This document shows, one piece after another, positions 1-64,000 of a stretch of 64,000 bases of DNA (the first letter of the stretch is position 1; the number at the start of each line of letters is the position of its first letter). Origin of the DNA: Candidatus Doudnabacteria bacterium (GTDB lineage Bacteria > Patescibacteriota > Doudnabacteria > UBA920 > 2-01-FULL-46-14); NCBI GenBank assembly GCA_041497195.1, contig JBGQGB010000003.1, positions 20,260 to 84,259 of the forward strand. The letters run 5' to 3'. The notes under the pieces are model-generated. The model made no database searches. It was not told the DNA's origin and was given only the letters and a program-made list of their open reading frames with translations. The position numbers and the translations under genes are program-made.

Positions 1-176
1 AAAATCTGGAAAAACGCACGCATGCCAAATTTCTGCGGCCAAATTTGCTCCTGACGACTGACAATGCCGGCATGATTGGGGTGGCCGCTTTTTTTCACCT
101 GGCCTATGGCCAGGCCAAAACGACCTACAAAAGCGTGCGAACTGACCCCCAGTTGGTTCTCAAAAGTTGGCGGTAG
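1..176 (+). CDS. tsaD: 3' end of tRNA N6-adenosine threonylcarbamoyltransferase (TsaD/Kae1 family), partial
   Basis: Frame 3 reads through to a TAG at 174-176. The translation ...LLLTTDNAGMIGVAAFFHLAYGQAKTTY... matches the conserved C-terminal CTDNAAMIA.AG block of TsaD. The 5' end lies outside the window. Confidence 0.5.
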   Translation, partial: NLEKRTHAKFLRPNLLLTTDNAGMIGVAAFFHLAYGQAKTTYKSVRTDPQLVLKSWR

Positions 177-195
177 AGTATGCTAAACTACATTC

Positions 196-780
196 ATGCA
201 AACAGTCATTTTGGCCTCCAGTTCCCGCCAAAGAAAACAGCTCATGGAAACCCTGAATTTGCCCCTGAAACTGATGGTGCCCAATCTGGAGGAAAAATCC
301 ATTAGAGATCCTGACCCCAAAAAACGAGCGGAAAAAATCGCACGAGCAAAGGCGGAAAGTATCGCGGCCAACCCTGACGACGTCATCATTGCGGCTGATA
401 CCTATGTGGTGCATGAGGGAAAAATTTTGGAAAAGCCCGTGAGCCTGGGTGAAGCCAAACAAATGTTGCGCGCACTTTCCGGTAATCGCGCCGTTACCTA
501 TACGGGTTTTTGTTATCTCGATAGAAAAAACGGAATAGATTTTTCCACAACGACAGAGACGGCGTTTGTCTTCAGAAAATTGGCGGAAGAAGAAATCGCC
601 GCTTACGTGGCCAAATTCCCAGCGACCTCCTGGTCAGCAGCTTTCTCGCCGGCTTATCCTTATGGTCTCGGGTTGGTCACCTGGGTTGAGGGATCGTTGA
701 CCTCATTCACCCATGGCCTCCCCATGGAATTAGTGATAACATACCTACAAAAGTCAGGATTCAAAATTGCTCCAAAATAA
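196..780 (+). CDS. maf: Maf-like nucleoside triphosphate pyrophosphatase / septum formation protein
   Basis: N-terminal ILASSSRQR motif, ~190 aa length typical of the Maf family. Confidence 0.8.
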   Translation: MQTVILASSSRQRKQLMETLNLPLKLMVPNLEEKSIRDPDPKKRAEKIARAKAESIAANPDDVIIAADTYVVHEGKILEKPVSLGEAKQMLRALSGNRAVTYTGFCYLDRKNGIDFSTTTETAFVFRKLAEEEIAAYVAKFPATSWSAAFSPAYPYGLGLVTWVEGSLTSFTHGLPMELVITYLQKSGFKIAPK

Positions 781-791
781 TTTTCAAAGGC

Positions 792-3485
792 ATGAAAGAG
801 CTGGCCAAAACTTATAACCCCAAAGACACCGAAAACGCGATTTACCAAAAATGGGAAGCGTCCGGTTTCTTCAATCCTGACAATCTGGAAAAGGCGAGCG
901 ACCGCTTCTGGAATGCCGAAGTTTTTTCCATAGCCATGCCGCCGCCCAATATCACGGCCGTGCTCCATTTGGGTTCAGCCCTGTTCCTCACGATCGAGGA
1001 CATCATGACTCGGTACGCCCGGATGTCCGGCAAAAAAACCTTGTGGCTGCCGGGGACTGATCATGCGGCGATTGCGACAAATAGTGTCGTGGAGCGGCAA
1101 ATCTGGGAACAAGAAAAAAAAAGCCTGCATGATATCGGCCGGGAGGAATTCTTGCGCCGGGTGGAAGAGTTCATCAGCCAAACCCGCGGCCGCATCCAGG
1201 TGCAAATCCGGGCCATGGGCTCCTCCTGCGACTGGTCGCGGGAAAAATATACCTTTTCTCCGGAATTGTCTGTGGCCGTGCGCACGATTTTCAAAAAATT
1301 CTACGACGCGGGCCTCATTTATCGCGGCGAGCGCATCGTAAATTGGTGCCCGCACGACGGCACGACCTTGGCTGACGACGAAGTCGAATACCGCCCGACG
1401 CAAGGACAATTGTACTATATCCGCTATCACCTCACGCAGGGCAAAGGAGTGCTGACTGTGGCGACCACCCGACCGGAAACCATGCTGGGCGATACTGCGC
1501 TGGCGGTGCACCCGCAAGACCCACGCTACAAACAGTATGTCGGCCAACACGTGATGCTACCCATAGTCAACCGCGAACTGCCGGTCGTGGCGGACGAAGA
1601 GGTGGACCGAGAATTCGGCAGCGGGGTGCTCAAAGTCACGCCCGGGCACGACCCACATGATTTTGAAATCGGCAAACGGCACAACCTGGAAACTATCAAC
1701 CTGTTTACACCAGAAGGGAAAATCAACGAACAGGAAGCCTACGACCACGGGTTTGAAGAGTTTGCCAATCTGACCGCGCCTGAAGCGCGCGCCAAAATCG
1801 TGCAGGCCCTCACGGAGGCAGGCTTTCTGGAAAAAACTGAAAGTCTGACGCACAATGTCGGGGTCTGCTACCGTTGCGAAAATATCGTCGAGCCGATCGT
1901 GTCCAAGCAATGGTTTGTCGACGTCAACAAAAAAATCAAGCTAAACAGAGACAAGTTCCAAAGCCTGTTGAAACTGCCTGCGGAAGCAAGTCTCCGGGAA
2001 ATCGGGACTGCATCGGTCAAAAGCGGGGCGATCAAAATCATTCCCGAACGCTTTGGCAAAATTTATCTGCAGTGGATGGACAATCTGCATGACTGGAATA
2101 TTTCCCGGCAAATCTGGTTCGGCCACCGCATCCCCGTGTGGTACTGCGACAACTGCGGCGAAACAATTGTTGCTGTGGACGCCCCACAAACTTGCTCCTC
2201 CTGCGGCAAAAACCAGCTCACTCAGGATCCGGACACTTTAGACACTTGGTTCAGTAGCAGTCTGTGGACATTTTCTACGCTGGGCTGGCCGAAGGAAACA
2301 GTAGACCTCATGACTTATCACCCGACGACTATTCTCGAAACCGGCTATGATATTTTGTTTTTTTGGGTGGCCCGGATGATTCTGATGACTGGGTTCGCTC
2401 TAGAGGACATTCCCTTTCACACCGTCTATCTACATGGGCTGGTGCGGGATCTGAAAGGCAAAAAAATGAGCAAATCCAAAGGCAATGTCGTGAATCCTTT
2501 GGATATGATTGAAAAGTACGGCACTGATGCGCTGCGTCTCTCTCTGATTCTCGGCACGACTCCAGGGAATGATAGCAAAACCTCGGAAACGAAAATTCAA
2601 AACTACCGCAATTTCGTGAACAAGCTCTGGAACATCTCCAGATTTATCTTGAGCAGCTCCTCGGACGAAAAAACCTGGCCTGGACCAGCCGCCCCCGACC
2701 CCCAAACTCTGGCTGACCAATGGATCCTTTCCCAACTCGACATCCTGACCGCTAAAGTGCGGTCCAGTCTGGATGCGTATCAATATAGTCTGGCCGGGGA
2801 ATTGCTGGAAACTTTCACCTGGACCGACCTGGCGGATTGGTATGTGGAGGTGAGCAAAGTGGAAAAAGGCAAGGGAACTATTTTGAAATACCTACTCGGA
2901 GAACTGCTCAAACTCTGGCATCCGTTCATTCCGTTTGTGACCGAACAGCTGTGGTCGCAATTTTCTCCAGAATTTTTGATGATTCAGCCTTATCCGCAAG
3001 CCCAAACCGCAAAAAACACCAAAGAACTAGGCGAAAAATTTTTGAAACTGCAGCAACTCATCAGCGGACTGCGGAATCTGCGTGCGGAATACCACCAACC
3101 CCCGGCGCCAATTTTTGCCAGTTACCTCGAGCTGCTACCTCAATTTGAATGGCTAAAAGAGCAAACTGCCCTGATTGAAAAGCTCGCCCGGGTGAAGCTC
3201 AATTTGGAAGCAGTGGACGCTACCAAGAAAATGCCCTATTTCCTGTGGGAAAACCAGCGAGTCTATCTGATTATGCCAAACTTCGATCCGGACAAAGAGC
3301 TCATGCTCGCGGAAAAAGAGCTCAAAATAACGGAAATCTTACGCAAAAAATTTGCCGCTCAGCTTAACAAAAAAGATTTCGCCAGTAAAGCCCCAGCCGA
3401 GGTGGTCGCAACCCTCCAACGCAATTTTGCGGAAGCAGAAGAACGGGCCAAAAAATTAAAAACCAAGCTCGAGTCGTTACGATAA
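792..3485 (+). CDS. valS: valyl-tRNA synthetase
   Basis: 897 aa. PPPN(I)T...HLGSAL (HIGH-region variant), KMSKSKGN, editing domain, anticodon-binding domain and C-terminal coiled coil. Confidence 0.93.
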   Translation: MKELAKTYNPKDTENAIYQKWEASGFFNPDNLEKASDRFWNAEVFSIAMPPPNITAVLHLGSALFLTIEDIMTRYARMSGKKTLWLPGTDHAAIATNSVVERQIWEQEKKSLHDIGREEFLRRVEEFISQTRGRIQVQIRAMGSSCDWSREKYTFSPELSVAVRTIFKKFYDAGLIYRGERIVNWCPHDGTTLADDEVEYRPTQGQLYYIRYHLTQGKGVLTVATTRPETMLGDTALAVHPQDPRYKQYVGQHVMLPIVNRELPVVADEEVDREFGSGVLKVTPGHDPHDFEIGKRHNLETINLFTPEGKINEQEAYDHGFEEFANLTAPEARAKIVQALTEAGFLEKTESLTHNVGVCYRCENIVEPIVSKQWFVDVNKKIKLNRDKFQSLLKLPAEASLREIGTASVKSGAIKIIPERFGKIYLQWMDNLHDWNISRQIWFGHRIPVWYCDNCGETIVAVDAPQTCSSCGKNQLTQDPDTLDTWFSSSLWTFSTLGWPKETVDLMTYHPTTILETGYDILFFWVARMILMTGFALEDIPFHTVYLHGLVRDLKGKKMSKSKGNVVNPLDMIEKYGTDALRLSLILGTTPGNDSKTSETKIQNYRNFVNKLWNISRFILSSSSDEKTWPGPAAPDPQTLADQWILSQLDILTAKVRSSLDAYQYSLAGELLETFTWTDLADWYVEVSKVEKGKGTILKYLLGELLKLWHPFIPFVTEQLWSQFSPEFLMIQPYPQAQTAKNTKELGEKFLKLQQLISGLRNLRAEYHQPPAPIFASYLELLPQFEWLKEQTALIEKLARVKLNLEAVDATKKMPYFLWENQRVYLIMPNFDPDKELMLAEKELKITEILRKKFAAQLNKKDFASKAPAEVVATLQRNFAEAEERAKKLKTKLESLR

Positions 3486-3492
3486 ATACTCT

Positions 3493-3969
3493 ATGACCGA
3501 ATATGGAAAAAATCCAGGAGAATTCTCAGAACACCAGGCGCTAGCAGAGCCTCAGGTTTTGGAATATGAGTTGCCAAGTGATACAAACGAAATTGACCGT
3601 GTGCAAAAAGACTTTGTAAATGCACTGACTAGGCTTGGCTGGGAAGAAGAAACAGGGCCACATTTGTTAGATTTGGCCTTGCGCGAAAGCATTATCAATG
3701 CCATAAAATATGGCAATCAATCTGACAAAACCAAACCAGTCAAAGTCCGCATCTCAGTCAGCCAGACCAACATTACAGTCAGTATCATTGATACAGGGCC
3801 AGGCTTCGACCTGGAAAACGTCCCCAGTCCTATAGAGGAAGAAGGCATTCTGCGAACCAGCGGGCGCGGAGTGTTTTTGATGCAGCAGACTTTTGATACT
3901 GTGGACAGTGTTCGGCATGAGGACGGGTTCGAAATTCGGATGAGCAAAACGCGGCCGGCCGCTCAATAA
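3493..3969 (+). CDS. anti-sigma regulatory factor-like GHKL ATPase / serine protein kinase (RsbW/SpoIIAB family, HATPase_c_2)
   Basis: 158 aa. Contains INAIKYGN...IDTGPGFD...GRGVFLMQ motifs of RsbW-like kinases. Starts 8 bp after the valS stop. Confidence 0.65.
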   Translation: MTEYGKNPGEFSEHQALAEPQVLEYELPSDTNEIDRVQKDFVNALTRLGWEEETGPHLLDLALRESIINAIKYGNQSDKTKPVKVRISVSQTNITVSIIDTGPGFDLENVPSPIEEEGILRTSGRGVFLMQQTFDTVDSVRHEDGFEIRMSKTRPAAQ

Positions 3970-3996
3970 AAAGAAATACAACCCACAGACTACAAC

Positions 3997-4024
3997 AAAA
4001 AATCCCCCCGTTCGGAGGGATTTT
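3997..4024. terminator. bidirectional rho-independent terminator between the GHKL kinase gene (+) and rpoC (-)
   Basis: Hairpin AATCCCCCCG-TT-CGGAGGGATT flanked by an A-run on the 5' side and a T-run on the 3' side. It sits between convergent genes. Confidence 0.5.
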
Positions 4025-4040
4025 GCGAAATCACAAAACT

Positions 4041-7000
4041 TTATTCTTCACCAATGAGCTCACTGCCCTGGGTTTGTTCTTCGAGATTGCCGAGTCGGTC
4101 CAGACTGAAGCCAGTGCCAGCGGGAATCAGTTTACCGATAATCACATTTTCTTTGAGCCCTTTGAGATAATCTGTCTTCGCGCTCACTGAGGCCTCGATG
4201 AGCACGCGAGTGGTTTCCTGAAAAGACGCAGCTGCCAGAAACGACTCGGTATTGAGCGACGCCTTGGTAATGCCCATGAGTAATTGCTCGGCTTCGGCTT
4301 TTTTACCACCCTTGGGCAGAGCTTTGTTCACCTCGCCAAAATGCAAGCGGTCATCAATGTCCCCGACTAAATATTCCGTGTCGCCTGGTTCAACAATGCG
4401 GAGTTTGTGGAACATTTGCCGAGCGATGATTTCAATGTGCTTGTCAGCAATATTCTGACCTTGCGAAGAATAAATATCTTGGACCTCGCGAATGATATAA
4501 TTCTGGCAAACTTCCACTCCTTGCAAGCCCATGATCTGGTGCAAATTCAAATTCCCCTCAGTCAGCTGCTGGCCTTTGGTGACCAGGTCAGCGTCCTTGA
4601 CCATCAGCTGCACTGCCGAGGGCACAATATATTCGCGGAAATTTTCCGTCTCGCGCATGACCACGAGTTTGCGCTGACCATCCTCAGCCGTTTCCATTTT
4701 CACAGTCCCGGAATTTTTGGCTTTCTGGGTTTGGCCTTGCTCGTCGATGACGATCGGGTCGCCTTTTTTGACTTTTTCTCCGTCAGTCAACTGCGGGGTT
4801 TTGCCCGCGGGCAATAAATATTCATCTTTGTGCAAATCCTCGGCCTCCACGCGCAAAATCAACTCTTTGGAATTCGGCCGGGAAATATAAACCAGGCCGT
4901 CAATCTCTGACACTACGGCTTGGCCTTTGGGCTCCCGGGCCTCAAACAATTCTTCCACCCGCGGCAACCCTTGCGTGATATCCAGTCCGGCTACGCCGCC
5001 AGTGTGAAAAGTCCGCATGGTCAGCTGCGTGCCCGGTTCACCGATGGCTTGAGCCGCGACAATCCCGACCGCAGCGCCCAACTCCACCATCCTGTTGTAA
5101 CCCAAATCAAACCCGTAACAATTGGCGCAGACGCCGCGTTTGAGAGTACAGTGCAAAACTGACCGGACCGCGACTTCTTCCACTCCGCTTTTATCCAGCT
5201 CCGGTGCGAGCACATCATCCACCACCTGGCCCCGCTTGGCCAGAGGCTTCTTGGTCTTGGGGCTGACCACGTCCGCGGCCAGAACCCGACCAAACAAACG
5301 CTCGGTCATGGTTTTGCCCATTTCCTGAGTCAGCTTTCTGGTAATCATGATGCCTTCTTTGGTGCCGCAGTCTTCTTTATTGACCACCACGTCTTGGGCG
5401 ACGTCAACTAATCGACGCGTCAGATATCCGGCGTCAGCGGTCCGCAGGGCGGTGTCGCTCATCCCTTTCCGGGATCCGTGCGTAGAAATGAAATATTCCA
5501 AAATGCTCAAACCTTCTTTGAAACTGTCCCGCACCGGCAGTTCGATGACATCCCCGGCCGGGTTCACCACCAAACCTTTCATCCCGGTCATCTGGGAAAC
5601 CTGGGACAGCGAGCCTCTGGCCCCGGAAGTGACCATGGAAAAAACCGGTCCGTCTGGATCCAAAGATTTGTTGACCGCATCTGTAACTTTATCCCGGACT
5701 TCCGCCCAGATTTCCACGACCCGATTGTACCGTTCCGGATCCGTGAGCAAACCTTCCCGATACTGCTCATAAGTGCGCTGGACTTCCTCGTCCGCTTTCG
5801 CCAACAGCGCGTACTTGACCTCTGGAACCCGCAAATCGTCCATGCCCCAAGACAAACCGGAATTGGTGAGGTGCGTAAATCCAATTTTTTTGATTTCATC
5901 AATCAGAATCGCGGTCCGTTCAGTGCCGAGGTGGCGGTAGCATTCCCGGACCACGTTGCGCAAGCGTTTTTTATCCATGATTTCATTGATGAACTGCAAT
6001 TCTTCGGGCAACACTTGATTAAACAAAATCCGGCCGACGCAAGTCTCCATGAGTTCGCCTTTGATCCGGACTTTTATTTTGGCCTTGAGGGACAAAACGT
6101 CGGACTGGTAGGCCAGGATGGCTTCCGTTGAATCGCCAAAAATCTTATTCTCGCCCAGAGCGCCATCGCGGATCTGCGTGATGTAATAGCAGCCGAGCAC
6201 CACATCCTTGTCCGGGGTCATGATTGGCTCCCCGCTGGCTGGCTTCAACAGATTGTGAGACGAAACCATCAGCTCTCTCGCTTCAGTTTGCGCCCGGGGA
6301 GTCAGCGGGACGTGCACGGCCATTTGGTCACCATCAAAATCCGCATTGAACGCCTGACAAACCATGGGGTGGATTTGAATCGCTTTGCCTTCAATCAAAA
6401 CAGGCTGGAAAGCCTGGAACCCCAAACGGTGCAGGGTCGGGGCGCGATTGAGCAGAACATAATGATCTTTGGTAACCTCTTCCAAAATGTCATAAACTTC
6501 GGCGCGCTGCTGTTCGATGAGGCGATTGGCCGAGCGGACGTTGTGGGCGAATTCGCGGGAAATCAGTTTGGAAATCACGAACGGCTTGAACAGCTCCAGG
6601 GCCATTCGTTTCGGCAGCCCGCACTGATGCAATTTCAGTTCCGGTCCCACCACAATCACGGACCGACCGGAATAATCCACGCGCTTGCCCAAAAGGTTCT
6701 GGCGAAAGCGCCCCTGCTTGCCTTTGAGCATGTCAGCCAGAGAACGCAACTTGCGGCGCTGCCCAGTGGAAGCAGTGACCTCTTTGCCGTGGCGGATCGA
6801 ATTGTCGATGAGGGCATCTACAGCTTCCTGCAACATACGTTTTTCGTTGCGCGTAATCACTTCGGGAGCATTTATTTCCAGGAGTCGCTTCAACCGGTTA
6901 TTGCGGTTGATGACGCGGCGATACAAATCGTTGAGGTCAGAAGCGGCGAAGCGGCCACCGTCCAGCTGAACCATCGGTCGCAGATCTGGGGGGATGACTG

Positions 7001-7934
7001 GCAACATATTGATGAGCATCCACTCGGGTCGCATCCCGCCTTTAAGCAGAGATTTGGACAATTTCAAGCGCTTGATCGTTTTCCGGCGGGCCGCTCCTTC
7101 GGCAGTGATGAGTTCTTGCTCCAATTCCCCAACCAGTTTTTCCAGGTCAACAGCTTTGACGATCTGCCAGATGGCTTCCGCACCAATGCTGGCCTTGAAT
7201 ACCGGGCCGTATTTCAGAGATAAATCCCGGTATTCCAGCTCGGAGATGACTTGCATCTTTTTGATGCTTTTGAGCTCGGAGCGGGCCAAATCGCGGATTT
7301 TTTCCAAACCCGCAATTTCGTGCTGCATGTTTTCCTTGAGGTTATTGACTTCGGTCTCTACCTTGGCCTCGAAGACTTCGCGATCCTGACCATCTTGAGC
7401 TTTGGCCGTTTTGGCCTTGCCTAAAAGTTTTTCAAAGCGGACTTCGATTTCTTTCTTTTTGATCTTGAACTCCTTTTCAATCTGGGCCAAAGTTTCCGCG
7501 CGGGCGTCTTCTTTTACGTCCGTAATAATGTAAGAAGCAAAATAAACGACTTTTTCCATCTCCTGCACGGAGAGATTCAAAATCAAACCCAAACGGGAAG
7601 GAACACCGCGTAAAAACCAAATGTGCGCCACCGGCACGGCCAATTTGATATGACCCATGCGCTCGCGCCGAACCTGCGCGCGCGTTACTTCGACGCCGCA
7701 CTTGTCGCAAATAATCCCTTTGTAACGAATCCGTTTGTATTTGCCGCAATAACATTCCCAGTCTTTCACGGGTCCAAAAATTTTCTCATCAAACAGCCCG
7801 TCTTTTTCCGGGCGCTGGGTCCGATAATTGATAGTCTCCGGCTTGGTAACCTCGCCATAAGACCATTCCGAAATCAGCTCCGGGGAGGCGAGCTTGACTT
7901 GGACGGCTTTGAATTCCGAAGTTTTTTGAAACAT
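4041..7934 (-). CDS. rpoC: DNA-directed RNA polymerase subunit beta'
   Basis: 1297 aa. [14 protein letters not shown] catalytic motif, zinc-binding cysteines ([18 protein letters not shown]). Confidence 0.97.
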
Positions 7935-7943
7935 AAATTTAGC

Positions 7944-10900
7944 TTAGGCTTCTCTAATTTCCCGGGTTCGTTTTTCCTTTATGGTTTCCCGCTCCGACAG
8001 AGTAACGAGCTCTCTGACCTCCCCCTCTTCCGAACCGATGACTTCTTCCCCGATCAAATTCACATCCAGACACAAGGATTGCAGTTCTTTGACCAACACC
8101 CGAAAAGATTCCGGCACGTTCGGGGTCTTGATCGGCTCTCCTTTCACAATTGATTCATAGGTTTTGGACCGTCCCACGACGTCATCTGATTTGATCGTCA
8201 GCATTTCTTGCAAAGTGTGCGCCGCCCCATAACCTTCCAGGGCCCAGACTTCCATTTCCCCGAACCGCTGGCCGCCGAATTGGGCTTTGCCACCGAGGGG
8301 CTGCTGGGTGATCAAAGAGTAGGGCCCGGTCGAGCGAGCATGCATTTTATCGTCAACCAAATGATGAAGCTTCATCATATAGATGTAACCGACCGTGACT
8401 TTGCCATCGAAAGATTTGCCGGCCTTGCCGTCGTAAAGCATCACTTTCCCGTCTTCCGGATAGCCGCCTTTTTTCAATTCCTGCTTAATAATTTCTTCGG
8501 TCACCCCGTCGAGAACCGGGCTGGCGACTTTGTAGCCGAGTTTGTGCGCGGCCAGGCCCAAATGGGTTTCCAGAATTTGGCCCAAATTCATACGGGAGGC
8601 CACGCCCAAAGGATTGAGAATAATATCCACCGGCGTCCCGTCCTCCATGAAAGGCATGTCTTCTATTGGGACGATCCTGGAAATGACACCTTTGTTCCCG
8701 TGCCGGCCGGCCATTTTGTCTCCTACGGAAATTTTCCGAACCACGGCCACTGAAACTTGGATGGAGCGAATCACGCCAGAAGGCAATTTGTCGCCCTTGT
8801 CTCGGGAAAATTCGCGAATATTCACGACTTTCCCGTATTCGCCGTGCGGCAGACTCAGGGACGTATCTTTCACGTCACGGGCTTTTTCCCCGAAAATTAC
8901 GCGTAACAATTTCTCTTCCGCGGTCAGATCGGTTTCGCCTTTCGGGGTAATTTTGCCGACCAGGATATCGCCGGCTTTCACCTGGGCGCCGATGCGGACC
9001 ACTCCAGTTTCGTCCAAATCCTTGAGTTTTTCCTCGCCGACATTCGGAATGTCCCGGGTCACGATCTCAGGCCCCAGCTTGGTGTCTCGCACGTCCACCT
9101 TGAAATCTTCAATGTGGATAGAACTGAACCGGTCGTCTTGTACCAGGCGGGAAGAAATAATCACCGCATCCTCGTAATTGTATCCACTCCATGACATGAA
9201 CGCGACCAACACGTTCTGGCCCAAAGCCAGCTCTCCCTGCTCAGTCGCCGGTCCGTCAGCCAGGGCCTGCCCGCGCAAAACTTTTTCCTCGCGGCGGACG
9301 ATCGGCTTTTGATTGATGCTGGTGGACGTATTGGAGCGTAAAAACTTTTTCAGGAAATATTCGCGTTTGGTGCCCTCGTCGTCGGTCACCACAATTTTTT
9401 CCCCGGTCACGGAAGTGACGGTGCCGGACGCCTCACAAAGCACGATCTGCCCGGAATCAAACGCGGCTTTTTCCTCAACACCGGTGCCCACGATTGGGGA
9501 TTGCGGCCGGATGCAAGGGACAGCCTGGCGCTGCATGTTGGAGCCCATCAAAGCGCGGTTGGCGTCATCATGCTCCAGAAAAGGAATCAGGGACGTGGTA
9601 ATCGACACAATTTGTTTGGGCGAAACATCCATATAATCAATATCCGCAGTGGAAGCGATGGACGGTTCGCTGTGAACCCGCACTGGGACCCGGTCTTTGA
9701 CGAAATATCCCTGCGCGTCGATCTCGGTATTCGCCTGGGCGATGATGTATTGTCCCTCTTCGTGCGCATCCAGATAATCAATCTGGTCGGTGATGTGGCG
9801 CCGCCCATCGGCTTCTTTGGCCACTTTTCGGTAGGGGGTTTCAATAAAACCAAATTCGTTCACGCTCGCGTAGGAAGCCAAGTGGGCCACCAGACCGATA
9901 TTCGGGCCCTCCGGCGTGGTAATCGGGCACAGCCGGCCATAGTGGGAGCGGTGCACATCGCGAACCTCGAAGCCAGCGCGCTCGCGGGACAAGCCCCCCG
10001 GTCCCATGGCCGAGAGCCGCCGCTTGTGTTCGAGCTCGGCCAAAGGATTGGTCTGATCCATGAATTGCGAAAGCTGGGACGAGGAAAAAAACTCTTGCAT
10101 CACCGCCACAATCGGGCGGACATGAATGAGCTGCGCCGGCATGACTGTCTCCAGATCAGCCAGGCTCATCCGGTCTTTGGCGATGCGGCTCATGCGCGTG
10201 AGCCCCACGCGGAATTTGGTCTGAATGAGTTCCCCCACCGAGCGCACCCGCCGATTGGCCAAATGGTCGATGTCGTCCGGCGGCTCTTGCGAATTGTTCA
10301 GGGACACAATTTCCCGAATAACCCCGATTAAATCATCTTTGGTCAAAATCCGATCCTGCCTGTCCTTGATGCGCAACCGCTGGTTGAATTTGTAGCGCCC
10401 CACTTCCGAGAGATCATATCGGTCAAAATTGAAAAACATCGCTTCGATCAGCGAGCGGGCGTTGTCAACCGTTGCCAAATCACCCGGACGGATTCTCTTA
10501 TAAACTTCCTTAAATCCTCCGTCGGAATTTTTGGAAGAATCTTTTTCCAGAGTATTCTGGATGTATTTCAAATCAGGATTGGTATCAACGTCGGCAAAAG
10601 CCGCCAAAATTTCCTCATCCGTGGACAAACCAAACACTCTCATCAGCGCCGTCACCGGGATGCGGCGTTTTCTATCAATTTTCACGCCAATCACGCCATT
10701 GAGATCAGTATCAAACTCCAGCCAGGCCCCACGATTGGGAATAATTTTGCCGCCGTAGTAGTTACGGCCTCTGGCGTAAGTAGCACTGAAGAAAGCACCT
10801 GGCGATTTGATGAGCTGGGACACGACCACGCGTTCGACGCCATTGATCACGAATGTCCCCCGGTTGGTCATCAATGGAAAATCGCCCAGATACACGTCCT

Positions 10901-11249
10901 GGGTCTTGGTTTTATTCTTGGCTTTGTTGATAAGCTTCACCTGCACGTACAAGGGCGCCTCATAAGTAGTATTGCGCTCCTTGGCCACGAGCTCGTTAAA
11001 TTTCGGCTTGTCCAAAAAATATTGCCCAAAGTGCAGCTCCAGGTTCTTGCCCGTAAAATCCTTAACCGGGCTGATTTCTTCAAAAAGCTCCTTTAACCCT
11101 TTTTCAAAAAACCAACCATAGGATCGGGTCTGGATTTCGATCAGGTTCGGCAGGTCCATAACTTCGGGGATGGTGCTAAACCGCTTGCGCTTGGCCGCCA
11201 CACTTTTGCGGATGGGCAATATGGCAGATTGGGGTTTTTTGGTAGACAT
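7944..11249 (-). CDS. rpoB: DNA-directed RNA polymerase subunit beta
   Basis: 1101 aa with conserved beta-subunit blocks. Lies immediately upstream of rpoC on the same strand. Confidence 0.97.
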
Positions 11250-11473
11250 AGCGAGAGTAATAAACTTCGATTAGCTACTATTTTGCCCTGCTTTTTATTT
11301 TTGTTTTAATTTCGCCTCCCCAGGCTTCGGCTGACTAATGGGGTTCCCAGGCCGGTGCTTCTAAAATCGAGCGACCGAAGTGGAATTATCGAGCACAAAA
11401 ACATTCCCTAGATGCAAAAGCAAAAAGGGCCAAGTTAATGGCTCTACCATACGAACATATTGTGCATACTTTT

Positions 11474-11501
11474 ATCTTACTCAGATAAAAAAGTTTGTCA
11501 A
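11474..11501 (-). promoter_or_regulatory. candidate sigma70-type promoter for rpoB (-35 TTGACA, -10 TAAGAT)
   Basis: Minus-strand TTGACA, a 16-nt spacer, then TAAGAT. Lies ~220 nt upstream of the rpoB ATG. Motif match only. Confidence 0.3.
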
Positions 11502-11535
11502 GTCGAAAATATTTAAGGGCTGAAAACAATGGGTT

Positions 11536-11814
11536 TTATTTCAGTTTGGTTGATTTCTGCCAGCGTTTCAACACGTAAATCTGCTGCCACCAATATTGTC
11601 CTTGCCACAGTCCAAAACCTGCTCCGGCAATCAAAAGGATGATGCTGAAAATACTGTGGAGGGCAAACCATTGCTGCCAAGTCAGGCCAAAACCGTATCG
11701 CGCAAAATCCGCGGTCAAAAGCTGAATATAGGAAATCTCAATCATCCTGTGAATCAAAAACTGCAGAAGAATCTCTAGTGTAGTAAAGGCCACAATGTAA
11801 ATAAACTTTTTCAT
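11536..11814 (-). CDS. small predicted membrane protein (2 TM helices), hypothetical
   Basis: 92 aa with two hydrophobic segments. Overlaps the stop of the upstream dehydrogenase gene by 4 bp, implying co-transcription. Confidence 0.4.
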   Translation of the reverse strand: MKKFIYIVAFTTLEILLQFLIHRMIEISYIQLLTADFARYGFGLTWQQWFALHSIFSIILLIAGAGFGLWQGQYWWQQIYVLKRWQKSTKLK

Positions 11815-13364
11815 TTAGTAGGAAAGCGAATCGGCACATTCACGCTTGCGTCATTTTCCGGCTTTCCAGACGGGTTGTCTTTTTGCAGAATCAAAGTACC
11901 GGAGCCGCTCAGAGGAGGGGTAAAATCCAATTTTGCGGTAAATGGGACAAAATTGTCAGTCATCCAGTCGCCTTGGGCTGTCGCTATAGCATGAGCGAGC
12001 TCATGTCCTTGTTCATCCAGAAGCTTTATCGGAAAACTGCCTTCAAAAAACCAGCTGCCGCGCGCCTCCCCTGCCACAGTCAAGGGGCTTTGGACCACGT
12101 CCTGCGGCTGCGGTTGTTTGACGTGCACAAACTGTGCTGCCTCACCTTGATCATAGGTCACGCGGTAGATGACGCCGATCTTGTCGTCGGAAATATACAT
12201 GATCCCGCCCGGTTGGGTGATGATATCGACTGGCCGGCCCAGTGCACCGTCTTTGGTCAACCAGCCGGTAATAAAATCCTCAGTACCCAAATAATTTCCT
12301 TTCGCGTCGAGCTTGATGCGGATGATTTTGTAGCCGGTCGGCGTAGTTCGATTCCACGAGCCGTGATAAGCCACCAACAAATTGCCCTGGTACTCCTGCG
12401 GCCACCCCTGCTGGGGCACAAACGCTAGCCCCAAGGGGGCAGAGTGGGCTGGCAAATCTATATGCGACGGCTCTTTGCCATTGCACGGGTCCTGGATGTA
12501 AACGTTTTTGTCGAAATTGGTATCGTGGATGTTGTGGCCATAGCAAATCGGCCAGCCGTAATTACTCCCGACCTTCAAAATATTGATTTCATCCGGCGGC
12601 AAATCGTCTCCTAGATAATCCCGGCCCATCTCTGTCCCCCACATCCTTCCATCCGCCAGGCTCCAGGTAAAAAACACGGAGTTCCGAAGCCCTCCGGCGT
12701 ATTGCCGAAAATCACTGCCGTCTTTGTTCATGGAATAAATAGCCGCTCGCCGCGAATCCGCCTCATTGCAGACATTACAAGACGAGCCGGTCGAGACATA
12801 CAAGCGCCCGTCCGGCCCGAACGCGATAGTACGGGTGAAATGACCCGCGCCACTGGGCAGGGTATCAATCGTCTTTTGATCAGAAGCGAGGGCAGTGCTC
12901 TGGTCATAGGCAAAGCTCAAGATTTGGTCTGAATCAGCCACATACAGCCGGCACTGCTGCACTGCCGCATTCCCCTGGCAATCAAAGGCCAGCCCGTGCG
13001 GATTTTTCAACCCCTGCACCACAGTGATACTGCGGTCAGCCTGGTGATTGACATCCTCATCAGGGAGCGCAACCACTTTGCCCTCGGAAGTGAGGCTGAC
13101 CACCAGCCGCCCGCTCGGATCAAAGGTCATCACCCGCGCATCCGGCAGATTTTTGGCAAAGATGGAGATAGAAAAACCAGGCGGCAGGGTCAGCGGCAAC
13201 CCGGTGCTGTTGAAAACAAGACTGGCCAAACTCTGCGGCGGCGGGCTGATCACTGGCTTGACCCCGCGGACAAAGCTGACCAATTTCGGCAAATAAACAA
13301 TCGTGCCCCAAACCGCGGCCACCACCACAGCACTGCCAAACACTACGATAATGTATTTTTTCAT
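11811..13364 (-). CDS. secreted PQQ-dependent sugar dehydrogenase-like beta-propeller (SGDH family) with C-terminal Gmad2 Ig-like domain
   Basis: 517 aa. N-terminal signal/TM segment (MKKYIIVVFGSAVVVAAVWG). The body resembles soluble glucose/sorbosone dehydrogenase. The C-terminal ~100 aa (GEARGSWFFEGSFPIKLLDEQG...ATAQGDWMTDNFVPF) resembles the Gmad2 domain. Confidence 0.6.
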   Translation of the reverse strand: MKKYIIVVFGSAVVVAAVWGTIVYLPKLVSFVRGVKPVISPPPQSLASLVFNSTGLPLTLPPGFSISIFAKNLPDARVMTFDPSGRLVVSLTSEGKVVALPDEDVNHQADRSITVVQGLKNPHGLAFDCQGNAAVQQCRLYVADSDQILSFAYDQSTALASDQKTIDTLPSGAGHFTRTIAFGPDGRLYVSTGSSCNVCNEADSRRAAIYSMNKDGSDFRQYAGGLRNSVFFTWSLADGRMWGTEMGRDYLGDDLPPDEINILKVGSNYGWPICYGHNIHDTNFDKNVYIQDPCNGKEPSHIDLPAHSAPLGLAFVPQQGWPQEYQGNLLVAYHGSWNRTTPTGYKIIRIKLDAKGNYLGTEDFITGWLTKDGALGRPVDIITQPGGIMYISDDKIGVIYRVTYDQGEAAQFVHVKQPQPQDVVQSPLTVAGEARGSWFFEGSFPIKLLDEQGHELAHAIATAQGDWMTDNFVPFTAKLDFTPPLSGSGTLILQKDNPSGKPENDASVNVPIRFPTK

Positions 13365-13365
13365 G

Positions 13366-13413
13366 CTACTTACTTACAACTTATTTACTTACTCACTTAT
13401 TCACTTGATCAGC
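13366..13413. repeat. copy A of phased-octamer intergenic repeat (minus sense AAGTGAAT AAGTGAGT AAGTAAAT AAGTTGTA AGTAAGTAGC-ATG)
   Basis: 38-nt stretch 13372-13409 is identical to 14764-14801. Overlaps the stop codon of pgi and ends 2 nt before the ATG of the dehydrogenase gene. Confidence 0.8.
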
Positions 13414-14366
13414 TTTTTGAATTCCTCCACCATCGGCACCTGTTCGGTCTCAAGGCCGTAGCCTTGGCCAGTATGAAACGCGGCCCAGTCTGCCAAAATG
13501 AGAGAGGAAAAAGTCTTTTCCATTCTGCTTGCCCCCGACAGTTCAATAATATCCACTGGCAAACCGCGGTCGCGGTAGAATTTTACCGTGATGGCAAAGC
13601 GTTTCTGAATTTGTGGGTGATCGTCGGAGTCTTTCAAGAAAATAAAATGGAATTTCTCTGAAAGAGCGCGGCTGGAATCTTTGACATCAAAACCTACCAT
13701 CTCATTGTGGTTGAGTTCGGGAAAAATATTATAAAATGCCGGGATTTTCCCAGTCTCATTAAATTTTATTTTCCAGTTACAAGCAATCGGCAAGTTTCGG
13801 TCGGAAGAATATATTATTGGAACCATATTTTTGATTTTTGCGGCCAAGTCTTTGCCGGCCTGCTCCAAATCCCCTGGCTGCAAAAGTTTTGCCATTGTCG
13901 CCGATTCTTTCAGAAGGATATTTTGCTTCATGAGCTTAAGTAATGCCTGCATGCCGAAGCCGAGCGCGGAACGAGGCTGGATACCGGTATCGGGTAATCG
14001 TACGTAAGGAAAGTTGTTTGCCTGGGCAATTTCCAAAATTTTTCCGCCAACCGCGACGCAGGCAACCGCAATTCCTCTATTTTGCGCTTCTTCGAGTGCG
14101 GAAATAGTCTCTTCCGTATTTCCCGAATATGAACTGGCAATTAGCAGAGTCTTCTTTTGATCCTTCTCGGCAACAGGAGGCACCCCGTAATCAGAGTGGA
14201 TCGTAATATCCAATTGAGGATTTAGGCTTTTGATAATATCAGCGGCCAGGTGGGAACCGCCCATTCCTGCCACAATAAATTTTCGATATTTGCGCAAAGG
14301 ACCATTCTCGATTTGTGGCCGATATTTGAATTGTTTGGCAAAATCTCGGATTGCTTGATCCATCAT
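13401..14366 (-). CDS. bifunctional phosphoglucose/phosphomannose isomerase (archaeal-type SIS-domain PGI/PMI)
   Basis: 321 aa. SIS-domain motifs (GMGGSHLAADI, SYSGNTEETI), typical length for this family. Confidence 0.75.
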   Translation of the reverse strand: MMDQAIRDFAKQFKYRPQIENGPLRKYRKFIVAGMGGSHLAADIIKSLNPQLDITIHSDYGVPPVAEKDQKKTLLIASSYSGNTEETISALEEAQNRGIAVACVAVGGKILEIAQANNFPYVRLPDTGIQPRSALGFGMQALLKLMKQNILLKESATMAKLLQPGDLEQAGKDLAAKIKNMVPIIYSSDRNLPIACNWKIKFNETGKIPAFYNIFPELNHNEMVGFDVKDSSRALSEKFHFIFLKDSDDHPQIQKRFAITVKFYRDRGLPVDIIELSGASRMEKTFSSLILADWAAFHTGQGYGLETEQVPMVEEFKKLIK

Positions 14367-14404
14367 GGGGGTAGTTGTAAGTAATTAAGTAGTAAGTGGG
14401 TAAA

Positions 14405-14761
14405 TTATTTTTGAATCTTCATCCACCCGTGAATGAGCTTGCCAACCTCATCGGCCAAGCTGCTTAGTTCACCATACCTCTGTTCGTTGATATATTTCAA
14501 ATCTCGCGACAATAAAAGTTCATACTTCAACTCTTCCAAAGAACCTTCAGCGATGTTGTAAAAATGCAGCGAATCATTTTTGGTTTTTCTCTTAAACCCT
14601 TCGGCGATATTTGCAGGGATGGAAACGCTAGAGCGACGAATTTGACTAGTCAGACCGAAAATTTCGGATTTGGGAAAAGTTTCGGTGATTTCGTAAATGC
14701 CTAGAGTTAGTTCATGAGCTTTCTGCCAAGCGATTATCTCTCGAAAAGTTTTGATCAGCAT
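14405..14761 (-). CDS. four-helix-bundle protein (TIGR02436, '23S rRNA intervening-sequence protein' family)
   Basis: About 118 aa. Motifs ...IPANIAEGF...EGSLEEL... are diagnostic of this family. Likely start is the ATG at 14759-14761. Confidence 0.75.
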   Translation of the reverse strand: MLIKTFREIIAWQKAHELTLGIYEITETFPKSEIFGLTSQIRRSSVSIPANIAEGFKRKTKNDSLHFYNIAEGSLEELKYELLLSRDLKYINEQRYGELSSLADEVGKLIHGWMKIQK

Positions 14762-14762
14762 C

Positions 14763-14802
14763 AACTTACAACTTATTTACTTACTCACTTATTCACTTGA
14801 TG
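14763..14802. repeat. copy B of phased-octamer intergenic repeat
   Basis: 14764-14801 is identical to 13372-13409. Overlaps the transaldolase stop codon and abuts the start of the four-helix-bundle gene. Confidence 0.8.
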
Positions 14803-15641
14803 AGCGCATTCCAATCCTGGGAAAATTTTTCGATTCCCTTCTCGGTCAACTGGTGGATGAGGTCAAACTTGGTCCAATTTTCATTGAGATCCAAAGTTTC
14901 ATAGGGGATGGCTTTGAGGCCATCTGGCCCATATTTGAAACCCATTGTGGGAATTTCGAAACCGGCCTCGACCCATTCTTTGATGGTCTTGAGAGGGGCT
15001 GTGATGATGTCTGAGCCCAAAGCGAGAGCGTAGAGGAAATGATTGAGATTTCTGACACTGGCAGTGAGGACCGCGACATGCCCATCGCCCTGTTTGTACA
15101 TGGCTAATATATTCTTTACCGCATCCATCCCATTCTGCCCGATATCATCCAGCCGGCCAACAAAGGGCGACACATACACCTGGCCTTTTACGGCTCCTCT
15201 GGTGGCTGCATACACTGCCGCGGCCTGCGCTTGGGAAAAACACAAAGTCATATTGACCCTCATCCCTTCTTTGACTGCAACCTCGGCAGCCTTGAGGCCA
15301 GCAGTGGTAGTCGGAAATTTGATATGCGCATTGGGAATCCATTCGAAAAATTCCAAGCCCTGGCCGAGCATTGCTTCAGTCGTGGTTTTGTCGTCCGCGT
15401 AGACTTCTATGGAGACCGAGCCCTCGGGAATGAGAGCGGACACCTCTCCCACTACATTGCGGTAAAACTCAAACACCTCGGTCTGCGAAAACTTTTTGCC
15501 CTTAGTCTGGGGATTTTTCGCAATCAGCGACGGATTGGTAGTCTGGCCATCGAGAAAACCCAGAAGCTTGATAGCTTCTCTGGTCTCATCCGGATCGCCA
15601 CTATCCAGGAATATTCGTGTTTTTAAATTATTAGGTCGCAT
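14793..15641 (-). CDS. tal: transaldolase
   Basis: 282 aa. FLDSGDPDE...GQTTNPSLI motifs of the transaldolase / fructose-6-phosphate aldolase family. Confidence 0.85.
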   Translation of the reverse strand: MRPNNLKTRIFLDSGDPDETREAIKLLGFLDGQTTNPSLIAKNPQTKGKKFSQTEVFEFYRNVVGEVSALIPEGSVSIEVYADDKTTTEAMLGQGLEFFEWIPNAHIKFPTTTAGLKAAEVAVKEGMRVNMTLCFSQAQAAAVYAATRGAVKGQVYVSPFVGRLDDIGQNGMDAVKNILAMYKQGDGHVAVLTASVRNLNHFLYALALGSDIITAPLKTIKEWVEAGFEIPTMGFKYGPDGLKAIPYETLDLNENWTKFDLIHQLTEKGIEKFSQDWNALIK

Positions 15642-15675
15642 ATGGTCCTGTTAAAGAAGACACTCATTAAGAATA

Positions 15676-15704
15676 CCAAAAAATCGCCCCTTCGGCGATT
15701 TTTG
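15676..15704. terminator. rho-independent terminator downstream of the VRR-NUC/HNH operon (minus strand); bidirectional-looking
   Basis: Hairpin AATCGCC-CCTTC-GGCGATT with an A-run on the 5' side and a T-run on the 3' side. Confidence 0.5.
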
Positions 15705-15740
15705 TGTGGGTTTCGTCGTGAAGGATTCTACATAAACCAT

Positions 15741-16259
15741 TTAAGAAATATCCCATTCGACCAGCAAAAAATTGTCTGGACCCAATCCGACCTCCAAACA
15801 GGCTTCTAGCCAAATAAACTGGCTATCTCTAATACTATCCTTATTCTTCCGCTTGCACTCGACAAATAAAAAATTGTCCCCTTTCCAAAGGAATACATCC
15901 CAGCATCCTTTGAAATCAGTCCGAGCGGTGATTGTCTTAAAAAACTTTGCTGGTATTTCCGGAAGCTCGTGATTTTCCTTGGCCCCCTCTGGCATCTTAG
16001 TGCGGAAGCACTTGCGATAACTGTCTACCCACACACCATCCCATCCCTCTTTTTTTAGAGTATTGAGGACCACCAGCTCCGCAAAAAGCGGGCGACCGTC
16101 ATATTCTAAAATATGCTTGTTACCATAGCTGTCTTTTACAGCATCGCCTTTCCATAAAGAAAACAGGACTTCGGCCTTTGGAATTACAACAACCTTTCCT
16201 GAGGGCAAAACAAATGTTTCCGAGGTTTTTGGTTTCCCACTTGTTAGCGATAATACCAA
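15741..16259 (-). CDS. PD-(D/E)xK nuclease, VRR-NUC-like domain protein
   Basis: 172 aa. C-terminal GCWDVFLWKGDNFLFVECKRKN...QFIWLEA fits the VRR-NUC pattern (G.PD....fvE.K....Q..w). The N-terminal ~110 aa domain is of unknown function. Local GC is lower than the flanks. Confidence 0.55.
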   Translation of the reverse strand: MVLSLTSGKPKTSETFVLPSGKVVVIPKAEVLFSLWKGDAVKDSYGNKHILEYDGRPLFAELVVLNTLKKEGWDGVWVDSYRKCFRTKMPEGAKENHELPEIPAKFFKTITARTDFKGCWDVFLWKGDNFLFVECKRKNKDSIRDSQFIWLEACLEVGLGPDNFLLVEWDIS

Positions 16260-16636
16260 TTGGGTAAATTGCTCTTTCTCCGGCTTTTATTTTGTTCCAA
16301 CCTCGCCTGGTAAAGTTTCCTTATTTCTCGTCCCAAGGAAGTCCGGCGTTCGGATTCGCGCAAGGCGATAACTCCGAACTGGAAAAGTTTTCTTATCTTT
16401 CTGCCTTTAAGATTCCACTTTAAACGATTACATATCAAGCAGATTGGGAGAAAGTTTATTACTTTGTCTTTTCCTCCACGTGATACTGAAACTACATGGT
16501 CAACGTGCCATCGCCCTTTTTCAGCTCTAACGGCATCAAAGACGAGAACTCGCCCGCAAACATGGCATCTCCCGCCGGTTTTTGACCATACTTTCTGTTT
16601 TATTGGAACGGTAATTGTTTTTCTTCTTTTGGACAT
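16244..16636 (-). CDS. HNH endonuclease
   Basis: 130 aa. CHVCG...HVDHVVSVSRGG...N...CLICN motif arrangement of HNH (zinc-binding cysteine pairs plus H-N-(H/N)), with a basic C-terminal tail. Overlaps the downstream nuclease gene by 16 bp. Confidence 0.75.
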   Translation of the reverse strand: MSKRRKTITVPIKQKVWSKTGGRCHVCGRVLVFDAVRAEKGRWHVDHVVSVSRGGKDKVINFLPICLICNRLKWNLKGRKIRKLFQFGVIALRESERRTSLGREIRKLYQARLEQNKSRRKSNLPNWYYR

Positions 16637-16745
16637 CTTTGATAAAGAATCCTATTTTAGCCGACACATGCTTTAGTCAATATAGGATATGCCTTGGCGG
16701 GGTCCCTTGTGGAACGATGTTTGAACGGCTTTTTGTGTTAAAAAA

Positions 16746-17666
16746 TTATTTTGCTTCCTGGAAAACTTTATAAAAATGCTGATAGTTTTTGGCAATCTCC
16801 GCAGTTGCTTGCTCGTCAGTTGATTTACCATCTCGCAATGCTACCAACGGCTCCCAAAAAATCGTGCGGCCGATCGCAAACCCGACCAGGCCTTTCGCTT
16901 TGGCAGCTGCGCGCAGCCATACTTCCACTTGGGCGGCGTCTGCCCCGCGGCCGAGGATCACCGCGGAAACATTGTCCCGGCCACCGGTCCTGGCTTGCGC
17001 CACTACCTCTTCATAATGCTTCGTGCTCTCCAGCCCCTCAATCTTCCAGATGTCCGGCTCGACACTATCGGCCTGAAGCTCGGAAATCATTTTGACCATG
17101 AGTTGGGGGCGGACTTCCAAATCATATTTCTTCGCATCCCCTCCAGCTGCCTGGAGTTGTTCAGGTGTCGCTGGAATGAGCGGTTCGATCAAAAATTTGT
17201 AGCCATGCTCATGACAATAATTGCTGGGGATCTTCAGTCGCCCCCGTTGCCGAGCGTTCATGCCCTGATCTGCTTCGGGATTGTAGCGGATCAGGGCTTT
17301 GACAAAAGTCGGGTGGTAGCGCTCAATATGTACTGCAAACTCGTCCCCGTACTCAAAATCAAACTCATCCTGGCCGCTTTTTTCCGAAGACATGCAAAAA
17401 ATATAGCCCTCCTCACGAGCTTCCCGCAGAATGGCATCCCCAAACTGTTCATCAATGAGGATCGCCGCCTCGCCTTTGGGAATACTAGCAGCCACCGCTT
17501 GTTTGAAACCGGCAAAAATCACTTGCTTGAACTGCGAAATTTGTTCGGTCTGTGCAATAGTCGGCTGGCCGCTGATGCCAAACATTTTTTTCATGAACGA
17601 ACCGCGGTGATCAAAAGCGAGGATGAAAAGAGGCTTTGTGTAGCCAGGCTTGGAATATTCAATCAT
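16746..17666 (-). CDS. LacD/DhnA-like class I aldolase (tagatose/fructose-bisphosphate aldolase family)
   Basis: 306 aa. N-terminal LAFDHRGS motif resembles the LacD LAFDQRGA block. Sits in a glycolysis/pentose-phosphate gene context. Confidence 0.55.
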   Translation of the reverse strand: MIEYSKPGYTKPLFILAFDHRGSFMKKMFGISGQPTIAQTEQISQFKQVIFAGFKQAVAASIPKGEAAILIDEQFGDAILREAREEGYIFCMSSEKSGQDEFDFEYGDEFAVHIERYHPTFVKALIRYNPEADQGMNARQRGRLKIPSNYCHEHGYKFLIEPLIPATPEQLQAAGGDAKKYDLEVRPQLMVKMISELQADSVEPDIWKIEGLESTKHYEEVVAQARTGGRDNVSAVILGRGADAAQVEVWLRAAAKAKGLVGFAIGRTIFWEPLVALRDGKSTDEQATAEIAKNYQHFYKVFQEAK

Positions 17667-17687
17667 GGATTATCAATTATATATTTA

Positions 17688-17730
17688 CGCTTACAACTTA
17701 TTTACTTACTCACTTACTACTAATGACTAC
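17688..17730. repeat. copy C of phased-octamer intergenic repeat (26-nt core identical to copies A/B)
   Basis: 17691-17716 TTACAACTTATTTACTTACTCACTTA matches 13374-13399. Lies between the glpX stop and the aldolase start. Confidence 0.7.
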
Positions 17731-18704
17731 TTCTTACTGGTTTGATGATGATAGGTCGTAATGTAGCGCAGAGTCCCGGAACTGCCACGTAAGACCATCG
17801 AATGAGTAATGATATGTGCTTGCCCGCCCGAGACGGATCCTCCTCCGGAGGAAAATCTCACCCCTTGCAGGAGCGGCCCGTCGATCACACCTGTGGCAGT
17901 GAAAGTGAGCTGTTTGCCGTGAGCCAGATCCTCGGCCCGAAAAACTTTCTTGAGGTTTTTCGTACCACTCTGGCGGATCGCTTTCTCGTCGTCTTTGCTG
18001 CGCGGAGCAAATTGGCAGAGAATCTGCCCGCCCAGGAGTTTCACCGGCGCTGCAGCGAGGACTGCCTCAGTACTGCCGCCGATGCCCATCAAGAGATCAA
18101 TCCCGGAATCAGGCAAACAGGTGGCAATGGCAGCGGCCACGTCGCCGTCAGTGATGAGTCGCACCCGCGCTCCGGCCTGACGAATCTTCTGAATCAGGCC
18201 TTTGTGCCGCTCTCTGTCCAAAACCACCACTACTATATCTTTGACTGGCTTACCGAGCGCCCTAGCTACATTATATATATTAACCTTGACTGGCGCTTCC
18301 AGCTTGATCACTTTGGCAGCCCGCGGTCCGGCCGCGATTTTGTTCATATAGGTATCCGGGGCAGAGAGCAGGCTGCCGCGCGGCCCGGCCACTATCACTG
18401 ACAAAGCATTGTAGCGGCCATATGCCACACTATCAGTGGCCTCGAGCGGATCAACAGCCAGATCCATAGTGGGGCCGTTTCCTTTCCCGACTTTTTCGCC
18501 AGTATATAGCTCCGGCGCTTCATCTTTCGCTCCCTCGCCAATCACCACTCGGCCGGAAAACTCGATTTGGTTGAAGCGCGCCCGCATCTCATCCACTGCC
18601 GCCCCGTCGGCTTTGTGTTTGTCCCCGCGGCCAACCCATCTGGCGGCCGCGATTGCGGCCGCTTCGGTGACCCGGACAAATTCGAGAGCTAAATTGCGAT
18701 CCAT
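17727..18704 (-). CDS. glpX: class II fructose-1,6-bisphosphatase
   Basis: 325 aa with conserved GlpX blocks throughout. Confidence 0.88.
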   Translation of the reverse strand: MDRNLALEFVRVTEAAAIAAARWVGRGDKHKADGAAVDEMRARFNQIEFSGRVVIGEGAKDEAPELYTGEKVGKGNGPTMDLAVDPLEATDSVAYGRYNALSVIVAGPRGSLLSAPDTYMNKIAAGPRAAKVIKLEAPVKVNIYNVARALGKPVKDIVVVVLDRERHKGLIQKIRQAGARVRLITDGDVAAAIATCLPDSGIDLLMGIGGSTEAVLAAAPVKLLGGQILCQFAPRSKDDEKAIRQSGTKNLKKVFRAEDLAHGKQLTFTATGVIDGPLLQGVRFSSGGGSVSGGQAHIITHSMVLRGSSGTLRYITTYHHQTSKK

Positions 18705-18705
18705 A

Positions 18706-19344
18706 TCATTTGGTTGCCATGACTATCCATCTATCATATCTCAAAAATTTTTCTATAGCGACTTTTCTATACGATTTGAAAAGACTCGCTAATTCTGCCC
18801 GCTTGTATAATGAATGAATCAGCCCTGTTTCGGGACCGCTGGTAGCTACGGTCGCCCCGTCGCGCAAATATTTCCACACTTCATCTGCTGACTTCCAGTC
18901 TTTACGGCTGACATAAAATGGAAAAGAAATAAAAATCTTCCCGCCGCTAATAAGGCTCGCGTAAATTCTATTTAATAGAGACTTGATTTTAGATTTCTCG
19001 CCATGGTGAATCGTATTTACCGAGTAGATAAAATCATAACGATTTTTTGGAACTCGATAGTTAAACATATTGGCTACCTGCAAATCAGCATCTTTACCTA
19101 AAATTTTTCGGGATAACTTGAATGCTGCCTTGCTATAGTCAATGCCAGCAGTTTCAAACCCTCGTGATTGCAGCCATTTTAAGTATCTCCCGTCCCCGAA
19201 ACCGATATCAAGTGTGCTGCGAAATTTGAAATCTGAATGTAGCACGAAACTTTTAAACAGTCGCGAAACTGGTCTGCTTAAGGTCGCGTACGCGGGACCT
19301 CCTGTTGAGTAGCGAGCATAAATTTTTTCCCATTCTTTACTCAT
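18706..19344 (-). CDS. class I SAM-dependent methyltransferase
   Basis: 212 aa. LDIGFGDGRY motif I. Overlaps the tkt stop by 8 bp. Confidence 0.7.
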   Translation of the reverse strand: MSKEWEKIYARYSTGGPAYATLSRPVSRLFKSFVLHSDFKFRSTLDIGFGDGRYLKWLQSRGFETAGIDYSKAAFKLSRKILGKDADLQVANMFNYRVPKNRYDFIYSVNTIHHGEKSKIKSLLNRIYASLISGGKIFISFPFYVSRKDWKSADEVWKYLRDGATVATSGPETGLIHSLYKRAELASLFKSYRKVAIEKFLRYDRWIVMATK

Positions 19345-21196
19345 GCAAAAACTTTTTTACGACTCTGATTATGGCTCCCCGCGAAATCTCCTCATACTCC
19401 AAAAGTTCTGCGGGTTTGCCTGAGCGCGGCATTTTGCGCACTGCTAAACTGAATACTTGATACTTACCACTTAATGCTGACCTGACCGCTTCTCCGATGC
19501 CGCCTTCGGGATAATGATCCTCGACTGTAATAATACTGCCGGTGTCTTTGGCTGCTTGTAGCAAAGTCTTGCGATCAATTGGCTTGATACTATAGAGATC
19601 AATCACCCGGATGAAGATGCCTTGTTTTTTCAGCTCCTCATACGCAGCCAACGCTTCGTGCAAGGTAACTCCGGCCCCGACTACTGTCACGACGTCTTTG
19701 CGGCTTTGCCTGAGAACTTTACTGCCACCAATCGGGAACTCCTGCCGCGACGAGTACAAAACCGGAGTCGTCATTCTGGTAGTGCGGATATAGACGATGC
19801 CTTTGCGTTTGGCGGCTGCTTCCACGAGCTTTTCCGTGGAAACTGCGTCTGACGGATACAAAACCACACCCCCCTGGATGGTGCGAAACATAGCCAAATC
19901 CTCCAGCCCCATTTGCGAAGCGCCATCCTCTCCTATAGACACGCCAGCGTGGGAGCCCACGAATTTGATATTCGCTCCTGAATACTGGCTCATCCGGATC
20001 TGGTCATAGCCTCTGGCAAAAAAGGCGGCAAAGGTCGAGACAAACGGGATATTGCCGCGGCGCGACAGGCCGAGAGCGCTACCTACCATATTCTGCTCGG
20101 CAATGTACATTTCAAAAAACCTGTCCGGGTATTTCGCTTTGAAAATTTCCGCATAAGTCGAGTTGCTCACCTCGGCATCCAGGACCACCATGTTGGGAAA
20201 CTTGGGAAAAATCCGTACCAAGGCATTGCCGTAGGCTTTGCGGGTGGCGACCCCGTCTCCGAGTTTGTACTGAATCTTCGCAGACGAATAATGCGTCGGC
20301 GCCTTGTCCGCCTTCGTCCGCCCAAGGCGGACTACAGCGGACTGCGGCCTGGCTAATTCCCCTCGAAAAGACTTGTTAACTTTCCCCAGTTCGCGAAGCG
20401 CTTGAATTAATTCTTCTTTGCTCAAGGCCTTGCCATGCCAGTTGTCTTTGTTTTCGATAAACGAGATGCCTTTGCCTTTGAGTGTTTTGGCGATAATCAT
20501 CACCGGCCGGTCTTTGACTCTCGCAGCTTGCTCGTATGCTTTCAAAATCTCCTTGAAATTGTGGCCGTTGATGACCATCGTCTTCCAGCCAAACGCAGCA
20601 ATGCGTTTTTGGTAAGCCTGCAAATCATGCCCATACATAGTGGGGCCGCGCTGGCCCAACCGATTGACATCCAAAATTCCTACGAGATTGTCGAGTTTGT
20701 AGTGTGCTGCCAGCTGCATGGCTTCCCACTGCGACCCTTCGGCCATTTCGCTGTCACCGAGTAACACATAAGTCCGATACGGAAGCTTGTCGAGATATTT
20801 GGCATTGAGCGCCATACCCACCCCAATAGAAAGGCCCTGGCCGAGCGAACCAGTAGCCGCCTCGGTATAGGGAAACCTCATGGTCGGGTGTCCCTCGAGT
20901 TGGCTGCCGAACTGCCGGAGGGTGAGCATTTCTTTTTCACTGACTTTGCCTGCAGCTGCGTAAATAGAATAGAAAAGCGGGGACGCGTGGCCTTTGGAAA
21001 AAATCAGGCGGTCGTTGTTAGGGTGATTGGGGCGCTGTAAATCAAAACGAAACACCTTGCCAAATAGCAGGGCAGTCATCAAATCAGCAGCAGATAGGGA
21101 CGAGGTCGGGTGCCCGGAACCGGCTCGGGTCGTAGAAATCAGACTGTAGTAGCGGATGAGTCTGGCAAGTTCTTGGAGTTTTTTGAGATCGGCCAT
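19337..21196 (-). CDS. tkt: transketolase
   Basis: 619 aa. Thiamine-diphosphate-binding N-terminal domain (GSGHPTSSLS), pyrimidine-binding domain and C-terminal domain. Confidence 0.93.
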   Translation of the reverse strand: MADLKKLQELARLIRYYSLISTTRAGSGHPTSSLSAADLMTALLFGKVFRFDLQRPNHPNNDRLIFSKGHASPLFYSIYAAAGKVSEKEMLTLRQFGSQLEGHPTMRFPYTEAATGSLGQGLSIGVGMALNAKYLDKLPYRTYVLLGDSEMAEGSQWEAMQLAAHYKLDNLVGILDVNRLGQRGPTMYGHDLQAYQKRIAAFGWKTMVINGHNFKEILKAYEQAARVKDRPVMIIAKTLKGKGISFIENKDNWHGKALSKEELIQALRELGKVNKSFRGELARPQSAVVRLGRTKADKAPTHYSSAKIQYKLGDGVATRKAYGNALVRIFPKFPNMVVLDAEVSNSTYAEIFKAKYPDRFFEMYIAEQNMVGSALGLSRRGNIPFVSTFAAFFARGYDQIRMSQYSGANIKFVGSHAGVSIGEDGASQMGLEDLAMFRTIQGGVVLYPSDAVSTEKLVEAAAKRKGIVYIRTTRMTTPVLYSSRQEFPIGGSKVLRQSRKDVVTVVGAGVTLHEALAAYEELKKQGIFIRVIDLYSIKPIDRKTLLQAAKDTGSIITVEDHYPEGGIGEAVRSALSGKYQVFSLAVRKMPRSGKPAELLEYEEISRGAIIRVVKKFLHE

Positions 21197-21225
21197 GTAC
21201 TTCTGCGATTAGTATATGAATTATA

Positions 21226-21266
21226 TAAAAAAATCCCCCGAGAGACCAGACTTCGGTCTCTCGGGG
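21226..21266 (-). terminator. rho-independent terminator after the GGDEF gene
   Basis: Perfect 12-bp stem CCCCGAGAGACC/GGTCTCTCGGGG with a 7-nt loop, followed on the minus strand by a T-run. Confidence 0.6.
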
Positions 21267-21277
21267 ACATTGTGCAA

Positions 21278-21910
21278 TCAGACAGACAGCCGGTGTCGCT
21301 TCTTCTGACTTTTGTCGACGTACATCTCCCCGTCTGCAAGCGTGATAAGCTGCGCGAGTGTAACTGGCCGGGCTGGCGTAAGTGAGCCCGTCCAAATTCC
21401 TGCGCTGAAAGGGATATGCGGCAAAATCGCTCGGAGTCGATCCACAACCCGGTGTGCACCAAAAAGGTCGGCCCCTGGGAGCAAAATCAGGAATTCATCT
21501 CCTCCCAAACGTCCGGCGAAATCCATCGGCCGCAGACACGCCTTGAGCGCTTTCGCGAATTCAACGAGAACACGATCGCCTTCCGCGTGTCCATGAAGGT
21601 CATTAACTTGTTTGAGGTCATCAAGGTCGAAATGGACCAAGCCGACTTGGCCCTGTTCGCGCATCGCTGCTCTGACCACCCTCTCGCCGAGGTCCAAAAT
21701 TGCTCCCCGATTAAAGACTCCGGTCAGTTCGTCCTGATGATACGCAAAACAGACATTGCGCTGGCGAATGAATACTTCCATAAAGACCAAGGTAATCCCT
21801 GCCAAAAACCACTGCAGCTTTTGCCACATCGTGCGCCTCCTGTTTGATTGTCTGCTAACTAAAAAACAGGTTCGGCGAAACCTGCGTAAAAACTTCAGTG
21901 CCGGTTTCAC
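21278..21910 (-). CDS. GGDEF-domain diguanylate cyclase with N-terminal TM segment
   Basis: 210 aa. RLGGDEFLILL active-site motif. Confidence 0.8.
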   Translation of the reverse strand: MKPALKFLRRFRRTCFLVSRQSNRRRTMWQKLQWFLAGITLVFMEVFIRQRNVCFAYHQDELTGVFNRGAILDLGERVVRAAMREQGQVGLVHFDLDDLKQVNDLHGHAEGDRVLVEFAKALKACLRPMDFAGRLGGDEFLILLPGADLFGAHRVVDRLRAILPHIPFSAGIWTGSLTPARPVTLAQLITLADGEMYVDKSQKKRHRLSV

Positions 21911-22032
21911 CCTAAAGCTCCACGCGCCTTAGTCCGATGAATCGGACAGGTGACCAATTCGGCGCGCTTCACAGCTCACTACTATTTAGTTAGCCCCTCA
22001 TCTTACACTTTTTTGACCGGTTTGTCAATCCT

Positions 22033-22356
22033 TTAGCGAATCTTCGAGCCTGGCGGGACTTCGTGGTCAGGCATCAAAAGCACTGGCCCTTCCTCCGTAT
22101 CTGCTGCCAGCAACATCCCCTGGCTTTCCAGTCCCATCATAGTTTTCGGCTCCAGGTTGGCCACCACCACGATCCTTTTGCCTACCAAATCCTCCACCCC
22201 ATAGTACTGCGCAATCCCGGCCAAAATCTGCCGCTCGCCCTCCCCGGTATCTACCCGCAGCTTCACGAGTTTGTCCGAACCCTCGACCGGATCAGCCCCC
22301 ACGATGAGGCCGATGCGCAAATCTAATTTTTTGAAATCTTCAAACGATACGTTCAT
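22033..22356 (-). CDS. tRNA-binding protein (CsaA/Trbp111-like, EMAP-type OB fold)
   Basis: 107 aa. LDLRIGLIVGADPVEGSDKLVKLRVDTGEGERQILAGIAQYY matches the CsaA consensus. Confidence 0.78.
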   Translation of the reverse strand: MNVSFEDFKKLDLRIGLIVGADPVEGSDKLVKLRVDTGEGERQILAGIAQYYGVEDLVGKRIVVVANLEPKTMMGLESQGMLLAADTEEGPVLLMPDHEVPPGSKIR

Positions 22357-22497
22357 AATTTACTTCCCGATATGAAAGGTCACGTGAAGCATAACAAAAT
22401 TGCTTTTGACACTCAAGCAAAAAAATATGCCTGCGGGTCGCCCTTGTGGGGCAACCGCGCAGGCAGAGGGATCAGATGTCCTTGCAAAATCTCGGGA

Positions 22498-23511
22498 TCA
22501 GGTGAAGGTGGGCGACAGATTGGGGCCGCGTTTGGTGAAAAAACACTGAGGGTTCACCTGGAGAGCAGCAATTAGCCGCTGAAAAGTCCTAAACGTCGGC
22601 CGGCGGCAAGCTCCACTTTCCATACTCGCGATTGTCGGGAGGCTCAGTTTCGCCCACCTGGCCAATTGCGATTTACTCATCCCGCGAGCATTGCGCACGT
22701 TAGTGATGCGAACTCCAAAATCTGAGACAAGGTGGCGAAGGCAGAAGCCCCACTGCCTCTGCTCTATATGAGGCAAAGACGGCAGTACCTTAGACTTCAA
22801 GGCTGTGAGCACCGATTCAGAAACCAGTGCGGCTGAGCGAGGTAGGAGCGCGGAAATATATCCAGGCCGCTCCCGCTGCATTTGCGACTGTGCTGGAGGT
22901 ACGCGCAGGGACAGTGGAGAGTGGTGAGGATTTCCGTTCGTAGCGCTGTACTCGCTGATCGCCTGCAGCCGCTTCAATATAGACTGCCATTGAGCCCAGT
23001 CGAGCTGTCGCAGAAAAGGCCGCAGCCCCTGGATGAACGGATCCTCCAGCACCGTCTCGCCATTTGATTCCTGCACGAAGAACCGGTTCAGACCAACGCC
23101 AAGTGGTTCGGCAATCTTTTCGAGCGTACCGAGGCTGGGCGTCATTTGGCCGCTCTCAATGCGCGACAAGTAGGAGCGGCTAACGCGAGAGCGCGCCGTG
23201 AGCTGGGTCTGCGTCATGCCGCGCGACTCGCGCAACTGGCGAATCCGCTGGCCGATGTTTGCCACCGACTCCCGGTCGAGCCCACATTCAAACAGTTGCC
23301 AGCCATCCCCGGGCAAACCCTGCGGATCAGCTAAGGGAATGACAAAAGTCACCTTCGGCGGCAACCGCCTCAAGCAACGGCGGCAGGCATTGTTGTTTGG
23401 CTTGTCTGAGCGATACTGGACCAGCTCACAGACTGAGCACTTGACGACTTCGCGGGGATCAGGTTGGGAGGTGCGTTGTTTAGTACTTGGCCCAGAGCTT
23501 GTAGAAGCCAT
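22498..23511 (-). CDS. transcriptional regulator with N-terminal zinc ribbon and two XRE-family HTH domains
   Basis: 337 aa. CSVCELVQ...CRRC zinc ribbon, then two HTH_XRE cores (MTQTQLTARSRVSRSYLSRIESG and MSKSQLARWAKLSLPTIASMESG). Confidence 0.7.
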   Translation of the reverse strand: MASTSSGPSTKQRTSQPDPREVVKCSVCELVQYRSDKPNNNACRRCLRRLPPKVTFVIPLADPQGLPGDGWQLFECGLDRESVANIGQRIRQLRESRGMTQTQLTARSRVSRSYLSRIESGQMTPSLGTLEKIAEPLGVGLNRFFVQESNGETVLEDPFIQGLRPFLRQLDWAQWQSILKRLQAISEYSATNGNPHHSPLSLRVPPAQSQMQRERPGYISALLPRSAALVSESVLTALKSKVLPSLPHIEQRQWGFCLRHLVSDFGVRITNVRNARGMSKSQLARWAKLSLPTIASMESGACRRPTFRTFQRLIAALQVNPQCFFTKRGPNLSPTFT

Positions 23512-23600
23512 GTTAATCCTCCTCAGAATTTGAAAATGGGCCTGGAAAATATCACTGATAACTTTGGATTATTGCATAAACCTGGGAGCAGGTCAAGGAT

Positions 23601-23640
23601 ATAAAAAAGCAAGGCAGCCGGAGAGAAGATTTGGCTGCAC
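23601..23640 (-). terminator. rho-independent terminator downstream of the tRNA-Leu/tRNA-Cys pair
   Basis: Stem GCAGCC/GGCTGC, followed on the minus strand by TTTTTTAT. Confidence 0.45.
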
Positions 23641-23676
23641 TGGACTTTGTTGGGTTCCAACTATGTCCCGCACAAG

Positions 23677-23762
23677 TGGTGGGCGAGGAGAGACTCGAAC
23701 TCTCAATCCCTTTCGGGCTCAGGATTTTAAGTCCTGTGCGTATACCATTCCGCCACTCGCCC
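23677..23762 (-). tRNA. tRNA-Leu (anticodon TAA), CCA encoded
   Basis: Manual fold: acceptor GGGCGAG/CTCGCCC, D-arm, anticodon stem CAGGA/TCCTG with loop CTTAAAA, long variable arm, T-arm GAGAG-TTCGAGT-CTCTC, then ACCA. Confidence 0.8.
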
Positions 23763-23817
23763 ACCATCTATGCGGGGTAAATAAACCGTTCCGCCACTCC
23801 GGCGAAATTCTTTGAAC

Positions 23818-23889
23818 AGGCCACGACGGGAATCGAACCCGTGCATCGCGGTTTTGCAGACCGCAGCGTTTCCACTTCGCCACGTGGCC
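23818..23889 (-). tRNA. tRNA-Cys (anticodon GCA)
   Basis: Manual fold: acceptor GGCCACG/CGTGGCC, anticodon stem GCGGT/ACCGC with loop CTGCAAA, T-arm ACGGG-TTCGATT-CCCGT, discriminator U. CCA is not encoded. Confidence 0.78.
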
Positions 23890-23963
23890 ACGCGCTCATT
23901 ATACCTTTTCGCCAAGGGGATGGAAAAGAGCATATCAGCTGGGTTTTACTGACAAACTTTGGA

Positions 23964-25217
23964 TTAAACTGTTTGGGTTTTTGTTTCTTGAGGTGCCTCA
24001 ACCGGATTCTCAGCAGCAGGAGCAGAGGGAATTGCAGCAGCGGGCTCCACAGGTTTGGCAGTGAGCGCTTTGACCGAGAGGCCCAAGCGGTGCTCTTGGG
24101 GCTCAATGGAAATGATTTTGAATTCCCGCTCTTCGCCTTCTTTCAAAACCACTGACGGGTCAGCAATTTTCTCATAGGACAACTCGCCCAAATGTGCCAA
24201 ACCGTGAATATCCGCATCCAACTCGATAAAAGCGCCGAAAGGAGCAAGTTTTAAAACCTTGCCTTTGACCACCTGGCCAATTTGATATTTCTTGACCGCG
24301 TCTTCCCAGGGATCGCGCTGGAGGCGCTTGATAGACAGACTGATGCGGTCATTATCAATGGCGATAATCTGTGCTTTGACTTTGTCGCCGACTTTGACGA
24401 TATTTTTCGGATCCTCAATGCGCTGCCAGGCGAGTTCGGAAATGTGGACCAGGCCCTCGAGTTCATCATCAAACTTTACAAATGCGCCAAAATCCACCAC
24501 ACCGGTGATTTCGCCTTCCACGACCGTCCCGATGGTGAGCTTGGTGATTTTTTTCATGAGCTCATCTTCCATGACAGCCCGTTCGGAAACGATCAGTTTC
24601 TCCCCGTCCTGTTCGGCGGTAATAATCCGGACGTCAAAATCCAGACCCACGAACCCGCGCAGCACGCTCAGGATCTTGTTTTTATCGCCGTCCTCAACCC
24701 GCGGATAATGCGACGGCGCTAGTTGCGAAACTGGTAAAAAGCCCAAGACGCTGTTGATTTTGACCATCAAGCCGCCCTTGTTGGCTTCTAAGATTTTGGT
24801 GCGAACGGTTTCTTTGCTCTGAAGTTTTTCGTGCAAAGCCTGCCAGACTCGCTCCTGGCCAGCCTTCCGGAAAGATAATTCGATGTTGCCGTCTTTGTTC
24901 TCGATTTCGATGACCGAAGCGTACACCGGGGCGCCGACTTTCAGAGAAGACAAAATTTGTTCGTCGTCATACAGTTCGCGGCCGCGCACCACGCCGATGC
25001 CGACCCCGTCCACGTCCACATAGACCTCGTTTTTCCCCACGCTTAAAATACTGCCCTGAATCACATCCCCCTCTTGCAGAACGTGCAATTTGGTCGAGTG
25101 GACAGCTAGCAAATCATTCATTGATTGGATATCTTCAGCCATAGATAGGTCGCTTCCCGGGGAACCCCTGCTCTGCCAATTCCCTTCCCTCAGCTTCGTG
25201 TCCGTATAGAAATGCAA
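23964..25217 (-). CDS. rpsA: 30S ribosomal protein S1
   Basis: 417 aa made of repeated S1 domains. Confidence 0.88.
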   Translation of the reverse strand: MHFYTDTKLREGNWQSRGSPGSDLSMAEDIQSMNDLLAVHSTKLHVLQEGDVIQGSILSVGKNEVYVDVDGVGIGVVRGRELYDDEQILSSLKVGAPVYASVIEIENKDGNIELSFRKAGQERVWQALHEKLQSKETVRTKILEANKGGLMVKINSVLGFLPVSQLAPSHYPRVEDGDKNKILSVLRGFVGLDFDVRIITAEQDGEKLIVSERAVMEDELMKKITKLTIGTVVEGEITGVVDFGAFVKFDDELEGLVHISELAWQRIEDPKNIVKVGDKVKAQIIAIDNDRISLSIKRLQRDPWEDAVKKYQIGQVVKGKVLKLAPFGAFIELDADIHGLAHLGELSYEKIADPSVVLKEGEEREFKIISIEPQEHRLGLSVKALTAKPVEPAAAIPSAPAAENPVEAPQETKTQTV

Positions 25218-25375
25218 ATGGATACCCTGCGGTATCCAAAGATCCGTAAAAACAAGGGTTAATAATTAACAGCAGAGACTTAAGACTTAAAAAGCTTGCT
25301 CGTTATTCGATTTTACTACTCCAAAAGCTTACCAAAGCCTTGGAAAAAAATCAAGTCTTCAGGTATAATTAGCAT

Positions 25376-26035
25376 ATGGTTATAACGTGGTTCGGGCTGT
25401 CGTCTTTCAAAATTTCTTCGGGAAATCTGACCCTGGTGACTGACCCTTTTTCCAAAATCGTTGGCCTCACGCCGCCACGCGGACAAACGGATATCGCAGT
25501 CATCTCGAATATCCAAAACGTGGCCTACAACAATCAGGAGGCCCTCGGCGGAGAAAACACATTTGTCATTGACGGCCCAGGCGAACTGGATGTCAAAGGC
25601 CTGTTTGTGCACGGAATTGCCGCCAACGGCGACCCCAAAGCCAAAACTAATGGGTTTGATTACACCACTATCTACAGTATCCGCATGGAAGAGATTCGCT
25701 TGGGCTTCTTGGGGAGCCTCAAACAAAAAGAACTGAGCGACTCGCAACTGGAGGAACTGGGAGAGGTTGATATTTTATTCATCCCGGTCGGAGGCAAATC
25801 TGTCTGCGATGCCGAAGAAGCGGTGACGATCATCAATCAGATTGAACCGAAAATTGTTATCCCCGCGCACTATGCCCAATCGGGTTTAAAAATCCCCTTG
25901 GACAAGGTTGATCAGTTTTTGAAAGAAATCGGCTCGGCCAAAGTCGTCCCCCAAGACAAACTCACGATCAAAAAATCCAATCTCCAGGAACAAAGCGAGT
26001 CAACTCAGACAATCGTACTTAATCCGCAGCGCTAA
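25376..26035 (+). CDS. MBL-fold metallo-hydrolase (UPF0173 family)
   Basis: 219 aa with a beta-lactamase-like fold signature. A TATAAT-like box lies just upstream. Confidence 0.7.
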   Translation: MVITWFGLSSFKISSGNLTLVTDPFSKIVGLTPPRGQTDIAVISNIQNVAYNNQEALGGENTFVIDGPGELDVKGLFVHGIAANGDPKAKTNGFDYTTIYSIRMEEIRLGFLGSLKQKELSDSQLEELGEVDILFIPVGGKSVCDAEEAVTIINQIEPKIVIPAHYAQSGLKIPLDKVDQFLKEIGSAKVVPQDKLTIKKSNLQEQSESTQTIVLNPQR

Positions 26036-26050
26036 AATCGCAATGCTGCT

Positions 26051-26278
26051 ATGTCTTGGTTCAGCCAAAAACTTCATGAACTGCAGAATAAGCCCTATGA
26101 GGAAAAACTGCGCATCCTGCGCCGGACAGTGATCGTGACCGCCATCCTACTTTTGGGTTTTTGGGCACTGAGCCTCCGGTACCGGCAGATACAAAGCAGC
26201 GGCTTCGGCAACGTCTTCTCCCCACTACAAGAGGGCTTCAAGCAATTAAAAAATTCTTTTCCGCAAAAATCCAACTAG
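26051..26278 (+). CDS. small predicted membrane protein, hypothetical
   Basis: 75 aa with one TM segment. Lies immediately upstream of gyrA. Confidence 0.3.
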   Translation: MSWFSQKLHELQNKPYEEKLRILRRTVIVTAILLLGFWALSLRYRQIQSSGFGNVFSPLQEGFKQLKNSFPQKSN

Positions 26279-26281
26279 CCG

Positions 26282-28789
26282 ATGAAGAAAAAAACTCCCC
26301 CAAAAATCAAGGGCGACAAAGCCCAGCCGCTTACGCCTGCAGCCAAGCAGGAGATTGGCTATGTGCGACCGCGCATCATTGAACAAGAAATGCAGGAATC
26401 GTATCTGGACTATGCAATGAGCGTGATCGTTTCCCGCGCGCTGCCTGATGTCCGGGACGGCCTCAAACCGGTGCACCGCCGGGTGCTTTATGCCATGAGC
26501 GAACTGGGCCTCAATCCGTCGGCGCGATACCGCAAATCCGCGACCGTAGTTGGAGAAGTTTTGGGAAAATACCACCCGCACGGGGACGTGGCCGTCTACG
26601 ACTCCTTGGTCCGCCTGGCACAAGATTTTTCCATGCGCTACCCCTTGGTGGATGGCCAAGGCAACTTCGGCTCCCTCGATGGCGATGCGCCAGCGGCCAT
26701 GCGCTATTCGGAATGCCGCTTAGCTCCCGTTTCTTTGGAGCTGCTCTCGGACATTGATAAAAACACGGTGGAATGGATGAACAATTATGATGCGACCAAA
26801 CAAGAACCCTCGGTTCTGCCGGCCAAATTGCCCAACCTCCTGCTCAACGGCACTCTGGGGATCGCTGTGGGCATGGCCACAGACATCCCGCCTCACAACT
26901 TGCGAGAAATCGTGGACGCGACTGCCGCGCTCATCGAGAATCCGAAACTCACCAGCGAAGATTTGATGGAGTTTGTCCAAGGCCCTGATTTTCCGACCGG
27001 GGGCATCATCTACGACTGGAATGCCATCCAATCCGCTTACGCCACCGGAAAAGGCAGCGTCGTGGTCCGAGCCAAAACCGAGATTGTCGAAACCAAAGAC
27101 GGGACTTTTCAAGTTCTCATCACCGAAATTCCGTACCGCGTCAACAAGGCCACACTTTTGGAAAAATTCGCCGAGCTGGTTCGGGACAAAAAAATTGAGG
27201 GGATCAGAAACATCCGTGATGAATCCGACAAAGACGGGGTTCGCATCGTCGTTGACCTCAAAAAAGACGCGCTGCCAAACAAGGTCCTCAACCAACTGTT
27301 TAAATATACCCAGCTGCAGGACACATTTCATCTCAATATGCTCGCCCTGGTGGACGGGCTAGATCCCAGAGTTTTGAATTTGAAGATGATTCTGGAGTCT
27401 TACATTGCTCACCGGCGCGACGTAGTCAGCAGGCGCACGCGCTTTGACCTGGAAAAAGCCAAAGACCGAGCCCATATCCTGGAGGGATTGAAAAAAGCGC
27501 TCGACCAGATTGACGCGATCATCAAAACCATCAAACAATCAGACACCAAGGAAGTTGCCCACGCGGCTTTGCAAAAAACATTCAAGCTGTCCGACAAACA
27601 AGCCACGGCCATTCTGGAAATGAGACTGCAAGCGCTCGCTGGCCTGGAGCGCAAAAAGATCGAGGATGAGCTCAAGGAAAAGCGCCTGCTGATTAAAGAA
27701 CTCGAGGAACTCCTGGCGTCCCCGAAAAAAATCGACGGGGTCATCAAAACAGAAATGCAGGAACTCCGGGATAAATTCGGCGACGAACGGCGAACCAAAC
27801 TCGTCAAAACCTCCATCGGTGAATTCAAAGTCGAGGACCTTATCGCCAATGAGGAAGTCATCATAGTAGCGACTAAATCCGGATACGTGAAGCGGTTGCC
27901 TCCGGATACTTACCGCAAGCAAGGGCGCGGGGGCAAAGGCGTGATCGGCATCACCACCAAAGAAGAGGACGTCGTGAATCAGATGCTCTTGGCGAAAACC
28001 CACGATGACATTTTGTTTTTCACGAACAAAGGCCGGGTTTTTCAAACCAAAGTCTACGAACTGCCGGAAACCTCCCGCACCGCCAAAGGTCAGGCCCTGG
28101 TCAATTTCCTGGAGCTGGGCGCCGGCGAAGTGGCCACCGCAGTTCTGACTGTCGGACGCACCGAAAAAACCAAATACAAATACTTGTTTATGGGCACCAA
28201 GTACGGCACTGTGAAAAAAACTGATGTGGCCGAATTTGAAAAAGTCCGCCGCTCGGGCCTGATTGCCATCAAAATCAAAAAAGACGACGAGCTCAAATGG
28301 ATCAAGCTCACCTCTGGTGATGATCAAATCATGATTACCACCGGCGGCGGCCAGGCCATTCGATTTAAAGAAACCGATGTGAGGCCCATGGGCCGCACCG
28401 CCAGCGGGGTCCGCGGCATCAGACTCAAAAAAAACGATGACGTAATGAGTCTGGAGACAATCGAAAAAACGCTGGATCAGAAAAACTTGCAGGTTTTGGT
28501 CATTTCCGAACTAGGCTTGGGCAAAAAAACTCCCTTGGACGAATACAAAATCCAAAACCGCGGCGGCTCCGGCATCAAAACCATGAACCTCACCAAAAAA
28601 ACCGGCCGGATTATGGTTATGCATATTATTAGCAAAGCGGCGGAGACAGATCTCGTGGTCATCTCCAAATCAGGGCAGACGCTGCGCACCGCACTCGGAC
28701 AAATTTCGACTCTTGGCCGAGCCACCCAAGGGGTCCGCATCATCAAACCGCAACCAGGAGATACAGTCGCCTCAGCAGCCGTTGTCTAG
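26282..28789 (+). CDS. gyrA: DNA gyrase subunit A
   Basis: 835 aa. Active-site region [10 protein letters not shown] and C-terminal beta-pinwheel repeats. Confidence 0.96.
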
Positions 28790-28876
28790 AATTTGTGGTA
28801 AAATAACTGCATCGTAGAAGCGGCGCGGGCGTGTACTAAAACGGTAGATCTGTCATCTTAACCCGCCTGACTTCGC

Positions 28877-28951
28877 CGGTCCGTAGCTCAATGGTAGAGC
28901 AATCGTCTTATACACGATCGGTTCCAGGTTCGAGTCCTGGCGGACCGACCA
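28877..28951 (+). tRNA. tRNA-Ile (anticodon TAT, i.e. UAU), CCA encoded
   Basis: Manual fold: acceptor CGGTCCG/CGGACCG, U8, D-arm GCTC-AATGGTA-GAGC, anticodon stem ATCGT/ACGAT with loop CTTATAC, T-arm CCAGG-TTCGAGT-CCTGG, then ACCA. Confidence 0.65.
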
Positions 28952-29056
28952 GACCAACGGGCAGGTACACGACGGTTCTGCGCCCTAGGCGCACCCGCCT
29001 TGGGCGGGGAATCCTAGCGCGCGCACCAAAAAATACATTAATCAGTTCAAATAAAA

Positions 29057-30055
29057 ATGGCGGAACAAACTCTCGTCGACTACATCAAAGCCAATCATCA
29101 CACCGGTTTTTCGGAGCACGAAATCCGTGACCAACTGCGCCAGGCTGGCTGGGACGAATGGGCGATTGAGGAAGCCTTTGCGGAAGCCCGTGGCAATGCT
29201 ACGGCTCCTCACAATATTGATTCGGGTCAAAGCTCAAAAAACTTTTTTGGCCGCCACGGCAAGACTATCATAATAATTCTGATTATCCTGGTACTTTTAC
29301 CGTTGCTCGGCTATAGCGGCTATCTTTTGCTGAACAAATCCAATCAACCGCCAACAAACCAATCAGCATCGCAAACCCAGTCCAAAGCCGCGACTTCCAC
29401 ACAATCGGCTATGGGGCAAGTACAAAAAACAGCCGCTGATGCCGCTAGCTCGCGCGATCTTGCGCGATTGTCAGACGTCCAGAAACTGCAAACCGCGCTC
29501 GCCATCTATTATCAAAAAAATAAACAGTATCCAAAAAACCTCGGCGACTTGGTGAATGCTGGCACTTTGACCGCAACCCCGACTGATCCCAAAACCAATG
29601 AATCTTATGTTTACGCCCCGCTCGGCAATCCGCCCTCGTTCTACTCTATTTCCTTTCTCCTGGAAACAGACGTCGGCACCCTGAAATCAGGGTTACAAGT
29701 CGTCTCCTCAGAGGCTCCCTTACAAAGCGATGCGATTCGCAGACAACAAGAACTGGTGAAAGGAGCTATCACTACAGCCAGAACCGATGTTTTGAAAATT
29801 ACTGATTTGAGCAAACTCCCATTCTATCCCAAAGAAGAAGTGACGGTAGATATTTCTTCTTCTGCCGGGATAGGACTGACGAGCGCACGTCTCTTGGTGA
29901 ACAATTTGGACCTGCTGGATAAAACCCAACCATACGAATTTCGGTTTACCGCTCCTATTCAGCCCGGACAGTACGAGGTCAAAATTTTTGGTTTTGACAT
30001 CAACGGGGGTGGCTACGCTGCCAGTACCACGCTCACTGTGATAGCCCCGCGTTAG
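29057..30055 (+). CDS. membrane protein with GspG/pseudopilin-like domain and C-terminal Ig-like domain (atypical, no prepilin leader)
   Basis: 332 aa. Cytoplasmic N-terminus, one TM helix, S/T/Q-rich linker, then SRDLARLSDVQKLQTALAIYYQKNKQYPKNLGDLV...PTDPKTNESYVY, which resembles the pseudopilin core. Confidence 0.5.
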   Translation: MAEQTLVDYIKANHHTGFSEHEIRDQLRQAGWDEWAIEEAFAEARGNATAPHNIDSGQSSKNFFGRHGKTIIIILIILVLLPLLGYSGYLLLNKSNQPPTNQSASQTQSKAATSTQSAMGQVQKTAADAASSRDLARLSDVQKLQTALAIYYQKNKQYPKNLGDLVNAGTLTATPTDPKTNESYVYAPLGNPPSFYSISFLLETDVGTLKSGLQVVSSEAPLQSDAIRRQQELVKGAITTARTDVLKITDLSKLPFYPKEEVTVDISSSAGIGLTSARLLVNNLDLLDKTQPYEFRFTAPIQPGQYEVKIFGFDINGGGYAASTTLTVIAPR

Positions 30056-30090
30056 CATACTTTCTTCAGTCAAATAAATACCAGGGAACT

Positions 30091-30807
30091 ATGTCGGGAC
30101 ACAGCAAGTGGGCGCAAATCAAAAGGCAAAAAGGGGTTGCGGATAAAAAGAAAGCTCAAATTTTTTCCAAACTGGCTCGCGAGATCACTATCGCCGCAAA
30201 AAACGGCGGCGACCCGACCAGCAATTTTAAACTCCGGCTGGTCCTGGATCGCGCCAAAGACGCCGGCGTCCCCAAAGACGTCATCGAGCGGGCGGTGAAA
30301 CGAGGGACTGGCGAAGGACAAGAAGGACAGCTCGAGGAAGTCATTTATGAAGGTTACGGCCCGTTTGGGACGGCTTTTTTGGTGGAAGCCGCCACAGACA
30401 ATAAAAACCGGACTGCCAGTAATATCAAACATCTCTTTGTGGCACATAATGGAAATATGGGCGCGCAAGGATCTGTGGCTTGGCAATTTCGAACCCGCGG
30501 CCAAATCCTAGTGGAGCGAGGGCAAGATGATCTCTCGGATCTTGAGTTGGCAGCCATCGACGCTGGCGCGGAAGATGTCCGGGAATCACCGGAGGGGCTC
30601 GAAGTTTATACCCTGCCTCTGGACTTGGAAAAAACGAAACAAGCCCTCCTGCGGGCAGGGGCAAAAATTGCCCAGGCCGAAGTCATTCAGGAAAGCAGCC
30701 AAGGCGTGGATCTCACTGAGGAGCAAAAAACTAAAGTTGATGAACTATTTGCCGCCCTCGAAAACGACGAGGATGTCATTGCTGTTCACACCAGCGCAAA
30801 CTTATGA
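30091..30807 (+). CDS. yebC: YebC/PmpR family DNA-binding regulator
   Basis: 238 aa. MSGHSKWAQIKRQKG N-terminus. Classic adjacency to ruvC. Confidence 0.9.
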   Translation: MSGHSKWAQIKRQKGVADKKKAQIFSKLAREITIAAKNGGDPTSNFKLRLVLDRAKDAGVPKDVIERAVKRGTGEGQEGQLEEVIYEGYGPFGTAFLVEAATDNKNRTASNIKHLFVAHNGNMGAQGSVAWQFRTRGQILVERGQDDLSDLELAAIDAGAEDVRESPEGLEVYTLPLDLEKTKQALLRAGAKIAQAEVIQESSQGVDLTEEQKTKVDELFAALENDEDVIAVHTSANL

Positions 30808-31280
30808 AAATCCTTGGGGTTGATCCGGGTACCGCCACGACCGGATATGGCATCATCGAAACCAAGGGAAGCCGCCTGAAAGCTTTGGAATACGGCTGCA
30901 TTCTCACTGCCAAAACCTCTCCTCTAGAGGAGCGCCTGGCGGAAATCTACCGGGATCTGCAAAAGCTCATAAAAAAACATCGCCCTGAAATTTTGGCCGT
31001 AGAGTCGGTGTTTTTTTACAATAATGTCAAAACCGCCATTTCCGTGGCCCAAGCCCGCGGCGTCGTCCTGCTCTGCGCTACGCAGCACAAACTCAAACTT
31101 TTGGAGTTTACGCCACTGCAAATCAAAAACTCCCTGACTAATTACGGCAAAGCCGAAAAAAAACAAGTTCAGTACATGGTCAAAAACTTACTGAACCTGA
31201 AAGATATTCCTAAACCAGATGACGCCGCCGATGCGCTCGCGGTCGCGATTTGCGGCGCAAACAAAAATCTGAACCAATAA
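30804..31280 (+). CDS. ruvC: Holliday junction resolvase RuvC
   Basis: 158 aa. MKILGVDPGTATTGYGIIE N-terminus. 4-bp overlap with yebC. Confidence 0.9.
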   Translation: MKILGVDPGTATTGYGIIETKGSRLKALEYGCILTAKTSPLEERLAEIYRDLQKLIKKHRPEILAVESVFFYNNVKTAISVAQARGVVLLCATQHKLKLLEFTPLQIKNSLTNYGKAEKKQVQYMVKNLLNLKDIPKPDDAADALAVAICGANKNLNQ

Positions 31281-31301
31281 AAGTGGCTTCAAAAAAATAT
31301 A

Positions 31302-31586
31302 TTATAAATAGCGCGCAACTGGGAAGACGACGATAATTAAGAGGCTCAATACAATAGATAACCTATAATTTTTTCGCATTGATGAGATCACCGAAATAAT
31401 TAATAATATTCCGCCAATTAACGGTACCCAGCTTGGCATTATATAGGCGGCTTGGGCCGATGTCGTGCAAGCCTCTCCTACAAAACAACCTAAACCCGGG
31501 AAATAAGCAAAAGCTTCATAGATTTCCAAAAATATCATTCCCCCACTAATTATTAATAATAAAGTGGCGAGTTCTGACTTTTTCAT
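31302..31586 (-). CDS. small predicted membrane protein, hypothetical
   Basis: 94 aa with three hydrophobic segments. Lies downstream of tyrS on the same strand. Confidence 0.35.
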   Translation of the reverse strand: MKKSELATLLLIISGGMIFLEIYEAFAYFPGLGCFVGEACTTSAQAAYIMPSWVPLIGGILLIISVISSMRKNYRLSIVLSLLIIVVFPVARYL

Positions 31587-31595
31587 ACTTAGAAT

Positions 31596-32774
31596 CTAAA
31601 TAATCTCTAAAAACCGCTTCCCCAGTCTGACCAAACTCCCCTTGGTAACTTTTACCAAGGCTTTTTCATCTCTAACTGCCTGATTGTCAACCGAAACAGC
31701 GCCTTCGTTGATCTTGCGCCTGGCTTCGGATTTTGAGGCAGCCAGTCTTCCTTCAACTAAAATATTTACTATCAAATACTCACCTGGGGCTTTACCCAAG
31801 GTGAAATCCGCTTTTATTGGGCCTTTCTGCTTACCGAATTTTGCTTCAAAAACCGCAGATGCTCGTACTGCTGCTTTCTCCCCATGATAAAGTTTCACGA
31901 TTTGAGAAGCTAGTTTCGATTTCAAGCTTCTGGGATTGGTTGTCTTATTCTGCAATTCGGCCTGGATTGCTGCCAAATCCTTTTCGGAAATTTCAGTGCA
32001 AAGCTCAAAATAATGCGCTATCAACCCGTCCGGAATGGACATCACCTTGCCAAAGGTTTCCTCTGGCGAATCAGTCAAGGCAATAAAATTCTCCAGGGAT
32101 TTGCTCATCTTCTCTTTGCCATCCAAACCGATCAAATACTGCAGCATCATCACGTCCTGCGGCTGTTGCCCATAAGCGCGCTGGATCGTCCGGCCCATCA
32201 AGAGATTAAATTTCTGTTCCAGGGCTCCCAATTCCACATTTGCTTTGACCGCAACAGAATCATACCCTTGCAACAACGGATAAAGCGTTTCGTGATGATA
32301 AAACGGCAGATCCTTTTCTATGCGCTGGCGGAAAGTTTCGTGTGCCAGGATCTGTTTTTCGGTAACCAGGGAGGAGAGTTTGATGACTTCTTTGAGGCCA
32401 AATTTTTTAAACCACTCACTCTGAAAATGCACTTCGGTTTTGGCTTTGTCCAAAATGAGATAGGCCTGCGCCAAAAAATGCTTGGCATTGGCTTTGACTG
32501 CGATTTCGGAAAGGCTCGGCCGGGTCCGGTCCCGGCCGGAAGGATCACCGATCTGTGCGGTCCAATCACCGATAATAAAAACTGCCTGGTGCCCCTGTTC
32601 TTGGAACTCGCGCAATTTCCACAAAGTGACCGCATGCCCCAAATGTAAATCCTGGCGATTCGGATCAATCCCCAGTTTGATCCGGAGTTTTTTGCCACCG
32701 AGTAATGCAGCTTCTAAATGTTTTTTTTCAACGATCTCGGTCACGCGCCGAGTCAACAGCTCTGCGAATCTCAT
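31596..32774 (-). CDS. tyrS: tyrosyl-tRNA synthetase
   Basis: 392 aa. HLGH (HIGH) motif, GDWTAQIGDPSG, KMSKS and a C-terminal S4 domain. Confidence 0.88.
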   Translation of the reverse strand: MRFAELLTRRVTEIVEKKHLEAALLGGKKLRIKLGIDPNRQDLHLGHAVTLWKLREFQEQGHQAVFIIGDWTAQIGDPSGRDRTRPSLSEIAVKANAKHFLAQAYLILDKAKTEVHFQSEWFKKFGLKEVIKLSSLVTEKQILAHETFRQRIEKDLPFYHHETLYPLLQGYDSVAVKANVELGALEQKFNLLMGRTIQRAYGQQPQDVMMLQYLIGLDGKEKMSKSLENFIALTDSPEETFGKVMSIPDGLIAHYFELCTEISEKDLAAIQAELQNKTTNPRSLKSKLASQIVKLYHGEKAAVRASAVFEAKFGKQKGPIKADFTLGKAPGEYLIVNILVEGRLAASKSEARRKINEGAVSVDNQAVRDEKALVKVTKGSLVRLGKRFLEII

Positions 32775-32813
32775 GCCTTAAATTATATCATTTTTTGTTA
32801 TATAATTACATAC

Positions 32814-35645
32814 ATGACTGATTATGCACGTGGTTGGAAAAGTACCCATTCTTCTTCTCCTTTTTTCCGCAGAATTGAGAAGCGCACCGGCTCTTCCGGG
32901 GCAAACAATAGGCCTGGCCGCTCCCCCGGCCGCTTTTTAACCATTCTCAAGGGTATTTTTCGATGGTTGTTTCAGGGCCGTCGCAGCCTCTGGAAAAAAG
33001 TCGCCGCAGTGGTAGTGTTTCTGGGACTACTGGGATTTATCCTGTTGGGCTCGCTATTTGTCTATTATTCATTTACTTTGCCAGACCCGAACAAACTGGT
33101 GGACCGGGTTGTCCCGGAATCAACTAAAATTTTCGACCGTAATGGAAAACTTCTATACGAAATCCACGGAGAAGCCAAGCGGACTCTGGTCACTCTCGAT
33201 CAAATTCCCCCCTATGTCAGGGAGGCGAGCATCGCGGTAGAAGATAAAAATTTTTACAAGCATGGCGGCATCAGTTTCGTCGGCATCGCGCGCTCGATCC
33301 TGGTGGACATATTTACCGGCTCGCTCAGCCAGGGGGGCAGCACGATCACTCAGCAATTCGTCAGAAACGCTGTCCTCACCCGGGAAAAAGCTTTTGCCCG
33401 CAAAATCAAAGAAATTATCCTGTCTTTGGAAATTGAACGCAAATTCAACAAAGACCAAATTCTCCAACTGTACTTAAATGAAATTCCTTATGGTTCGAAT
33501 GCTTACGGCGTCGAGGCCGCCAGCCAAACTTTCTTCGGCAAAGACGTCAAGGATCTCACTCTCACAGAGGCAGCTTATCTAGCAGCGATTCCCAAAGGGC
33601 CGACTTTTTACTCACCATACGGGCCGCACAAAGACGAGCTCGACGCTCGGGCCAAAACCGTTTTACAACTGATGTATGAACAAAGCTACATCACCAAGCA
33701 ACAGCGGGATACCGCCCAAAACCAAAAAGTCTCGTTTCGCAACATCGGGATCGGCATCCTGGCTCCGCATTTTGTCCTGTATGTCCAGGATTTACTAGCA
33801 CAAAAATATGGGGACATCAGCCTGCAAGAAGGCGGCCTGAAAGTCACAACGACCTTGGATTATGACATTCAAAAAATGGCAGAGGATGCCGTCGCCAAGC
33901 AAGTTCCTCTAAATGAAAAAAATTACAATGGCGGGAACGCGGCGCTCGTAGCAATCGATCCGAAGACCGGCGAAATCCTGGCCATGGTCGGTAGCCGGGA
34001 TTACTTTGATACGGCCCATGACGGAGCCGTGAATGTAACTTTGCGGCCGCGGCAGCCCGGGTCCTCATTCAAGCCATATGTATATGCCACAGCCTTCAAA
34101 CAAGGCATGAATCCGGCCACTATGCTCATGGATGTCAATACCGATTTCGGCCGGTACGGCGGCCAGGACTATACCCCGACTGATTACGACGGCAAAGAAC
34201 GCGGCCCGGTTTCAATACGCCAGGCCCTGCAAAACTCCCTGAATGTGCCAGCGGTCAAAACTATGATTCTCAACGGAGTGGACAACGCAATCGATACTGC
34301 GGAAGCCATGGGCATCACCACTCTCACTGACCGCTCTCGCTACGGCCCCTCTCTAGTTTTAGGCGGCGGGGAAGTAAAGCTCCTCGACCACGTTTCTGCT
34401 TACGGCGTTTTTGCCGCCAATGGGATCAAGCATGATCCAGTCACGATTCTCAAAGTCGAAGACAAAAACGGCAATATTCTCGAACAATATCAGCCATCGG
34501 AAGGACGCGAAGCGCTCAACCCGCTGGTCGCCTATCAGGTCGCCAATGTTCTCTCCGATAAACAAGCTCGTAGCCTTCTGTTTACCAACATTAATAACAA
34601 ACTCACGCTCCCCGACCGGCCCGTGGCCGCCAAAACCGGCACCACGCAAGAATTCCGAGATGCCTGGACCGTGGGGTTTACGCCCAGTCTGGTCGCCGGG
34701 GTGTGGGTGGGCAACAATGACAACGCGCCCATGAAAAAGGGGGCCGATGGTTTGGTTGTAGCTGCCCCCATCTGGAATGATTTCATGCACGCCGCCACCC
34801 AAGGCAAGCCAGTCGAAAACTTTATCCAACCGGACGGTATGATCCAAATCTCGGTCGATGCTCTTTCCGGCAAACTCCCGACTGCCTACACGCCATCCAC
34901 CAAAACCGAGGTTTTTACCAGTTTCAACGTCCCCACCCAGCCTGATGACGTCCACTTGGCCGGAGGGCTGACTGTGCTGCACTCGGAAAAACCAGACGAT
35001 CCGGCCTGGGAAAATCCCGTTCGCGATTGGCTTCTAGCCCATGGCTATTCCTACCAGCCGCCCACGGGGACAAGCGGGGGGGCCATCGATAACAGCATTG
35101 CTTTACAAATTGTCGCACCCAGCGAAATCAACTCTACCCCTTGGAGCATCCAAATCACGGCACAACCGGTTGGAAAAATTGCCCAAATTCAGGTTTTTCT
35201 AGATAATAATTTTCTGGGCAGTGCTGCAGGAAGCAGCCTGGACTTCAACAGCAGCGCCCTGCATGTCGATGGCACTCACCAACTCTTAGCAGTCGCTCAG
35301 ACTACTGACGGTAAAACCAACCAAAAAAGCGCCTCGCTCCAATTTGCTTTTGGCAAAAATTTGGTGGTAATTCAACCACGAGACGATCAAGCATTACAAT
35401 TTCCAACCAATATGATTCTGGAATCTACTACCAACATCGCGGCGGAAAACGTAAAATTTTGGGCGCGCTCCGCAGCGGGCAAGCTTATCCCATTGCCAGG
35501 AAACATTACTAAACAGGAATTGGGACAAATTTTCGAGTACACCTTAAACGTAGCGAGCACGAGCAAACCCGCGCGAGGGAGTTACGCTTTGTATGCACAA
35601 ATTGGATCGGGAACCAGCAACGAGGTAACGGTGAAAATTCCATGA
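32814..35645 (+). CDS. penicillin-binding protein 1A-like bifunctional transglycosylase/transpeptidase
   Basis: Glycosyltransferase-51 motifs (EDKNFYKHGG, GGSTITQQ) and a transpeptidase domain. The start was moved to ATG 32814 because the longer ORF overlaps tyrS. Confidence 0.85.
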   Translation: MTDYARGWKSTHSSSPFFRRIEKRTGSSGANNRPGRSPGRFLTILKGIFRWLFQGRRSLWKKVAAVVVFLGLLGFILLGSLFVYYSFTLPDPNKLVDRVVPESTKIFDRNGKLLYEIHGEAKRTLVTLDQIPPYVREASIAVEDKNFYKHGGISFVGIARSILVDIFTGSLSQGGSTITQQFVRNAVLTREKAFARKIKEIILSLEIERKFNKDQILQLYLNEIPYGSNAYGVEAASQTFFGKDVKDLTLTEAAYLAAIPKGPTFYSPYGPHKDELDARAKTVLQLMYEQSYITKQQRDTAQNQKVSFRNIGIGILAPHFVLYVQDLLAQKYGDISLQEGGLKVTTTLDYDIQKMAEDAVAKQVPLNEKNYNGGNAALVAIDPKTGEILAMVGSRDYFDTAHDGAVNVTLRPRQPGSSFKPYVYATAFKQGMNPATMLMDVNTDFGRYGGQDYTPTDYDGKERGPVSIRQALQNSLNVPAVKTMILNGVDNAIDTAEAMGITTLTDRSRYGPSLVLGGGEVKLLDHVSAYGVFAANGIKHDPVTILKVEDKNGNILEQYQPSEGREALNPLVAYQVANVLSDKQARSLLFTNINNKLTLPDRPVAAKTGTTQEFRDAWTVGFTPSLVAGVWVGNNDNAPMKKGADGLVVAAPIWNDFMHAATQGKPVENFIQPDGMIQISVDALSGKLPTAYTPSTKTEVFTSFNVPTQPDDVHLAGGLTVLHSEKPDDPAWENPVRDWLLAHGYSYQPPTGTSGGAIDNSIALQIVAPSEINSTPWSIQITAQPVGKIAQIQVFLDNNFLGSAAGSSLDFNSSALHVDGTHQLLAVAQTTDGKTNQKSASLQFAFGKNLVVIQPRDDQALQFPTNMILESTTNIAAENVKFWARSAAGKLIPLPGNITKQELGQIFEYTLNVASTSKPARGSYALYAQIGSGTSNEVTVKIP

Positions 35646-36880
35646 TCACAGGGCTAATTATCTTCGGCCTCGCACTGTTCTCCATCCTGGCCGTGTTGCG
35701 GCGGGACTGGGGAATTTACTTGATTATTTTTCTTTTGCCGACTTATCAAATCCGATTTGACCTGGGGCCGATCCCCCTGACTTTTCTGGAAGGAATGGTG
35801 CTGATTTTGGGAGGGGTGGAAATTTTGGACTTGATTCGCCAAAAACGCCTTTTATCGGCTACACGCCAGCTCCTGGATCAATCAAGATTGCAAACTGGAT
35901 TAATCCTGCTGTTTCTGGCTGCTGCCCTAATCTCAGTGTTCGTCTCGCCGGTACCGGTCAAGGCCGCCGGAATTTTTAAAGCTTATTTTTTTGAGCCGGT
36001 GCTGTTTTATTTCTTGATTCTCTTGATAATCAACACCCAGCAAAAACTCCACAAAATTTGGCAAAGTATCGGCTTATTAATCTCCTATCTGTCAGTATTT
36101 GGAATTTACCAATTTTTCACGCTTGCCAACCTTCCTTTTACATGGTGGGCGGTAGGAATCGCTTCCCGACGAATCACTTCTTTAGTCAATCACCCCAATG
36201 CATTGGCTCTGCTGATGGGACCATTCTTGGCGCTGCTGATTTTGCTCCCTAAATCAAAGCTGGCTTGGTTCGCTTTGGGGACCGGGGCTATCGCTTTCTA
36301 TCTATCTTTCTCTCGCGCGGGCTGGTTAGCGCTCTTAGCCAGCGTCATTGCCATCGGTTTTTTCACACAATACCGCAAACAAACCATGCTGGGAGCTGCC
36401 GCCGTCATTATCCTGGTTCTCTTGGTCCCTTTCTCGCGAGTAAAACTCCTGGAACTGGCGCATGGCAACGCCCCCACTCAGGAAAACCGCTATGTCCTGT
36501 GGTCATCGGCCTTTGATATTTTAAGGAAATCTCCGGTTTTCGGGGCAGGGATCTTGGGTTTCCACGAGTTATACAAAAATTATCCTTTGGGACCCGATCA
36601 GGTAATCCAAAACTACCCGCATGATTTTTTTCTGAACTTCTGGCTGGAAACCGGGTTGCTTGGGTTGGCCGCAATGCTTGCCCTGCTGTGGCTGTATTAC
36701 AAAAAGATCCGCAAATTAATGCAGACTGAAAAGTTTCGCTGGGCGGCCTTGGCCATGGCCGCTGCCATGGGCGTCATCCTACTGCACGGCCTTGTAGACG
36801 TTCCTTATTTTAAAAATGATTTGTCTATTCAATTTTGGCTCATTTACGCACTGCCAAATCTAGTATTTCTACGGACTTAG
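35642..36880 (+). CDS. O-antigen ligase/polymerase-like polytopic membrane protein (Wzy/WaaL family)
   Basis: 412 aa with about 10 TM segments. 4-bp overlap with the PBP1A-like gene. Confidence 0.6.
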   Translation: MITGLIIFGLALFSILAVLRRDWGIYLIIFLLPTYQIRFDLGPIPLTFLEGMVLILGGVEILDLIRQKRLLSATRQLLDQSRLQTGLILLFLAAALISVFVSPVPVKAAGIFKAYFFEPVLFYFLILLIINTQQKLHKIWQSIGLLISYLSVFGIYQFFTLANLPFTWWAVGIASRRITSLVNHPNALALLMGPFLALLILLPKSKLAWFALGTGAIAFYLSFSRAGWLALLASVIAIGFFTQYRKQTMLGAAAVIILVLLVPFSRVKLLELAHGNAPTQENRYVLWSSAFDILRKSPVFGAGILGFHELYKNYPLGPDQVIQNYPHDFFLNFWLETGLLGLAAMLALLWLYYKKIRKLMQTEKFRWAALAMAAAMGVILLHGLVDVPYFKNDLSIQFWLIYALPNLVFLRT

Positions 36881-37341
36881 ACTTGGGGCTTGGGCTTGAT
36901 GAGGATGCGTCGCTCAGGTTCTTCCCCCACGCTTTCCGTAACAATATCAGGAAGCTTGGAAATCTCTGCGTGGACGACGCGCCGCTCATATGAAGCCATA
37001 GGTTTTAGCAAAAGGCTCTCCTTGGTGTCACGGACTCGCGCCGCCGCTTGCCTGGCCAGCTCGCGAAGAAACGCTTCGCGGCTTTTTTTGTATCCTTCTA
37101 CATCCACGACAAAATGAATCTGCTCAGACAATTGCTTGTGCACTAAGAGGCGGGTCAAGTACTGCAACGCCCCCAGATTGACTCCATGTTGTCCAATCAG
37201 CATCGCAGAATCTACAGTCTTCAAATTGAAAACAAGGGTGTCTTCCGCGGTTTCTGTTTCTATGTCAGCACTCATCCCCATCTGATTTAGAATATTTTTC
37301 AAAATATTTTTGACAATGTCTTGCTGTTCCGCAGTGATCAT
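36877..37341 (-). CDS. jag: Jag/KhpB RNA-binding protein (KH + R3H domains)
   Basis: Motif QHGVNLGALQYL...ERRVVHAEI. Start set at M20 (ATGA overlap with the yidC stop). Canonical position next to yidC. Confidence 0.8.
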   Translation of the reverse strand: MITAEQQDIVKNILKNILNQMGMSADIETETAEDTLVFNLKTVDSAMLIGQHGVNLGALQYLTRLLVHKQLSEQIHFVVDVEGYKKSREAFLRELARQAAARVRDTKESLLLKPMASYERRVVHAEISKLPDIVTESVGEEPERRILIKPKPQV

Positions 37342-38036
37342 GTTTTTTTCATTATATAATACTGCTGGCCGATGGCAAAGAGTGTCGTCACGACCCAATA
37401 CAAAGACAGTGCCGCGGGCAAACGCAGAGCAATCAAAACCGTAACGACGGGCATAAAATAGGTTAGTTGCGCTGTCATCAAGGACGCGGTTTTGTCCTGC
37501 GTCACACCCGCAGCGGGTTTCGGGGTAATCATTTTCGACTGAATGAACTGAAAAATCCCCGCCAAAAAGGCAAAAACGTAATTCGATTTGGATAACTCTA
37601 CAAGGCCCAAAAAATTAGTGTGAATGGGACCGGGGTTAGCGACAAATTTATACAATTCACTCGCTACATCTCCTTTGAGACCTGACAGAAAAACTCGGTA
37701 AAGGGCTAATAAAATGGGAAGTTGAACTAGTAAAGGCAAGCAGGAAGAAAATGGATTGACCTTGTGCTCTTTGTAAAATTCCAGGATGGCCTTAGTCTGG
37801 GCTTCTTTGTCGTCCTTATATTTTTCCCGGAGTGCATCAAGTTTAGGTTGGATTTGTTGGAGTTCTTTCTGTGAACGAAGAGACTTTTGGAAGGAGGGAA
37901 AAAGCAGTAGTCGAATTAGAACGGTCAAAGCGATTATGGCCAACCCCAAATCGTGCCCGGGGATAATATTATAAAGCCAAATCAAAACATTCAGGAGCGG
38001 CTGGATCAAAATTAAATTAAAAAAATGGCCAATCAT
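37338..38036 (-). CDS. yidC: membrane protein insertase YidC (short form)
   Basis: 232 aa Oxa1/YidC core with five TM segments. Confidence 0.85.
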   Translation of the reverse strand: MIGHFFNLILIQPLLNVLIWLYNIIPGHDLGLAIIALTVLIRLLLFPSFQKSLRSQKELQQIQPKLDALREKYKDDKEAQTKAILEFYKEHKVNPFSSCLPLLVQLPILLALYRVFLSGLKGDVASELYKFVANPGPIHTNFLGLVELSKSNYVFAFLAGIFQFIQSKMITPKPAAGVTQDKTASLMTAQLTYFMPVVTVLIALRLPAALSLYWVVTTLFAIGQQYYIMKKT

Positions 38037-38042
38037 AAAAAA

Positions 38043-38285
38043 TTAGATTTGTTCGACCGGATCCGAACCCCCGGCAGAAAAAGGATTACATCTCAAAATT
38101 CTCCAGACTGCTTTTAACGACCCTTTCGCTGCCCCGTGCTTTAGAAGCGACAATCGAGCATACTCGGAACAAGACGGATAAAAACGGCAATATCCGTAAG
38201 GGTAGCGTTGTTTCCCCCGAGGGCTATGATCTGGGGAAAATAACTTTTGATAGAAATCGATGAGTCCGAGTAAAGTCCTAGTCAT
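38043..38285 (-). CDS. yidD: membrane protein insertion efficiency factor YidD
   Basis: 80 aa. Motif CRFYPSCSEYA. Confidence 0.85.
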   Translation of the reverse strand: MTRTLLGLIDFYQKLFSPDHSPRGKQRYPYGYCRFYPSCSEYARLSLLKHGAAKGSLKAVWRILRCNPFSAGGSDPVEQI

Positions 38286-38631
38286 TTTTTTTCATAAGTT
38301 TTGCCTGAGTTAGAAGCCAGGTCAATTCTTGGTGCACTTCCTGGGTTGTAAGGCTAGGTAATTGTGTTCTGGCTTGAACGATGACCTCAAACCCTGGAAA
38401 AAAAGCGGGAAACAGAGCAGCGACACGAGCACGCAAAATCCGTTTCAAACGGTTGCGAGCGACAATTTTTCCTACTTGCTTTTTGGAAATAACAAAACCA
38501 AAACGGGTTGGGTTTTGGTCTTGGGCTTTTTTATAGAAAAGCCGGAAGTGGGAAGAAAAGGCTTGTTTGCCAAATTTGTAAATCCGGGCGTATTCCCGGG
38601 CTTTGGTCACACGCAGGTTTCGCCGTAACAT
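38278..38631 (-). CDS. rnpA: ribonuclease P protein component
   Basis: 117 aa with basic RnpA motifs. Positioned between rpmH and yidD. Confidence 0.85.
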   Translation of the reverse strand: MLRRNLRVTKAREYARIYKFGKQAFSSHFRLFYKKAQDQNPTRFGFVISKKQVGKIVARNRLKRILRARVAALFPAFFPGFEVIVQARTQLPSLTTQEVHQELTWLLTQAKLMKKND

Positions 38632-38636
38632 GTTTT

Positions 38637-38771
38637 CTAGATGGTTAAACGCACCCGGCCCTTTTGCCGCCTCGCTTTTAATACACGTCTTCCGGTACGC
38701 GTTTTCATACGTTTCCTAAACCCATGCCTGCGTGCCCGGTGTTTTCTTTTAGGTTGGTAAGTCCTTTTCAT
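38637..38771 (-). CDS. rpmH: 50S ribosomal protein L34
   Basis: Not in the ORF track because it is under 60 aa. Minus-strand translation is [44 protein letters not shown] (44 aa), the classic L34 sequence. Confidence 0.85.
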
Positions 38772-38962
38772 CTGGTTTAGTATATCTTTTAAAGGTCCTT
38801 TGAGTCAATCATAAAATTCATTCACCGGTTTTGCACATTCTATCCACAGACAATATTGATTTTCGCTAAAACTTGGGCAAAATTTGTGATTTTACATGTT
38901 GATAACCTTTCTGTTAGAATAGCTTGCGGGTGTAATAAAACCTTTCGAAAAGGGGACTCAAA
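38772..38962. promoter_or_regulatory. candidate oriC segment / dnaA promoter region with DnaA-box-like 9-mers
   Basis: Lies between divergent rpmH and dnaA. CTATCCACA at 38839-38847 and TGTTGATAA at 38897-38905 each match the TTATCCACA consensus at 8 of 9 positions. AT-rich tracts. Confidence 0.45.
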
Positions 38963-40327
38963 GTGGACTCTATCAAACAAATTTGGCAGGCAGTATTAGG
39001 AAATTTAGAAATTTCCTTGTCCAAGGCTAGTTTCACAACATGGTTTAAAAACACCACGATCCTAGATCAAAGCAACGATAAAATTATCATTGGGGTCCCC
39101 AACGCTTTCACCAAGGAATGGCTAATGAACAAATTTCACCAGGAAATTCTCCGCGCCATTCGCTCAGTTAACCCAGAAGTCAAGCAAATTGAATATCAAA
39201 TCACCACAGCTTATGCGCCGCGGCTCGCGGAACTGGCAAAAACAAACTCTGTTGCACCGGCAGTTGAACGCTCAGCCCCACTTTCCCGCGCTTCCACCCT
39301 AAACTCTGGTTTAAATCCAAAATATACTTTCCAAACTTTCATCGTCGGCAGCAACAATGAACTAGCGGCGGCGGCCGCCTCTGCTGTCGCCAAAAATCCA
39401 GGGAAATCATACAACCCCCTGTTTATCTATGGGGGGGTTGGCTTGGGGAAGACTCACCTCATGCAGGCCATTGGGAACGAATTTGTGTTCAACAATCCGG
39501 AAAAACGGGTTTTGTACGTAACCTCAGAAAAATTTACGAACGAATTCATTCAGGCGGTACGTTACGACAAAGGTGAAAATTTTACAAATTTATACCGGAA
39601 TGTAGATATTCTGCTCATTGACGACATCCAATTTTTGGCGGGTAAAGAGGGTACGCAAGAAGAATTTTTCCACACCTTTAACAGCTTGCATCAATCAAAC
39701 AAACAAATCGTTCTATCCTCGGACCGCTTGCCCAAAGATATTCCTGCCATTGAGGAACGACTAGTCTCAAGATTCGAGTGGGGAATGATCGCCGACGTCC
39801 AAGCGCCAGATTTTGAAACTCGTCTGGCAATTCTGCGTTCGAAAGCAAAAGAACGGGAATATCAAATTGACCCTGCGGTCCTCGATTATATTGCCCAAAC
39901 CGTGGAATCAAACATCCGGGAACTGGAAGGCTCGCTTAACCGACTAATGGTTTTCTGCCAACTGAACAATACCCCACCGACGCTGGACAAGGTCAAAAAC
40001 GCTTTATCTAATATAATCTTTTCCCCTAAAAAACGGGTGGTTTCGGCAAAAAAAATTATGGAGGTGGTGGCGGATTTTTACAATGTCTCTCTGGACGATC
40101 TCATCAGACAATCTAGAAAAAAAGAATACGTCACCCCCCGTCAGATCGCCATGTATATTATCCGCAAAGAACTGGAAACCAGCCTCCCGATGATTGGGGA
40201 AATTTTCGGCGGGCGGGACCATACAACCGTCATACACGCGGTCGACAAGATTCAAAGGTTAACAAAAGACAAAGAGTCTCTCAAGCAGGAAATTAGCCTA
40301 ATTAGCAACCGTATTTATATGGATTAA
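38963..40327 (+). CDS. dnaA: chromosomal replication initiator DnaA
   Basis: 454 aa. AAA+ Walker A GGVGLGKTHL and C-terminal DNA-binding domain. GTG start. Confidence 0.96.
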   Translation: MDSIKQIWQAVLGNLEISLSKASFTTWFKNTTILDQSNDKIIIGVPNAFTKEWLMNKFHQEILRAIRSVNPEVKQIEYQITTAYAPRLAELAKTNSVAPAVERSAPLSRASTLNSGLNPKYTFQTFIVGSNNELAAAAASAVAKNPGKSYNPLFIYGGVGLGKTHLMQAIGNEFVFNNPEKRVLYVTSEKFTNEFIQAVRYDKGENFTNLYRNVDILLIDDIQFLAGKEGTQEEFFHTFNSLHQSNKQIVLSSDRLPKDIPAIEERLVSRFEWGMIADVQAPDFETRLAILRSKAKEREYQIDPAVLDYIAQTVESNIRELEGSLNRLMVFCQLNNTPPTLDKVKNALSNIIFSPKKRVVSAKKIMEVVADFYNVSLDDLIRQSRKKEYVTPRQIAMYIIRKELETSLPMIGEIFGGRDHTTVIHAVDKIQRLTKDKESLKQEISLISNRIYMD

Positions 40328-40524
40328 CTGTGGAGGGGTAGGGGAAAAGTATCCCCGCCTTTCTTTTTTAGCTTTCCCCTCAACACCTTCCCCCCACCCA
40401 AGTTACAACTTATAATTTCAGGGATTGTTTTTTTCCCCCACCCACTCTCAAAATTCTTCATTCCCCACATTTCCCCAGTCCCTACTATTACTACTAAATC
40501 TTTAATTAAAAAGAACCTATACTT
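40328..40524. other. dnaA-dnaN intergenic region: dnaA terminator hairpin plus C-rich CCCCACCC repeats and an AT-rich tract (second candidate oriC segment)
   Basis: GGGGAAAAGTATCCCC hairpin followed by a T-run. Repeats TTCCCCCCACCCA, TTTCCCCCACCCA, TTCCCCACA and TTTCCCCAG. AT-rich 40 bp immediately before dnaN. Confidence 0.35.
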
Positions 40525-41619
40525 ATGAAGTTTGTGTGTAAAAAGAAAAATCTAAGCGACGGCCTAGTAATAGCTACTAAAGTAATCAGTGGGGGGAATA
40601 CCCTGCCAATTTTAAACAACATCCTCCTCAAAACCGACAAGGGCCGGTTGAAAATTTCTAGTACTAATCTGGAGCTGGCAATAAACACCTGGGTGGGGGG
40701 GAAAATCGAAGAAGAGGGAGAAATAACTGTCCCTGCCCGCCTCGCTAACGACCACATTAATAATCTTTTAGCGGACAAACTAGAGATTTCAACGGAAAAA
40801 CAAACCCTGTTTGTCAAAGGGGAAAACGCGGAGACCCACATCAAAGGTTTACCGGCCGAAGAATTTCCCCTTATCCCCGAGATTGGGGACGCACTACTCG
40901 CGAAGATTGAGGGCAAGGAGTTGCAGCGAGCTATCGGAGAAGTGGGTTTTGCCGCTGCATTTTCAGAGACCCAACCGGAGATTTCTGGGGTACTGTTTAA
41001 TTTTGAAGGGAAAACCCTGACCCTAGCAGCAACAGATCGTTACCGTCTGGCTGAGGCTAAAGTAAACCTTGCCGAAGCAGCAGCTGCCTCAAAACAAATT
41101 ATTATCCCGGCCAGGGCGGTCAATGAAATTAGTAGAAGCCTTGGTTCGGGGCCGGTCGAAGTTTACCTCAAGGAGGGGCAGGTTTGTTTTCGCAACCTCG
41201 ATACCGAGCTTATCTCCAGGTTAATTGAAGGACAGTATCCAGACTACAAACAAATAATCCCCCAGAATTATACTACGCAGGCGGAAATCGAACGTGTTCT
41301 ATTTATTCAAAGTCTGAAAGCGGCGAGTGTGTTTGCCACAGAAAATTATAATATTGAGTTGGAGCTCACTCCCCAAACCAAGCACGTCGTGATGAAATCC
41401 CAGTCGGCCCAGGCAGGTGATAGTGAAATCCACATTCCTGCAGAAGTCTCCGGCCAGAAGAACTCAATCATTTTCAATTATCGGTATCTTTTGGATTGCC
41501 TGAATAATCTTTCTGATGAAAAAATTAGCCTGCGGATGATAAGCCCGGCGTCCCCCGCCGCGATTGTACCAGCGAAGCGAGAGGACTTTTTGTACATCGT
41601 CATGCCGATTAAGATTTAG
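40525..41619 (+). CDS. dnaN: DNA polymerase III subunit beta
   Basis: 364 aa sliding-clamp three-domain protein downstream of dnaA. Confidence 0.93.
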   Translation: MKFVCKKKNLSDGLVIATKVISGGNTLPILNNILLKTDKGRLKISSTNLELAINTWVGGKIEEEGEITVPARLANDHINNLLADKLEISTEKQTLFVKGENAETHIKGLPAEEFPLIPEIGDALLAKIEGKELQRAIGEVGFAAAFSETQPEISGVLFNFEGKTLTLAATDRYRLAEAKVNLAEAAAASKQIIIPARAVNEISRSLGSGPVEVYLKEGQVCFRNLDTELISRLIEGQYPDYKQIIPQNYTTQAEIERVLFIQSLKAASVFATENYNIELELTPQTKHVVMKSQSAQAGDSEIHIPAEVSGQKNSIIFNYRYLLDCLNNLSDEKISLRMISPASPAAIVPAKREDFLYIVMPIKI

Positions 41620-41622
41620 GCG

Positions 41623-42711
41623 ATGTACGTCGAGCGCGCAAGTTTTGAAAATTTTCGTAATCTCAAAAGCCTTGATTTGGTACTGAATCAAGGCTTTGTA
41701 GTTTTAACAGGGGATAACGGCGCAGGGAAAACCAATTTTTTAGAAGCCGTCTATTTAGCCGCCACCTTTCGTCGTTTTCCAGACTCGGACATTAGTCAGC
41801 TGTTCCAAGCTGGCCAGGATTTTTTTCGGCTGCGGCTGCGGACTCACAACAGCGAGCAAACAGAAATGGAGTTGTTTATGCAGAAGCAAAAAGATAAACA
41901 CATGGCAAGATTTAAGGTCAATAATCAAGAAATATCGCGGCCCCAGTACGCCAGGTACCTCTCGGTGATAAGTTTTTTACCGCAAGATCTAATGCTGTTG
42001 ACGCGCTCCCCAGGCGGAAGGAGGAGATATTTAAATGAAGCCTTGGCCAACACTTCCGTTGAATATAGGCATGCTAGCCTGCAGTACGAAAAAAGTTTGC
42101 AACAAAGAAATGAGCTTTGGCAGAAAATTAAAATTGGTCAAGCGGCGAGAGGGGATCTTGAAATTTGGGACGAGAAACTCGCCGAGTTTGGCAGCCAGAT
42201 TTGCAGACACCGAAAAGAGTTTTTGGATTATCTCAACACGCACTTGCCTGGGGTACTGACAGCACTCTCCCCCGATCTGATCGGGACTAAGTTCGTTTAT
42301 TCTATGTCAGGGAGCCTTGACCAAAATGAATTTTTAAAGACATTGCAGTCCTTGCGTATGGCCGAACAGGAACGGGGAATTACTCTTTGCGGGCCGCACA
42401 GAGACGATTTTTATGCCGAGATTAATGGACGCCGCGCTACCGGTTTCGTCTCGCGCGGACAAATGCGAAGCATCAGCTTGGCCTTGAAGATTTTAGAGAA
42501 GCAGTTTTTGACAGAGAAGTCCGGCCAAGCTCCTCTCATGCTCCTTGATGACGTTTTTTCGGAATTTGACCGGGCTCATCAGAAGCGCCTGGTCGATTTT
42601 TTACTAAGTTTCGAGCAAGTTTTTATCAGCACCACCCACGCAGAAGAGATAAAGGAGTATCTCCCCGTAGGGGTCACCCTTTTTAAAGTAGAATCAGGAA
42701 AGGTGACGTAA
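41623..42711 (+). CDS. recF: DNA replication and repair protein RecF
   Basis: 362 aa. Walker A GDNGAGKTN and SMC-like signature. Confidence 0.93.
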   Translation: MYVERASFENFRNLKSLDLVLNQGFVVLTGDNGAGKTNFLEAVYLAATFRRFPDSDISQLFQAGQDFFRLRLRTHNSEQTEMELFMQKQKDKHMARFKVNNQEISRPQYARYLSVISFLPQDLMLLTRSPGGRRRYLNEALANTSVEYRHASLQYEKSLQQRNELWQKIKIGQAARGDLEIWDEKLAEFGSQICRHRKEFLDYLNTHLPGVLTALSPDLIGTKFVYSMSGSLDQNEFLKTLQSLRMAEQERGITLCGPHRDDFYAEINGRRATGFVSRGQMRSISLALKILEKQFLTEKSGQAPLMLLDDVFSEFDRAHQKRLVDFLLSFEQVFISTTHAEEIKEYLPVGVTLFKVESGKVT

Positions 42712-42718
42712 TAAAATC

Positions 42719-43009
42719 ATGGCGGAAAAACTTGTAAATATCTTGAGCGACAAATTTCGCCGGAAGGATGAACTTTCCAAACAGTTACAGATTGTGAAAG
42801 TCCTCGATCTTTATAAGTTGGAACTAAGCAAACTCCACCCCCTGGATCGAGAGATTAGGCCGCTTAGTTTGAAAAATGGAGTATTGACTGTGAAGGCCCC
42901 GAGCTCGGTGGCGGCGCATCAACTGCGATTGCACGAGGCCGAGTGGCTGGCCAAAATAAACCACAATTTAGGAGGAACAATCGTGAAAAGAGTGAGCTAC
43001 CGATTTTAG
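42719..43009 (+). CDS. DUF721 / DciA-like protein
   Basis: 96 aa. Occupies the conserved position after recF. Confidence 0.6.
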   Translation: MAEKLVNILSDKFRRKDELSKQLQIVKVLDLYKLELSKLHPLDREIRPLSLKNGVLTVKAPSSVAAHQLRLHEAEWLAKINHNLGGTIVKRVSYRF

Positions 43010-44085
43010 TTTTTTTGCAGAAGAGTATCAAAGCGAGCAAACATTTTGGCTTGGGTGAAGCGACTACCGAGGTGGGCTGCCGCTTTTCCCATTTCTTTTC
43101 GATAGCTGGGGTTAGCGAGTATTCTCAAATATTCCAGCCACTCCCCTGGTTTGCCAGGGCCCACGAGGAAGCCGTTTTTTTTGTGTAAAATAATTTCCGG
43201 CAGCGCCCCGATGTTGCTGGCGATAACCGGGACACCGAAGGCCTGGGCCTGGGCCGTGGCCAGCCCAAATGACTCGGCCACTTTGCTCGGGTAGGCCAGA
43301 ACGCTGATTAGTGAGAAAAATTCAGCAAGCCCAGGAACAAAGCCTAGCAACTCCACTTGTTTTCCCCCTATCAGTTTTTTAATCCTTAATTGCTCGGGCC
43401 CGACCCCAGCAATAAGTATTTTCCATTCTGGATGCGCTTTCAGAGCAGGCAGTAATTCCAGCAGCAGCTCATATATGCCTTTTTCAGGAGCGAGGCGCGA
43501 GAGGATCCCCACAGTTAATCCTGGCAAAACCTCGGAATTTTTCGGGGACTCCTCGACCCCAGGATAAATAGTGTAAAGGTTGTCATTTTTTATGCCCAGC
43601 TTGATAAATTCTTCTCTGGCGAATTTTGATACAGTTATAAGTTTAGCCTGTTGGGCCAGATAGCGGTAGCGGGGCAACAAAGGGTTATGTTTTAGCCAAG
43701 TTCCCGGGACTTTATGCTCCAGCCAAAAAATTTTTCCTCCCTTCTTCTTGGCAATGTGGGTAAAAAGTAGTTTTTCAGTAAGGCTTTGGAAAAAAAATGC
43801 ACTATCTGCCGGAACAGACTCGAAGAGCCTGTGCAATTTCAGTTTTGCCGCCAAATATGTCAGCGGCCACCCAACCAGAGCAGCACCGCTGGTCGGTTCC
43901 CAGCCGATAAAGATTCTTTTACGGGGCAAGTCGGCTTGTTCAAATAGCCGAAAGAGGTTGCCGTCAGAGCTTACCAGTTGCACCGAGTGTCCCTGGGATT
44001 GAAAATGTTTGGCCAGGGTCAGTGTCTGAAACTCGGCTCCCCCCAAGGAGGGTTCTAGCGGAAACTTGAAAAAGAAAATCTTCAT
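43006..44085 (-). CDS. glycosyltransferase family 4
   Basis: 359 aa. GT-B fold with a C-terminal EX7E-like motif (ESFGLATAQAQAFGVPVIASNIGALPE). Confidence 0.8.
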   Translation of the reverse strand: MKIFFFKFPLEPSLGGAEFQTLTLAKHFQSQGHSVQLVSSDGNLFRLFEQADLPRKRIFIGWEPTSGAALVGWPLTYLAAKLKLHRLFESVPADSAFFFQSLTEKLLFTHIAKKKGGKIFWLEHKVPGTWLKHNPLLPRYRYLAQQAKLITVSKFAREEFIKLGIKNDNLYTIYPGVEESPKNSEVLPGLTVGILSRLAPEKGIYELLLELLPALKAHPEWKILIAGVGPEQLRIKKLIGGKQVELLGFVPGLAEFFSLISVLAYPSKVAESFGLATAQAQAFGVPVIASNIGALPEIILHKKNGFLVGPGKPGEWLEYLRILANPSYRKEMGKAAAHLGSRFTQAKMFARFDTLLQKN

Positions 44086-45497
44086 TCCCGAAAAATAACC
44101 TCATTGATAAATTGTGCCGGCACGGCCTTGAAAAGAATCAGCGCCCCTGTATAGATCATGCAACCGAGTATGATTTCTGGAATCCAGGGGAGCTTGACGA
44201 GCCAGTAGAATAAAAGAAGAATGGCAATTCCTGGAGAAGCGGGAACTAAAATCCGCAGAGAAATTTTTTGTCCGCTTCCCTGCCGGACGAGATAATAGGC
44301 GAAGCTTGCGACCGTAATCTCGGTGACAACCGTGCCGATAGCCGCTCCCCAATAGCTGAATTTTGGGATGAGAGCAAAGTATAGAATCAATCCGACCACG
44401 GCCCCCAGCAAGTAGCCTTTTATCATTTCTTTTTGTTTGTTGATTGCCACGACCGCATAGCCGAACAACGTTCCCATAAAAATCGTTCCAGCCGCAAAAA
44501 TCAAGATTTGCAACAGCCGCGGCGAGTCATAATAATTTTGTTGGCCTTTCAATAAATCCACGATTTGGCGAGCAAAAAAAAGTGTCGTGATGACCATTAG
44601 AATATCGATGAGCAATAGAGCGTCGAACGAGCGCTGCAAATAGCGACGGAAACGGTCCCAGGTGGCGAAGGCGTGATAAGACAGGAGCGGCATAACAAGG
44701 CCGACAAACATTGCCGGGAACGCCAAAAGAGTTTCCAAAATTTTGTAAGGCAGGCTATAAATACCCACGGCTTCTTGTGAGTGGAAAATAGAGAGGATGA
44801 TAGTATCGGTTTTGAAATAGACGAGGTTTAAAATTACGGAAAATGCCAAAGGCCAGGACAGGTATAAAATCTTTTTCCACTCTTTGAGATCAAAAGCGAT
44901 GCCAAATTTTTCATAACGCTTGGCCAAGAAAAAAGTCAGAAAGAAGTTTACCCCATTGCCTAAGACCAGTGCCAGAATGAAATATGGCAAAGATAAATTT
45001 CGGCGAATAAAAAGATAGACCAGCAAGAGGTTCACCGCTCGCCCGGTTCCTTCAGTAATGACCACCAAATGCTGAACCAAATGTTTTTGAAAGATGCCGA
45101 CAAACACCTGGTTGACCGAGGTGAATACATAGGCAGCGATTCCAATAAACATGGCCTCTTTTACAATCGGGTCATATGGGAAAAGCAGGGACGCAAATGC
45201 GCCAATACAAAGAGTAGCAATTGCCCCGACCAGTCGCAGTCCGAAAGAGTTGCTCAAGATTTTTTCCGTATCAGCGCCTGGCCTGGAAATTTCCCGCACT
45301 ACATACAGATAGAGGCCCAGGTCAGCCATCACTGAGAACAGGCTCAAAAATGCTATCACCGTGGAATACCCCCCGAATCCTTTCTCCCTGAGATATTGGG
45401 TCAGCAGGCTGATAGTAGTGAGTCCAATGGCGACCGCCAAAACCTTGCCGAGGGTTTGGACCAGCGTGTTGTAAAAAATACGACGGCTCAACGACAT
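44082..45497 (-). CDS. polysaccharide/oligosaccharide flippase (Wzx/MOP superfamily)
   Basis: 471 aa with about 12-14 TM segments. 4-bp overlaps with neighbouring glycosylation genes. Confidence 0.75.
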   Translation of the reverse strand: MSLSRRIFYNTLVQTLGKVLAVAIGLTTISLLTQYLREKGFGGYSTVIAFLSLFSVMADLGLYLYVVREISRPGADTEKILSNSFGLRLVGAIATLCIGAFASLLFPYDPIVKEAMFIGIAAYVFTSVNQVFVGIFQKHLVQHLVVITEGTGRAVNLLLVYLFIRRNLSLPYFILALVLGNGVNFFLTFFLAKRYEKFGIAFDLKEWKKILYLSWPLAFSVILNLVYFKTDTIILSIFHSQEAVGIYSLPYKILETLLAFPAMFVGLVMPLLSYHAFATWDRFRRYLQRSFDALLLIDILMVITTLFFARQIVDLLKGQQNYYDSPRLLQILIFAAGTIFMGTLFGYAVVAINKQKEMIKGYLLGAVVGLILYFALIPKFSYWGAAIGTVVTEITVASFAYYLVRQGSGQKISLRILVPASPGIAILLLFYWLVKLPWIPEIILGCMIYTGALILFKAVPAQFINEVIFRE

Positions 45498-45507
45498 CGG
45501 AGGTGAA

Positions 45508-46584
45508 TTAGAGGAACCTGTTTAATTTTTTATTTTGGCCCAGTTTCGCAAGAAATTTTTTCAGTTCCAAAGCCGCGTCCTTTTGGGCAACCAAGAGCAC
45601 ATCTTCGGTGTCCACGACCACAGTACCCTGCAACCCCAGGGTTGCGATCAGTTTGTGGGAGTTGCTCTCATAAAGAAAATTATCATCAGACTTTGTTGCA
45701 GCGACGAGCCCGTAGGTCAGATTTCGTCCCGGTTTGGCAAAAATCTCTTTGAAGCTTTGATAAGTGCCGATATCAGCCCAGGTAAAATTTGCAGGGATCA
45801 CAATTTTTGTGGGAGTTTTTTCCAGGATAGCAGTTTCGATCTCCTCGGCATGCAGGCGCGGATAAATTTTGTTTATGGTTTTTTGTAATGCCGGGCTCGA
45901 ACTGGCCCGGCCGATTTTTTGAAGTAGTCGGGCATTGAAAAAGCTGTATTTTTCGTATAATCCGAGTAAATATTTGGCATCCCAAACAAATATGCCCGGA
46001 TTCCAGAGGAAATTTCGTTTCACTAGTTTTTTAGCCGTTGCCAGCTTTGGTTTTTCGACAAAACTTTTGGAGAGGTAATAATCATGTCCCTTGATTCGTC
46101 CTAAGCGTTTGCCGGTTTCAATGTAGCCTAGTGTGGTTGCCGGGTACCGCGGTTTTATCCCGATTAGGGTGGTGAAGTCACGATGTTTTTTTACGACTGC
46201 TTCCGCTGCTCGCAGGGCTTTGAGGTACAATGATTCTTGGGGGATGTATTGGTCAGCCCAGACTGTAGCCAATATTTCCCCGGGGTGTCTGGAGTTGATG
46301 ATGGTGGCGGCAAGGCCGATGGCGGGGCCACGATCCCGGCGCACCGGTTCGATAATATAGTTTTGTTTGGGTATGCCGTGGCTTTGGGTGCGGACCGCGG
46401 TAGAGTATTTGGCCAGGGTTGATACGTAAATATCGCGATTAGAAAAACCCTTTCTGAGACGAATGAGGGTTTTTTCCAGGAGAGTTTGACCATCAAACAG
46501 CGAATTGATTTGTTTCGGGTTGGACTTGCGGGAGAGAGGCCACAGTCTAGTACCCTCGCCCCCGGCCATAAGCAGAATTTTCAT
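45508..46584 (-). CDS. mannose-1-phosphate guanylyltransferase (nucleotidyltransferase)
   Basis: 358 aa. MKILLMAGGEGTRLWPLS nucleotidyltransferase N-terminus. Confidence 0.8.
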   Translation of the reverse strand: MKILLMAGGEGTRLWPLSRKSNPKQINSLFDGQTLLEKTLIRLRKGFSNRDIYVSTLAKYSTAVRTQSHGIPKQNYIIEPVRRDRGPAIGLAATIINSRHPGEILATVWADQYIPQESLYLKALRAAEAVVKKHRDFTTLIGIKPRYPATTLGYIETGKRLGRIKGHDYYLSKSFVEKPKLATAKKLVKRNFLWNPGIFVWDAKYLLGLYEKYSFFNARLLQKIGRASSSPALQKTINKIYPRLHAEEIETAILEKTPTKIVIPANFTWADIGTYQSFKEIFAKPGRNLTYGLVAATKSDDNFLYESNSHKLIATLGLQGTVVVDTEDVLLVAQKDAALELKKFLAKLGQNKKLNRFL

Positions 46585-46602
46585 GATTGTTTGACCTTTG
46601 GT

Positions 46603-47166
46603 TTAGACTCCACCAGAAGTTTGTCCAGCTTTGTCTATTTGTTCGTACAAATCGAGAATCAACTTGGCAACTTGCTGGGGATTGGGAACTCGGTCAAACT
46701 CAAAACGGTCAGTTTCTGCTGCGGTTTGTACATATACGTTCCCAAAATTAAGGAAGTTTCCGAGTACGCCTTTTATTTCCGCGGTAACGTCCTGAGTGCG
46801 GCTAAGATGAAATTCCGCGGTAGTGTGATTGAGAAGGTTTTTTTGGGACACATCGACAATCCGCTCATTCGTAATTATTTGGTAATTTAAGTAATACAGA
46901 ATCCAGATGGAAAACAGGGCCGCGATCAAGAACATCAAGTATACGCTGCGAATGATAGCCAAAATTTCCGAGTATGGCGCGATTTGTAAGGTTGGAAACA
47001 TCGGGACCAAATATCCGTCAATCCCCAAAAGCAAAGCCGCAAATAAGAGCCAGACTAAAATTTGTTTGGCTAGCACAATCCAGTGTCGTCTGATGATCAG
47101 GTAAATTTTTTCATCAGGTTGCTGTCCTGGAAAAAGAGGGCGGACTCGGTTCGTAGTTCCGTTCAT
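46603..47166 (-). CDS. bacterial PH-domain (bPH_2/YdbS-like) membrane protein
   Basis: 187 aa. Two N-terminal TM helices followed by a bPH_2-like domain. Confidence 0.55.
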   Translation of the reverse strand: MNGTTNRVRPLFPGQQPDEKIYLIIRRHWIVLAKQILVWLLFAALLLGIDGYLVPMFPTLQIAPYSEILAIIRSVYLMFLIAALFSIWILYYLNYQIITNERIVDVSQKNLLNHTTAEFHLSRTQDVTAEIKGVLGNFLNFGNVYVQTAAETDRFEFDRVPNPQQVAKLILDLYEQIDKAGQTSGGV

Positions 47167-47372
47167 AGATTTGGGAAAGAAATAAGGTCGAAATTTGCCA
47201 CTGCCGCTGAGTAGAGGCCGATGATGATGATCAGGTAAAAAATCGAGATAATCATGCCCAAAATTCTCGATTGGCCGAAACGTATCAGGACGTAGATCAT
47301 TATGGCGCTGTAGAGGCCAATGAAAGCCGCCAGCAGGAAAAAAATAATTTGAGCTATTAGTTTAATGGTCAT
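47163..47372 (-). CDS. small predicted membrane protein, hypothetical
   Basis: 69 aa with two TM segments. 4-bp overlap with the downstream PH-domain gene. Confidence 0.35.
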   Translation of the reverse strand: MTIKLIAQIIFFLLAAFIGLYSAIMIYVLIRFGQSRILGMIISIFYLIIIIGLYSAAVANFDLISFPNL

Positions 47373-47375
47373 TGT

Positions 47376-48434
47376 TTATAAAAGTTTGGGAGCAGAAGAT
47401 TTAGGGGCGATCCCGAGATGTTCATAAGCTTTGGCAGTGGCGACGCGGCCCTTCGGGGTGCGCTCCAAAAACCCCAAACGCATCAGGTAAGGCTCATAGA
47501 TATCTTCAATCGTATCTTCTTCTTCACTGGTTGCGGCTGCGAGAGAATTGATTCCGACCGGCCCGCCCTGGAATTTTTCGATAAGCGTCAGCAGAAAATG
47601 CCGATCGTTCCGGTCAAGACCCAAGGCGTCCACCTCCAAGAGGTTGAGGGCATCTTTGGCAAAGCTAGCCGTGATGTTTCCATCACCCTTGACCTGGGCA
47701 TAATCCCTGACCCGCCGCAGCAAGCGGTTGGCGATGCGCGGCGTCCGTCTGGCCCGCTCAGCAATTTTTTTTATCCCTTCCCGGTCAATAGGAATATCCA
47801 GAATTTTGGCGGAACGTTGCACGATTTGTTCGATTTCCCCCGGTTCATAGTAGTCCAGACGCAAGGTTATCCCGAAACGATCCCGCAGTGGTGCCGAGAC
47901 CATACCAATTCGGGTAGTGGCGCCAATGATGGTAAAATGCGGGAGGTCGAGGCGGACCGAGCGCGCGCCGGGTCCCTTGCCCAAGATGATATCAAAGCGG
48001 AAATCTTCCATGGCCGGGTATAGGATTTCTTCGACTGCCCGCGGCAACCGGTGCACTTCGTCTATAAATAAGACGTCGTTGTTCTCGAGGTTAGTAATGA
48101 GACTAGCCAAATCGCCGGCCCGCTCGATGGCCGGTCCTGACGTCACTTTGATGGATACTCCCATTTCGTTTGCGAGCACATGGGCCAGAGTAGTTTTGCC
48201 CAAGCCTGGCGAGCCGTAAACCAAGACGTGCTCCATCGGTTCTTTGCGTTTTTTCGTGGCGGCCAAAAAAATGCGCAAATGCTCTTTGATCTTTTCTTGG
48301 CCAATATACTCGGTGAGTGTTTTTGGCCGCAAGGTCAGATCCAGATCTTTTTCATCTGTCACTTTTTTGTCTTCCTCGATTCGCTCTTTTGGCTTGGAGG
48401 TCTTATTGATCATACGTACTCTAGAGTTTATCAA
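47376..48434 (-). CDS. ruvB: Holliday junction branch migration helicase RuvB
   Basis: 352 aa. AAA+ Walker [12 protein letters not shown] and winged-helix C-terminus. Confidence 0.95.
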
Positions 48435-49912
48435 CTTTTCAGATTTTTTAGAAACTCGACTATGAGCCGTAGCCCCGTGCCGGTTGCCCCCTTGGGCCGG
48501 TATGGTTTTTCACGAGTGGCCCAGGCGACCCCGGCGATATCAAGGTGAATCCACGGGTAATCCACAAAGTGTTCCAAAAATAGAGCGGCGTTGATCGAAT
48601 CGCCGTAGCGAACGGTCCCGAGGTTCCGCAAATCCGCAAAATCGCTTTTGATAAATTGCTGGTAGCTTTTTTCCAGAGGCATCGGCCAGATTTTTTCCCC
48701 GGTAAGTTTAGCCGCAGCCTCAAGGTTGTCCAGAAAGCGCTTGGTATTGGTGAATACACCTGTCAATTCGTCGCCCAAAGCCACGACGATCGAGCCGGTG
48801 AGGGTGGCGAAATCAATAACCAATCGAGGCTTATATTTTTTGGCGTAATCCAGGGCATCAGAGAGGACCAGGCGACCCTCCGCGTCTGTATTGATGATTT
48901 CAATCGTTTTGCCTGACCGCGAGCGGATGATATCGCCGGGCTTGGCCGCTTTGCCGGATGGTAAATTTTCAGTGGCTGGTATGAGCCCAACCAGATTTTG
49001 CAGAAGCTTGAGTTCGCTGGCCGCTTGAATCACTCCCATGACGGTCGCAGCACCGGCCATGTCATACTTCATTTCCTCCATTTTTTCCCCAGGTTTTATA
49101 GAAATACCCCCGCTATCAAAAGTGATACCTTTTCCCACCAGAACGACGGGAGCTCCCGTGGTTTTGCCGCGATATTCCAAAACAATAAATTTCGGCTCTT
49201 CATCCGAGCCTTGGGACACTGCCAGAATCGCTCCCATGTTCTCTTTTTTGATGTCGGCTTTATGCAAAATTTTAACTTTGATATTTTTATGCGTCCTGGC
49301 CAACCCTTCGGCATAATTGGCCAGATGCGTGGGAGTGGCAATGTTGGCCGGCTGGTTGCCCAGGTCACGGACTGCATTGACAATTTGGCCCAATTTCAGG
49401 CCGGTTTCAAAACCGACCGTGGCCAGACGAAGCTCGGCTTTGCGGAGACTGACAAATTCCACTGAGTCTGGCTTGGGGGGATTGTTTTTGGCGGTTTTAT
49501 AGTAAGGAAATTCATAGTGAGAGAGGAGCACCCCTTCGGTCAGGGCCTGCGTTACGGCAGCTGGAGAAATTCCAGGCAGCTTTGGCACTAGTGCGGTCAT
49601 GGTCCGCAAAGGCAATTTTTTCAGCTCAGTCGTAGCAGTACTCATTGCCTCCCGAAGTTTTTCCGAGTTTAGTCCCGCACTCGGTCCCAAGCCGACCAGT
49701 ATGATGCGGGGGAGATTCCCGGATGAGAACAGAATTCTGGCTTTGTTTGGTTCTCCCGTAAAATCTTTTGATTGGCGAAGCTTGCTGATTTGACGGTTCA
49801 GTAAGCGGTCGAGTTCCTTTTCTTCGGCCAGAATTTTATCTGGCAGAAGCGGCATAATGAGCGCGTCGGTCTTGAGCGAGGCCAATGGTTTGGAAGAGAT
49901 GGAAAATTTCAT
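48431..49912 (-). CDS. pepA: leucyl aminopeptidase (M17)
   Basis: 493 aa. NTDAEGRL catalytic motif. Confidence 0.9.
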
Positions 49913-49924
49913 TGGTATAAGATA

Positions 49925-51244
49925 TTAATGGATGAGTTGGGGCGTGGACGTGGATTGAGCAGAGTTCGCTTGATTTTCCGGTTTGGGGTATTCAAAGACT
50001 TTCGGGTAGAGATTGGGGGAAACGTAGGTTGAATTGAAGGCCAAGTTTGTCGCGGTGCCGTCAGGGCGAATAATCGTGCGGATCACCGTGGATTTGACCG
50101 CCCCCGAGGCTTGGCGCTCGTACGGATGCGGCCCGTCAACCACGATTTCTCGACCGTCCCCGGTTCCGTAGAAGTCAAAGTATAATCGGTGCCCTTCGAT
50201 GCTGGTCCAAACCAGGATGGAGCCGGGGGTGTCATTGATGAACTTCAAATCCTGCGCCCCCGGGTAAATGGTGGCATCCAGGCCCGGGGCTCTGGGCTGG
50301 TCATCGGCAATCCATTCGTAGTAACGGACCGCGTAGGAATGATTCTTGCGCTGCGTGATCGGGAGGCCGGCATAAAAAGCGGCCCGAAATGCAGTGGAGG
50401 AAACCTGACACAAGCCCCCGCCAAACTCCGGCACCGTTCCCTCGGGCTTGATCACTAGCTCCGGCAGAAATCCGTGCGCCGCATCGATCGGGCCCAAGTG
50501 CTGGTTGAAGGAAAATTCTTCCCCGGGCTTGATGATGAGCCCGCGGTAACGAGACGTACCTACTCTAACATTTTGGATTCTGGATGCAGATGATCCGGAA
50601 AAATCAGTCTGCCCACGAGCTAAGAGTTTTTTGATTCCCAAATTGTTCAAGTCGCCGAGCTGAATTTGCGCGGGTTCTTCGAAAATAGCCAAGTCGATTT
50701 TGTCTTGTCCAGTCGCCAGCGCCTGCTCGATGAACGTTCTGGCGGAGAAGAGGTCCAAAATTTGGCCCGGCCGATCCGGAATAAAATTGGTAGCTACCCC
50801 TGCAGTAATAGTGAGTTGCGCATTTTGTGCCGGCCTATCGATTTGCTCGGCTAGGTTTAGCAGAAGTTGCCCGAGATTTGCTTCGTCAATGCTCAAATTC
50901 ACGGATGCCAAAGTATTTGAGTCAACTGCGGGGGGTTTTGTTCCCGCAACTACTGCAAAATAAACAGGGAGCGTGACTGCGGAAGGTTTCCCGGCTTTTG
51001 CGTCGCTCGAGTTTTTCAGCTTTTCGAGGTCAGGCTGTTTCCAGGTCCAGGATTTTTCCGAAGAAGACAAGGTCAATTCCTGCGGCCAGGCTGACGGCTG
51101 CGATATGGTGGTCGGAACGCTCGCTACCTCTGGCTGCGGCAGCATGGGCTGGGCCCAGAGGTGGAAGCTTGAGGTAGTGGTTAGGACAGCGACTAGTTGA
51201 GAGGCAATCATGAGGGCAAGTATAAAAATTATTTTTGCGGCCAT
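49925..51244 (-). CDS. VanW-family protein with N-terminal TM/extracellular region
   Basis: 439 aa. VanW-like block GLIIKPGEEFSFNQHLGP...GGGLCQVSSTAF. Confidence 0.7.
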   Translation of the reverse strand: MAAKIIFILALMIASQLVAVLTTTSSFHLWAQPMLPQPEVASVPTTISQPSAWPQELTLSSSEKSWTWKQPDLEKLKNSSDAKAGKPSAVTLPVYFAVVAGTKPPAVDSNTLASVNLSIDEANLGQLLLNLAEQIDRPAQNAQLTITAGVATNFIPDRPGQILDLFSARTFIEQALATGQDKIDLAIFEEPAQIQLGDLNNLGIKKLLARGQTDFSGSSASRIQNVRVGTSRYRGLIIKPGEEFSFNQHLGPIDAAHGFLPELVIKPEGTVPEFGGGLCQVSSTAFRAAFYAGLPITQRKNHSYAVRYYEWIADDQPRAPGLDATIYPGAQDLKFINDTPGSILVWTSIEGHRLYFDFYGTGDGREIVVDGPHPYERQASGAVKSTVIRTIIRPDGTATNLAFNSTYVSPNLYPKVFEYPKPENQANSAQSTSTPQLIH

Positions 51245-51663
51245 ATTTGGATGATCCGTTCATCGGGCCGACGGCCCCGAGAAAATTTGAAGTGAGCAGT
51301 ATTCTTTGGTAACAATGCTTTAGCCTTTTCCGCCCATTCCACGGCGTTGATGTGCCGCGGGTTGGAAATCAGTTCCCTAAACCCCAGCTCGACGAGCTCG
51401 CGTTCGTTTTTGAGTCGGTACAAATCAAAATGGTACAAGGTCATTCGGCTGTTTTTCAGTTTGTGTGGCTGGACTATCACAAATGTCGGACTTTGGATGC
51501 GAGTTTTGGTTCCCAGGCCTTTGGCCAGCCCTTTTACAAAAGCGGTTTTGCCGCTGCCGAGATGACCGTGCAAAGCCAAAGTCTCCCCACCTTTGAGATG
51601 ACTAGCCACCATGGCGGCCAGCTTTGCCGTTTCCTTTTCTGACGCGGAAACAATTTTGAGCAT
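51229..51663 (-). CDS. tsaE: tRNA threonylcarbamoyladenosine biosynthesis ATPase TsaE
   Basis: 144 aa. Walker A GHLGSGKTAF. Confidence 0.85.
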   Translation of the reverse strand: MLKIVSASEKETAKLAAMVASHLKGGETLALHGHLGSGKTAFVKGLAKGLGTKTRIQSPTFVIVQPHKLKNSRMTLYHFDLYRLKNERELVELGFRELISNPRHINAVEWAEKAKALLPKNTAHFKFSRGRRPDERIIQIWPQK

Positions 51664-51830
51664 GATTATACCTTTATTTTATCAGATAAAACTATAACTA
51701 TCCACACCCCTTGACGCCCCACTCCTTTTCAATTATAGTGATTCGATACCTTGCCAGGTTATTTTGGGATTCTTTGGGTGAAATCTTCAGGGAGCCCTTG
51801 GGGTTAAGAGGCGAATTTATTTTTAGTTTA

Positions 51831-52976
51831 ATGACCGAACAAGTCGAACAACAGATTTTTGATGCCATTACCAAAGCAAATCGAGTTTTGGTCGCCCTTC
51901 CCCAAAATCCGAACGGGGATGCGTTAGGCTCCGGGTTGGCACTTTTTGATTTTCTCAAAAAATTGGAAAAACAGGCGGAAATAATTTGCGCCGGGCCCGA
52001 CCTATCCCGTTTCCAGTTTTTACCAGGCGTGAGCGAGATCAACAGGAGTCTGGAGGTAGTACAAAGTTTTGTGATTTCGGCCAAGACTGACAATGCGCAG
52101 CTCGACGAATTATCCTACGAAATACTACCTGAGCGGATTGATATCTTTTTGAAACCAAAAAAAGGCAAATTTTCCCCCGGTGATATTTCGTTCCGCAACG
52201 CGAAGTTCCCCTATGATTTGGTGGTGACTGTGGATACGCCCTCTTTGGAAAATTTGGGGACGGTTTATGAAAAAAACACTGATTTGTTCTTTGAAACCCC
52301 GATTATCAACCTTGATCATCATCCGAATAATGAATATTACGGGGAAATCAATCTCGTCGATCTCACGGCTACGTCGACTTCCGAGATTTTGACCAGGTTA
52401 ATCGAAAATTTTGGAGCCGGTCTGATTGATGAAAACATGGCCACAAATCTTCTGACTGGCATCATTGTGGAGACCAACAGTTTCCAGCATATCAAAACCA
52501 CCCCGCAGGCGTTTTTGAAGGCCTCCAATCTGATCGCTCAAGGGGGCCGGCACCAGGAGATAATCCGTGAGCTATATAAGACTAAAAATATTTCTCTGCT
52601 CAAATTGTGGGGCCGCGCTCTGGCGCGACTGAAGGAAATCAAAGAGTTGGGGCTGACCTATTCACTGGTCAATCACGCGGACATTCTCAAATCTGAAGCA
52701 ACCCCGGAGGATATATTTGGAGTGATGCGGGAACTGATTGCGAATTTGGCTGGTCGGAAAATCATTCTGTTTTTGGCAGAGGCAAATGCGGGCGAGATAG
52801 TCGGCTATTTTTATTTTCACCCCTCCATCAAGGCCCAGGTCGTGATGGGTATCCTGGCCGGTCAGATGCTCAATGGAGCACTCGGGACGCTTCGAGTCCT
52901 GGGCCGGGGCCTTTTGGAGGTGGAACAAGAAGTTCTGGAGAAGCTGCAGAAAATCAAGGAGCAAATCGGCGCCTAG
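51831..52976 (+). CDS. nrnA: DHH/DHHA1 phosphoesterase (NrnA-like oligoribonuclease/pAp phosphatase)
   Basis: DHH motifs (DLDHHPNN) and a DHHA1 C-terminus. Start set at ATG 51831 (MTEQVEQQIF...). Confidence 0.75.
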   Translation: MTEQVEQQIFDAITKANRVLVALPQNPNGDALGSGLALFDFLKKLEKQAEIICAGPDLSRFQFLPGVSEINRSLEVVQSFVISAKTDNAQLDELSYEILPERIDIFLKPKKGKFSPGDISFRNAKFPYDLVVTVDTPSLENLGTVYEKNTDLFFETPIINLDHHPNNEYYGEINLVDLTATSTSEILTRLIENFGAGLIDENMATNLLTGIIVETNSFQHIKTTPQAFLKASNLIAQGGRHQEIIRELYKTKNISLLKLWGRALARLKEIKELGLTYSLVNHADILKSEATPEDIFGVMRELIANLAGRKIILFLAEANAGEIVGYFYFHPSIKAQVVMGILAGQMLNGALGTLRVLGRGLLEVEQEVLEKLQKIKEQIGA

Positions 52977-53075
52977 CGCTTCGGGATTTTTTTGAAAAAA
53001 TCAGACCATTTAACAGTGGTTCTTTTTTGTCGTATCCATTATAATTTGTTTAGCAAGTATTAACCTGAAACAAAA

Positions 53076-54776
53076 ATGTCTCTACCAAGTGGACCCAAGG
53101 ACCCGCGGCCGTCTCTGGGTCAGCAGGATCACGTGCATGGCAAAGCGCTCCCTGGCGGGATCAAGCGGGTTTTTACGGATCTGAACAGAAAATTTCAGGA
53201 AGAAGAAACCCAGCGCCTGGCCAAAACCTTATCCCTTTCTTACATCGATCTGGGGGCGTTTCCTTTCGAGCAAGCGGTTTTTTCTTTGGTTTCGCGAGAT
53301 GAGGTGGTCGCGGCCGAGGCCACCCCGTTTTACAAGGAAGGCCCGCTCCTGAAAGTTGGGATGACCAATCCCCAGAATTCGAATTTGCAGAAGTTTGTGG
53401 CCAGTTTGGAAAAACATAAGTATCGGGTCGAACTGTATTTGATCTCCCCAGCCAGTTTTGACGATGCCCTGGCCGCATACCCAAAACAGATGCCGACCTA
53501 TGGACTCAAACACGAGGTGCTGATAGGTGAGGGACTAGAAATCACGCGCCAGTTCCGCGCACTGGCAGAAGGAACCAAAGACGTGGCCAATCTTTCCGCG
53601 AGCGAGCTTATTAGCATTATCATGGGAGCAGCGGTGACCATGCACAGCTCGGATGTTCATTTGGAGCCGGAGAAAAACGAGCTCAAAGTCCGGTTTCGGG
53701 TCGATGGAGTTTTGCAGGACATGGCGGATTTTCCCTTGAGTATCATCCACGGCCTGCTTTCTCGCATCAAGCTTCTCTCGGGACTGAAGCTCAACGTCAC
53801 TGCCAGCTCGCAGGATGGCCGGTACAGTTTGAAACTCCCTGATCGAATCCTGGATATCCGGGTCTCGGCCCTGCCCTCAGCTTACGGTGAATCTATCGTG
53901 ATGCGGATTTTGGGGATTCAGGACGTGGGGCTTGAGATTGAGAAGCTGGGCTTGCGCGGGCGGGCTTTGAAAGTCATCAACCAACAGTTAGATAAGCCCA
54001 ACGGCATGACTCTCACCACTGGCCCGACTGGTTCGGGCAAGACCACTACGCTGTATGCTTTTTTGAGTCATTTGAACGAGCCGGGCGTAAAAATTATTAC
54101 TTTGGAAGACCCGGTTGAGTATCAAATCCAGGGCATAATCCAGACTCCGATTGACCGCGCCGCGGGTAATGATTTCGCCCAGGCTCTCCGGGCCATGTTG
54201 CGGCAAGACCCGGACATTATCATGGTCGGCGAGATCCGGGATTTTGAGACTGCGGAAACTGCGTCCCAAGCGGCTTTGACCGGGCACATCGTGCTCTCTA
54301 CCCTGCATACCAATGATGCTGCCGGCGCCATCCCCCGTATGTTGGATTTGGGGGTAAAACCCGTGACCCTGGCCCCGGCGCTCAATTCGCTCATCGCCCA
54401 GCGCTTGGTGCGCAAAATTTGCCAGGTCTGTAAACAGGTCCAGAAATTGACGCCCGAAGAATCGCAGCGAGTGAAGCTGATTTTATCCCAGATTCCCAAA
54501 GCGTCTGAACTCGCGATCCCCGAGCAGCTGACTTTTTATCACAGCCCCGGGTGCGAGGAGTGTCATAATCTGGGCTACCGCGGGCGGGTCGGGGTGTTTG
54601 AGGTATTTGAGGTTGACGATACGATTGAGACCCTTATTTTCAAGCAGGCCTCGACCGTGGAAATCAAAAAAGCTGCCATGGAACAAGGGATGGTGACGAT
54701 GCAGCAAGATGGAGTGGTGAAAGCCCTGGAAGGCATTACCGACCTGGCTGAGGTTTGGCGGGTGACGGAAGATTAA
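53076..54776 (+). CDS. type II secretion / type IV pilus assembly ATPase (GspE/PilB family)
   Basis: 566 aa. Walker A GPTGSGKTTT and CxxC...CxxC zinc motif. Confidence 0.88.
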   Translation: MSLPSGPKDPRPSLGQQDHVHGKALPGGIKRVFTDLNRKFQEEETQRLAKTLSLSYIDLGAFPFEQAVFSLVSRDEVVAAEATPFYKEGPLLKVGMTNPQNSNLQKFVASLEKHKYRVELYLISPASFDDALAAYPKQMPTYGLKHEVLIGEGLEITRQFRALAEGTKDVANLSASELISIIMGAAVTMHSSDVHLEPEKNELKVRFRVDGVLQDMADFPLSIIHGLLSRIKLLSGLKLNVTASSQDGRYSLKLPDRILDIRVSALPSAYGESIVMRILGIQDVGLEIEKLGLRGRALKVINQQLDKPNGMTLTTGPTGSGKTTTLYAFLSHLNEPGVKIITLEDPVEYQIQGIIQTPIDRAAGNDFAQALRAMLRQDPDIIMVGEIRDFETAETASQAALTGHIVLSTLHTNDAAGAIPRMLDLGVKPVTLAPALNSLIAQRLVRKICQVCKQVQKLTPEESQRVKLILSQIPKASELAIPEQLTFYHSPGCEECHNLGYRGRVGVFEVFEVDDTIETLIFKQASTVEIKKAAMEQGMVTMQQDGVVKALEGITDLAEVWRVTED

Positions 54777-54790
54777 GTAATTTTTTTAGA

Positions 54791-55141
54791 ATGAAATTGA
54801 CGAAGAAGCAAACCCGGATTGCTTCCAAGCATGGAATTAACCTGCGAATTTATCCTGTTAAACGGAAAGAAGCTGGCGTGGTTTATGTTCAAACGAAAAA
54901 AGGACATTTCCAAGAATTTTATGATAAAAAAAGCACATTTCTTTATTATGTCATTCACGGCCGCGGGGTTTTCTATCTCAATGGCAAAGCAACTCGAGTC
55001 AAGGCGACTGACTTAATCGCAGCGCCTCCAAAAACCAGGATTTATTATTTAGGAAAATTGGAAATGATTCTCGTGACTGTTCCTGCTTGGCAACCGAAAA
55101 ACGAAGTGCATGTCCGGTATATTCAGAAGCCGATAAGATAG
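54791..55141 (+). CDS. small cupin-like protein, hypothetical
   Basis: About 116 aa. Start taken at ATG 54791 to avoid overlap with the preceding gene. Weak cupin-like beta-barrel pattern. Confidence 0.4.
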   Translation: MKLTKKQTRIASKHGINLRIYPVKRKEAGVVYVQTKKGHFQEFYDKKSTFLYYVIHGRGVFYLNGKATRVKATDLIAAPPKTRIYYLGKLEMILVTVPAWQPKNEVHVRYIQKPIR

Positions 55142-55165
55142 CTCCCATTAATATTTTGATTTATT

Positions 55166-55200
55166 GAGCCCCTTAAGTTGAGAGAGGGGTTTTGTTTTTT
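55166..55200 (+). terminator. rho-independent terminator after the cupin-like gene
   Basis: Hairpin CCCCT...AGGGG followed by TTTTGTTTTTT. Confidence 0.55.
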
Positions 55201-55247
55201 ATTTTGTGACGTGTATACTCTAACGGCATGGAAAAGGAGGGTACTGT

Positions 55248-55280
55248 ATGAATCGCCCAATCGTACTGCGGCCACTGTAA
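55248..55280 (+). other. 10-codon mini-ORF (MNRPIVLRPL) with strong Shine-Dalgarno, inside a terminator-bounded non-coding island
   Basis: AAGGAGG at 55234-55240, then ATG at 55248 and TAA at 55278-55280. Confidence 0.3.
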
Positions 55281-55456
55281 CACACCAGCGAAACGAAGCC
55301 GTTGCGGCTCTTTCCTCCGTTACAAAGGGAATCCGTAACCGCCCCTTGAGGCTTTGCAGGCCGAAAGGATGAGTTTTTGTAGAGGGTTGGCGCTTGCGAG
55401 AGGGTATGATTTTTCAGGCGCTAAGCGCTTTACCGGTCCACCCGGATTGCGCGCAG

Positions 55457-55490
55457 GTCCCGTTGAGCTCGGCAACGGGACTTTTTCTTT
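55457..55490 (+). terminator. rho-independent terminator/attenuator upstream of polA
   Basis: Hairpin GTCCCGTTG-AGCTCGGC-AACGGGAC followed by TTTTTCTTT, about 40 nt before the polA start. Confidence 0.55.
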
Positions 55491-55528
55491 GGAAATTTCA
55501 AAATCAGACCCCATCTTTTTATGCTAAA

Positions 55529-58258
55529 ATGAGCTTAGATATGGCTGAAAAATCGAAAAAAGAAACACTGCTTTTGGTGGATGGCAATGCGCTGGTGCAT
55601 CGCGGTTTTCACGCAATCCCCCACCTGTCCACCAAAGGCGGCGAGGTGGTCAATGGAGTGTACGGGTTCGCCCTGCTATTTTTGAAAGCGCTCAAAGAAC
55701 TTCATCCGGAATACGTGGTAGTAGCGTTTGATTTGCCCGAACCGACCTTTCGCGACAAACTCTACGAATCCTACAAAGCCACGAGGATGAGGGCGCCGGA
55801 TGAATTGTACGCGCAAATTCCGCGAGTCAAGGAGCTGGTCGCAGCTTTCAATGTCCCGATTTATGAAATGGCCGGCTATGAAGCAGATGATTTGGTCGGC
55901 TCACTCGCCCGCGTCGCGGAAAAGAAACGTCTGCAGACTGTGATTTTGACTGGCGACATGGATACGCTGCAGTTAGTTAATGACGCGACCAAAGTGTTTG
56001 CGCCCAAACAGGGCTTGAGTGAAACAAAATTGTATGACGAGGCTGCTATTAAGGAGCGTTATGGCCTGCGGCCTGATCAGTTGGTTGATTACAAGGCATT
56101 GCGCGGGGACCCGTCGGATAATATCCCCGGGGTGAAAGGCATTGGCGAAAAAACAGCGACAGACCTGTTGCAGAAATTTGGCACCTTGGAGAAAGTTTAT
56201 GATTCTCTCCAGGACAAAAACCAGAAAAAAATCAGGCCGCGGGTAGGTGAGATGCTTGAGATTCATCGTGCCGATGCTTTTCTTTCTCAAAAGCTGGCGC
56301 AGATTGTCATAGATCTCAAACTTGACTTGGATTTGGCGAAAGCCAAGGTGGCCAATTTTGACGAGCAGCAAGTTTTCAAACTGTTTCAAATCCTCGAATT
56401 TCGTTCCCTTCTGGATAAGCTGCCTAAGAGCGAAAACCATGCCCCAGTTTTATCAACTACGGCCAGAGGACATGATTACCATCTGATAGAAACCGCGAAG
56501 CAATTGGCTGAGTTGGTTGCTGCCTTAAAAGAACAAAAAGAGTTTGCTGTTGATACGGAAACCACTTCCCTCAATCCCCTTCAGGCCGAGTTGGTGGGAA
56601 TCGGATTTGCTTGGGAAAAGGGACGAGCATATTTTGTGCCTGTGCTGATGATAAACAAAGAGCTGAGAAGTTGCCTGGCAGACGAAGGGAGCCCCAAAAT
56701 CGGGCACAATATCAAATATGATTATTTGGTTTTGAAACGCGCCGGAATTGATTTGGCTGGGCCGCTTATCGACACAATGATTGGGGCATATTTGCTCAAT
56801 CCCGGGGTGCGCAATTTTGATCTCGACAGCCTGACGTTTACCGAATTTGGTTTTCGCAAGACGACCATAGAAAGTTTGATTGGTACTGGCAAGCAGCAGT
56901 TGAGCATGGCTGAGGTTCCTCTGCCGAAAGTTGCTGCTTATTGCGGAGAAGATGCGGATTATACCTATAGACTGTGGCAAAAGTTGGCGCCAGAACTGAA
57001 ACGCAATACGCTTGAGAAAATTTTTTTTGAGATTGAAATGCCGCTCATCCGCGTTTTGGCGGACATGGAGCGGTGGGGCATCAAGATTGACCCCATATTT
57101 CTGCAAAAGCTTTCCGGGGAGGCGGGGGTGGAAATAGAAAAATTGGAGAAAAAAATCTGGCGCATCGCGGGAGAGGAGTTCAATATTGGCAGCCCCCAGC
57201 AATTGAAAACCATCCTGTTTGAAAAATTGGAGATCCCGACGCAGGAGCTCAAAAAAGGCAAAACCGGCCTCTCCACCGCGGCGACTGAACTGGAAAAGCT
57301 GCGGGGCCTGCACCCGGTCATTGAGCCCATTTTTGAGTGGCGGGAACTGAGCAAACTACAAAATACTTATTTAGATACTCTCCCCAAACTCGTTGATAAG
57401 CAGGACCAGCGGCTGCACACTAGTTTCAATCAGACCATTGCCGCGACTGGTCGGCTGTCTTCTTCAGAGCCGAATTTGCAGAACATTCCCATCCGGACCG
57501 AGCTAGGCAGGCAGGTTCGCAAAGCATTCATTGCCGAACCAAAATTCAAACTCGTTGCCGTGGACTATTCCCAGATTGAGCTGCGGCTGGCCGCACACCT
57601 TTCCGGCGATAGCAAAATGATGGAAGTATTTCGCCAGGGCGGGGATATTCACACAGCCACAGCCCAAGAAATTTTCGACCTCGAAACTCCCGAAGAGGTC
57701 ACACCCGAGATGCGGCGGCAAGCCAAGACGATTAATTTCGGAGTTTTGTACGGGGTCTCCGCCTACGGCCTGAAGAGCCGGATTCCGGAAGTCTCCCAGG
57801 GCGAAGCTCAGGATTTCATTGATAAATATTTCGACACCTACCAGAAGCTGACTCACTACCTCGAACAGATTATCGCGGAGGCGAAAGCCAGCGGATTCGT
57901 GAAAAACGAACTCGGCCGGCGACGCTACTTGCCGGAAATTAAATCCTCGCAGTTTCAGGTGCGTTCCGGGGCAGAACGTGCGGCCATCAATATGCCATTT
58001 CAGTCGCTGAGTGCTGATATCGTCAAAATGGCGATGAACAAGTTAGCGCTAGAGGGTCTAACGAACAGGCAGGATTGCCGTTTGCTGCTCCAGGTGCACG
58101 ATGAATTGGTGTTTGAAATCGAGAAGGCCAAAGTTTCAGTATGCGCTCCGCAAATTGCCGAGATCATGCAAGGCATTTATAAACTCAAGGTTCCTTTGGT
58201 CGTGGAAGCCAAAGTCGGAGATAACTGGGGGGAAATGGCAAAGTTTTCTGTCTTTTGA
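55529..58258 (+). CDS. polA: DNA polymerase I
   Basis: 5'-3' exonuclease domain (LLLVDGNALVHRGFHA), 3'-5' exonuclease-like domain and pol A motifs. Start taken at the first ATG after the terminator (55529); 55541 is equally possible. The upstream extension in the ORF track crosses the terminator and is unlikely. Confidence 0.9.
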   Translation: MSLDMAEKSKKETLLLVDGNALVHRGFHAIPHLSTKGGEVVNGVYGFALLFLKALKELHPEYVVVAFDLPEPTFRDKLYESYKATRMRAPDELYAQIPRVKELVAAFNVPIYEMAGYEADDLVGSLARVAEKKRLQTVILTGDMDTLQLVNDATKVFAPKQGLSETKLYDEAAIKERYGLRPDQLVDYKALRGDPSDNIPGVKGIGEKTATDLLQKFGTLEKVYDSLQDKNQKKIRPRVGEMLEIHRADAFLSQKLAQIVIDLKLDLDLAKAKVANFDEQQVFKLFQILEFRSLLDKLPKSENHAPVLSTTARGHDYHLIETAKQLAELVAALKEQKEFAVDTETTSLNPLQAELVGIGFAWEKGRAYFVPVLMINKELRSCLADEGSPKIGHNIKYDYLVLKRAGIDLAGPLIDTMIGAYLLNPGVRNFDLDSLTFTEFGFRKTTIESLIGTGKQQLSMAEVPLPKVAAYCGEDADYTYRLWQKLAPELKRNTLEKIFFEIEMPLIRVLADMERWGIKIDPIFLQKLSGEAGVEIEKLEKKIWRIAGEEFNIGSPQQLKTILFEKLEIPTQELKKGKTGLSTAATELEKLRGLHPVIEPIFEWRELSKLQNTYLDTLPKLVDKQDQRLHTSFNQTIAATGRLSSSEPNLQNIPIRTELGRQVRKAFIAEPKFKLVAVDYSQIELRLAAHLSGDSKMMEVFRQGGDIHTATAQEIFDLETPEEVTPEMRRQAKTINFGVLYGVSAYGLKSRIPEVSQGEAQDFIDKYFDTYQKLTHYLEQIIAEAKASGFVKNELGRRRYLPEIKSSQFQVRSGAERAAINMPFQSLSADIVKMAMNKLALEGLTNRQDCRLLLQVHDELVFEIEKAKVSVCAPQIAEIMQGIYKLKVPLVVEAKVGDNWGEMAKFSVF

Positions 58259-59310
58259 GTAAAATAGCGAAAATGCAACCTCAGCAGACGTCAGAGAAAA
58301 ATTTGTGGAACGAATTTATCGCCAGGCACTCCAGCCCGTCTTCGTTTTTGCAATCGTGGGAGTGGGGGCAGTTTCAAGCCTCGCTCGGCCAGCGGGTCCA
58401 CCGTCTGAAGCTCACGGACATGATGCAGGTGCAGGCGATCGTCAAAAAAATGCCTTTGGGTCGGGTGTATTTGGAACTGCCCAAAGGACCAGTTTGCCTT
58501 GAATCAAAAATCCGCAGTCGCGAATTGTGGAGAGATTTTTCGGCACAGCTAAGGGAAATCGGCAGACAGGAAAAAGCCGTGCTGGCCAGAATCAACCCTC
58601 CTTATGAACTGGTTCCTGATTTGGTTGAGGCAGGATTTCGGCCACCCGAGATACTTTTACGCCAACGGGAACCGGAACGGACTATTCTGGTGGATCTGGC
58701 AAGATCAGAAGATGAACTTCTCGAAAATATGCACGAGAAATCCCGCTATAATATCCGCCTGGCGCAGCGCAAAGGCGTGGTAGTCAGACTCGCTACTGCA
58801 GATAAAGGAGCATTTGAAACTTTTTTGAGACTGCTGGGGGAGACCACCAAGCGCGATAGTATCGTGTCCTGGCCGCGGGAGCGGTTTTGGAAATTTCGGG
58901 AAGTGTTTATGACTTCGTCTCCGAATCAGGAAACCCCTCACGCTGAACTTTTGGTCGGCGAATATAAAGGCGAAATCCTGGCTGCGGCAATTGTGATGCT
59001 TTTCGGCGACAGCGGCACATATCTCTACGCGGCTTCTTCCGCCCAGGAGCGCAGTGCCAATGCCCCGAGCCTGGTGCTCTGGGAGGCTATCAAGCTGACG
59101 AAGAGAGTCGGTAAAAAATGGTATGACATGTGGGGGGTGGCGCCAAACGATAGTCCTGAGCATTCTTGGGCAGGAATTACTCGGTTCAAGTCCCGGTATG
59201 TGAAATTGGGCGTCACTGGCAAAGATTTGATTCCGCCGGGAACAAGGGATTTGGTCTTGAACAAGCCTTTCTATTCGTTTTTCAAATTCGCGAAAAGATT
59301 TCGCCCTTGA
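58255..59310 (+). CDS. FemAB-family peptidoglycan interpeptide-bridge aminoacyltransferase (FemX-like)
   Basis: 351 aa. FLQSWEWGQF motif. 4-bp overlap with polA. Confidence 0.75.
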   Translation: MSKIAKMQPQQTSEKNLWNEFIARHSSPSSFLQSWEWGQFQASLGQRVHRLKLTDMMQVQAIVKKMPLGRVYLELPKGPVCLESKIRSRELWRDFSAQLREIGRQEKAVLARINPPYELVPDLVEAGFRPPEILLRQREPERTILVDLARSEDELLENMHEKSRYNIRLAQRKGVVVRLATADKGAFETFLRLLGETTKRDSIVSWPRERFWKFREVFMTSSPNQETPHAELLVGEYKGEILAAAIVMLFGDSGTYLYAASSAQERSANAPSLVLWEAIKLTKRVGKKWYDMWGVAPNDSPEHSWAGITRFKSRYVKLGVTGKDLIPPGTRDLVLNKPFYSFFKFAKRFRP

Positions 59311-59383
59311 CCCCAATGTTATTTTCTGTTAGATTTATCTTATTCAATTTTGCCTTTTGATTTTTAAGTTTTGAATTTTTTAG

Positions 59384-59647
59384 ATGCCAATCACCAAAAG
59401 TGCAGCCAAAGCCATGCGCGTCAGCGCCCGCCGTCGAACGATCAATCTGATCACGATCGGCAAATACAAAGATGCCATCAAGCCAGTCAGGCAAGCGGTG
59501 GCCGCCAAAAAGAAAGACGAAGCGCTCAAAGCCCTGCCCCAAGCTTATAAACATTTGGATAAGGCCGTGAAAAAGCGCGTGATTCATCCCAACAAAGCGG
59601 CCAGGCTCAAATCAAGATTGGCCACAGCCATAGCCAAGCTCACTTAA
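59384..59647 (+). CDS. rpsT: 30S ribosomal protein S20
   Basis: 87 aa. MPITKSAAKAMRVSARRR. Confidence 0.9.
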   Translation: MPITKSAAKAMRVSARRRTINLITIGKYKDAIKPVRQAVAAKKKDEALKALPQAYKHLDKAVKKRVIHPNKAARLKSRLATAIAKLT

Positions 59648-59676
59648 AAAAGAACGCTCTTGAGCGTTCTTTTTTC
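59646..59676. terminator. bidirectional terminator between rpsT (+) and uvrB (-)
   Basis: A-run, then hairpin AAGAACGCTC-TT-GAGCGTTCTT, then T-run. Confidence 0.6.
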
Positions 59677-59690
59677 ACATCAAAAAATAC

Positions 59691-61691
59691 TTAGACCCTG
59701 TGCTTGGTGCGTTTTAGAGATTTATTGATTTCAATAATCTGGTCGCGGAGCTCACTGGCTTTTTCGAATTCGAGGTTTTTGGACGCCAGGTCCATTCGCT
59801 CTTTGAGTTCCTCCAAATAGTATTTGACCTCTCCCCTATCCATCTTCGCATAATTCATTTCTGGTTTTGTTGACTCTGCTGCGATTTTTCCTCCAGCCAG
59901 TCGGCTTTCCCGAATTTCCTTATGGATACTTTGCGGGGTGATTCCATGTTTTTTGTTATAAGCTTTTTGAATTTTTTGCCGCCGCTCGACTTCGGTGATG
60001 GCGGCTTTCATCGAGCCTGTGATTTTATCCGCGTACATGATGACGTGCCCGTCCACGTGTCGGGAAGCGCGTCCCATCACCTGCAAGAGCGAGGTCTCGC
60101 TGCGTAAAAATCCTTCTTTGTCAGCGTCCAGGATGGCAATCAGGGACACCTCGGGCAAATCCAAACCCTCGCGTAAAAGATTGATCCCCACCACCACGTC
60201 GTAAATTCCCAAACGTAAATCTCTCAGGATTTCCAGCCGCTCAAATGTATCGATATCGGAATGGAGATAATGGGTTTTGATCCCGATTTCCTGCAGATAC
60301 TCTGCCAGTTCCTCGGCCATGCGCTTGGTCAGAGTCGTGACCAAAACGCGCTGCCCTTTCGCAATTCGTTTGTTAATTTCTTCCAAGAGATCATCGATTT
60401 GGTGCTTGGTCGGGTGGATGTCCACATCGGGATCGAGGAGTCCAGTGGGGCGGATCAACTGTTCTGCCACTTGTTTGGATTTGTTCAATTCATAGTCAGT
60501 GGGAGTGGCAGAGACAAAAATCGTCTGCTGGATTTTTTTTTGAAATTCTGTGAATTTCAAAGGGCGGTTGTCCATGGCGGAAGGGAGGCGAAAGCCGTAA
60601 TCAACCAGGGTTTGTTTGCGGGAGCGGTCCCCTTCGTACATTCCCCGAATCTGGGGGACTGTGATGTGCGATTCGTCTATAAATAACTGAAAATCATCCG
60701 GAAAATAGTCCAAAAGCGTGGACGGCGGCTCGCCCGGTTTGCGGAAATCGAGCTGGCGCGAGTAATTTTCAATTCCGTTGACATAGCCGGTCTCTACCAG
60801 CATCTCGATGTCAAAATTAGTGCGCTGTTCGATGCGCTGGGCCTCGAGGAGTTTATCGTGCTGTTTGAAAAATTTGAGCCTGTCCCGCAGCTCATCCCGG
60901 ATATTGTCGATAGCCGAAAGAATTTTGTCTTTGGGAGTTATAAAATGTTTCGCTGGAAACAATCGGTAAGAATCGTATTTTTTTTTTCCAGTGCCGGTGA
61001 GCGCGTCAAATTCACTGATTTTCTCCAAAGTATCGCCGAGGAAATCAAAGCGCACCACCCGATCCTCGTGGACCGGGACGATTTCCAGGACGTCGCCGCG
61101 CACGCGGAAAGTCCCTCGACGCAGGTCAATATCATTGCGGGAAAACTGCAAATCAACGATGCGCCGCAGCAGTTTATCGCGTTTGTAGGTTTGCCCTGTT
61201 TCCAGATCAAGGGACAGCTCCAGGTAATTGCTGGGATTGCCCAAGCCGTAGATGCACGATACCGAAGCCACGATGATCACGTCTTTGCGCGACAACAGCG
61301 CCTGGGTCGCGGCATTTCTCAGCCGATCGATTTCTTCGTTGATGTCTGTTTCTTTTTCAATGTATGTATCGCTACGAGGGATATAAGCTTCCGGCTGATA
61401 GTAATCATAATAAGAGACGAAATAATGCACGGCATTGTCTGGGAAGAATTCCTGAAACTCCGAAGCCAGCTGCGCGGTCAGAGTTTTGTTGTGGGAAATG
61501 ATCAGGGTGGGTTTTTGCAAACTTTGGATGACATTGGCCATGGTAAAAGTCTTGCCACTGCCCGTGACACCAAGGAGAGTTTGAAAATCGTATCCTTTCT
61601 TGATTCCGGCCACTAGTTTCTGAATCGCTTGTGGCTGGTCGCCCGTGGGCTTGAATTTGGATTTTAGAAGGAATTTGTTCATAGAGATCAA
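59691..61691 (-). CDS. uvrB: excinuclease ABC subunit B
   Basis: 666 aa. Walker A GVTGSGKT, helicase motifs and a C-terminal UvrC-interaction coiled coil. Confidence 0.95.
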
Positions 61692-61760
61692 ATTTAATTA
61701 TAACAGTTTTTGGCATTTTCAGAAATATACTTTGGTAGAGAATTTTGCTAGAATAAGCTC

Positions 61761-62345
61761 ATGATTGGCTATCTTTCAGGCACCATCAAAGCAGTCCGCA
61801 AAAACTATGTCGTCCTTCTCGCCGGCGAGGTCGGGTACAAGGTTTTTGTTATCCCGCAGATTTCTTTGAGTGCGGAGCCAAACCAAAAATTGGCTTTGTT
61901 CATCCACACCCATGTCCGCGAGGACCAGCTGTCTTTGTTTGGTTTTTCGACTCTGCCGGAGCTGGACTTTTTCGAACTGCTCATCACTGTTTCCGGAGTT
62001 GGCCCCAAATTGGGCATGTCGATCATGTCTTTGGCTGATTTGGAAATGATCAAATCAGGAATAGTTAACGAAGACCCCACAGTGTTTACCAAAGTTTCTG
62101 GAGTCGGACAAAAGACATCGGAGCGTTTGATCGTGGAGCTCAAAGGCAAAATCACTGATGATCTGGGCGGGAAAGAAGAAGGGTTGCGGGGATTATCCCA
62201 AACGCATGCCGACGTGATTGATGTTTTGCTGGCTTTGGGATATTCGCGGACAGAGGCCAGGCAGGCGCTGGCCGAAGTGCCGCGGGAGGTGACCAATTCG
62301 CAGGACAAAATCCGGGAGGCGCTGCGCTCGCTCGCCAAGCATTAG
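61761..62345 (+). CDS. ruvA: Holliday junction DNA helicase RuvA
   Basis: 194 aa. MIGYLSGTI N-terminus, HhH motifs (GVGPKLG, GVGQKT). Confidence 0.9.
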   Translation: MIGYLSGTIKAVRKNYVVLLAGEVGYKVFVIPQISLSAEPNQKLALFIHTHVREDQLSLFGFSTLPELDFFELLITVSGVGPKLGMSIMSLADLEMIKSGIVNEDPTVFTKVSGVGQKTSERLIVELKGKITDDLGGKEEGLRGLSQTHADVIDVLLALGYSRTEARQALAEVPREVTNSQDKIREALRSLAKH

Positions 62346-62354
62346 GATTAATTT

Positions 62355-63635
62355 GTGAAAGATTTTTTTCGAAAATTTTTGGGCCGCAAGCTAATCAATT
62401 ATTATCATCTGGTCCAGGCCCTCCTGGCGAATTTTGTTTATGGTTTCCCTTCCCGGCAGCTGCATGTCATCGGGGTGACCGGGACAGATGGAAAAACAAC
62501 GACCGTCAATCTGATTGCCAGTATCCTCAAGGCCGCTGGTTTGCCGACTTCGTTTCTTTCAACCATCAATGCTCAAATCGGTAGCGAGGTTTTCGACACC
62601 GGGCTCCACACGACCACTCCAGACCCGTTTTTACTGCAGCGATTGCTGCGGCAGATGGTCCGCAGCGGCAGTCAATACGCGGTTTTAGAAGTAACCTCTC
62701 ATGCCCTCGAACAATTTCGGACCTGGGGAGTCCGATTTGAAACTGCAGTCATCACCAATGTTACGCACGAGCACCTAGATTACCACAAAACCTATGACCG
62801 TTACCTTAGCGCTAAAGCCGAGTTGTTTGCAAAAGTGGCCACTTTACCGAACGGGGCCATGGTCCTGAATCATGACGATCAAAGTTTTTCTCAGTTGGCC
62901 CGGTTTAGCGCCTCTAAAATTATCACATATGGTTTGACCAGCGAGGCGGATATTTGGGCAGACGTGATTGAGGAATCCTTGAGCGGGACCAAATTCAAAA
63001 TGCACGGGAGGTTTGGCGAATTTCCAGTGAGTCTCAAGCTTTTGGGCAAATTTAATGTTGTGAATGCTCTAGCCGCCGCCGCCGCCTGCTCAGCGTACGA
63101 GTTAGATATCGGTCATATTCTGACTGGATTGCAGGCTGTGGAGGCCGTTTCCGGGCGAATGGAATTTCTCAAAACATCCGGTGGTTTTGCAGTCGTGGTT
63201 GATTTTGCTCATACTCCGAATGCCCTCGAGGCTTTGTTTTCGTTTCTACGTCCCCGCGTGACGGGAAAAATTGTTTCGGTATTTGGCGTAGCTGGGCGAC
63301 GCGATGCTTCCAAGCGGCCACTTATGGGCGCCGTGGCAGATCAATATGCCGATCTCATTGTTTTAACCAGAGAGGATAACCGGTCCGAATCAGTGCAAAA
63401 AATTTGTGAGCAAGTCATGGCCGGAATCAAGCACAAAAAACAAAAGGATAATCTTTTCGTTATCCCTGACCGTAGGGCTGCGATAAATTTTGCTCTACGC
63501 CGGGCTCAAAGAAACGATTTGGTGGTCGTCACTGGCAAGGGTCACGAGCAGAGTCTCAATATCGACGGCACCGAATATCCTTGGGACGACCGGGTCGTGG
63601 CCGAGGAAGAACTCAAAAGTCTTAATTTATCGTAG
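62355..63635 (+). CDS. Mur ligase, MurE-like (UDP-MurNAc-tripeptide synthetase), lacking the usual N-terminal domain
   Basis: 426 aa. GVTGTDGKTTT P-loop, EVTSHAL, HEHLDYH. Confidence 0.7.
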   Translation: MKDFFRKFLGRKLINYYHLVQALLANFVYGFPSRQLHVIGVTGTDGKTTTVNLIASILKAAGLPTSFLSTINAQIGSEVFDTGLHTTTPDPFLLQRLLRQMVRSGSQYAVLEVTSHALEQFRTWGVRFETAVITNVTHEHLDYHKTYDRYLSAKAELFAKVATLPNGAMVLNHDDQSFSQLARFSASKIITYGLTSEADIWADVIEESLSGTKFKMHGRFGEFPVSLKLLGKFNVVNALAAAAACSAYELDIGHILTGLQAVEAVSGRMEFLKTSGGFAVVVDFAHTPNALEALFSFLRPRVTGKIVSVFGVAGRRDASKRPLMGAVADQYADLIVLTREDNRSESVQKICEQVMAGIKHKKQKDNLFVIPDRRAAINFALRRAQRNDLVVVTGKGHEQSLNIDGTEYPWDDRVVAEEELKSLNLS

Positions 63636-63643
63636 TACTTGGT

Positions 63644-63997
63644 ATGGAGCTTTTCATTGACACTACCCAAACCGATCAATTATTTTTAGCGCTTGTGGAC
63701 AAAGGCAAAATCCTGGCTTCGTTTCATAGGTCGCTTCACACACTCTCGGAAAATTTATTGCCAGAGATAGCTACATTTTTGCAAAAACACAAATTGTCAC
63801 TAGGGGATCTGACTGGGGTTGTGGTCAATCCCGGTCCCGGAGCATTTTCCGCGACCCGCACCGGAGTCGCCACAGCCAATGCCTTGGCCTTTGCCCTCGG
63901 CGTTAAGGTGCGAGAATCCCCCAGCGGTCGCACCCGTGATCTAGTTTTGCCTAAATACGACCAGCAGCCACACATTACGCAACCTAAAAATCAGTGA
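63644..63997 (+). CDS. short TsaB-like (inactive Kae1/YeaZ homolog) protein
   Basis: 117 aa, resembling only the N-terminal half of TsaB. Confidence 0.5.
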   Translation: MELFIDTTQTDQLFLALVDKGKILASFHRSLHTLSENLLPEIATFLQKHKLSLGDLTGVVVNPGPGAFSATRTGVATANALAFALGVKVRESPSGRTRDLVLPKYDQQPHITQPKNQ

Positions 63998-64000
63998 GTA

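Follow-up and report, generated by a model that had tools for sequence, protein, structure and literature searches.

We analysed a short repeat that occurs three times in a carbohydrate gene string of a Candidatus Doudnabacteria genome, within a stretch of 64,000 nucleotides referred to here as the window. We consider it probable (roughly 0.7) that this repeat is the arm sequence of a gene cassette resembling the intervening sequences (IVSs) of 23S rRNA, inserted between sugar-metabolism genes and accompanied by two arm-only copies at neighbouring junctions. The cassette comprises one repeat copy (copy B, the 5' arm), an ORF encoding a 118-aa four-helix-bundle (4HB) protein, and, at the far end, a 3' arm in inverted orientation. 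Copies A and C belong to the arm family of copy B but occur as arms alone, at two further junctions of this pentose-phosphate/gluconeogenesis gene string.

As the original prediction had stated, every copy occupies a gap between co-directional minus-strand genes; the setting is one of tightly packed co-directional gene strings, not of promoter regions, and the three copies span 4.4 kb. Copy A fills the 36-nt spacer (13365-13400, minus strand) from the pgi stop codon (13401-13403) to the ATG of a glucose/sorbosone-dehydrogenase gene (13362-13364); copy B is the 31-nt spacer ATAAGTGAGTAAGTAAATAAGTTGTAAGTTG (14762-14792, minus strand) from the tal stop codon (14793-14795) to the 4HB ATG (14759-14761); and copy C lies in the 60-nt spacer (17667-17726, minus strand) from the glpX stop codon (17727-17729) to the ATG of a DUF2090/DeoC aldolase gene (17664-17666). 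Read in the minus-strand sense, they share a 26-nt core, AAGTGAGTAAGTAAATAAGTTGTAAG, which occurs exactly three times in the window (13373-13398, 14765-14790 and 17690-17715, the last having been placed one base off originally), with no additional match at up to three mismatches and none expected from shuffled sequences. The 38-nt identity of copies A and B (13372-13409 = 14764-14801) and the proposed octamer phasing also held, Tandem Repeats Finder reporting period-8 arrays of 5.1, 3.5 and 2.9 units in A, B and C, respectively. The spacer of copy B is devoid of C and carries stop codons in all three frames; folded alone, copy A is unstructured and copy C is less structured than its shuffles (z=+2.0). 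The same three copies were recovered in independent JGI assemblies (L001 and L002), and the Logan k-mer contigs of four samples end 21 nt past the tal stop codon, as is expected where a repeat is genuine.

Upstream of the cassette lies the transaldolase gene tal (14793-15641, minus strand; Pfam PF00923), ending in ...DWNALIK-TGA, and downstream the bifunctional phosphoglucose/phosphomannose isomerase gene pgi (13401-14366, minus strand; PF10432), ending in ...EEFKKLIK-TGA. The suggestion that the repeat supplies these stop codons stands only in the trivial sense that TGA falls inside the identical run. As C-termini, ...DWNALIK* and ...EEFKKLIK* are common and ancestral in the transaldolase and PGI families, respectively, and the shared ATCAAGTGA (I-K-stop) is ancestral rather than repeat-derived. 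Likewise, the Shine-Dalgarno sequence is indeed missing at the copies, yet this does not set them apart, as it is absent from nearly all genes of the window.

The fourth copy, overlooked in the original prediction, is inverted and degenerate. It forms the 38-nt spacer TTTACCCACTTACTACTTAATTACTTACAACTACCCCC (14367-14404, minus strand), devoid of G, between the 4HB stop codon and the pgi ATG. The ORF enclosed by the two arms (14405-14761, minus strand) belongs to the 23S_rRNA_IVP/S23p/bAvd-like family: it matches Pfam PF05635, "23S rRNA intervening-sequence protein" (E=1.1e-39), the structures PDB 2GSC (E=8e-18) and 2RLD, and Pfam bAvd. Homologs at 60-74% identity are all 118 aa long, and a pN of 0.16-0.23 against a pS of 0.77-0.96, with synonymous sites saturated, implies purifying selection on the ORF; together, the substitution pattern and the fixed length are features indicating a functional cargo.

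The 3' arm forms inverted repeats with copy A over 26 nt (85% complementary), with copy B over 21 nt (90%) and with copy C over 20 nt (90%) and 16 nt (94%); these hold ranks 1, 2, 5 and 19 in a list of the 25 longest in an 11-kb region. AAGT/ACTT low-complexity sequences pair readily, however, and some G-rich windows match the score of the element copies against this arm. Within the 461-nt cassette region copy B pairs with 14367-14404 in both the MFE and the centroid fold; the fold as a whole is no more stable than shuffled sequences (z -0.65), and only the arm pairing stands out. The arm duplex, at -26.9 kcal/mol, was equalled by none of 300 shuffles, and in nine of 11 Patescibacteria cassettes it surpassed all 300 (z -4.8 to -8.6). 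Complementary flanks of this kind are peculiar to 4HB genes, ten of which were compared with 177 other genes of the same loci (Mann-Whitney p=1.3e-6).

The same design recurs around 4HB ORFs elsewhere. Inverted repeats abutting start and stop codons bracket 18 of the 21 such ORFs examined in Patescibacteria, Cyanobacteria and Bacteroidota, the remaining three (L142b, weak by duplex; L149; L155) having no detectable arms. The arms are composed of tandem 7-8-nt units set directly against the start and stop codons, and their sequence varies by locus while complementarity is kept (AAGT/ACTT, CAGT/ACTG, CATTGTTT/AAACAATG, CAGGAGT/ACTCCTG, GGAGATAAG/CTTATCTCC, AAGGTTT/AAACCTT). In other genomes the cassette occupies the junctions tkt-glpX, LOG-tal, pilin-pilin, cmr2-cmr3 and cas6-cas4 as well as one at a PPIase gene, and its host operons (pentose-phosphate, pilin, PPIase, CRISPR cmr/cas) are unrelated.

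In the relatives L013 and L145, which are without the cassette, the tal/pgi genes (by 4 nt) and the pgi/dehydrogenase genes overlap and spacers are absent, which makes the window spacers insertions relative to these compact relatives. The pgi-dehydrogenase junction holds an AAGT/AAGC-rich spacer of 33 nt in L134 and a spacer of 39 nt in L011, and the glpX-aldolase junction of L134 also holds an AAGT-rich spacer; both arm-only positions are thus occupied in this second Doudnabacteria genome. Across 20 kb of L134, the 3' arm of that genome pairs best with precisely three spacers, those of types B, A and C (z -6.4, -5.2 and -4.1, respectively), and L140 has a like topology, namely arm, 4HB ORF, inverted arm, next gene and arm (z -9.8). 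ORF-less hairpins of these arm types are present in L140 (10735-10840) and in L010, which carries an exact 22-mer of the window element. A 5' remnant of the 4HB ORF in L011 is identical to the window at 62 of 66 nt, whereas the flanking tal, pgi and GSDH (dehydrogenase) genes are only 66-70% identical (60/66 in the best tal window), an excess that may hint at cassette mobility. No genome examined has a 4HB ORF at the pgi-GSDH or glpX-aldolase junction, and the deep positional conservation of the arm-only spacers, together with their similarity within a genome, could reflect a function of their own. The earlier suggestion of an insertion-prone repeat family targeting gene boundaries therefore comes close to the evidence, the family being that of cassette arms and the boundaries those of unrelated operons.

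We infer that in the polycistronic transcript the arms would base-pair to give a stem of roughly 30 bp, looping out the inserted 4HB ORF and bringing the tal stop codon beside the pgi start. By analogy with the intervening sequences of 23S rRNA, this stem may be a substrate of RNase III, for which the window contains no gene. The cassette would be, or would once have been, mobile, with gene junctions as its landing sites, and the arm-only copies would be remnants or miniature derivatives in a putative decay series from full cassette through ORF-less hairpin to single arm, possibly kept alike by gene conversion within the genome.

Other explanations were weighed against this one. It is unlikely, though compatible with a cassette origin, that the sense copies serve as Shine-Dalgarno-independent translation-start or post-transcriptional regulator sites. 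They would then be unstructured leaders devoid of C to which ribosomal protein S1, a cold-shock protein or some other factor binds, and pairing with the 3' arm would switch them off. The forward orientation of all copies, which end 2-23 nt ahead of a start codon, their lack of structure when folded alone and the near absence of Shine-Dalgarno sequences agree with such a role, as do an S1 protein encoded in the window (23964-25217) and the retention of the spacer positions in L134 and L011 despite the compactness of CPR genomes. Close analogues are the TAACTGA heptamer repeats, for which this role was proposed (PMC4679880), and the Nostoc heptamer repeats that abut start codons (bioRxiv 10.1101/2022.06.06.494920). 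Yet no spacer precedes the orthologs of L013 and L145, whose starts overlap the gene before them, most window genes start without such a repeat, the binding factor is hypothetical, and the inverted arm and the 4HB association are left unexplained. The arm-only copies may nonetheless have some part in translation initiation that does without a Shine-Dalgarno sequence. We regard as similarly doubtful the view that the arms are DNA-level terminal inverted repeats for a recombinase or transposase acting in trans, with the arm-only copies as target or half-sites and the RNA stem incidental. The motif AAGTTGTAAGT / ACTTACAACTT is kept in the arms of cassettes whose ORFs have saturated synonymous sites, which suggests sequence-specific recognition beyond pairing alone; the variety of occupied junctions and the L011 remnant, younger than its flanking genes, also fit. 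The sense-strand RNA duplex is favoured over the antisense one, through G-U pairs, in 12 of 14 cassettes, but this preference is weak (Wilcoxon p=0.04) and the window's own cassette runs opposite, its antisense duplex being equal or better, so that the arms could instead act at the DNA level. Against this stand the lack of any transposase or recombinase within or adjoining cassettes in the gene tables of their loci, the absence of visible target-site duplications, and the solved precedent of the rRNA IVS, which acts at the RNA level (PMC4990558).

A transcription-factor operator or promoter element co-regulating a sugar regulon is very improbable, notwithstanding the clustering of the three copies in one carbohydrate gene string and the presence next to copy C of a TATAAT (17676-17681, 9 nt ahead of the aldolase ATG), to which the copy adds a TTGTAA -35-like hexamer. 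Arms of the same type border 4HB ORFs beside a PPIase gene and pilin genes, outside sugar clusters, so the originally suggested sugar-regulon operator or translation element finds no support; moreover, copies A and B lie so close to the start codon that no promoter would fit in between, and no convincing one overlaps them, the same operon exists in relatives without spacers, the 8-nt phasing differs from the helical repeat of DNA, and an adjacent regulator gene is absent. Hardly credible at all is an origin as independent TAAG-type slippage arrays, or as the assembly artefact considered at the outset, with no biological unity. AAGT-phased arrays are admittedly common, a degenerate pattern giving more than 120 matches, mostly (TAAG)n microsatellites, across all phyla among species-representative genomes; this reading is nevertheless already contradicted by the exact, non-periodic 26-mer and the 38-mer, with none expected by chance, by the independent assemblies, and by a complementary fourth copy whose position coincides with the opposite end of the 4HB ORF.

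Several known systems share features with the 4HB cassette. Its protein is of the same fold family as Avd, the accessory protein of diversity-generating retroelements (PMC10053308), but neither a reverse transcriptase nor a template/variable repeat pair lies near the window cassette. Like MITE, REP and BIME repeats, the arm family provides short non-coding repeats at gene junctions and ORF-less hairpins; copies A and C, however, are single arms, each lacking an inverted counterpart of its own, and show no fold, with no target-site duplication seen and no RAYT or transposase detected. Integron gene cassettes are likewise small promoterless ORFs inserted co-directionally in a transcribed array and delimited by imperfect inverted repeats (attC) whose sequence varies while pairing is kept. 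In contrast to them, neither the window nor the surroundings of the cassettes yielded an integrase or attI, the repeats flank the ORF on both sides instead of forming one 3' site as attC does, and the cargo is always of one protein family.

The closest parallel is the Coxiella 23S IVS, in which an S23p ORF is borne on a 28-bp, RNase III-cut stem of terminal inverted repeats and is preceded, just upstream of its start, by two or three tandem heptamers, depending on the strain, and one degenerate copy (PMC4990558). Both elements have a PF05635 four-helix-bundle ORF in the loop of a stem, here a predicted one, formed by abutting terminal inverted repeats of about 28 bp, short tandem repeats of variable copy number (7 nt there, 8 nt here) before the ORF, and no good ribosome-binding site, and both are regarded as selfish elements that spread horizontally; in CPR bacteria, 23S_rRNA_IVP ORFs are also known from rRNA insertions (PMC11270868). 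The window element differs in lying between protein-coding operon genes rather than in helix 45 or 25 of 23S rRNA, in having arm-only copies at neighbouring junctions, and in the strong purifying selection on its ORF, that of Coxiella being in decay and probably untranslated; excision by RNase III, shown in Coxiella, would be expected here by analogy. The arms also resemble the direct TAACTGA heptamer repeats known from Beggiatoaceae, Cyanobacteria and Bacteroidetes (MacGregor 2015, PMC4679880), most of which stop 1 nt short of a start codon, some running into the 3' end of the preceding ORF, at positions where ribosome-binding sites are rare. A further resemblance is to the heptamers that Nostoc carries at its start codons (bioRxiv 10.1101/2022.06.06.494920). 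Common to all are forward-oriented tandem 7-8-nt units in intergenic spacers, whole-unit indels and a patchy phylogenetic distribution suggesting horizontal spread; the window unit is 8 nt long and imperfect, with three copies in 64 kb, but one of its forms, TAAGTGA, is a single base from TAACTGA. Neither 4HB genes nor inverted partners come up in the heptamer-repeat papers (a text search of PMC4679880 for four-helix, S23 and intervening sequence returned 0 hits), and we hypothesize that the heptamer start-codon repeats are linked to 4HB cassettes.

The repeat copies lie within a string of co-directional minus-strand genes that runs from tkt (19337-21196) through a methyltransferase gene, glpX (17727-18704), a DUF2090/DeoC aldolase gene (16746-17666), an HNH ORF followed by a 172-aa ORF, tal (14793-15641), a four-helix-bundle (4HB) ORF (14405-14761) and pgi (13401-14366) to a glucose/sorbosone dehydrogenase gene (GSDH; 11811-13364). 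Copies A (13365-13400, between pgi and GSDH), B (14762-14792, between tal and the 4HB ORF) and C (17667-17726, between glpX and the aldolase gene) make up wholly or mostly the short stop-to-ATG spacers at their junctions, A and B ending 2 nt and C 23 nt before the ATG. Tandem Repeats Finder described all three as period-8 arrays of 2.9-5.1 imperfect units with 75-86% matches. A run of 38 nt is identical between copies A and B, and the 26-nt core AAGTGAGTAAGTAAATAAGTTGTAAG has exactly three matches in the window, none further at up to 3 mismatches and none in shuffled sequences. The same copies recur in independent assemblies, and Logan contigs are interrupted at copy B, in keeping with a true repeat; the repeat is thus no assembly artefact. 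Core count, spacer fit and independent assemblies bear out the original prediction of a three-copy repeat at gene junctions, to which a fourth, inverted copy is now added.

Some particulars of that prediction did not survive. The repeat was thought to supply the ATCAAGTGA (I-K-stop) shared by tal and pgi; ...DWNALIK and ...EEFKKLIx prove to be usual, ancestral C-termini among the best 120 homologs of the respective proteins, which rules out a repeat-derived LIK-stop in both families. The missing Shine-Dalgarno sequence, taken to be special to repeat-adjacent genes, is a trait of almost every gene in the window. A TATAAT box stands 6-9 nt ahead of the ATG in many window genes (for example at 25376, 32774, 51663, 61761 and 17666), which suggests that leaderless or near-leaderless mRNAs are widespread. 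At 14/18 positions, the end of copy A is like the sequence AAGTCGTAACAAGGTAGC, which we take to be the conserved 16S rRNA 3' region; by rough estimate this likeness is at chance level once all possible alignments are allowed for, and it was discarded. An AAGT-rich stretch at 19433-19494, within the 3' part of tkt, occurs at the same place in tkt of two related loci (L141 and L142) and appears to reflect a conserved peptide and no copy of the element.

A scan for AAGT-dense stretches revealed the fourth copy on the opposite strand at 14367-14404, where it takes up exactly the whole 4HB-pgi spacer, from stop to start codon. Read in gene sense it is TTTACCCACTTACTACTTAATTACTTACAACTACCCCC, which is G-free, copy B being C-free, and the two form an inverted repeat (21 nt, 90%). 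Copies A (26 nt, 85%) and C (20 nt, 90%) are complementary to the inverted copy as well; in a list of the 25 longest inverted repeats of the 11-kb region, the pairs that it forms hold ranks 1, 2, 5 and 19. Copy B was paired with it in both the MFE and the centroid folds of a 461-nt transcript segment, the overall stability of which was not above that of shuffles. The duplex of the two arms (14762-14792/14367-14404) reached -26.9 kcal/mol, a value matched by 0/300 shuffles, and at its outer end the final tal codons are predicted to pair with the region of the pgi AUG. Folded alone, copies A, B and C did no better than shuffles (z -0.04, +1.09 and +2.03, respectively). Rfam recognized only three tRNAs and no rRNA in the window, and held no family for the element at either the gathering or a relaxed threshold.

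The protein encoded between these arms belongs to PF05635, a family named "23S rRNA intervening-sequence protein" (E=1.1e-39; 135.3 bits against a curated cut-off of 33.8; residues 9-113 of 119), and matches PDB entry 2GSC (E=8e-18). Its ORF is under purifying selection, with a length fixed at 118 aa, and no further 4HB gene was found in the window. To our knowledge the 4HB family is very common and without assigned function, its sole described genomic habit being the rRNA intervening sequence (IVS). We consider it probable, at about 0.7, that the repeats are, in anatomy and family, the arms of an IVS-like 4HB cassette together with arm-only derivatives. The basis of this reading is the anatomy itself, the complementarity of the arms, its specificity for 4HB genes, the insertion relative to compact relatives and the purifying selection on the ORF; the stem and its processing are what we infer from them.

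Inverted-repeat arms enclose the 4HB ORF in 18/21 cassettes examined. When the degenerate octamer pattern was searched in one genome per species, the matches were mostly (TAAG)n microsatellites from all phyla, and among 120 loci picked by the pattern an adjacent 4HB gene occurred only in a Saccharibacteria MAG (L099), in which the end of a PPIase gene is followed by AAGTTGTAAGTGAGTAAGTGAATAAGTTGTAAGT and the ATG of a close 4HB homolog, with ACTTACAACTTACTTACTTACAACTTACTTACTT after the stop of that ORF. Contexts were then fetched for 4HB homologs at 60-74% identity. These placed the cassette between tal and pgi in another member of the Doudnabacteria (L134) and in Uhrbacteria (L136), between tkt and glpX at three loci (L141, L142 and L143), with a second L142 copy between LOG and tal, and between pilin genes at two more (L140 and L144). 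In Patescibacteria, a gapless search found inverted repeats of 20-44 nt adjoining the start and stop codons in 10/11 ORFs, and the arm duplex energies were better than all 300 shuffles in 9/11; with 177 other genes from these loci as the comparison, flank complementarity is specific to 4HB genes (p=1.3e-6). The same design was present at 8/10 4HB genes of cyanobacterial and Riemerella plasmids. The arms are always built of tandem 7-8-nt units, the unit itself varying (AAGTGART, CAGTAGT, CATTGTTT, CAGGAGT, TCAGAAT, GGAGATAAG, AAGGTTT); that units differ while the arms of one cassette are still complementary is covariation at the level of the whole arm. Arms were judged by per-locus duplex statistics with controls, as indels in unit number make covariance-alignment columns unreliable. 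Cassettes of the AAGT group conserve the motif AAGTTGTAAGT / ACTTACAACTT despite saturated synonymous sites of the ORFs. In a non-exhaustive search of the literature, no account was found of 4HB cassettes with flanking inverted repeats outside rRNA.

Two of the plasmid cassettes with flanking inverted repeats lie in CRISPR operons, one between cmr2 and cmr3 of Picosynechococcus (L148, 1501-1857) and one between cas6 and cas4 of Anabaena sp. 90 (L154, 401-769). 23S_rRNA_IVP ORFs have been listed among cas-associated genes without a cassette interpretation (PMC3936711), a listing for which such cassettes may account.

Comparison with cassette-free relatives argues that the element was inserted. 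In L013 and L145, tal and pgi overlap by 4 nt and neither a 4HB gene nor an AAGT spacer is present; in L145, pgi and GSDH overlap by 26 nt and glpX and FBA by 11 nt. A third relative (L011), the tal of which is 71% identical to that of the window, retains the 5' arm in shortened form and ~70 nt from the beginning of the 4HB ORF, followed by an unrelated 117-aa ORF. This remnant is identical to the window at 62/66 nt, against 66-70% for the surrounding genes and 60/66 for the best 66-nt stretch of tal; because it is more alike than its flanking genes, the cassette sequence looks younger than the divergence of the hosts, a hint of transfer that comes from a single small region. The cassette is an insertion and is probably mobile. 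Integration of a circular [4HB-pgi] unit between copies A and B as direct repeats was also considered and was dropped, since pgi is the ancestral occupant of this place in the cassette-free relatives.

The neighborhood shows other rearrangements. At 15679-16636, the HNH-endonuclease ORF (16244-16636) overlaps the 172-aa ORF without Pfam match (15741-16259), the two forming a joint insertion between the aldolase gene and tal that is followed by a terminator-like hairpin (15703-15679). Other cargo occupies this spot elsewhere, namely HicAB and a methyltransferase in L134 and an N6/N4 methyltransferase in L011, and L145 has only a Ubie-type methyltransferase gene there, with all junctions overlapping; the site looks like a variable insertion hotspot. 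In L134 the initial 109 nt of tal occur twice (8425-8533 and 9039-9147, 91% identity), on either side of an inserted UPF0150/HicA toxin-antitoxin pair, the insertion of which looks to have made this long duplication. In L143, at 9624-10357, a 3'-end remnant of tkt, called as a 'glpX' fragment, lies directly upstream of the 4HB cassette, with the intact tkt ~800 nt further upstream and a 234-aa ORF in between, and the cassette seems to have retained a piece of its former upstream neighbor. The pgi-to-cyclase spacer of the Uhrbacteria locus (L136, 11368-11549) consists of CCCCCTC.../GAGGGGG palindromic repeats, which are a different intergenic repeat family.

Apart from the sugar genes, the window holds a replication-origin neighborhood at 37338-43009. 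Here yidC, yidD and rnpA on the minus strand face dnaA (38963-40327, plus strand), which is accompanied on its own strand by dnaN, recF and a DciA-domain ORF. The cumulative GC skew has its minimum near 40-42 kb, a DnaA-box-like site TATCCACA lies near 38842, and the dnaA-dnaN spacer (40328-40524) is dense in TTCCCC/CCCAC runs.

Arm-only spacers recur outside the window. L134 has AAGT/AAGC-rich 33-nt spacers at its glpX-DUF2090 and pgi-GSDH junctions, and L011 has one at pgi-GSDH. As with copies A, B and C in the window, spacers are more alike within a genome than between genomes: in L134 copy A resembles copy C, and in L011 copies A and B have GTCGCAAG in common where the window has GTTGTAAG, a pattern compatible with gene conversion or with co-evolution toward a shared partner. 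When pairing partners for the 3' arm of L134 were ranked over 20 kb, the B-, A- and C-type spacers took precisely the top three places. The top partner in L140 is an arm that directly follows the next gene downstream, an arrangement that matches the B-4HB-arm-pgi-A topology of the window. The exact 22-mer of the element had 0 matches in species-representative genomes (one per species), 0 in viral contigs and 4 in JGI metagenomes, in other organisms, of which a rhizosphere contig (L010) is the informative one. At 620-710 it carries an ORF-less hairpin (-30.8 kcal/mol; 0/200 shuffles as good), the 5' arm of which holds the 22-mer; ORF-less hairpins of both arm types were found in L140 and L010. 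The L010 hairpin lies upstream of a divergent ORF with a presumably gyrB-like N-terminus, as recognized by eye. These forms would fit a decay series from full cassette through ORF-less hairpin to single arm, and tentatively, at somewhat less than even odds, copies A and C may be the footprints of decayed cassettes. The arm-only copies may also have a role in their own right, either in starting translation or in offering the 3' arm an alternative partner for pairing.

The original prediction had offered a shared operator of a sugar regulon or a repeat prone to insert at gene boundaries. In favor of the operator, the promoter scan yields a weak -35/-10 pair at copy C; the scan for promoters and terminators gave nothing convincing at copies A or B, and the same arm type stands beside 4HB genes in PPIase and pilin contexts, which leaves the operator unsupported and rejects one confined to promoter regions. 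Nor is the sugar cluster the common denominator, cassettes being found at pilin, PPIase and CRISPR junctions too. The second option came close, in that insertion at junctions stands, the repeats being better identified as cassette arms. A live rival is that these arms act at the DNA level. Sense duplexes were somewhat more stable and richer in G-U than antisense ones in 12/14 cassettes (p=0.04), but since this advantage is modest and the window's own cassette is an exception to it, a DNA-level role has to be kept alongside pairing in RNA.

Under the cassette reading, the arms would pair in the operon transcript into a stem of ~30 bp, the base of which would juxtapose the upstream stop and the downstream start while looping out the inserted ORF. 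RNase III might then cut the stem, as in the Coxiella IVS; by that analogy, RNase III-type processing is possible, although we would not put it quite at even chances. The 64-kb window itself contains no gene for RNase III. A wider and, in our judgment, unlikely proposal is that 4HB cassettes are widespread 'operon introns', mobile ORFs with RNase III stem arms. The stem would make insertion between translationally coupled genes tolerable by the same trick as inside rRNA, their decay products, ORF-less hairpins and single arms, would have given rise to the still unexplained 7-8-nt tandem repeats that lie a short way ahead of start codons (STRR, TAACTGA) in Cyanobacteria, Bacteroidetes, Beggiatoaceae and CPR, the conserved 4HB protein binding its own arms.

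An ORF-in-a-stem design thus occurs at ordinary operon junctions in at least three phyla, with its cargo under purifying selection and arm-only or hairpin derivatives nearby. If the cassette reading is true, the 4HB family would be a junction-seeking cassette instead of an rRNA oddity, and this would explain why 4HB genes occur in operons for CRISPR, pili and central metabolism, a setting from which a functional link has been concluded. The reading would further offer a testable origin for tandem repeats of heptamers and octamers at start codons, no mechanism of spread having been evident in their 2015 description (PMC4679880). Such repeats in compact CPR genomes would also break short-read assemblies at gene junctions.

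Several known systems can be set beside the element. Unlike MITE or REP-like elements, copies A, B and C carry no hairpin of their own, and unlike integron cassettes, they are accompanied by no integrase or recombinase domain in the window ORFs or the gene tables of related loci. With regard to diversity-generating retroelements, the window contains no RVT domain and, the element aside, no pair of long direct repeats. Closer are the TAACTGA heptamer repeats, which end just before start codons and the origin and spread of which were called unexplained in a paper that makes no mention of 4HB genes (PMC4679880). The arm-only copies resemble them in their forward orientation, in ending a few nt before a start codon and in lacking a ribosome-binding site, but have an imperfect unit period of 8 where the TAACTGA/STRR type has 7. 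The closest system is the ORF-containing 23S rRNA IVS, which shares the protein family, the terminal-inverted-repeat stem and the tandem repeats before the start. In Coxiella, a 28-bp stem is cut by RNase III and tandem heptamers precede the S23p start (PMC4990558), and 23S_rRNA_IVP ORFs are known in rRNA insertions of CPR (PMC11270868). Since the window element lies between tal and pgi and not, as defines the rRNA IVS class, in a 23S or 16S rRNA helix, it is no member of that class; the cassette is a variant of the IVS design in mRNA operons.

Follow-up and report, generated by a model that had tools for sequence, protein, structure and literature searches.

Two small nuclease genes of the HNH and VRR-NUC families in a variable slot of a Doudnabacteria sugar-phosphate metabolism cluster

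Results

Gene organization and transcription signals at the locus

The window analysed here is a 64,000-nucleotide stretch of DNA from Candidatus Doudnabacteria bacterium (GenBank assembly GCA_041497195.1, contig JBGQGB010000003.1, positions 20,260 to 84,259), and all coordinates refer to it. Every gene across 11.8-21.2 kb is carried on the minus strand, including a tkt-glpX-aldolase-tal-pgi cluster in which two small nuclease genes lie between the aldolase and transaldolase genes. The features of this region, in the order in which the minus strand is read, are as follows.

19337-21196, minus strand: tkt (Pfam)
18706-19344, minus strand: generic SAM methyltransferase gene (Pfam)
17727-18704, minus strand: glpX (Pfam)
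16746-17666, minus strand: DUF2090/DeoC-type aldolase gene (Pfam, E 1.2e-33)
16637-16745, minus strand: GC-poor spacer (109 nt, GC 0.394) from the aldolase stop to the HNH start
16654-16680, minus strand: weak candidate promoter element (-35/-10), TTGACT-15 nt-TAAAAT (visible in the sequence itself)
16244-16636, minus strand: free-standing HNH (ββα-Me) endonuclease gene, 130 aa (Pfam HNH)
15741-16259, minus strand: VRR-NUC family PD-(D/E)xK nuclease gene, 172 aa, TTG start (homologue alignment, profile and model)
15679-15703, minus strand: intrinsic-terminator-like hairpin, AAAAATCGCC-GAAGG-GGCGATTTTT, followed by a T-rich tail
14793-15641, minus strand: transaldolase gene (Pfam TAL_FSA, E 4.6e-49)
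14405-14764, minus strand: 23S-rRNA-IVP/bAvd-like gene (Pfam)
13401-14366, minus strand: pgi (Pfam)
11811-13364, minus strand: glucose/sorbosone-dehydrogenase-like gene (GSDH; Pfam)

An earlier, sequence-only reading had placed both nuclease ORFs at these minus-strand coordinates, with a 16-nt overlap (16244-16259) and with transaldolase and aldolase genes on either side; gene calls and the Pfam matches listed above agree with it on each count. Spacers of 109 nt and 99 nt precede and follow the nuclease pair, respectively. The host has the appearance of a Patescibacteria (CPR) bacterium whose gene order looks Saccharibacteria-like. The methyltransferase encoded at 18706-19344 was considered as a cognate DNA methylase and rejected, as it matched only small-molecule-type SAM-methyltransferase families (Methyltransf_11/23/25 and TehB) and no DNA-methylase family.

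Downstream of the pair and ahead of the transaldolase start codon, the hairpin at 15679-15703 (10 base pairs with a loop of 5) and the T-run behind it fit the terminator that had been proposed from the letters; the intergenic region downstream of the pair folds at -27.1 kcal/mol (z -2.76 versus shuffles). The pair had also been credited with its own promoter, and here only part of the claim stands: the TTGACT-15 nt-TAAAAT element exists, 17 nt before the HNH start codon (ATG), but its role as a promoter is unproven, given that its 15-nt spacer is suboptimally short and that the region shows no excess of promoter-like sites (7 versus 4.6 ± 2.5). A consensus promoter scan made no call for this element because the spacer falls outside the 16-18 nt that the scan allows. 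As no terminator-like site was found in the scan of the aldolase-HNH spacer, read-through from the aldolase gene is possible, and we consider it as plausible as transcription from a dedicated promoter.

The 130-aa protein is an HNH endonuclease

The product of the upstream gene matches Pfam HNH (PF01844) at 32.8 bits (E 7.9e-8), above the cut-off of 21.4, and PHROG 2118 (HNH endonuclease) with an E-value of 2.2e-17; its best solved relative is the HNH endonuclease 4h9d (E 4e-4). Eight homologues share 54-75% identity with it, five being 130-131 aa in length and the remainder 142-208 aa. An alignment of 10 sequences shows no variation at C24, H25, C27, D46, H47, N61, C69, and N70 and at least 90% conservation at C66; the motif layout is CxxC...DH...N...CxxCN, with a CxxC...CxxC zinc finger and catalytic D46-H47, N61, and N70. 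A basic C-terminal tail of approximately 55 aa is likewise conserved. Because the HNH and zinc residues and the basic tail have been kept, the enzyme looks catalytically competent, and the endonuclease assignment made from the sequence alone is upheld both by the above-threshold Pfam match and by the intact catalytic and zinc-binding residues.

A protein identical to this one was absent from a 5.8-billion-cluster database, in which the best match reached 74%, and yet 15 public contigs of the same strain match the DNA of the window at 100% identity wherever they overlap it; the HNH ORF has thus been consistently missed by gene callers. Among the homologues, one had an adjacent N6_N4 methylase gene with an integrase gene in the same locus, and another had an adjacent MazE gene with T4SS genes nearby.

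The 172-aa protein has a VRR-NUC fold with a short N-terminal extension

By itself, the 172-aa protein matches Pfam VRR_NUC (PF08774) with 19.4 bits (E 0.0011), below the gathering cut-off of 23.8; NCBIfam and a single-sequence search of solved structures returned no match, and the best PHROG E-value was only 0.23. A first homologue search gave 30 full-length sequences, 21 of which match VRR_NUC (best E 8.2e-8), and a profile of the family aligns to the C-terminal VRR-NUC domain of Pseudomonas FAN1 with the catalytic residues in register (E 0.26-0.28). The 30-sequence alignment shows no variation at W77, V78, G118, D121, W125, F132, E134, K136, D141, and Q147, and E61 is kept in at least 90% of the sequences. 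With E61, D121, E134, K136, and Q147 as the putative catalytic residues, the resulting E...D...ExK...Q pattern is a VRR-NUC/PD-(D/E)xK nuclease signature; its D...ExK...Q portion is retained in 136 of the 148 best distant representatives listed. An alternative TTG start exists at codon 18, but homologues conserve an S-E-x-F-x-L-P-S-G motif upstream of it, which favours the 172-aa start and thereby the 16-nt overlap with the HNH gene.

An AlphaFold2 model built from the alignment (pLDDT 91.7, pTM 0.88) displays an αβββαβ(α) restriction-endonuclease-like core that is closest to VRR-NUC structures, and the top 20 Foldseek matches to it are all FAN1. Its elements run in the order β12-17, β23-33, β51-53, β56-58, α60-70, β74-79, β84-86, α101-114, β122-126, β129-137, α145-156, and β164-171. 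Residues 59-172 form the nuclease fold, in which α1/β1 correspond to helix 60-70 (carrying E61) and strand 74-79, and in which a helical insertion at approximately 87-120 (helix 101-114) sits between β1 and β2; residues 1-58 form a four-β-strand extension. A search of viral folds in BFVD gave only weak matches to VRR-NUC and Holliday-junction-resolvase proteins (E ≥ 0.013). Homologue matches, the invariant D121, E134, K136, and Q147, and the modelled fold therefore all agree with the VRR-NUC/PD-(D/E)xK assignment made beforehand, whereas the N-terminal domain of about 110 aa that was then taken to be unrecognisable turns out to be mostly α1/β1 of the nuclease fold plus the helical insertion, with residues 1-58 alone as additional material.

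Solo VRR-Nuc proteins of phages and bacteria (αβββαβα) are dimeric Holliday-junction resolvases, and in FAN1 a helical insertion between β1 and β2 blocks dimerisation and biases the enzyme towards 5' flaps (Pennell et al., PMC4103454). Since the insertion in the 172-aa model shares this topological position, we infer by analogy that the protein would be a metal-dependent, structure-specific nuclease with flaps or junctions in branched DNA as its substrates, not a restriction enzyme that reads a sequence, and it may be monomeric.

The VRR-NUC subfamily is large and resides in mobile-element or defence-island contexts

An exhaustive profile search for the family of the 172-aa protein yielded 1191 cluster representatives (50% identity level) up to an E-value of 1e-3, including 812 with E ≤ 1e-10 and 235 with E ≤ 1e-30. 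Among the best 150 listed, most are 160-190 aa long and span the whole profile; the full architecture of about 170 aa, N-terminal extension included, is a conserved unit. The source annotation of members is almost always "hypothetical protein".

The immediate neighbours of family members were surveyed with Pfam in 85 metagenomic loci (146 neighbours). DNA methylases were the commonest (13/146), with individual counts of 9 for N6_N4 DNA methylase, 7 for ParB_N, 3 for C5 methylase, and 3 for NurA (together with HerA); resolvase/recombinase and TraG-type proteins were also common. A tyrosine integrase gene and a DUF488 gene adjoin the family gene in one locus (L003), and the same two genes lie within about 1.5 kb of a member in a type I R-M/FokI-like island. 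One Hymenobacter locus with a family member contains TraG-like, Fic, and helicase genes, and members occur on five Hymenobacter plasmids, two loci of which were examined and contain DUF262, helicases, and an HNH-motif protein. In IMG/VR, one contig encodes a family member beside a ParB-methylase; among sequenced phages (INPHARED, 50,697 records, tblastn), there was no match to the family. One further representative (P0168) is fused to SIR2_2, a domain known from defence proteins such as ThsA. Taken together, the family is large, and the contexts of its members are those of mobile elements or defence islands.

The nuclease pair occupies a variable slot

In composition, the segment at 15642-16745 departs from its surroundings: its GC content is 0.425 versus a window mean of 0.495 (z -2.1), within the lowest 0.84% of 1104-nt windows, and the flanking genes are at 0.497 and 0.512. 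GC3 is 0.405 in the HNH gene and 0.451 in the VRR-NUC gene versus values that are typically 0.5-0.65, the trinucleotide distance of the segment has a z of 2.27, and on a CAI-like score the HNH and 172-aa genes rank second and fifth lowest among 53 genes. The low GC content first remarked on in sampled stretches is thus confirmed over the whole segment and is joined by atypical codon usage and trinucleotide content. However, the core genes yidC, yidD, and rnpA are about as GC-poor, so that composition alone is no proof of foreign origin.

Synteny is the stronger evidence for insertion. Both nuclease genes are absent from all three of the nearest loci, in which the corresponding slot holds nothing, one gene, or five other genes: L120 reads glpX-aldolase-79 nt-pgi, with the slot empty; L123 reads aldolase-91-aa ORF-tal-pgi; and L019, from a Saccharibacteria MAG, has the aldolase gene, a 232-aa ORF, a 96-aa ORF, a methyltransferase gene, a tal 5' fragment, and hicB/hicA, followed by tal-IVP. 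The hicBA genes of this last locus are placed inside the 5' end of tal. Conservation of the pair at this position is thus not seen among these relatives. The aldolase is only about 70% identical in the next-closest relative, such that the time and the direction of gain or loss are not fixable from these comparisons.

Within the strain itself, 15 contigs from public assemblies and runs are identical to the window wherever they overlap it, and the pair is present in all 12 that cover the slot at its aldolase side. A search for an empty-site allele via the exact transaldolase and aldolase proteins found none, every contig that reaches the slot carrying the pair. Searches of the flanks for direct or inverted repeats, a duplicated target site, and copied fragments of tal or aldolase gave nothing beyond chance; no integrase gene was found near the pair, no tRNA integration site within 7 kb, and no Rfam match across 13-18 kb.

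Linkage of HNH and VRR-NUC genes is recurrent but rare

Among relatives, the closest homologues of the two proteins are unpaired. The nearest VRR-NUC homologue (67% identity, L016) has no HNH partner and is preceded by unrelated genes; the nearest HNH homologue (74% identity, L013) has no VRR-NUC partner and lies downstream of an unrelated 168-aa gene. The product of that gene was also considered as a hidden VRR-NUC protein and rejected, with neither similarity nor a Pfam match. Within the flanks fetched for the 85 family loci, an HNH protein of the same family was encoded near a member in one only (L083), where it (33% identity) lies directly upstream of the VRR-NUC gene, on the same strand and in the same order as here. 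Furthermore, among the 148 best representatives, three (P0039, P0076, and P0114) have an N-terminal HNH domain of another subtype fused to the VRR-NUC domain, again in the order HNH to VRR-NUC.

PADLOC (PADLOC-DB v2) has no model that matches the 172-aa protein; for the HNH protein, it returned generic HNH-domain matches only (REase_II at 2e-6, SAVED-HNH effectors, and a weak mREase_IV), and the partner genes of the matched systems are absent from the locus. The suggestion that the pair constitutes a novel two-nuclease system is accordingly not sustained, in view of the unpaired closest homologues, the single HNH-bearing locus among 85, and the lack of a PADLOC model for the 172-aa protein. 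The linkage is thus recurrent but rare, and it hints at a functional affinity without defining a conserved two-gene system; functional coupling of the two nucleases is possible but unproven.

A single, frameshifted HNH-VRR-NUC fusion gene was considered as well and rejected: five of the eight HNH homologues are 130-131 aa long and all eight end in ...YYR/YNR, and VRR-NUC homologues start at the same residues as the 172-aa protein.

Discussion

Our analysis points, with somewhat better than even probability, to an accessory insertion that is specific to this lineage, in which a variable intergenic slot of the tkt-glpX-aldolase-tal-pgi cluster received two small nuclease genes of the type found in mobile elements and defence islands. 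Both genes would have been acquired horizontally, perhaps as homing-type, free-standing cargo, and would be co-transcribed, with translation coupled via the 16-nt overlap. The free-standing zinc-finger HNH enzyme would nick or cut duplex DNA, and the FAN1-like VRR-NUC enzyme would use metal ions to cut branched DNA such as flaps or junctions. Acting on foreign or recombining DNA, the former would make breaks and the latter would process the branched intermediates. In outline, this retains the acquired selfish or defence cargo put forward by the sequence-only reading, which is in keeping with the atypical composition, the absence of the genes from the loci of relatives, and the mobile or defence contexts of both families.

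The same two genes might instead form one functional unit, i.e., an anti-phage or anti-plasmid defence system or a homing cassette, in which HNH would introduce breaks and VRR-NUC, possibly in complex with it, would recognise or process branched or foreign DNA. The overlap within one transcription unit bounded by a terminator is what such a unit would look like, and the three HNH fusions with different HNH subtypes, the same-order neighbour in L083, the SIR2_2 fusion, and the defence-island neighbours of family members are all consistent with it. We nonetheless regard this as unlikely, since the closest homologues stand unpaired, 84 of the 85 family loci lack a same-family HNH gene in the fetched flanks, PADLOC offers zero matches for one partner and generic ones for the other, and the pair is accompanied by no sensor, immunity, or methylase gene. 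Another possibility is that the slot preserves the remnant of a decayed prophage, plasmid, or integrative element, with a packaging- or homing-type HNH protein and a replication-repair resolvase of the VRR-NUC type that have no present role in the host. This would account for the match of the HNH protein to phage HNH PHROGs (E 2e-17), and it fits the resolvase activity of solo VRR-NUC proteins (PMC4103454), the IMG/VR member beside a ParB-methylase, and the existence of integrase-adjacent members. Such decay is nevertheless improbable for ORFs that are both intact, keep all of their catalytic residues, and are identical in 15 of 15 same-strain contigs; moreover, the surroundings contain neither further phage or plasmid genes nor att-like repeats, the 50,697 phage records hold no match, and the viral fold matches are weak.

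Least of all do we expect that the nucleases serve as restriction or toxin components, in a module akin to restriction-modification or toxin systems and kept in check either by the methyltransferase encoded nearby (18706-19344) or by an immunity gene that has escaped recognition, and we would be surprised to find it so. DNA methylases are indeed the commonest neighbours of the family, the REase_II and mREase_IV matches of the HNH protein are of the weak PADLOC kind that such a module might give, and VRR-Nuc toxins do exist in the form of T6SS TseV effectors (PMC9635880). The methyltransferase of the window is, however, separated from the pair by two core genes, the pair itself lacks a PAAR or secretion domain as well as any ORF of a size expected for an immunity gene, and the flanks show no toxin-antitoxin signature.

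A broader proposal about the family can also be made, which we advance with little confidence. The family of about 170 aa, with its β-extension and FAN1-like VRR-NUC fold, would be an unrecognised stand-alone defence or conflict nuclease that is repeatedly teamed with a second effector, and the overlapping pair would then amount to a minimal immune or homing module of two nucleases, in which a methylase is dispensable since one of the two reads DNA structure rather than sequence. The second effectors named for this proposal are HNH (by fusion and adjacency), SIR2 (by fusion), and NurA/HerA and DNA methylases (by adjacency).

If the accessory-insertion reading is true, its practical value is modest. 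A large family of "hypothetical proteins" would gain a name and a fold, as well as a full 170-aa architecture that is nearer to FAN1 than the short phage resolvases are, and a real HNH gene, missed by gene callers in every public contig of the organism, would be flagged. It would also illustrate how small selfish or defence genes become lodged at particular junctions within the compact operons of Patescibacteria. Examples of such junctions are aldolase/tal in the window and, in a relative, the 5' end of tal with hicBA inside it. Should the coupling of HNH and VRR-NUC prove functional, and only then, a new minimal module for defence or homing made up of nucleases alone would be at hand.

Comparison with known systems

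The two genes are best described as an accessory pair of this lineage, namely, a free-standing HNH endonuclease and a member of a large, unstudied subfamily of FAN1-like VRR-NUC proteins. With the VRR-NUC domain of human and Pseudomonas FAN1 (PDB 8s5a and 5y7g), the 172-aa protein shares 16-18% sequence identity. FAN1 is a multidomain repair enzyme of 540-1000 aa, its other domains being SAP, TPR, and UBZ, whereas the 172-aa protein adds to the nuclease only its 58-residue β-strand extension and has one predicted helix in the β1-β2 insertion in place of the two in FAN1. Stand-alone VRR-NUC proteins (PF08774; PDB 4qbl, 4qbn, and 4qbo), at about 90-120 aa, have neither the N-terminal extension nor the β1-β2 insertion. 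The match of the 172-aa protein to the archaeal resolvase Hjc is much weaker than that to VRR-NUC and FAN1, and the 172-aa protein has additional N-terminal and inserted elements. The HNH gene resembles the free-standing HNH genes of phages and mobile elements (T4 MobE-type; Geobacter 4h9d) in being a small ORF of atypical composition with an intact motif, set between conserved genes. The concept of intergenic, free-standing homing endonucleases is taken here from PMC2790892 and PMC2988022; unlike such homing enzymes, the HNH gene of the window is hosted by a bacterial chromosome rather than a phage, and homing is for it a candidate role only.

GC-poor genes and base composition

The sugar-phosphate cluster holds other GC-poor genes, and a further GC-poor stretch lies elsewhere in the window:

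14405-14764, minus strand: gene for a four-helix-bundle protein like the 23S-rRNA-intervening-sequence protein/bAvd (IVP), between tal and pgi, GC 0.403
18706-19344, minus strand: generic SAM methyltransferase gene, GC 0.407, codon score fourth-lowest
38278-40327: rnpA on the minus strand, adjoined by yidD and yidC, and diverging from it dnaA on the plus strand

The methyltransferase is not present in either L019 (the locus of a Saccharibacteria MAG) or the relative's locus L120, and is therefore a second accessory insertion in the cluster. Its gene overlaps tkt by 8 nt and lies 1 nt from glpX. For the IVP gene, L019 carries a counterpart at the same place (72% identity), and none is present in L120 or L123. 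The rnpA-dnaA stretch, in which a 331-nt spacer (38632-38962) separates the two genes, is probably where the replication origin lies. Its GC content is low as well, which shows that foreign genes are not the only GC-poor ones in this genome.

Contents of the aldolase-tal region in relatives

L019 carries a hicB/hicA toxin-antitoxin pair between the two copies (7387-7494 and 8001-8108 of that locus) of a direct duplication of ~108 nt, which corresponds to codons 1-36 of tal. Of these copies, the upstream one is a dead fragment; the downstream one forms the start of an intact tal. The arrangement resembles the trace left by an insertion into the 5' end of tal in which the gene was regenerated. 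Located 3' of the aldolase gene in both L123 (2472-2747) and L019 (6366-6656) are homologous small ORFs of 91-96 aa bearing the motif ...FTLEDIHE..., of which the window contains no homologue.

A repeat found within the cluster

An ACTTAC-rich repeat, with the gene-strand core AGTAAGTAAATAAGTTGTAAG, occurs in four copies, every one within the cluster, versus 0 expected by chance:

13372-13409, 14764-14801 and 17689-17716, gene strand: leader copies of 28-38 nt
14373-14403, inverted: partial copy upstream of pgi

This repeat may serve as an operator or leader element specific to the cluster. The glucose/sorbosone-dehydrogenase-like gene, the IVP gene and the aldolase gene are each directly preceded by a copy, and pgi by the inverted one; no copy precedes tal, the HNH gene or the VRR-NUC gene. 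In L120, a related ACTTAC-rich stretch precedes pgi.

The HNH ORF in public annotation

The intact HNH ORF (16244-16636) is uncalled in all same-strain public contigs that span it (among L105-L117), i.e., those of NCBI GCA_041492065.1, two JGI metagenomes and several SRA assemblies. Despite the 100% identical DNA in these contigs, the HNH protein is missing from a collection of 15 billion proteins.

Fusions and neighbours of the VRR-NUC family

Among family representatives from the profile search (P0168; P0104/P0105/P0085; P0048/P0131/P0155/P0092; P0078), the VRR-NUC-like domain is fused to SIR2_2 (707 aa), to an unannotated "WYAWQMLPGYGG..PY.SPI" domain on either side, to a Cys-rich C-terminal module (...H..DC.H...C..C), or to an N-terminal module that is possibly a second PD-(D/E)xK-like domain.

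A recurrent module surrounds family members in metagenomic loci L024, L051, L057, L076, L080, L099, L102 and similar ones. Beside the VRR-NUC gene lies a conserved 351-361-aa gene of unknown function, whose start precedes the VRR-NUC stop by 16 nt (or 13 nt) or follows it by 3-6 nt. In most of these loci, a ParB_N + N6_N4 DNA methylase lies upstream on the opposite strand. In L061, L065 and L081, the gene for a 410-aa NurA-like protein lies 12 nt downstream of the family member, and next comes one for a 545-aa HerA/DUF87-like ATPase. Together the three resemble a module for defence or for DNA-end processing.
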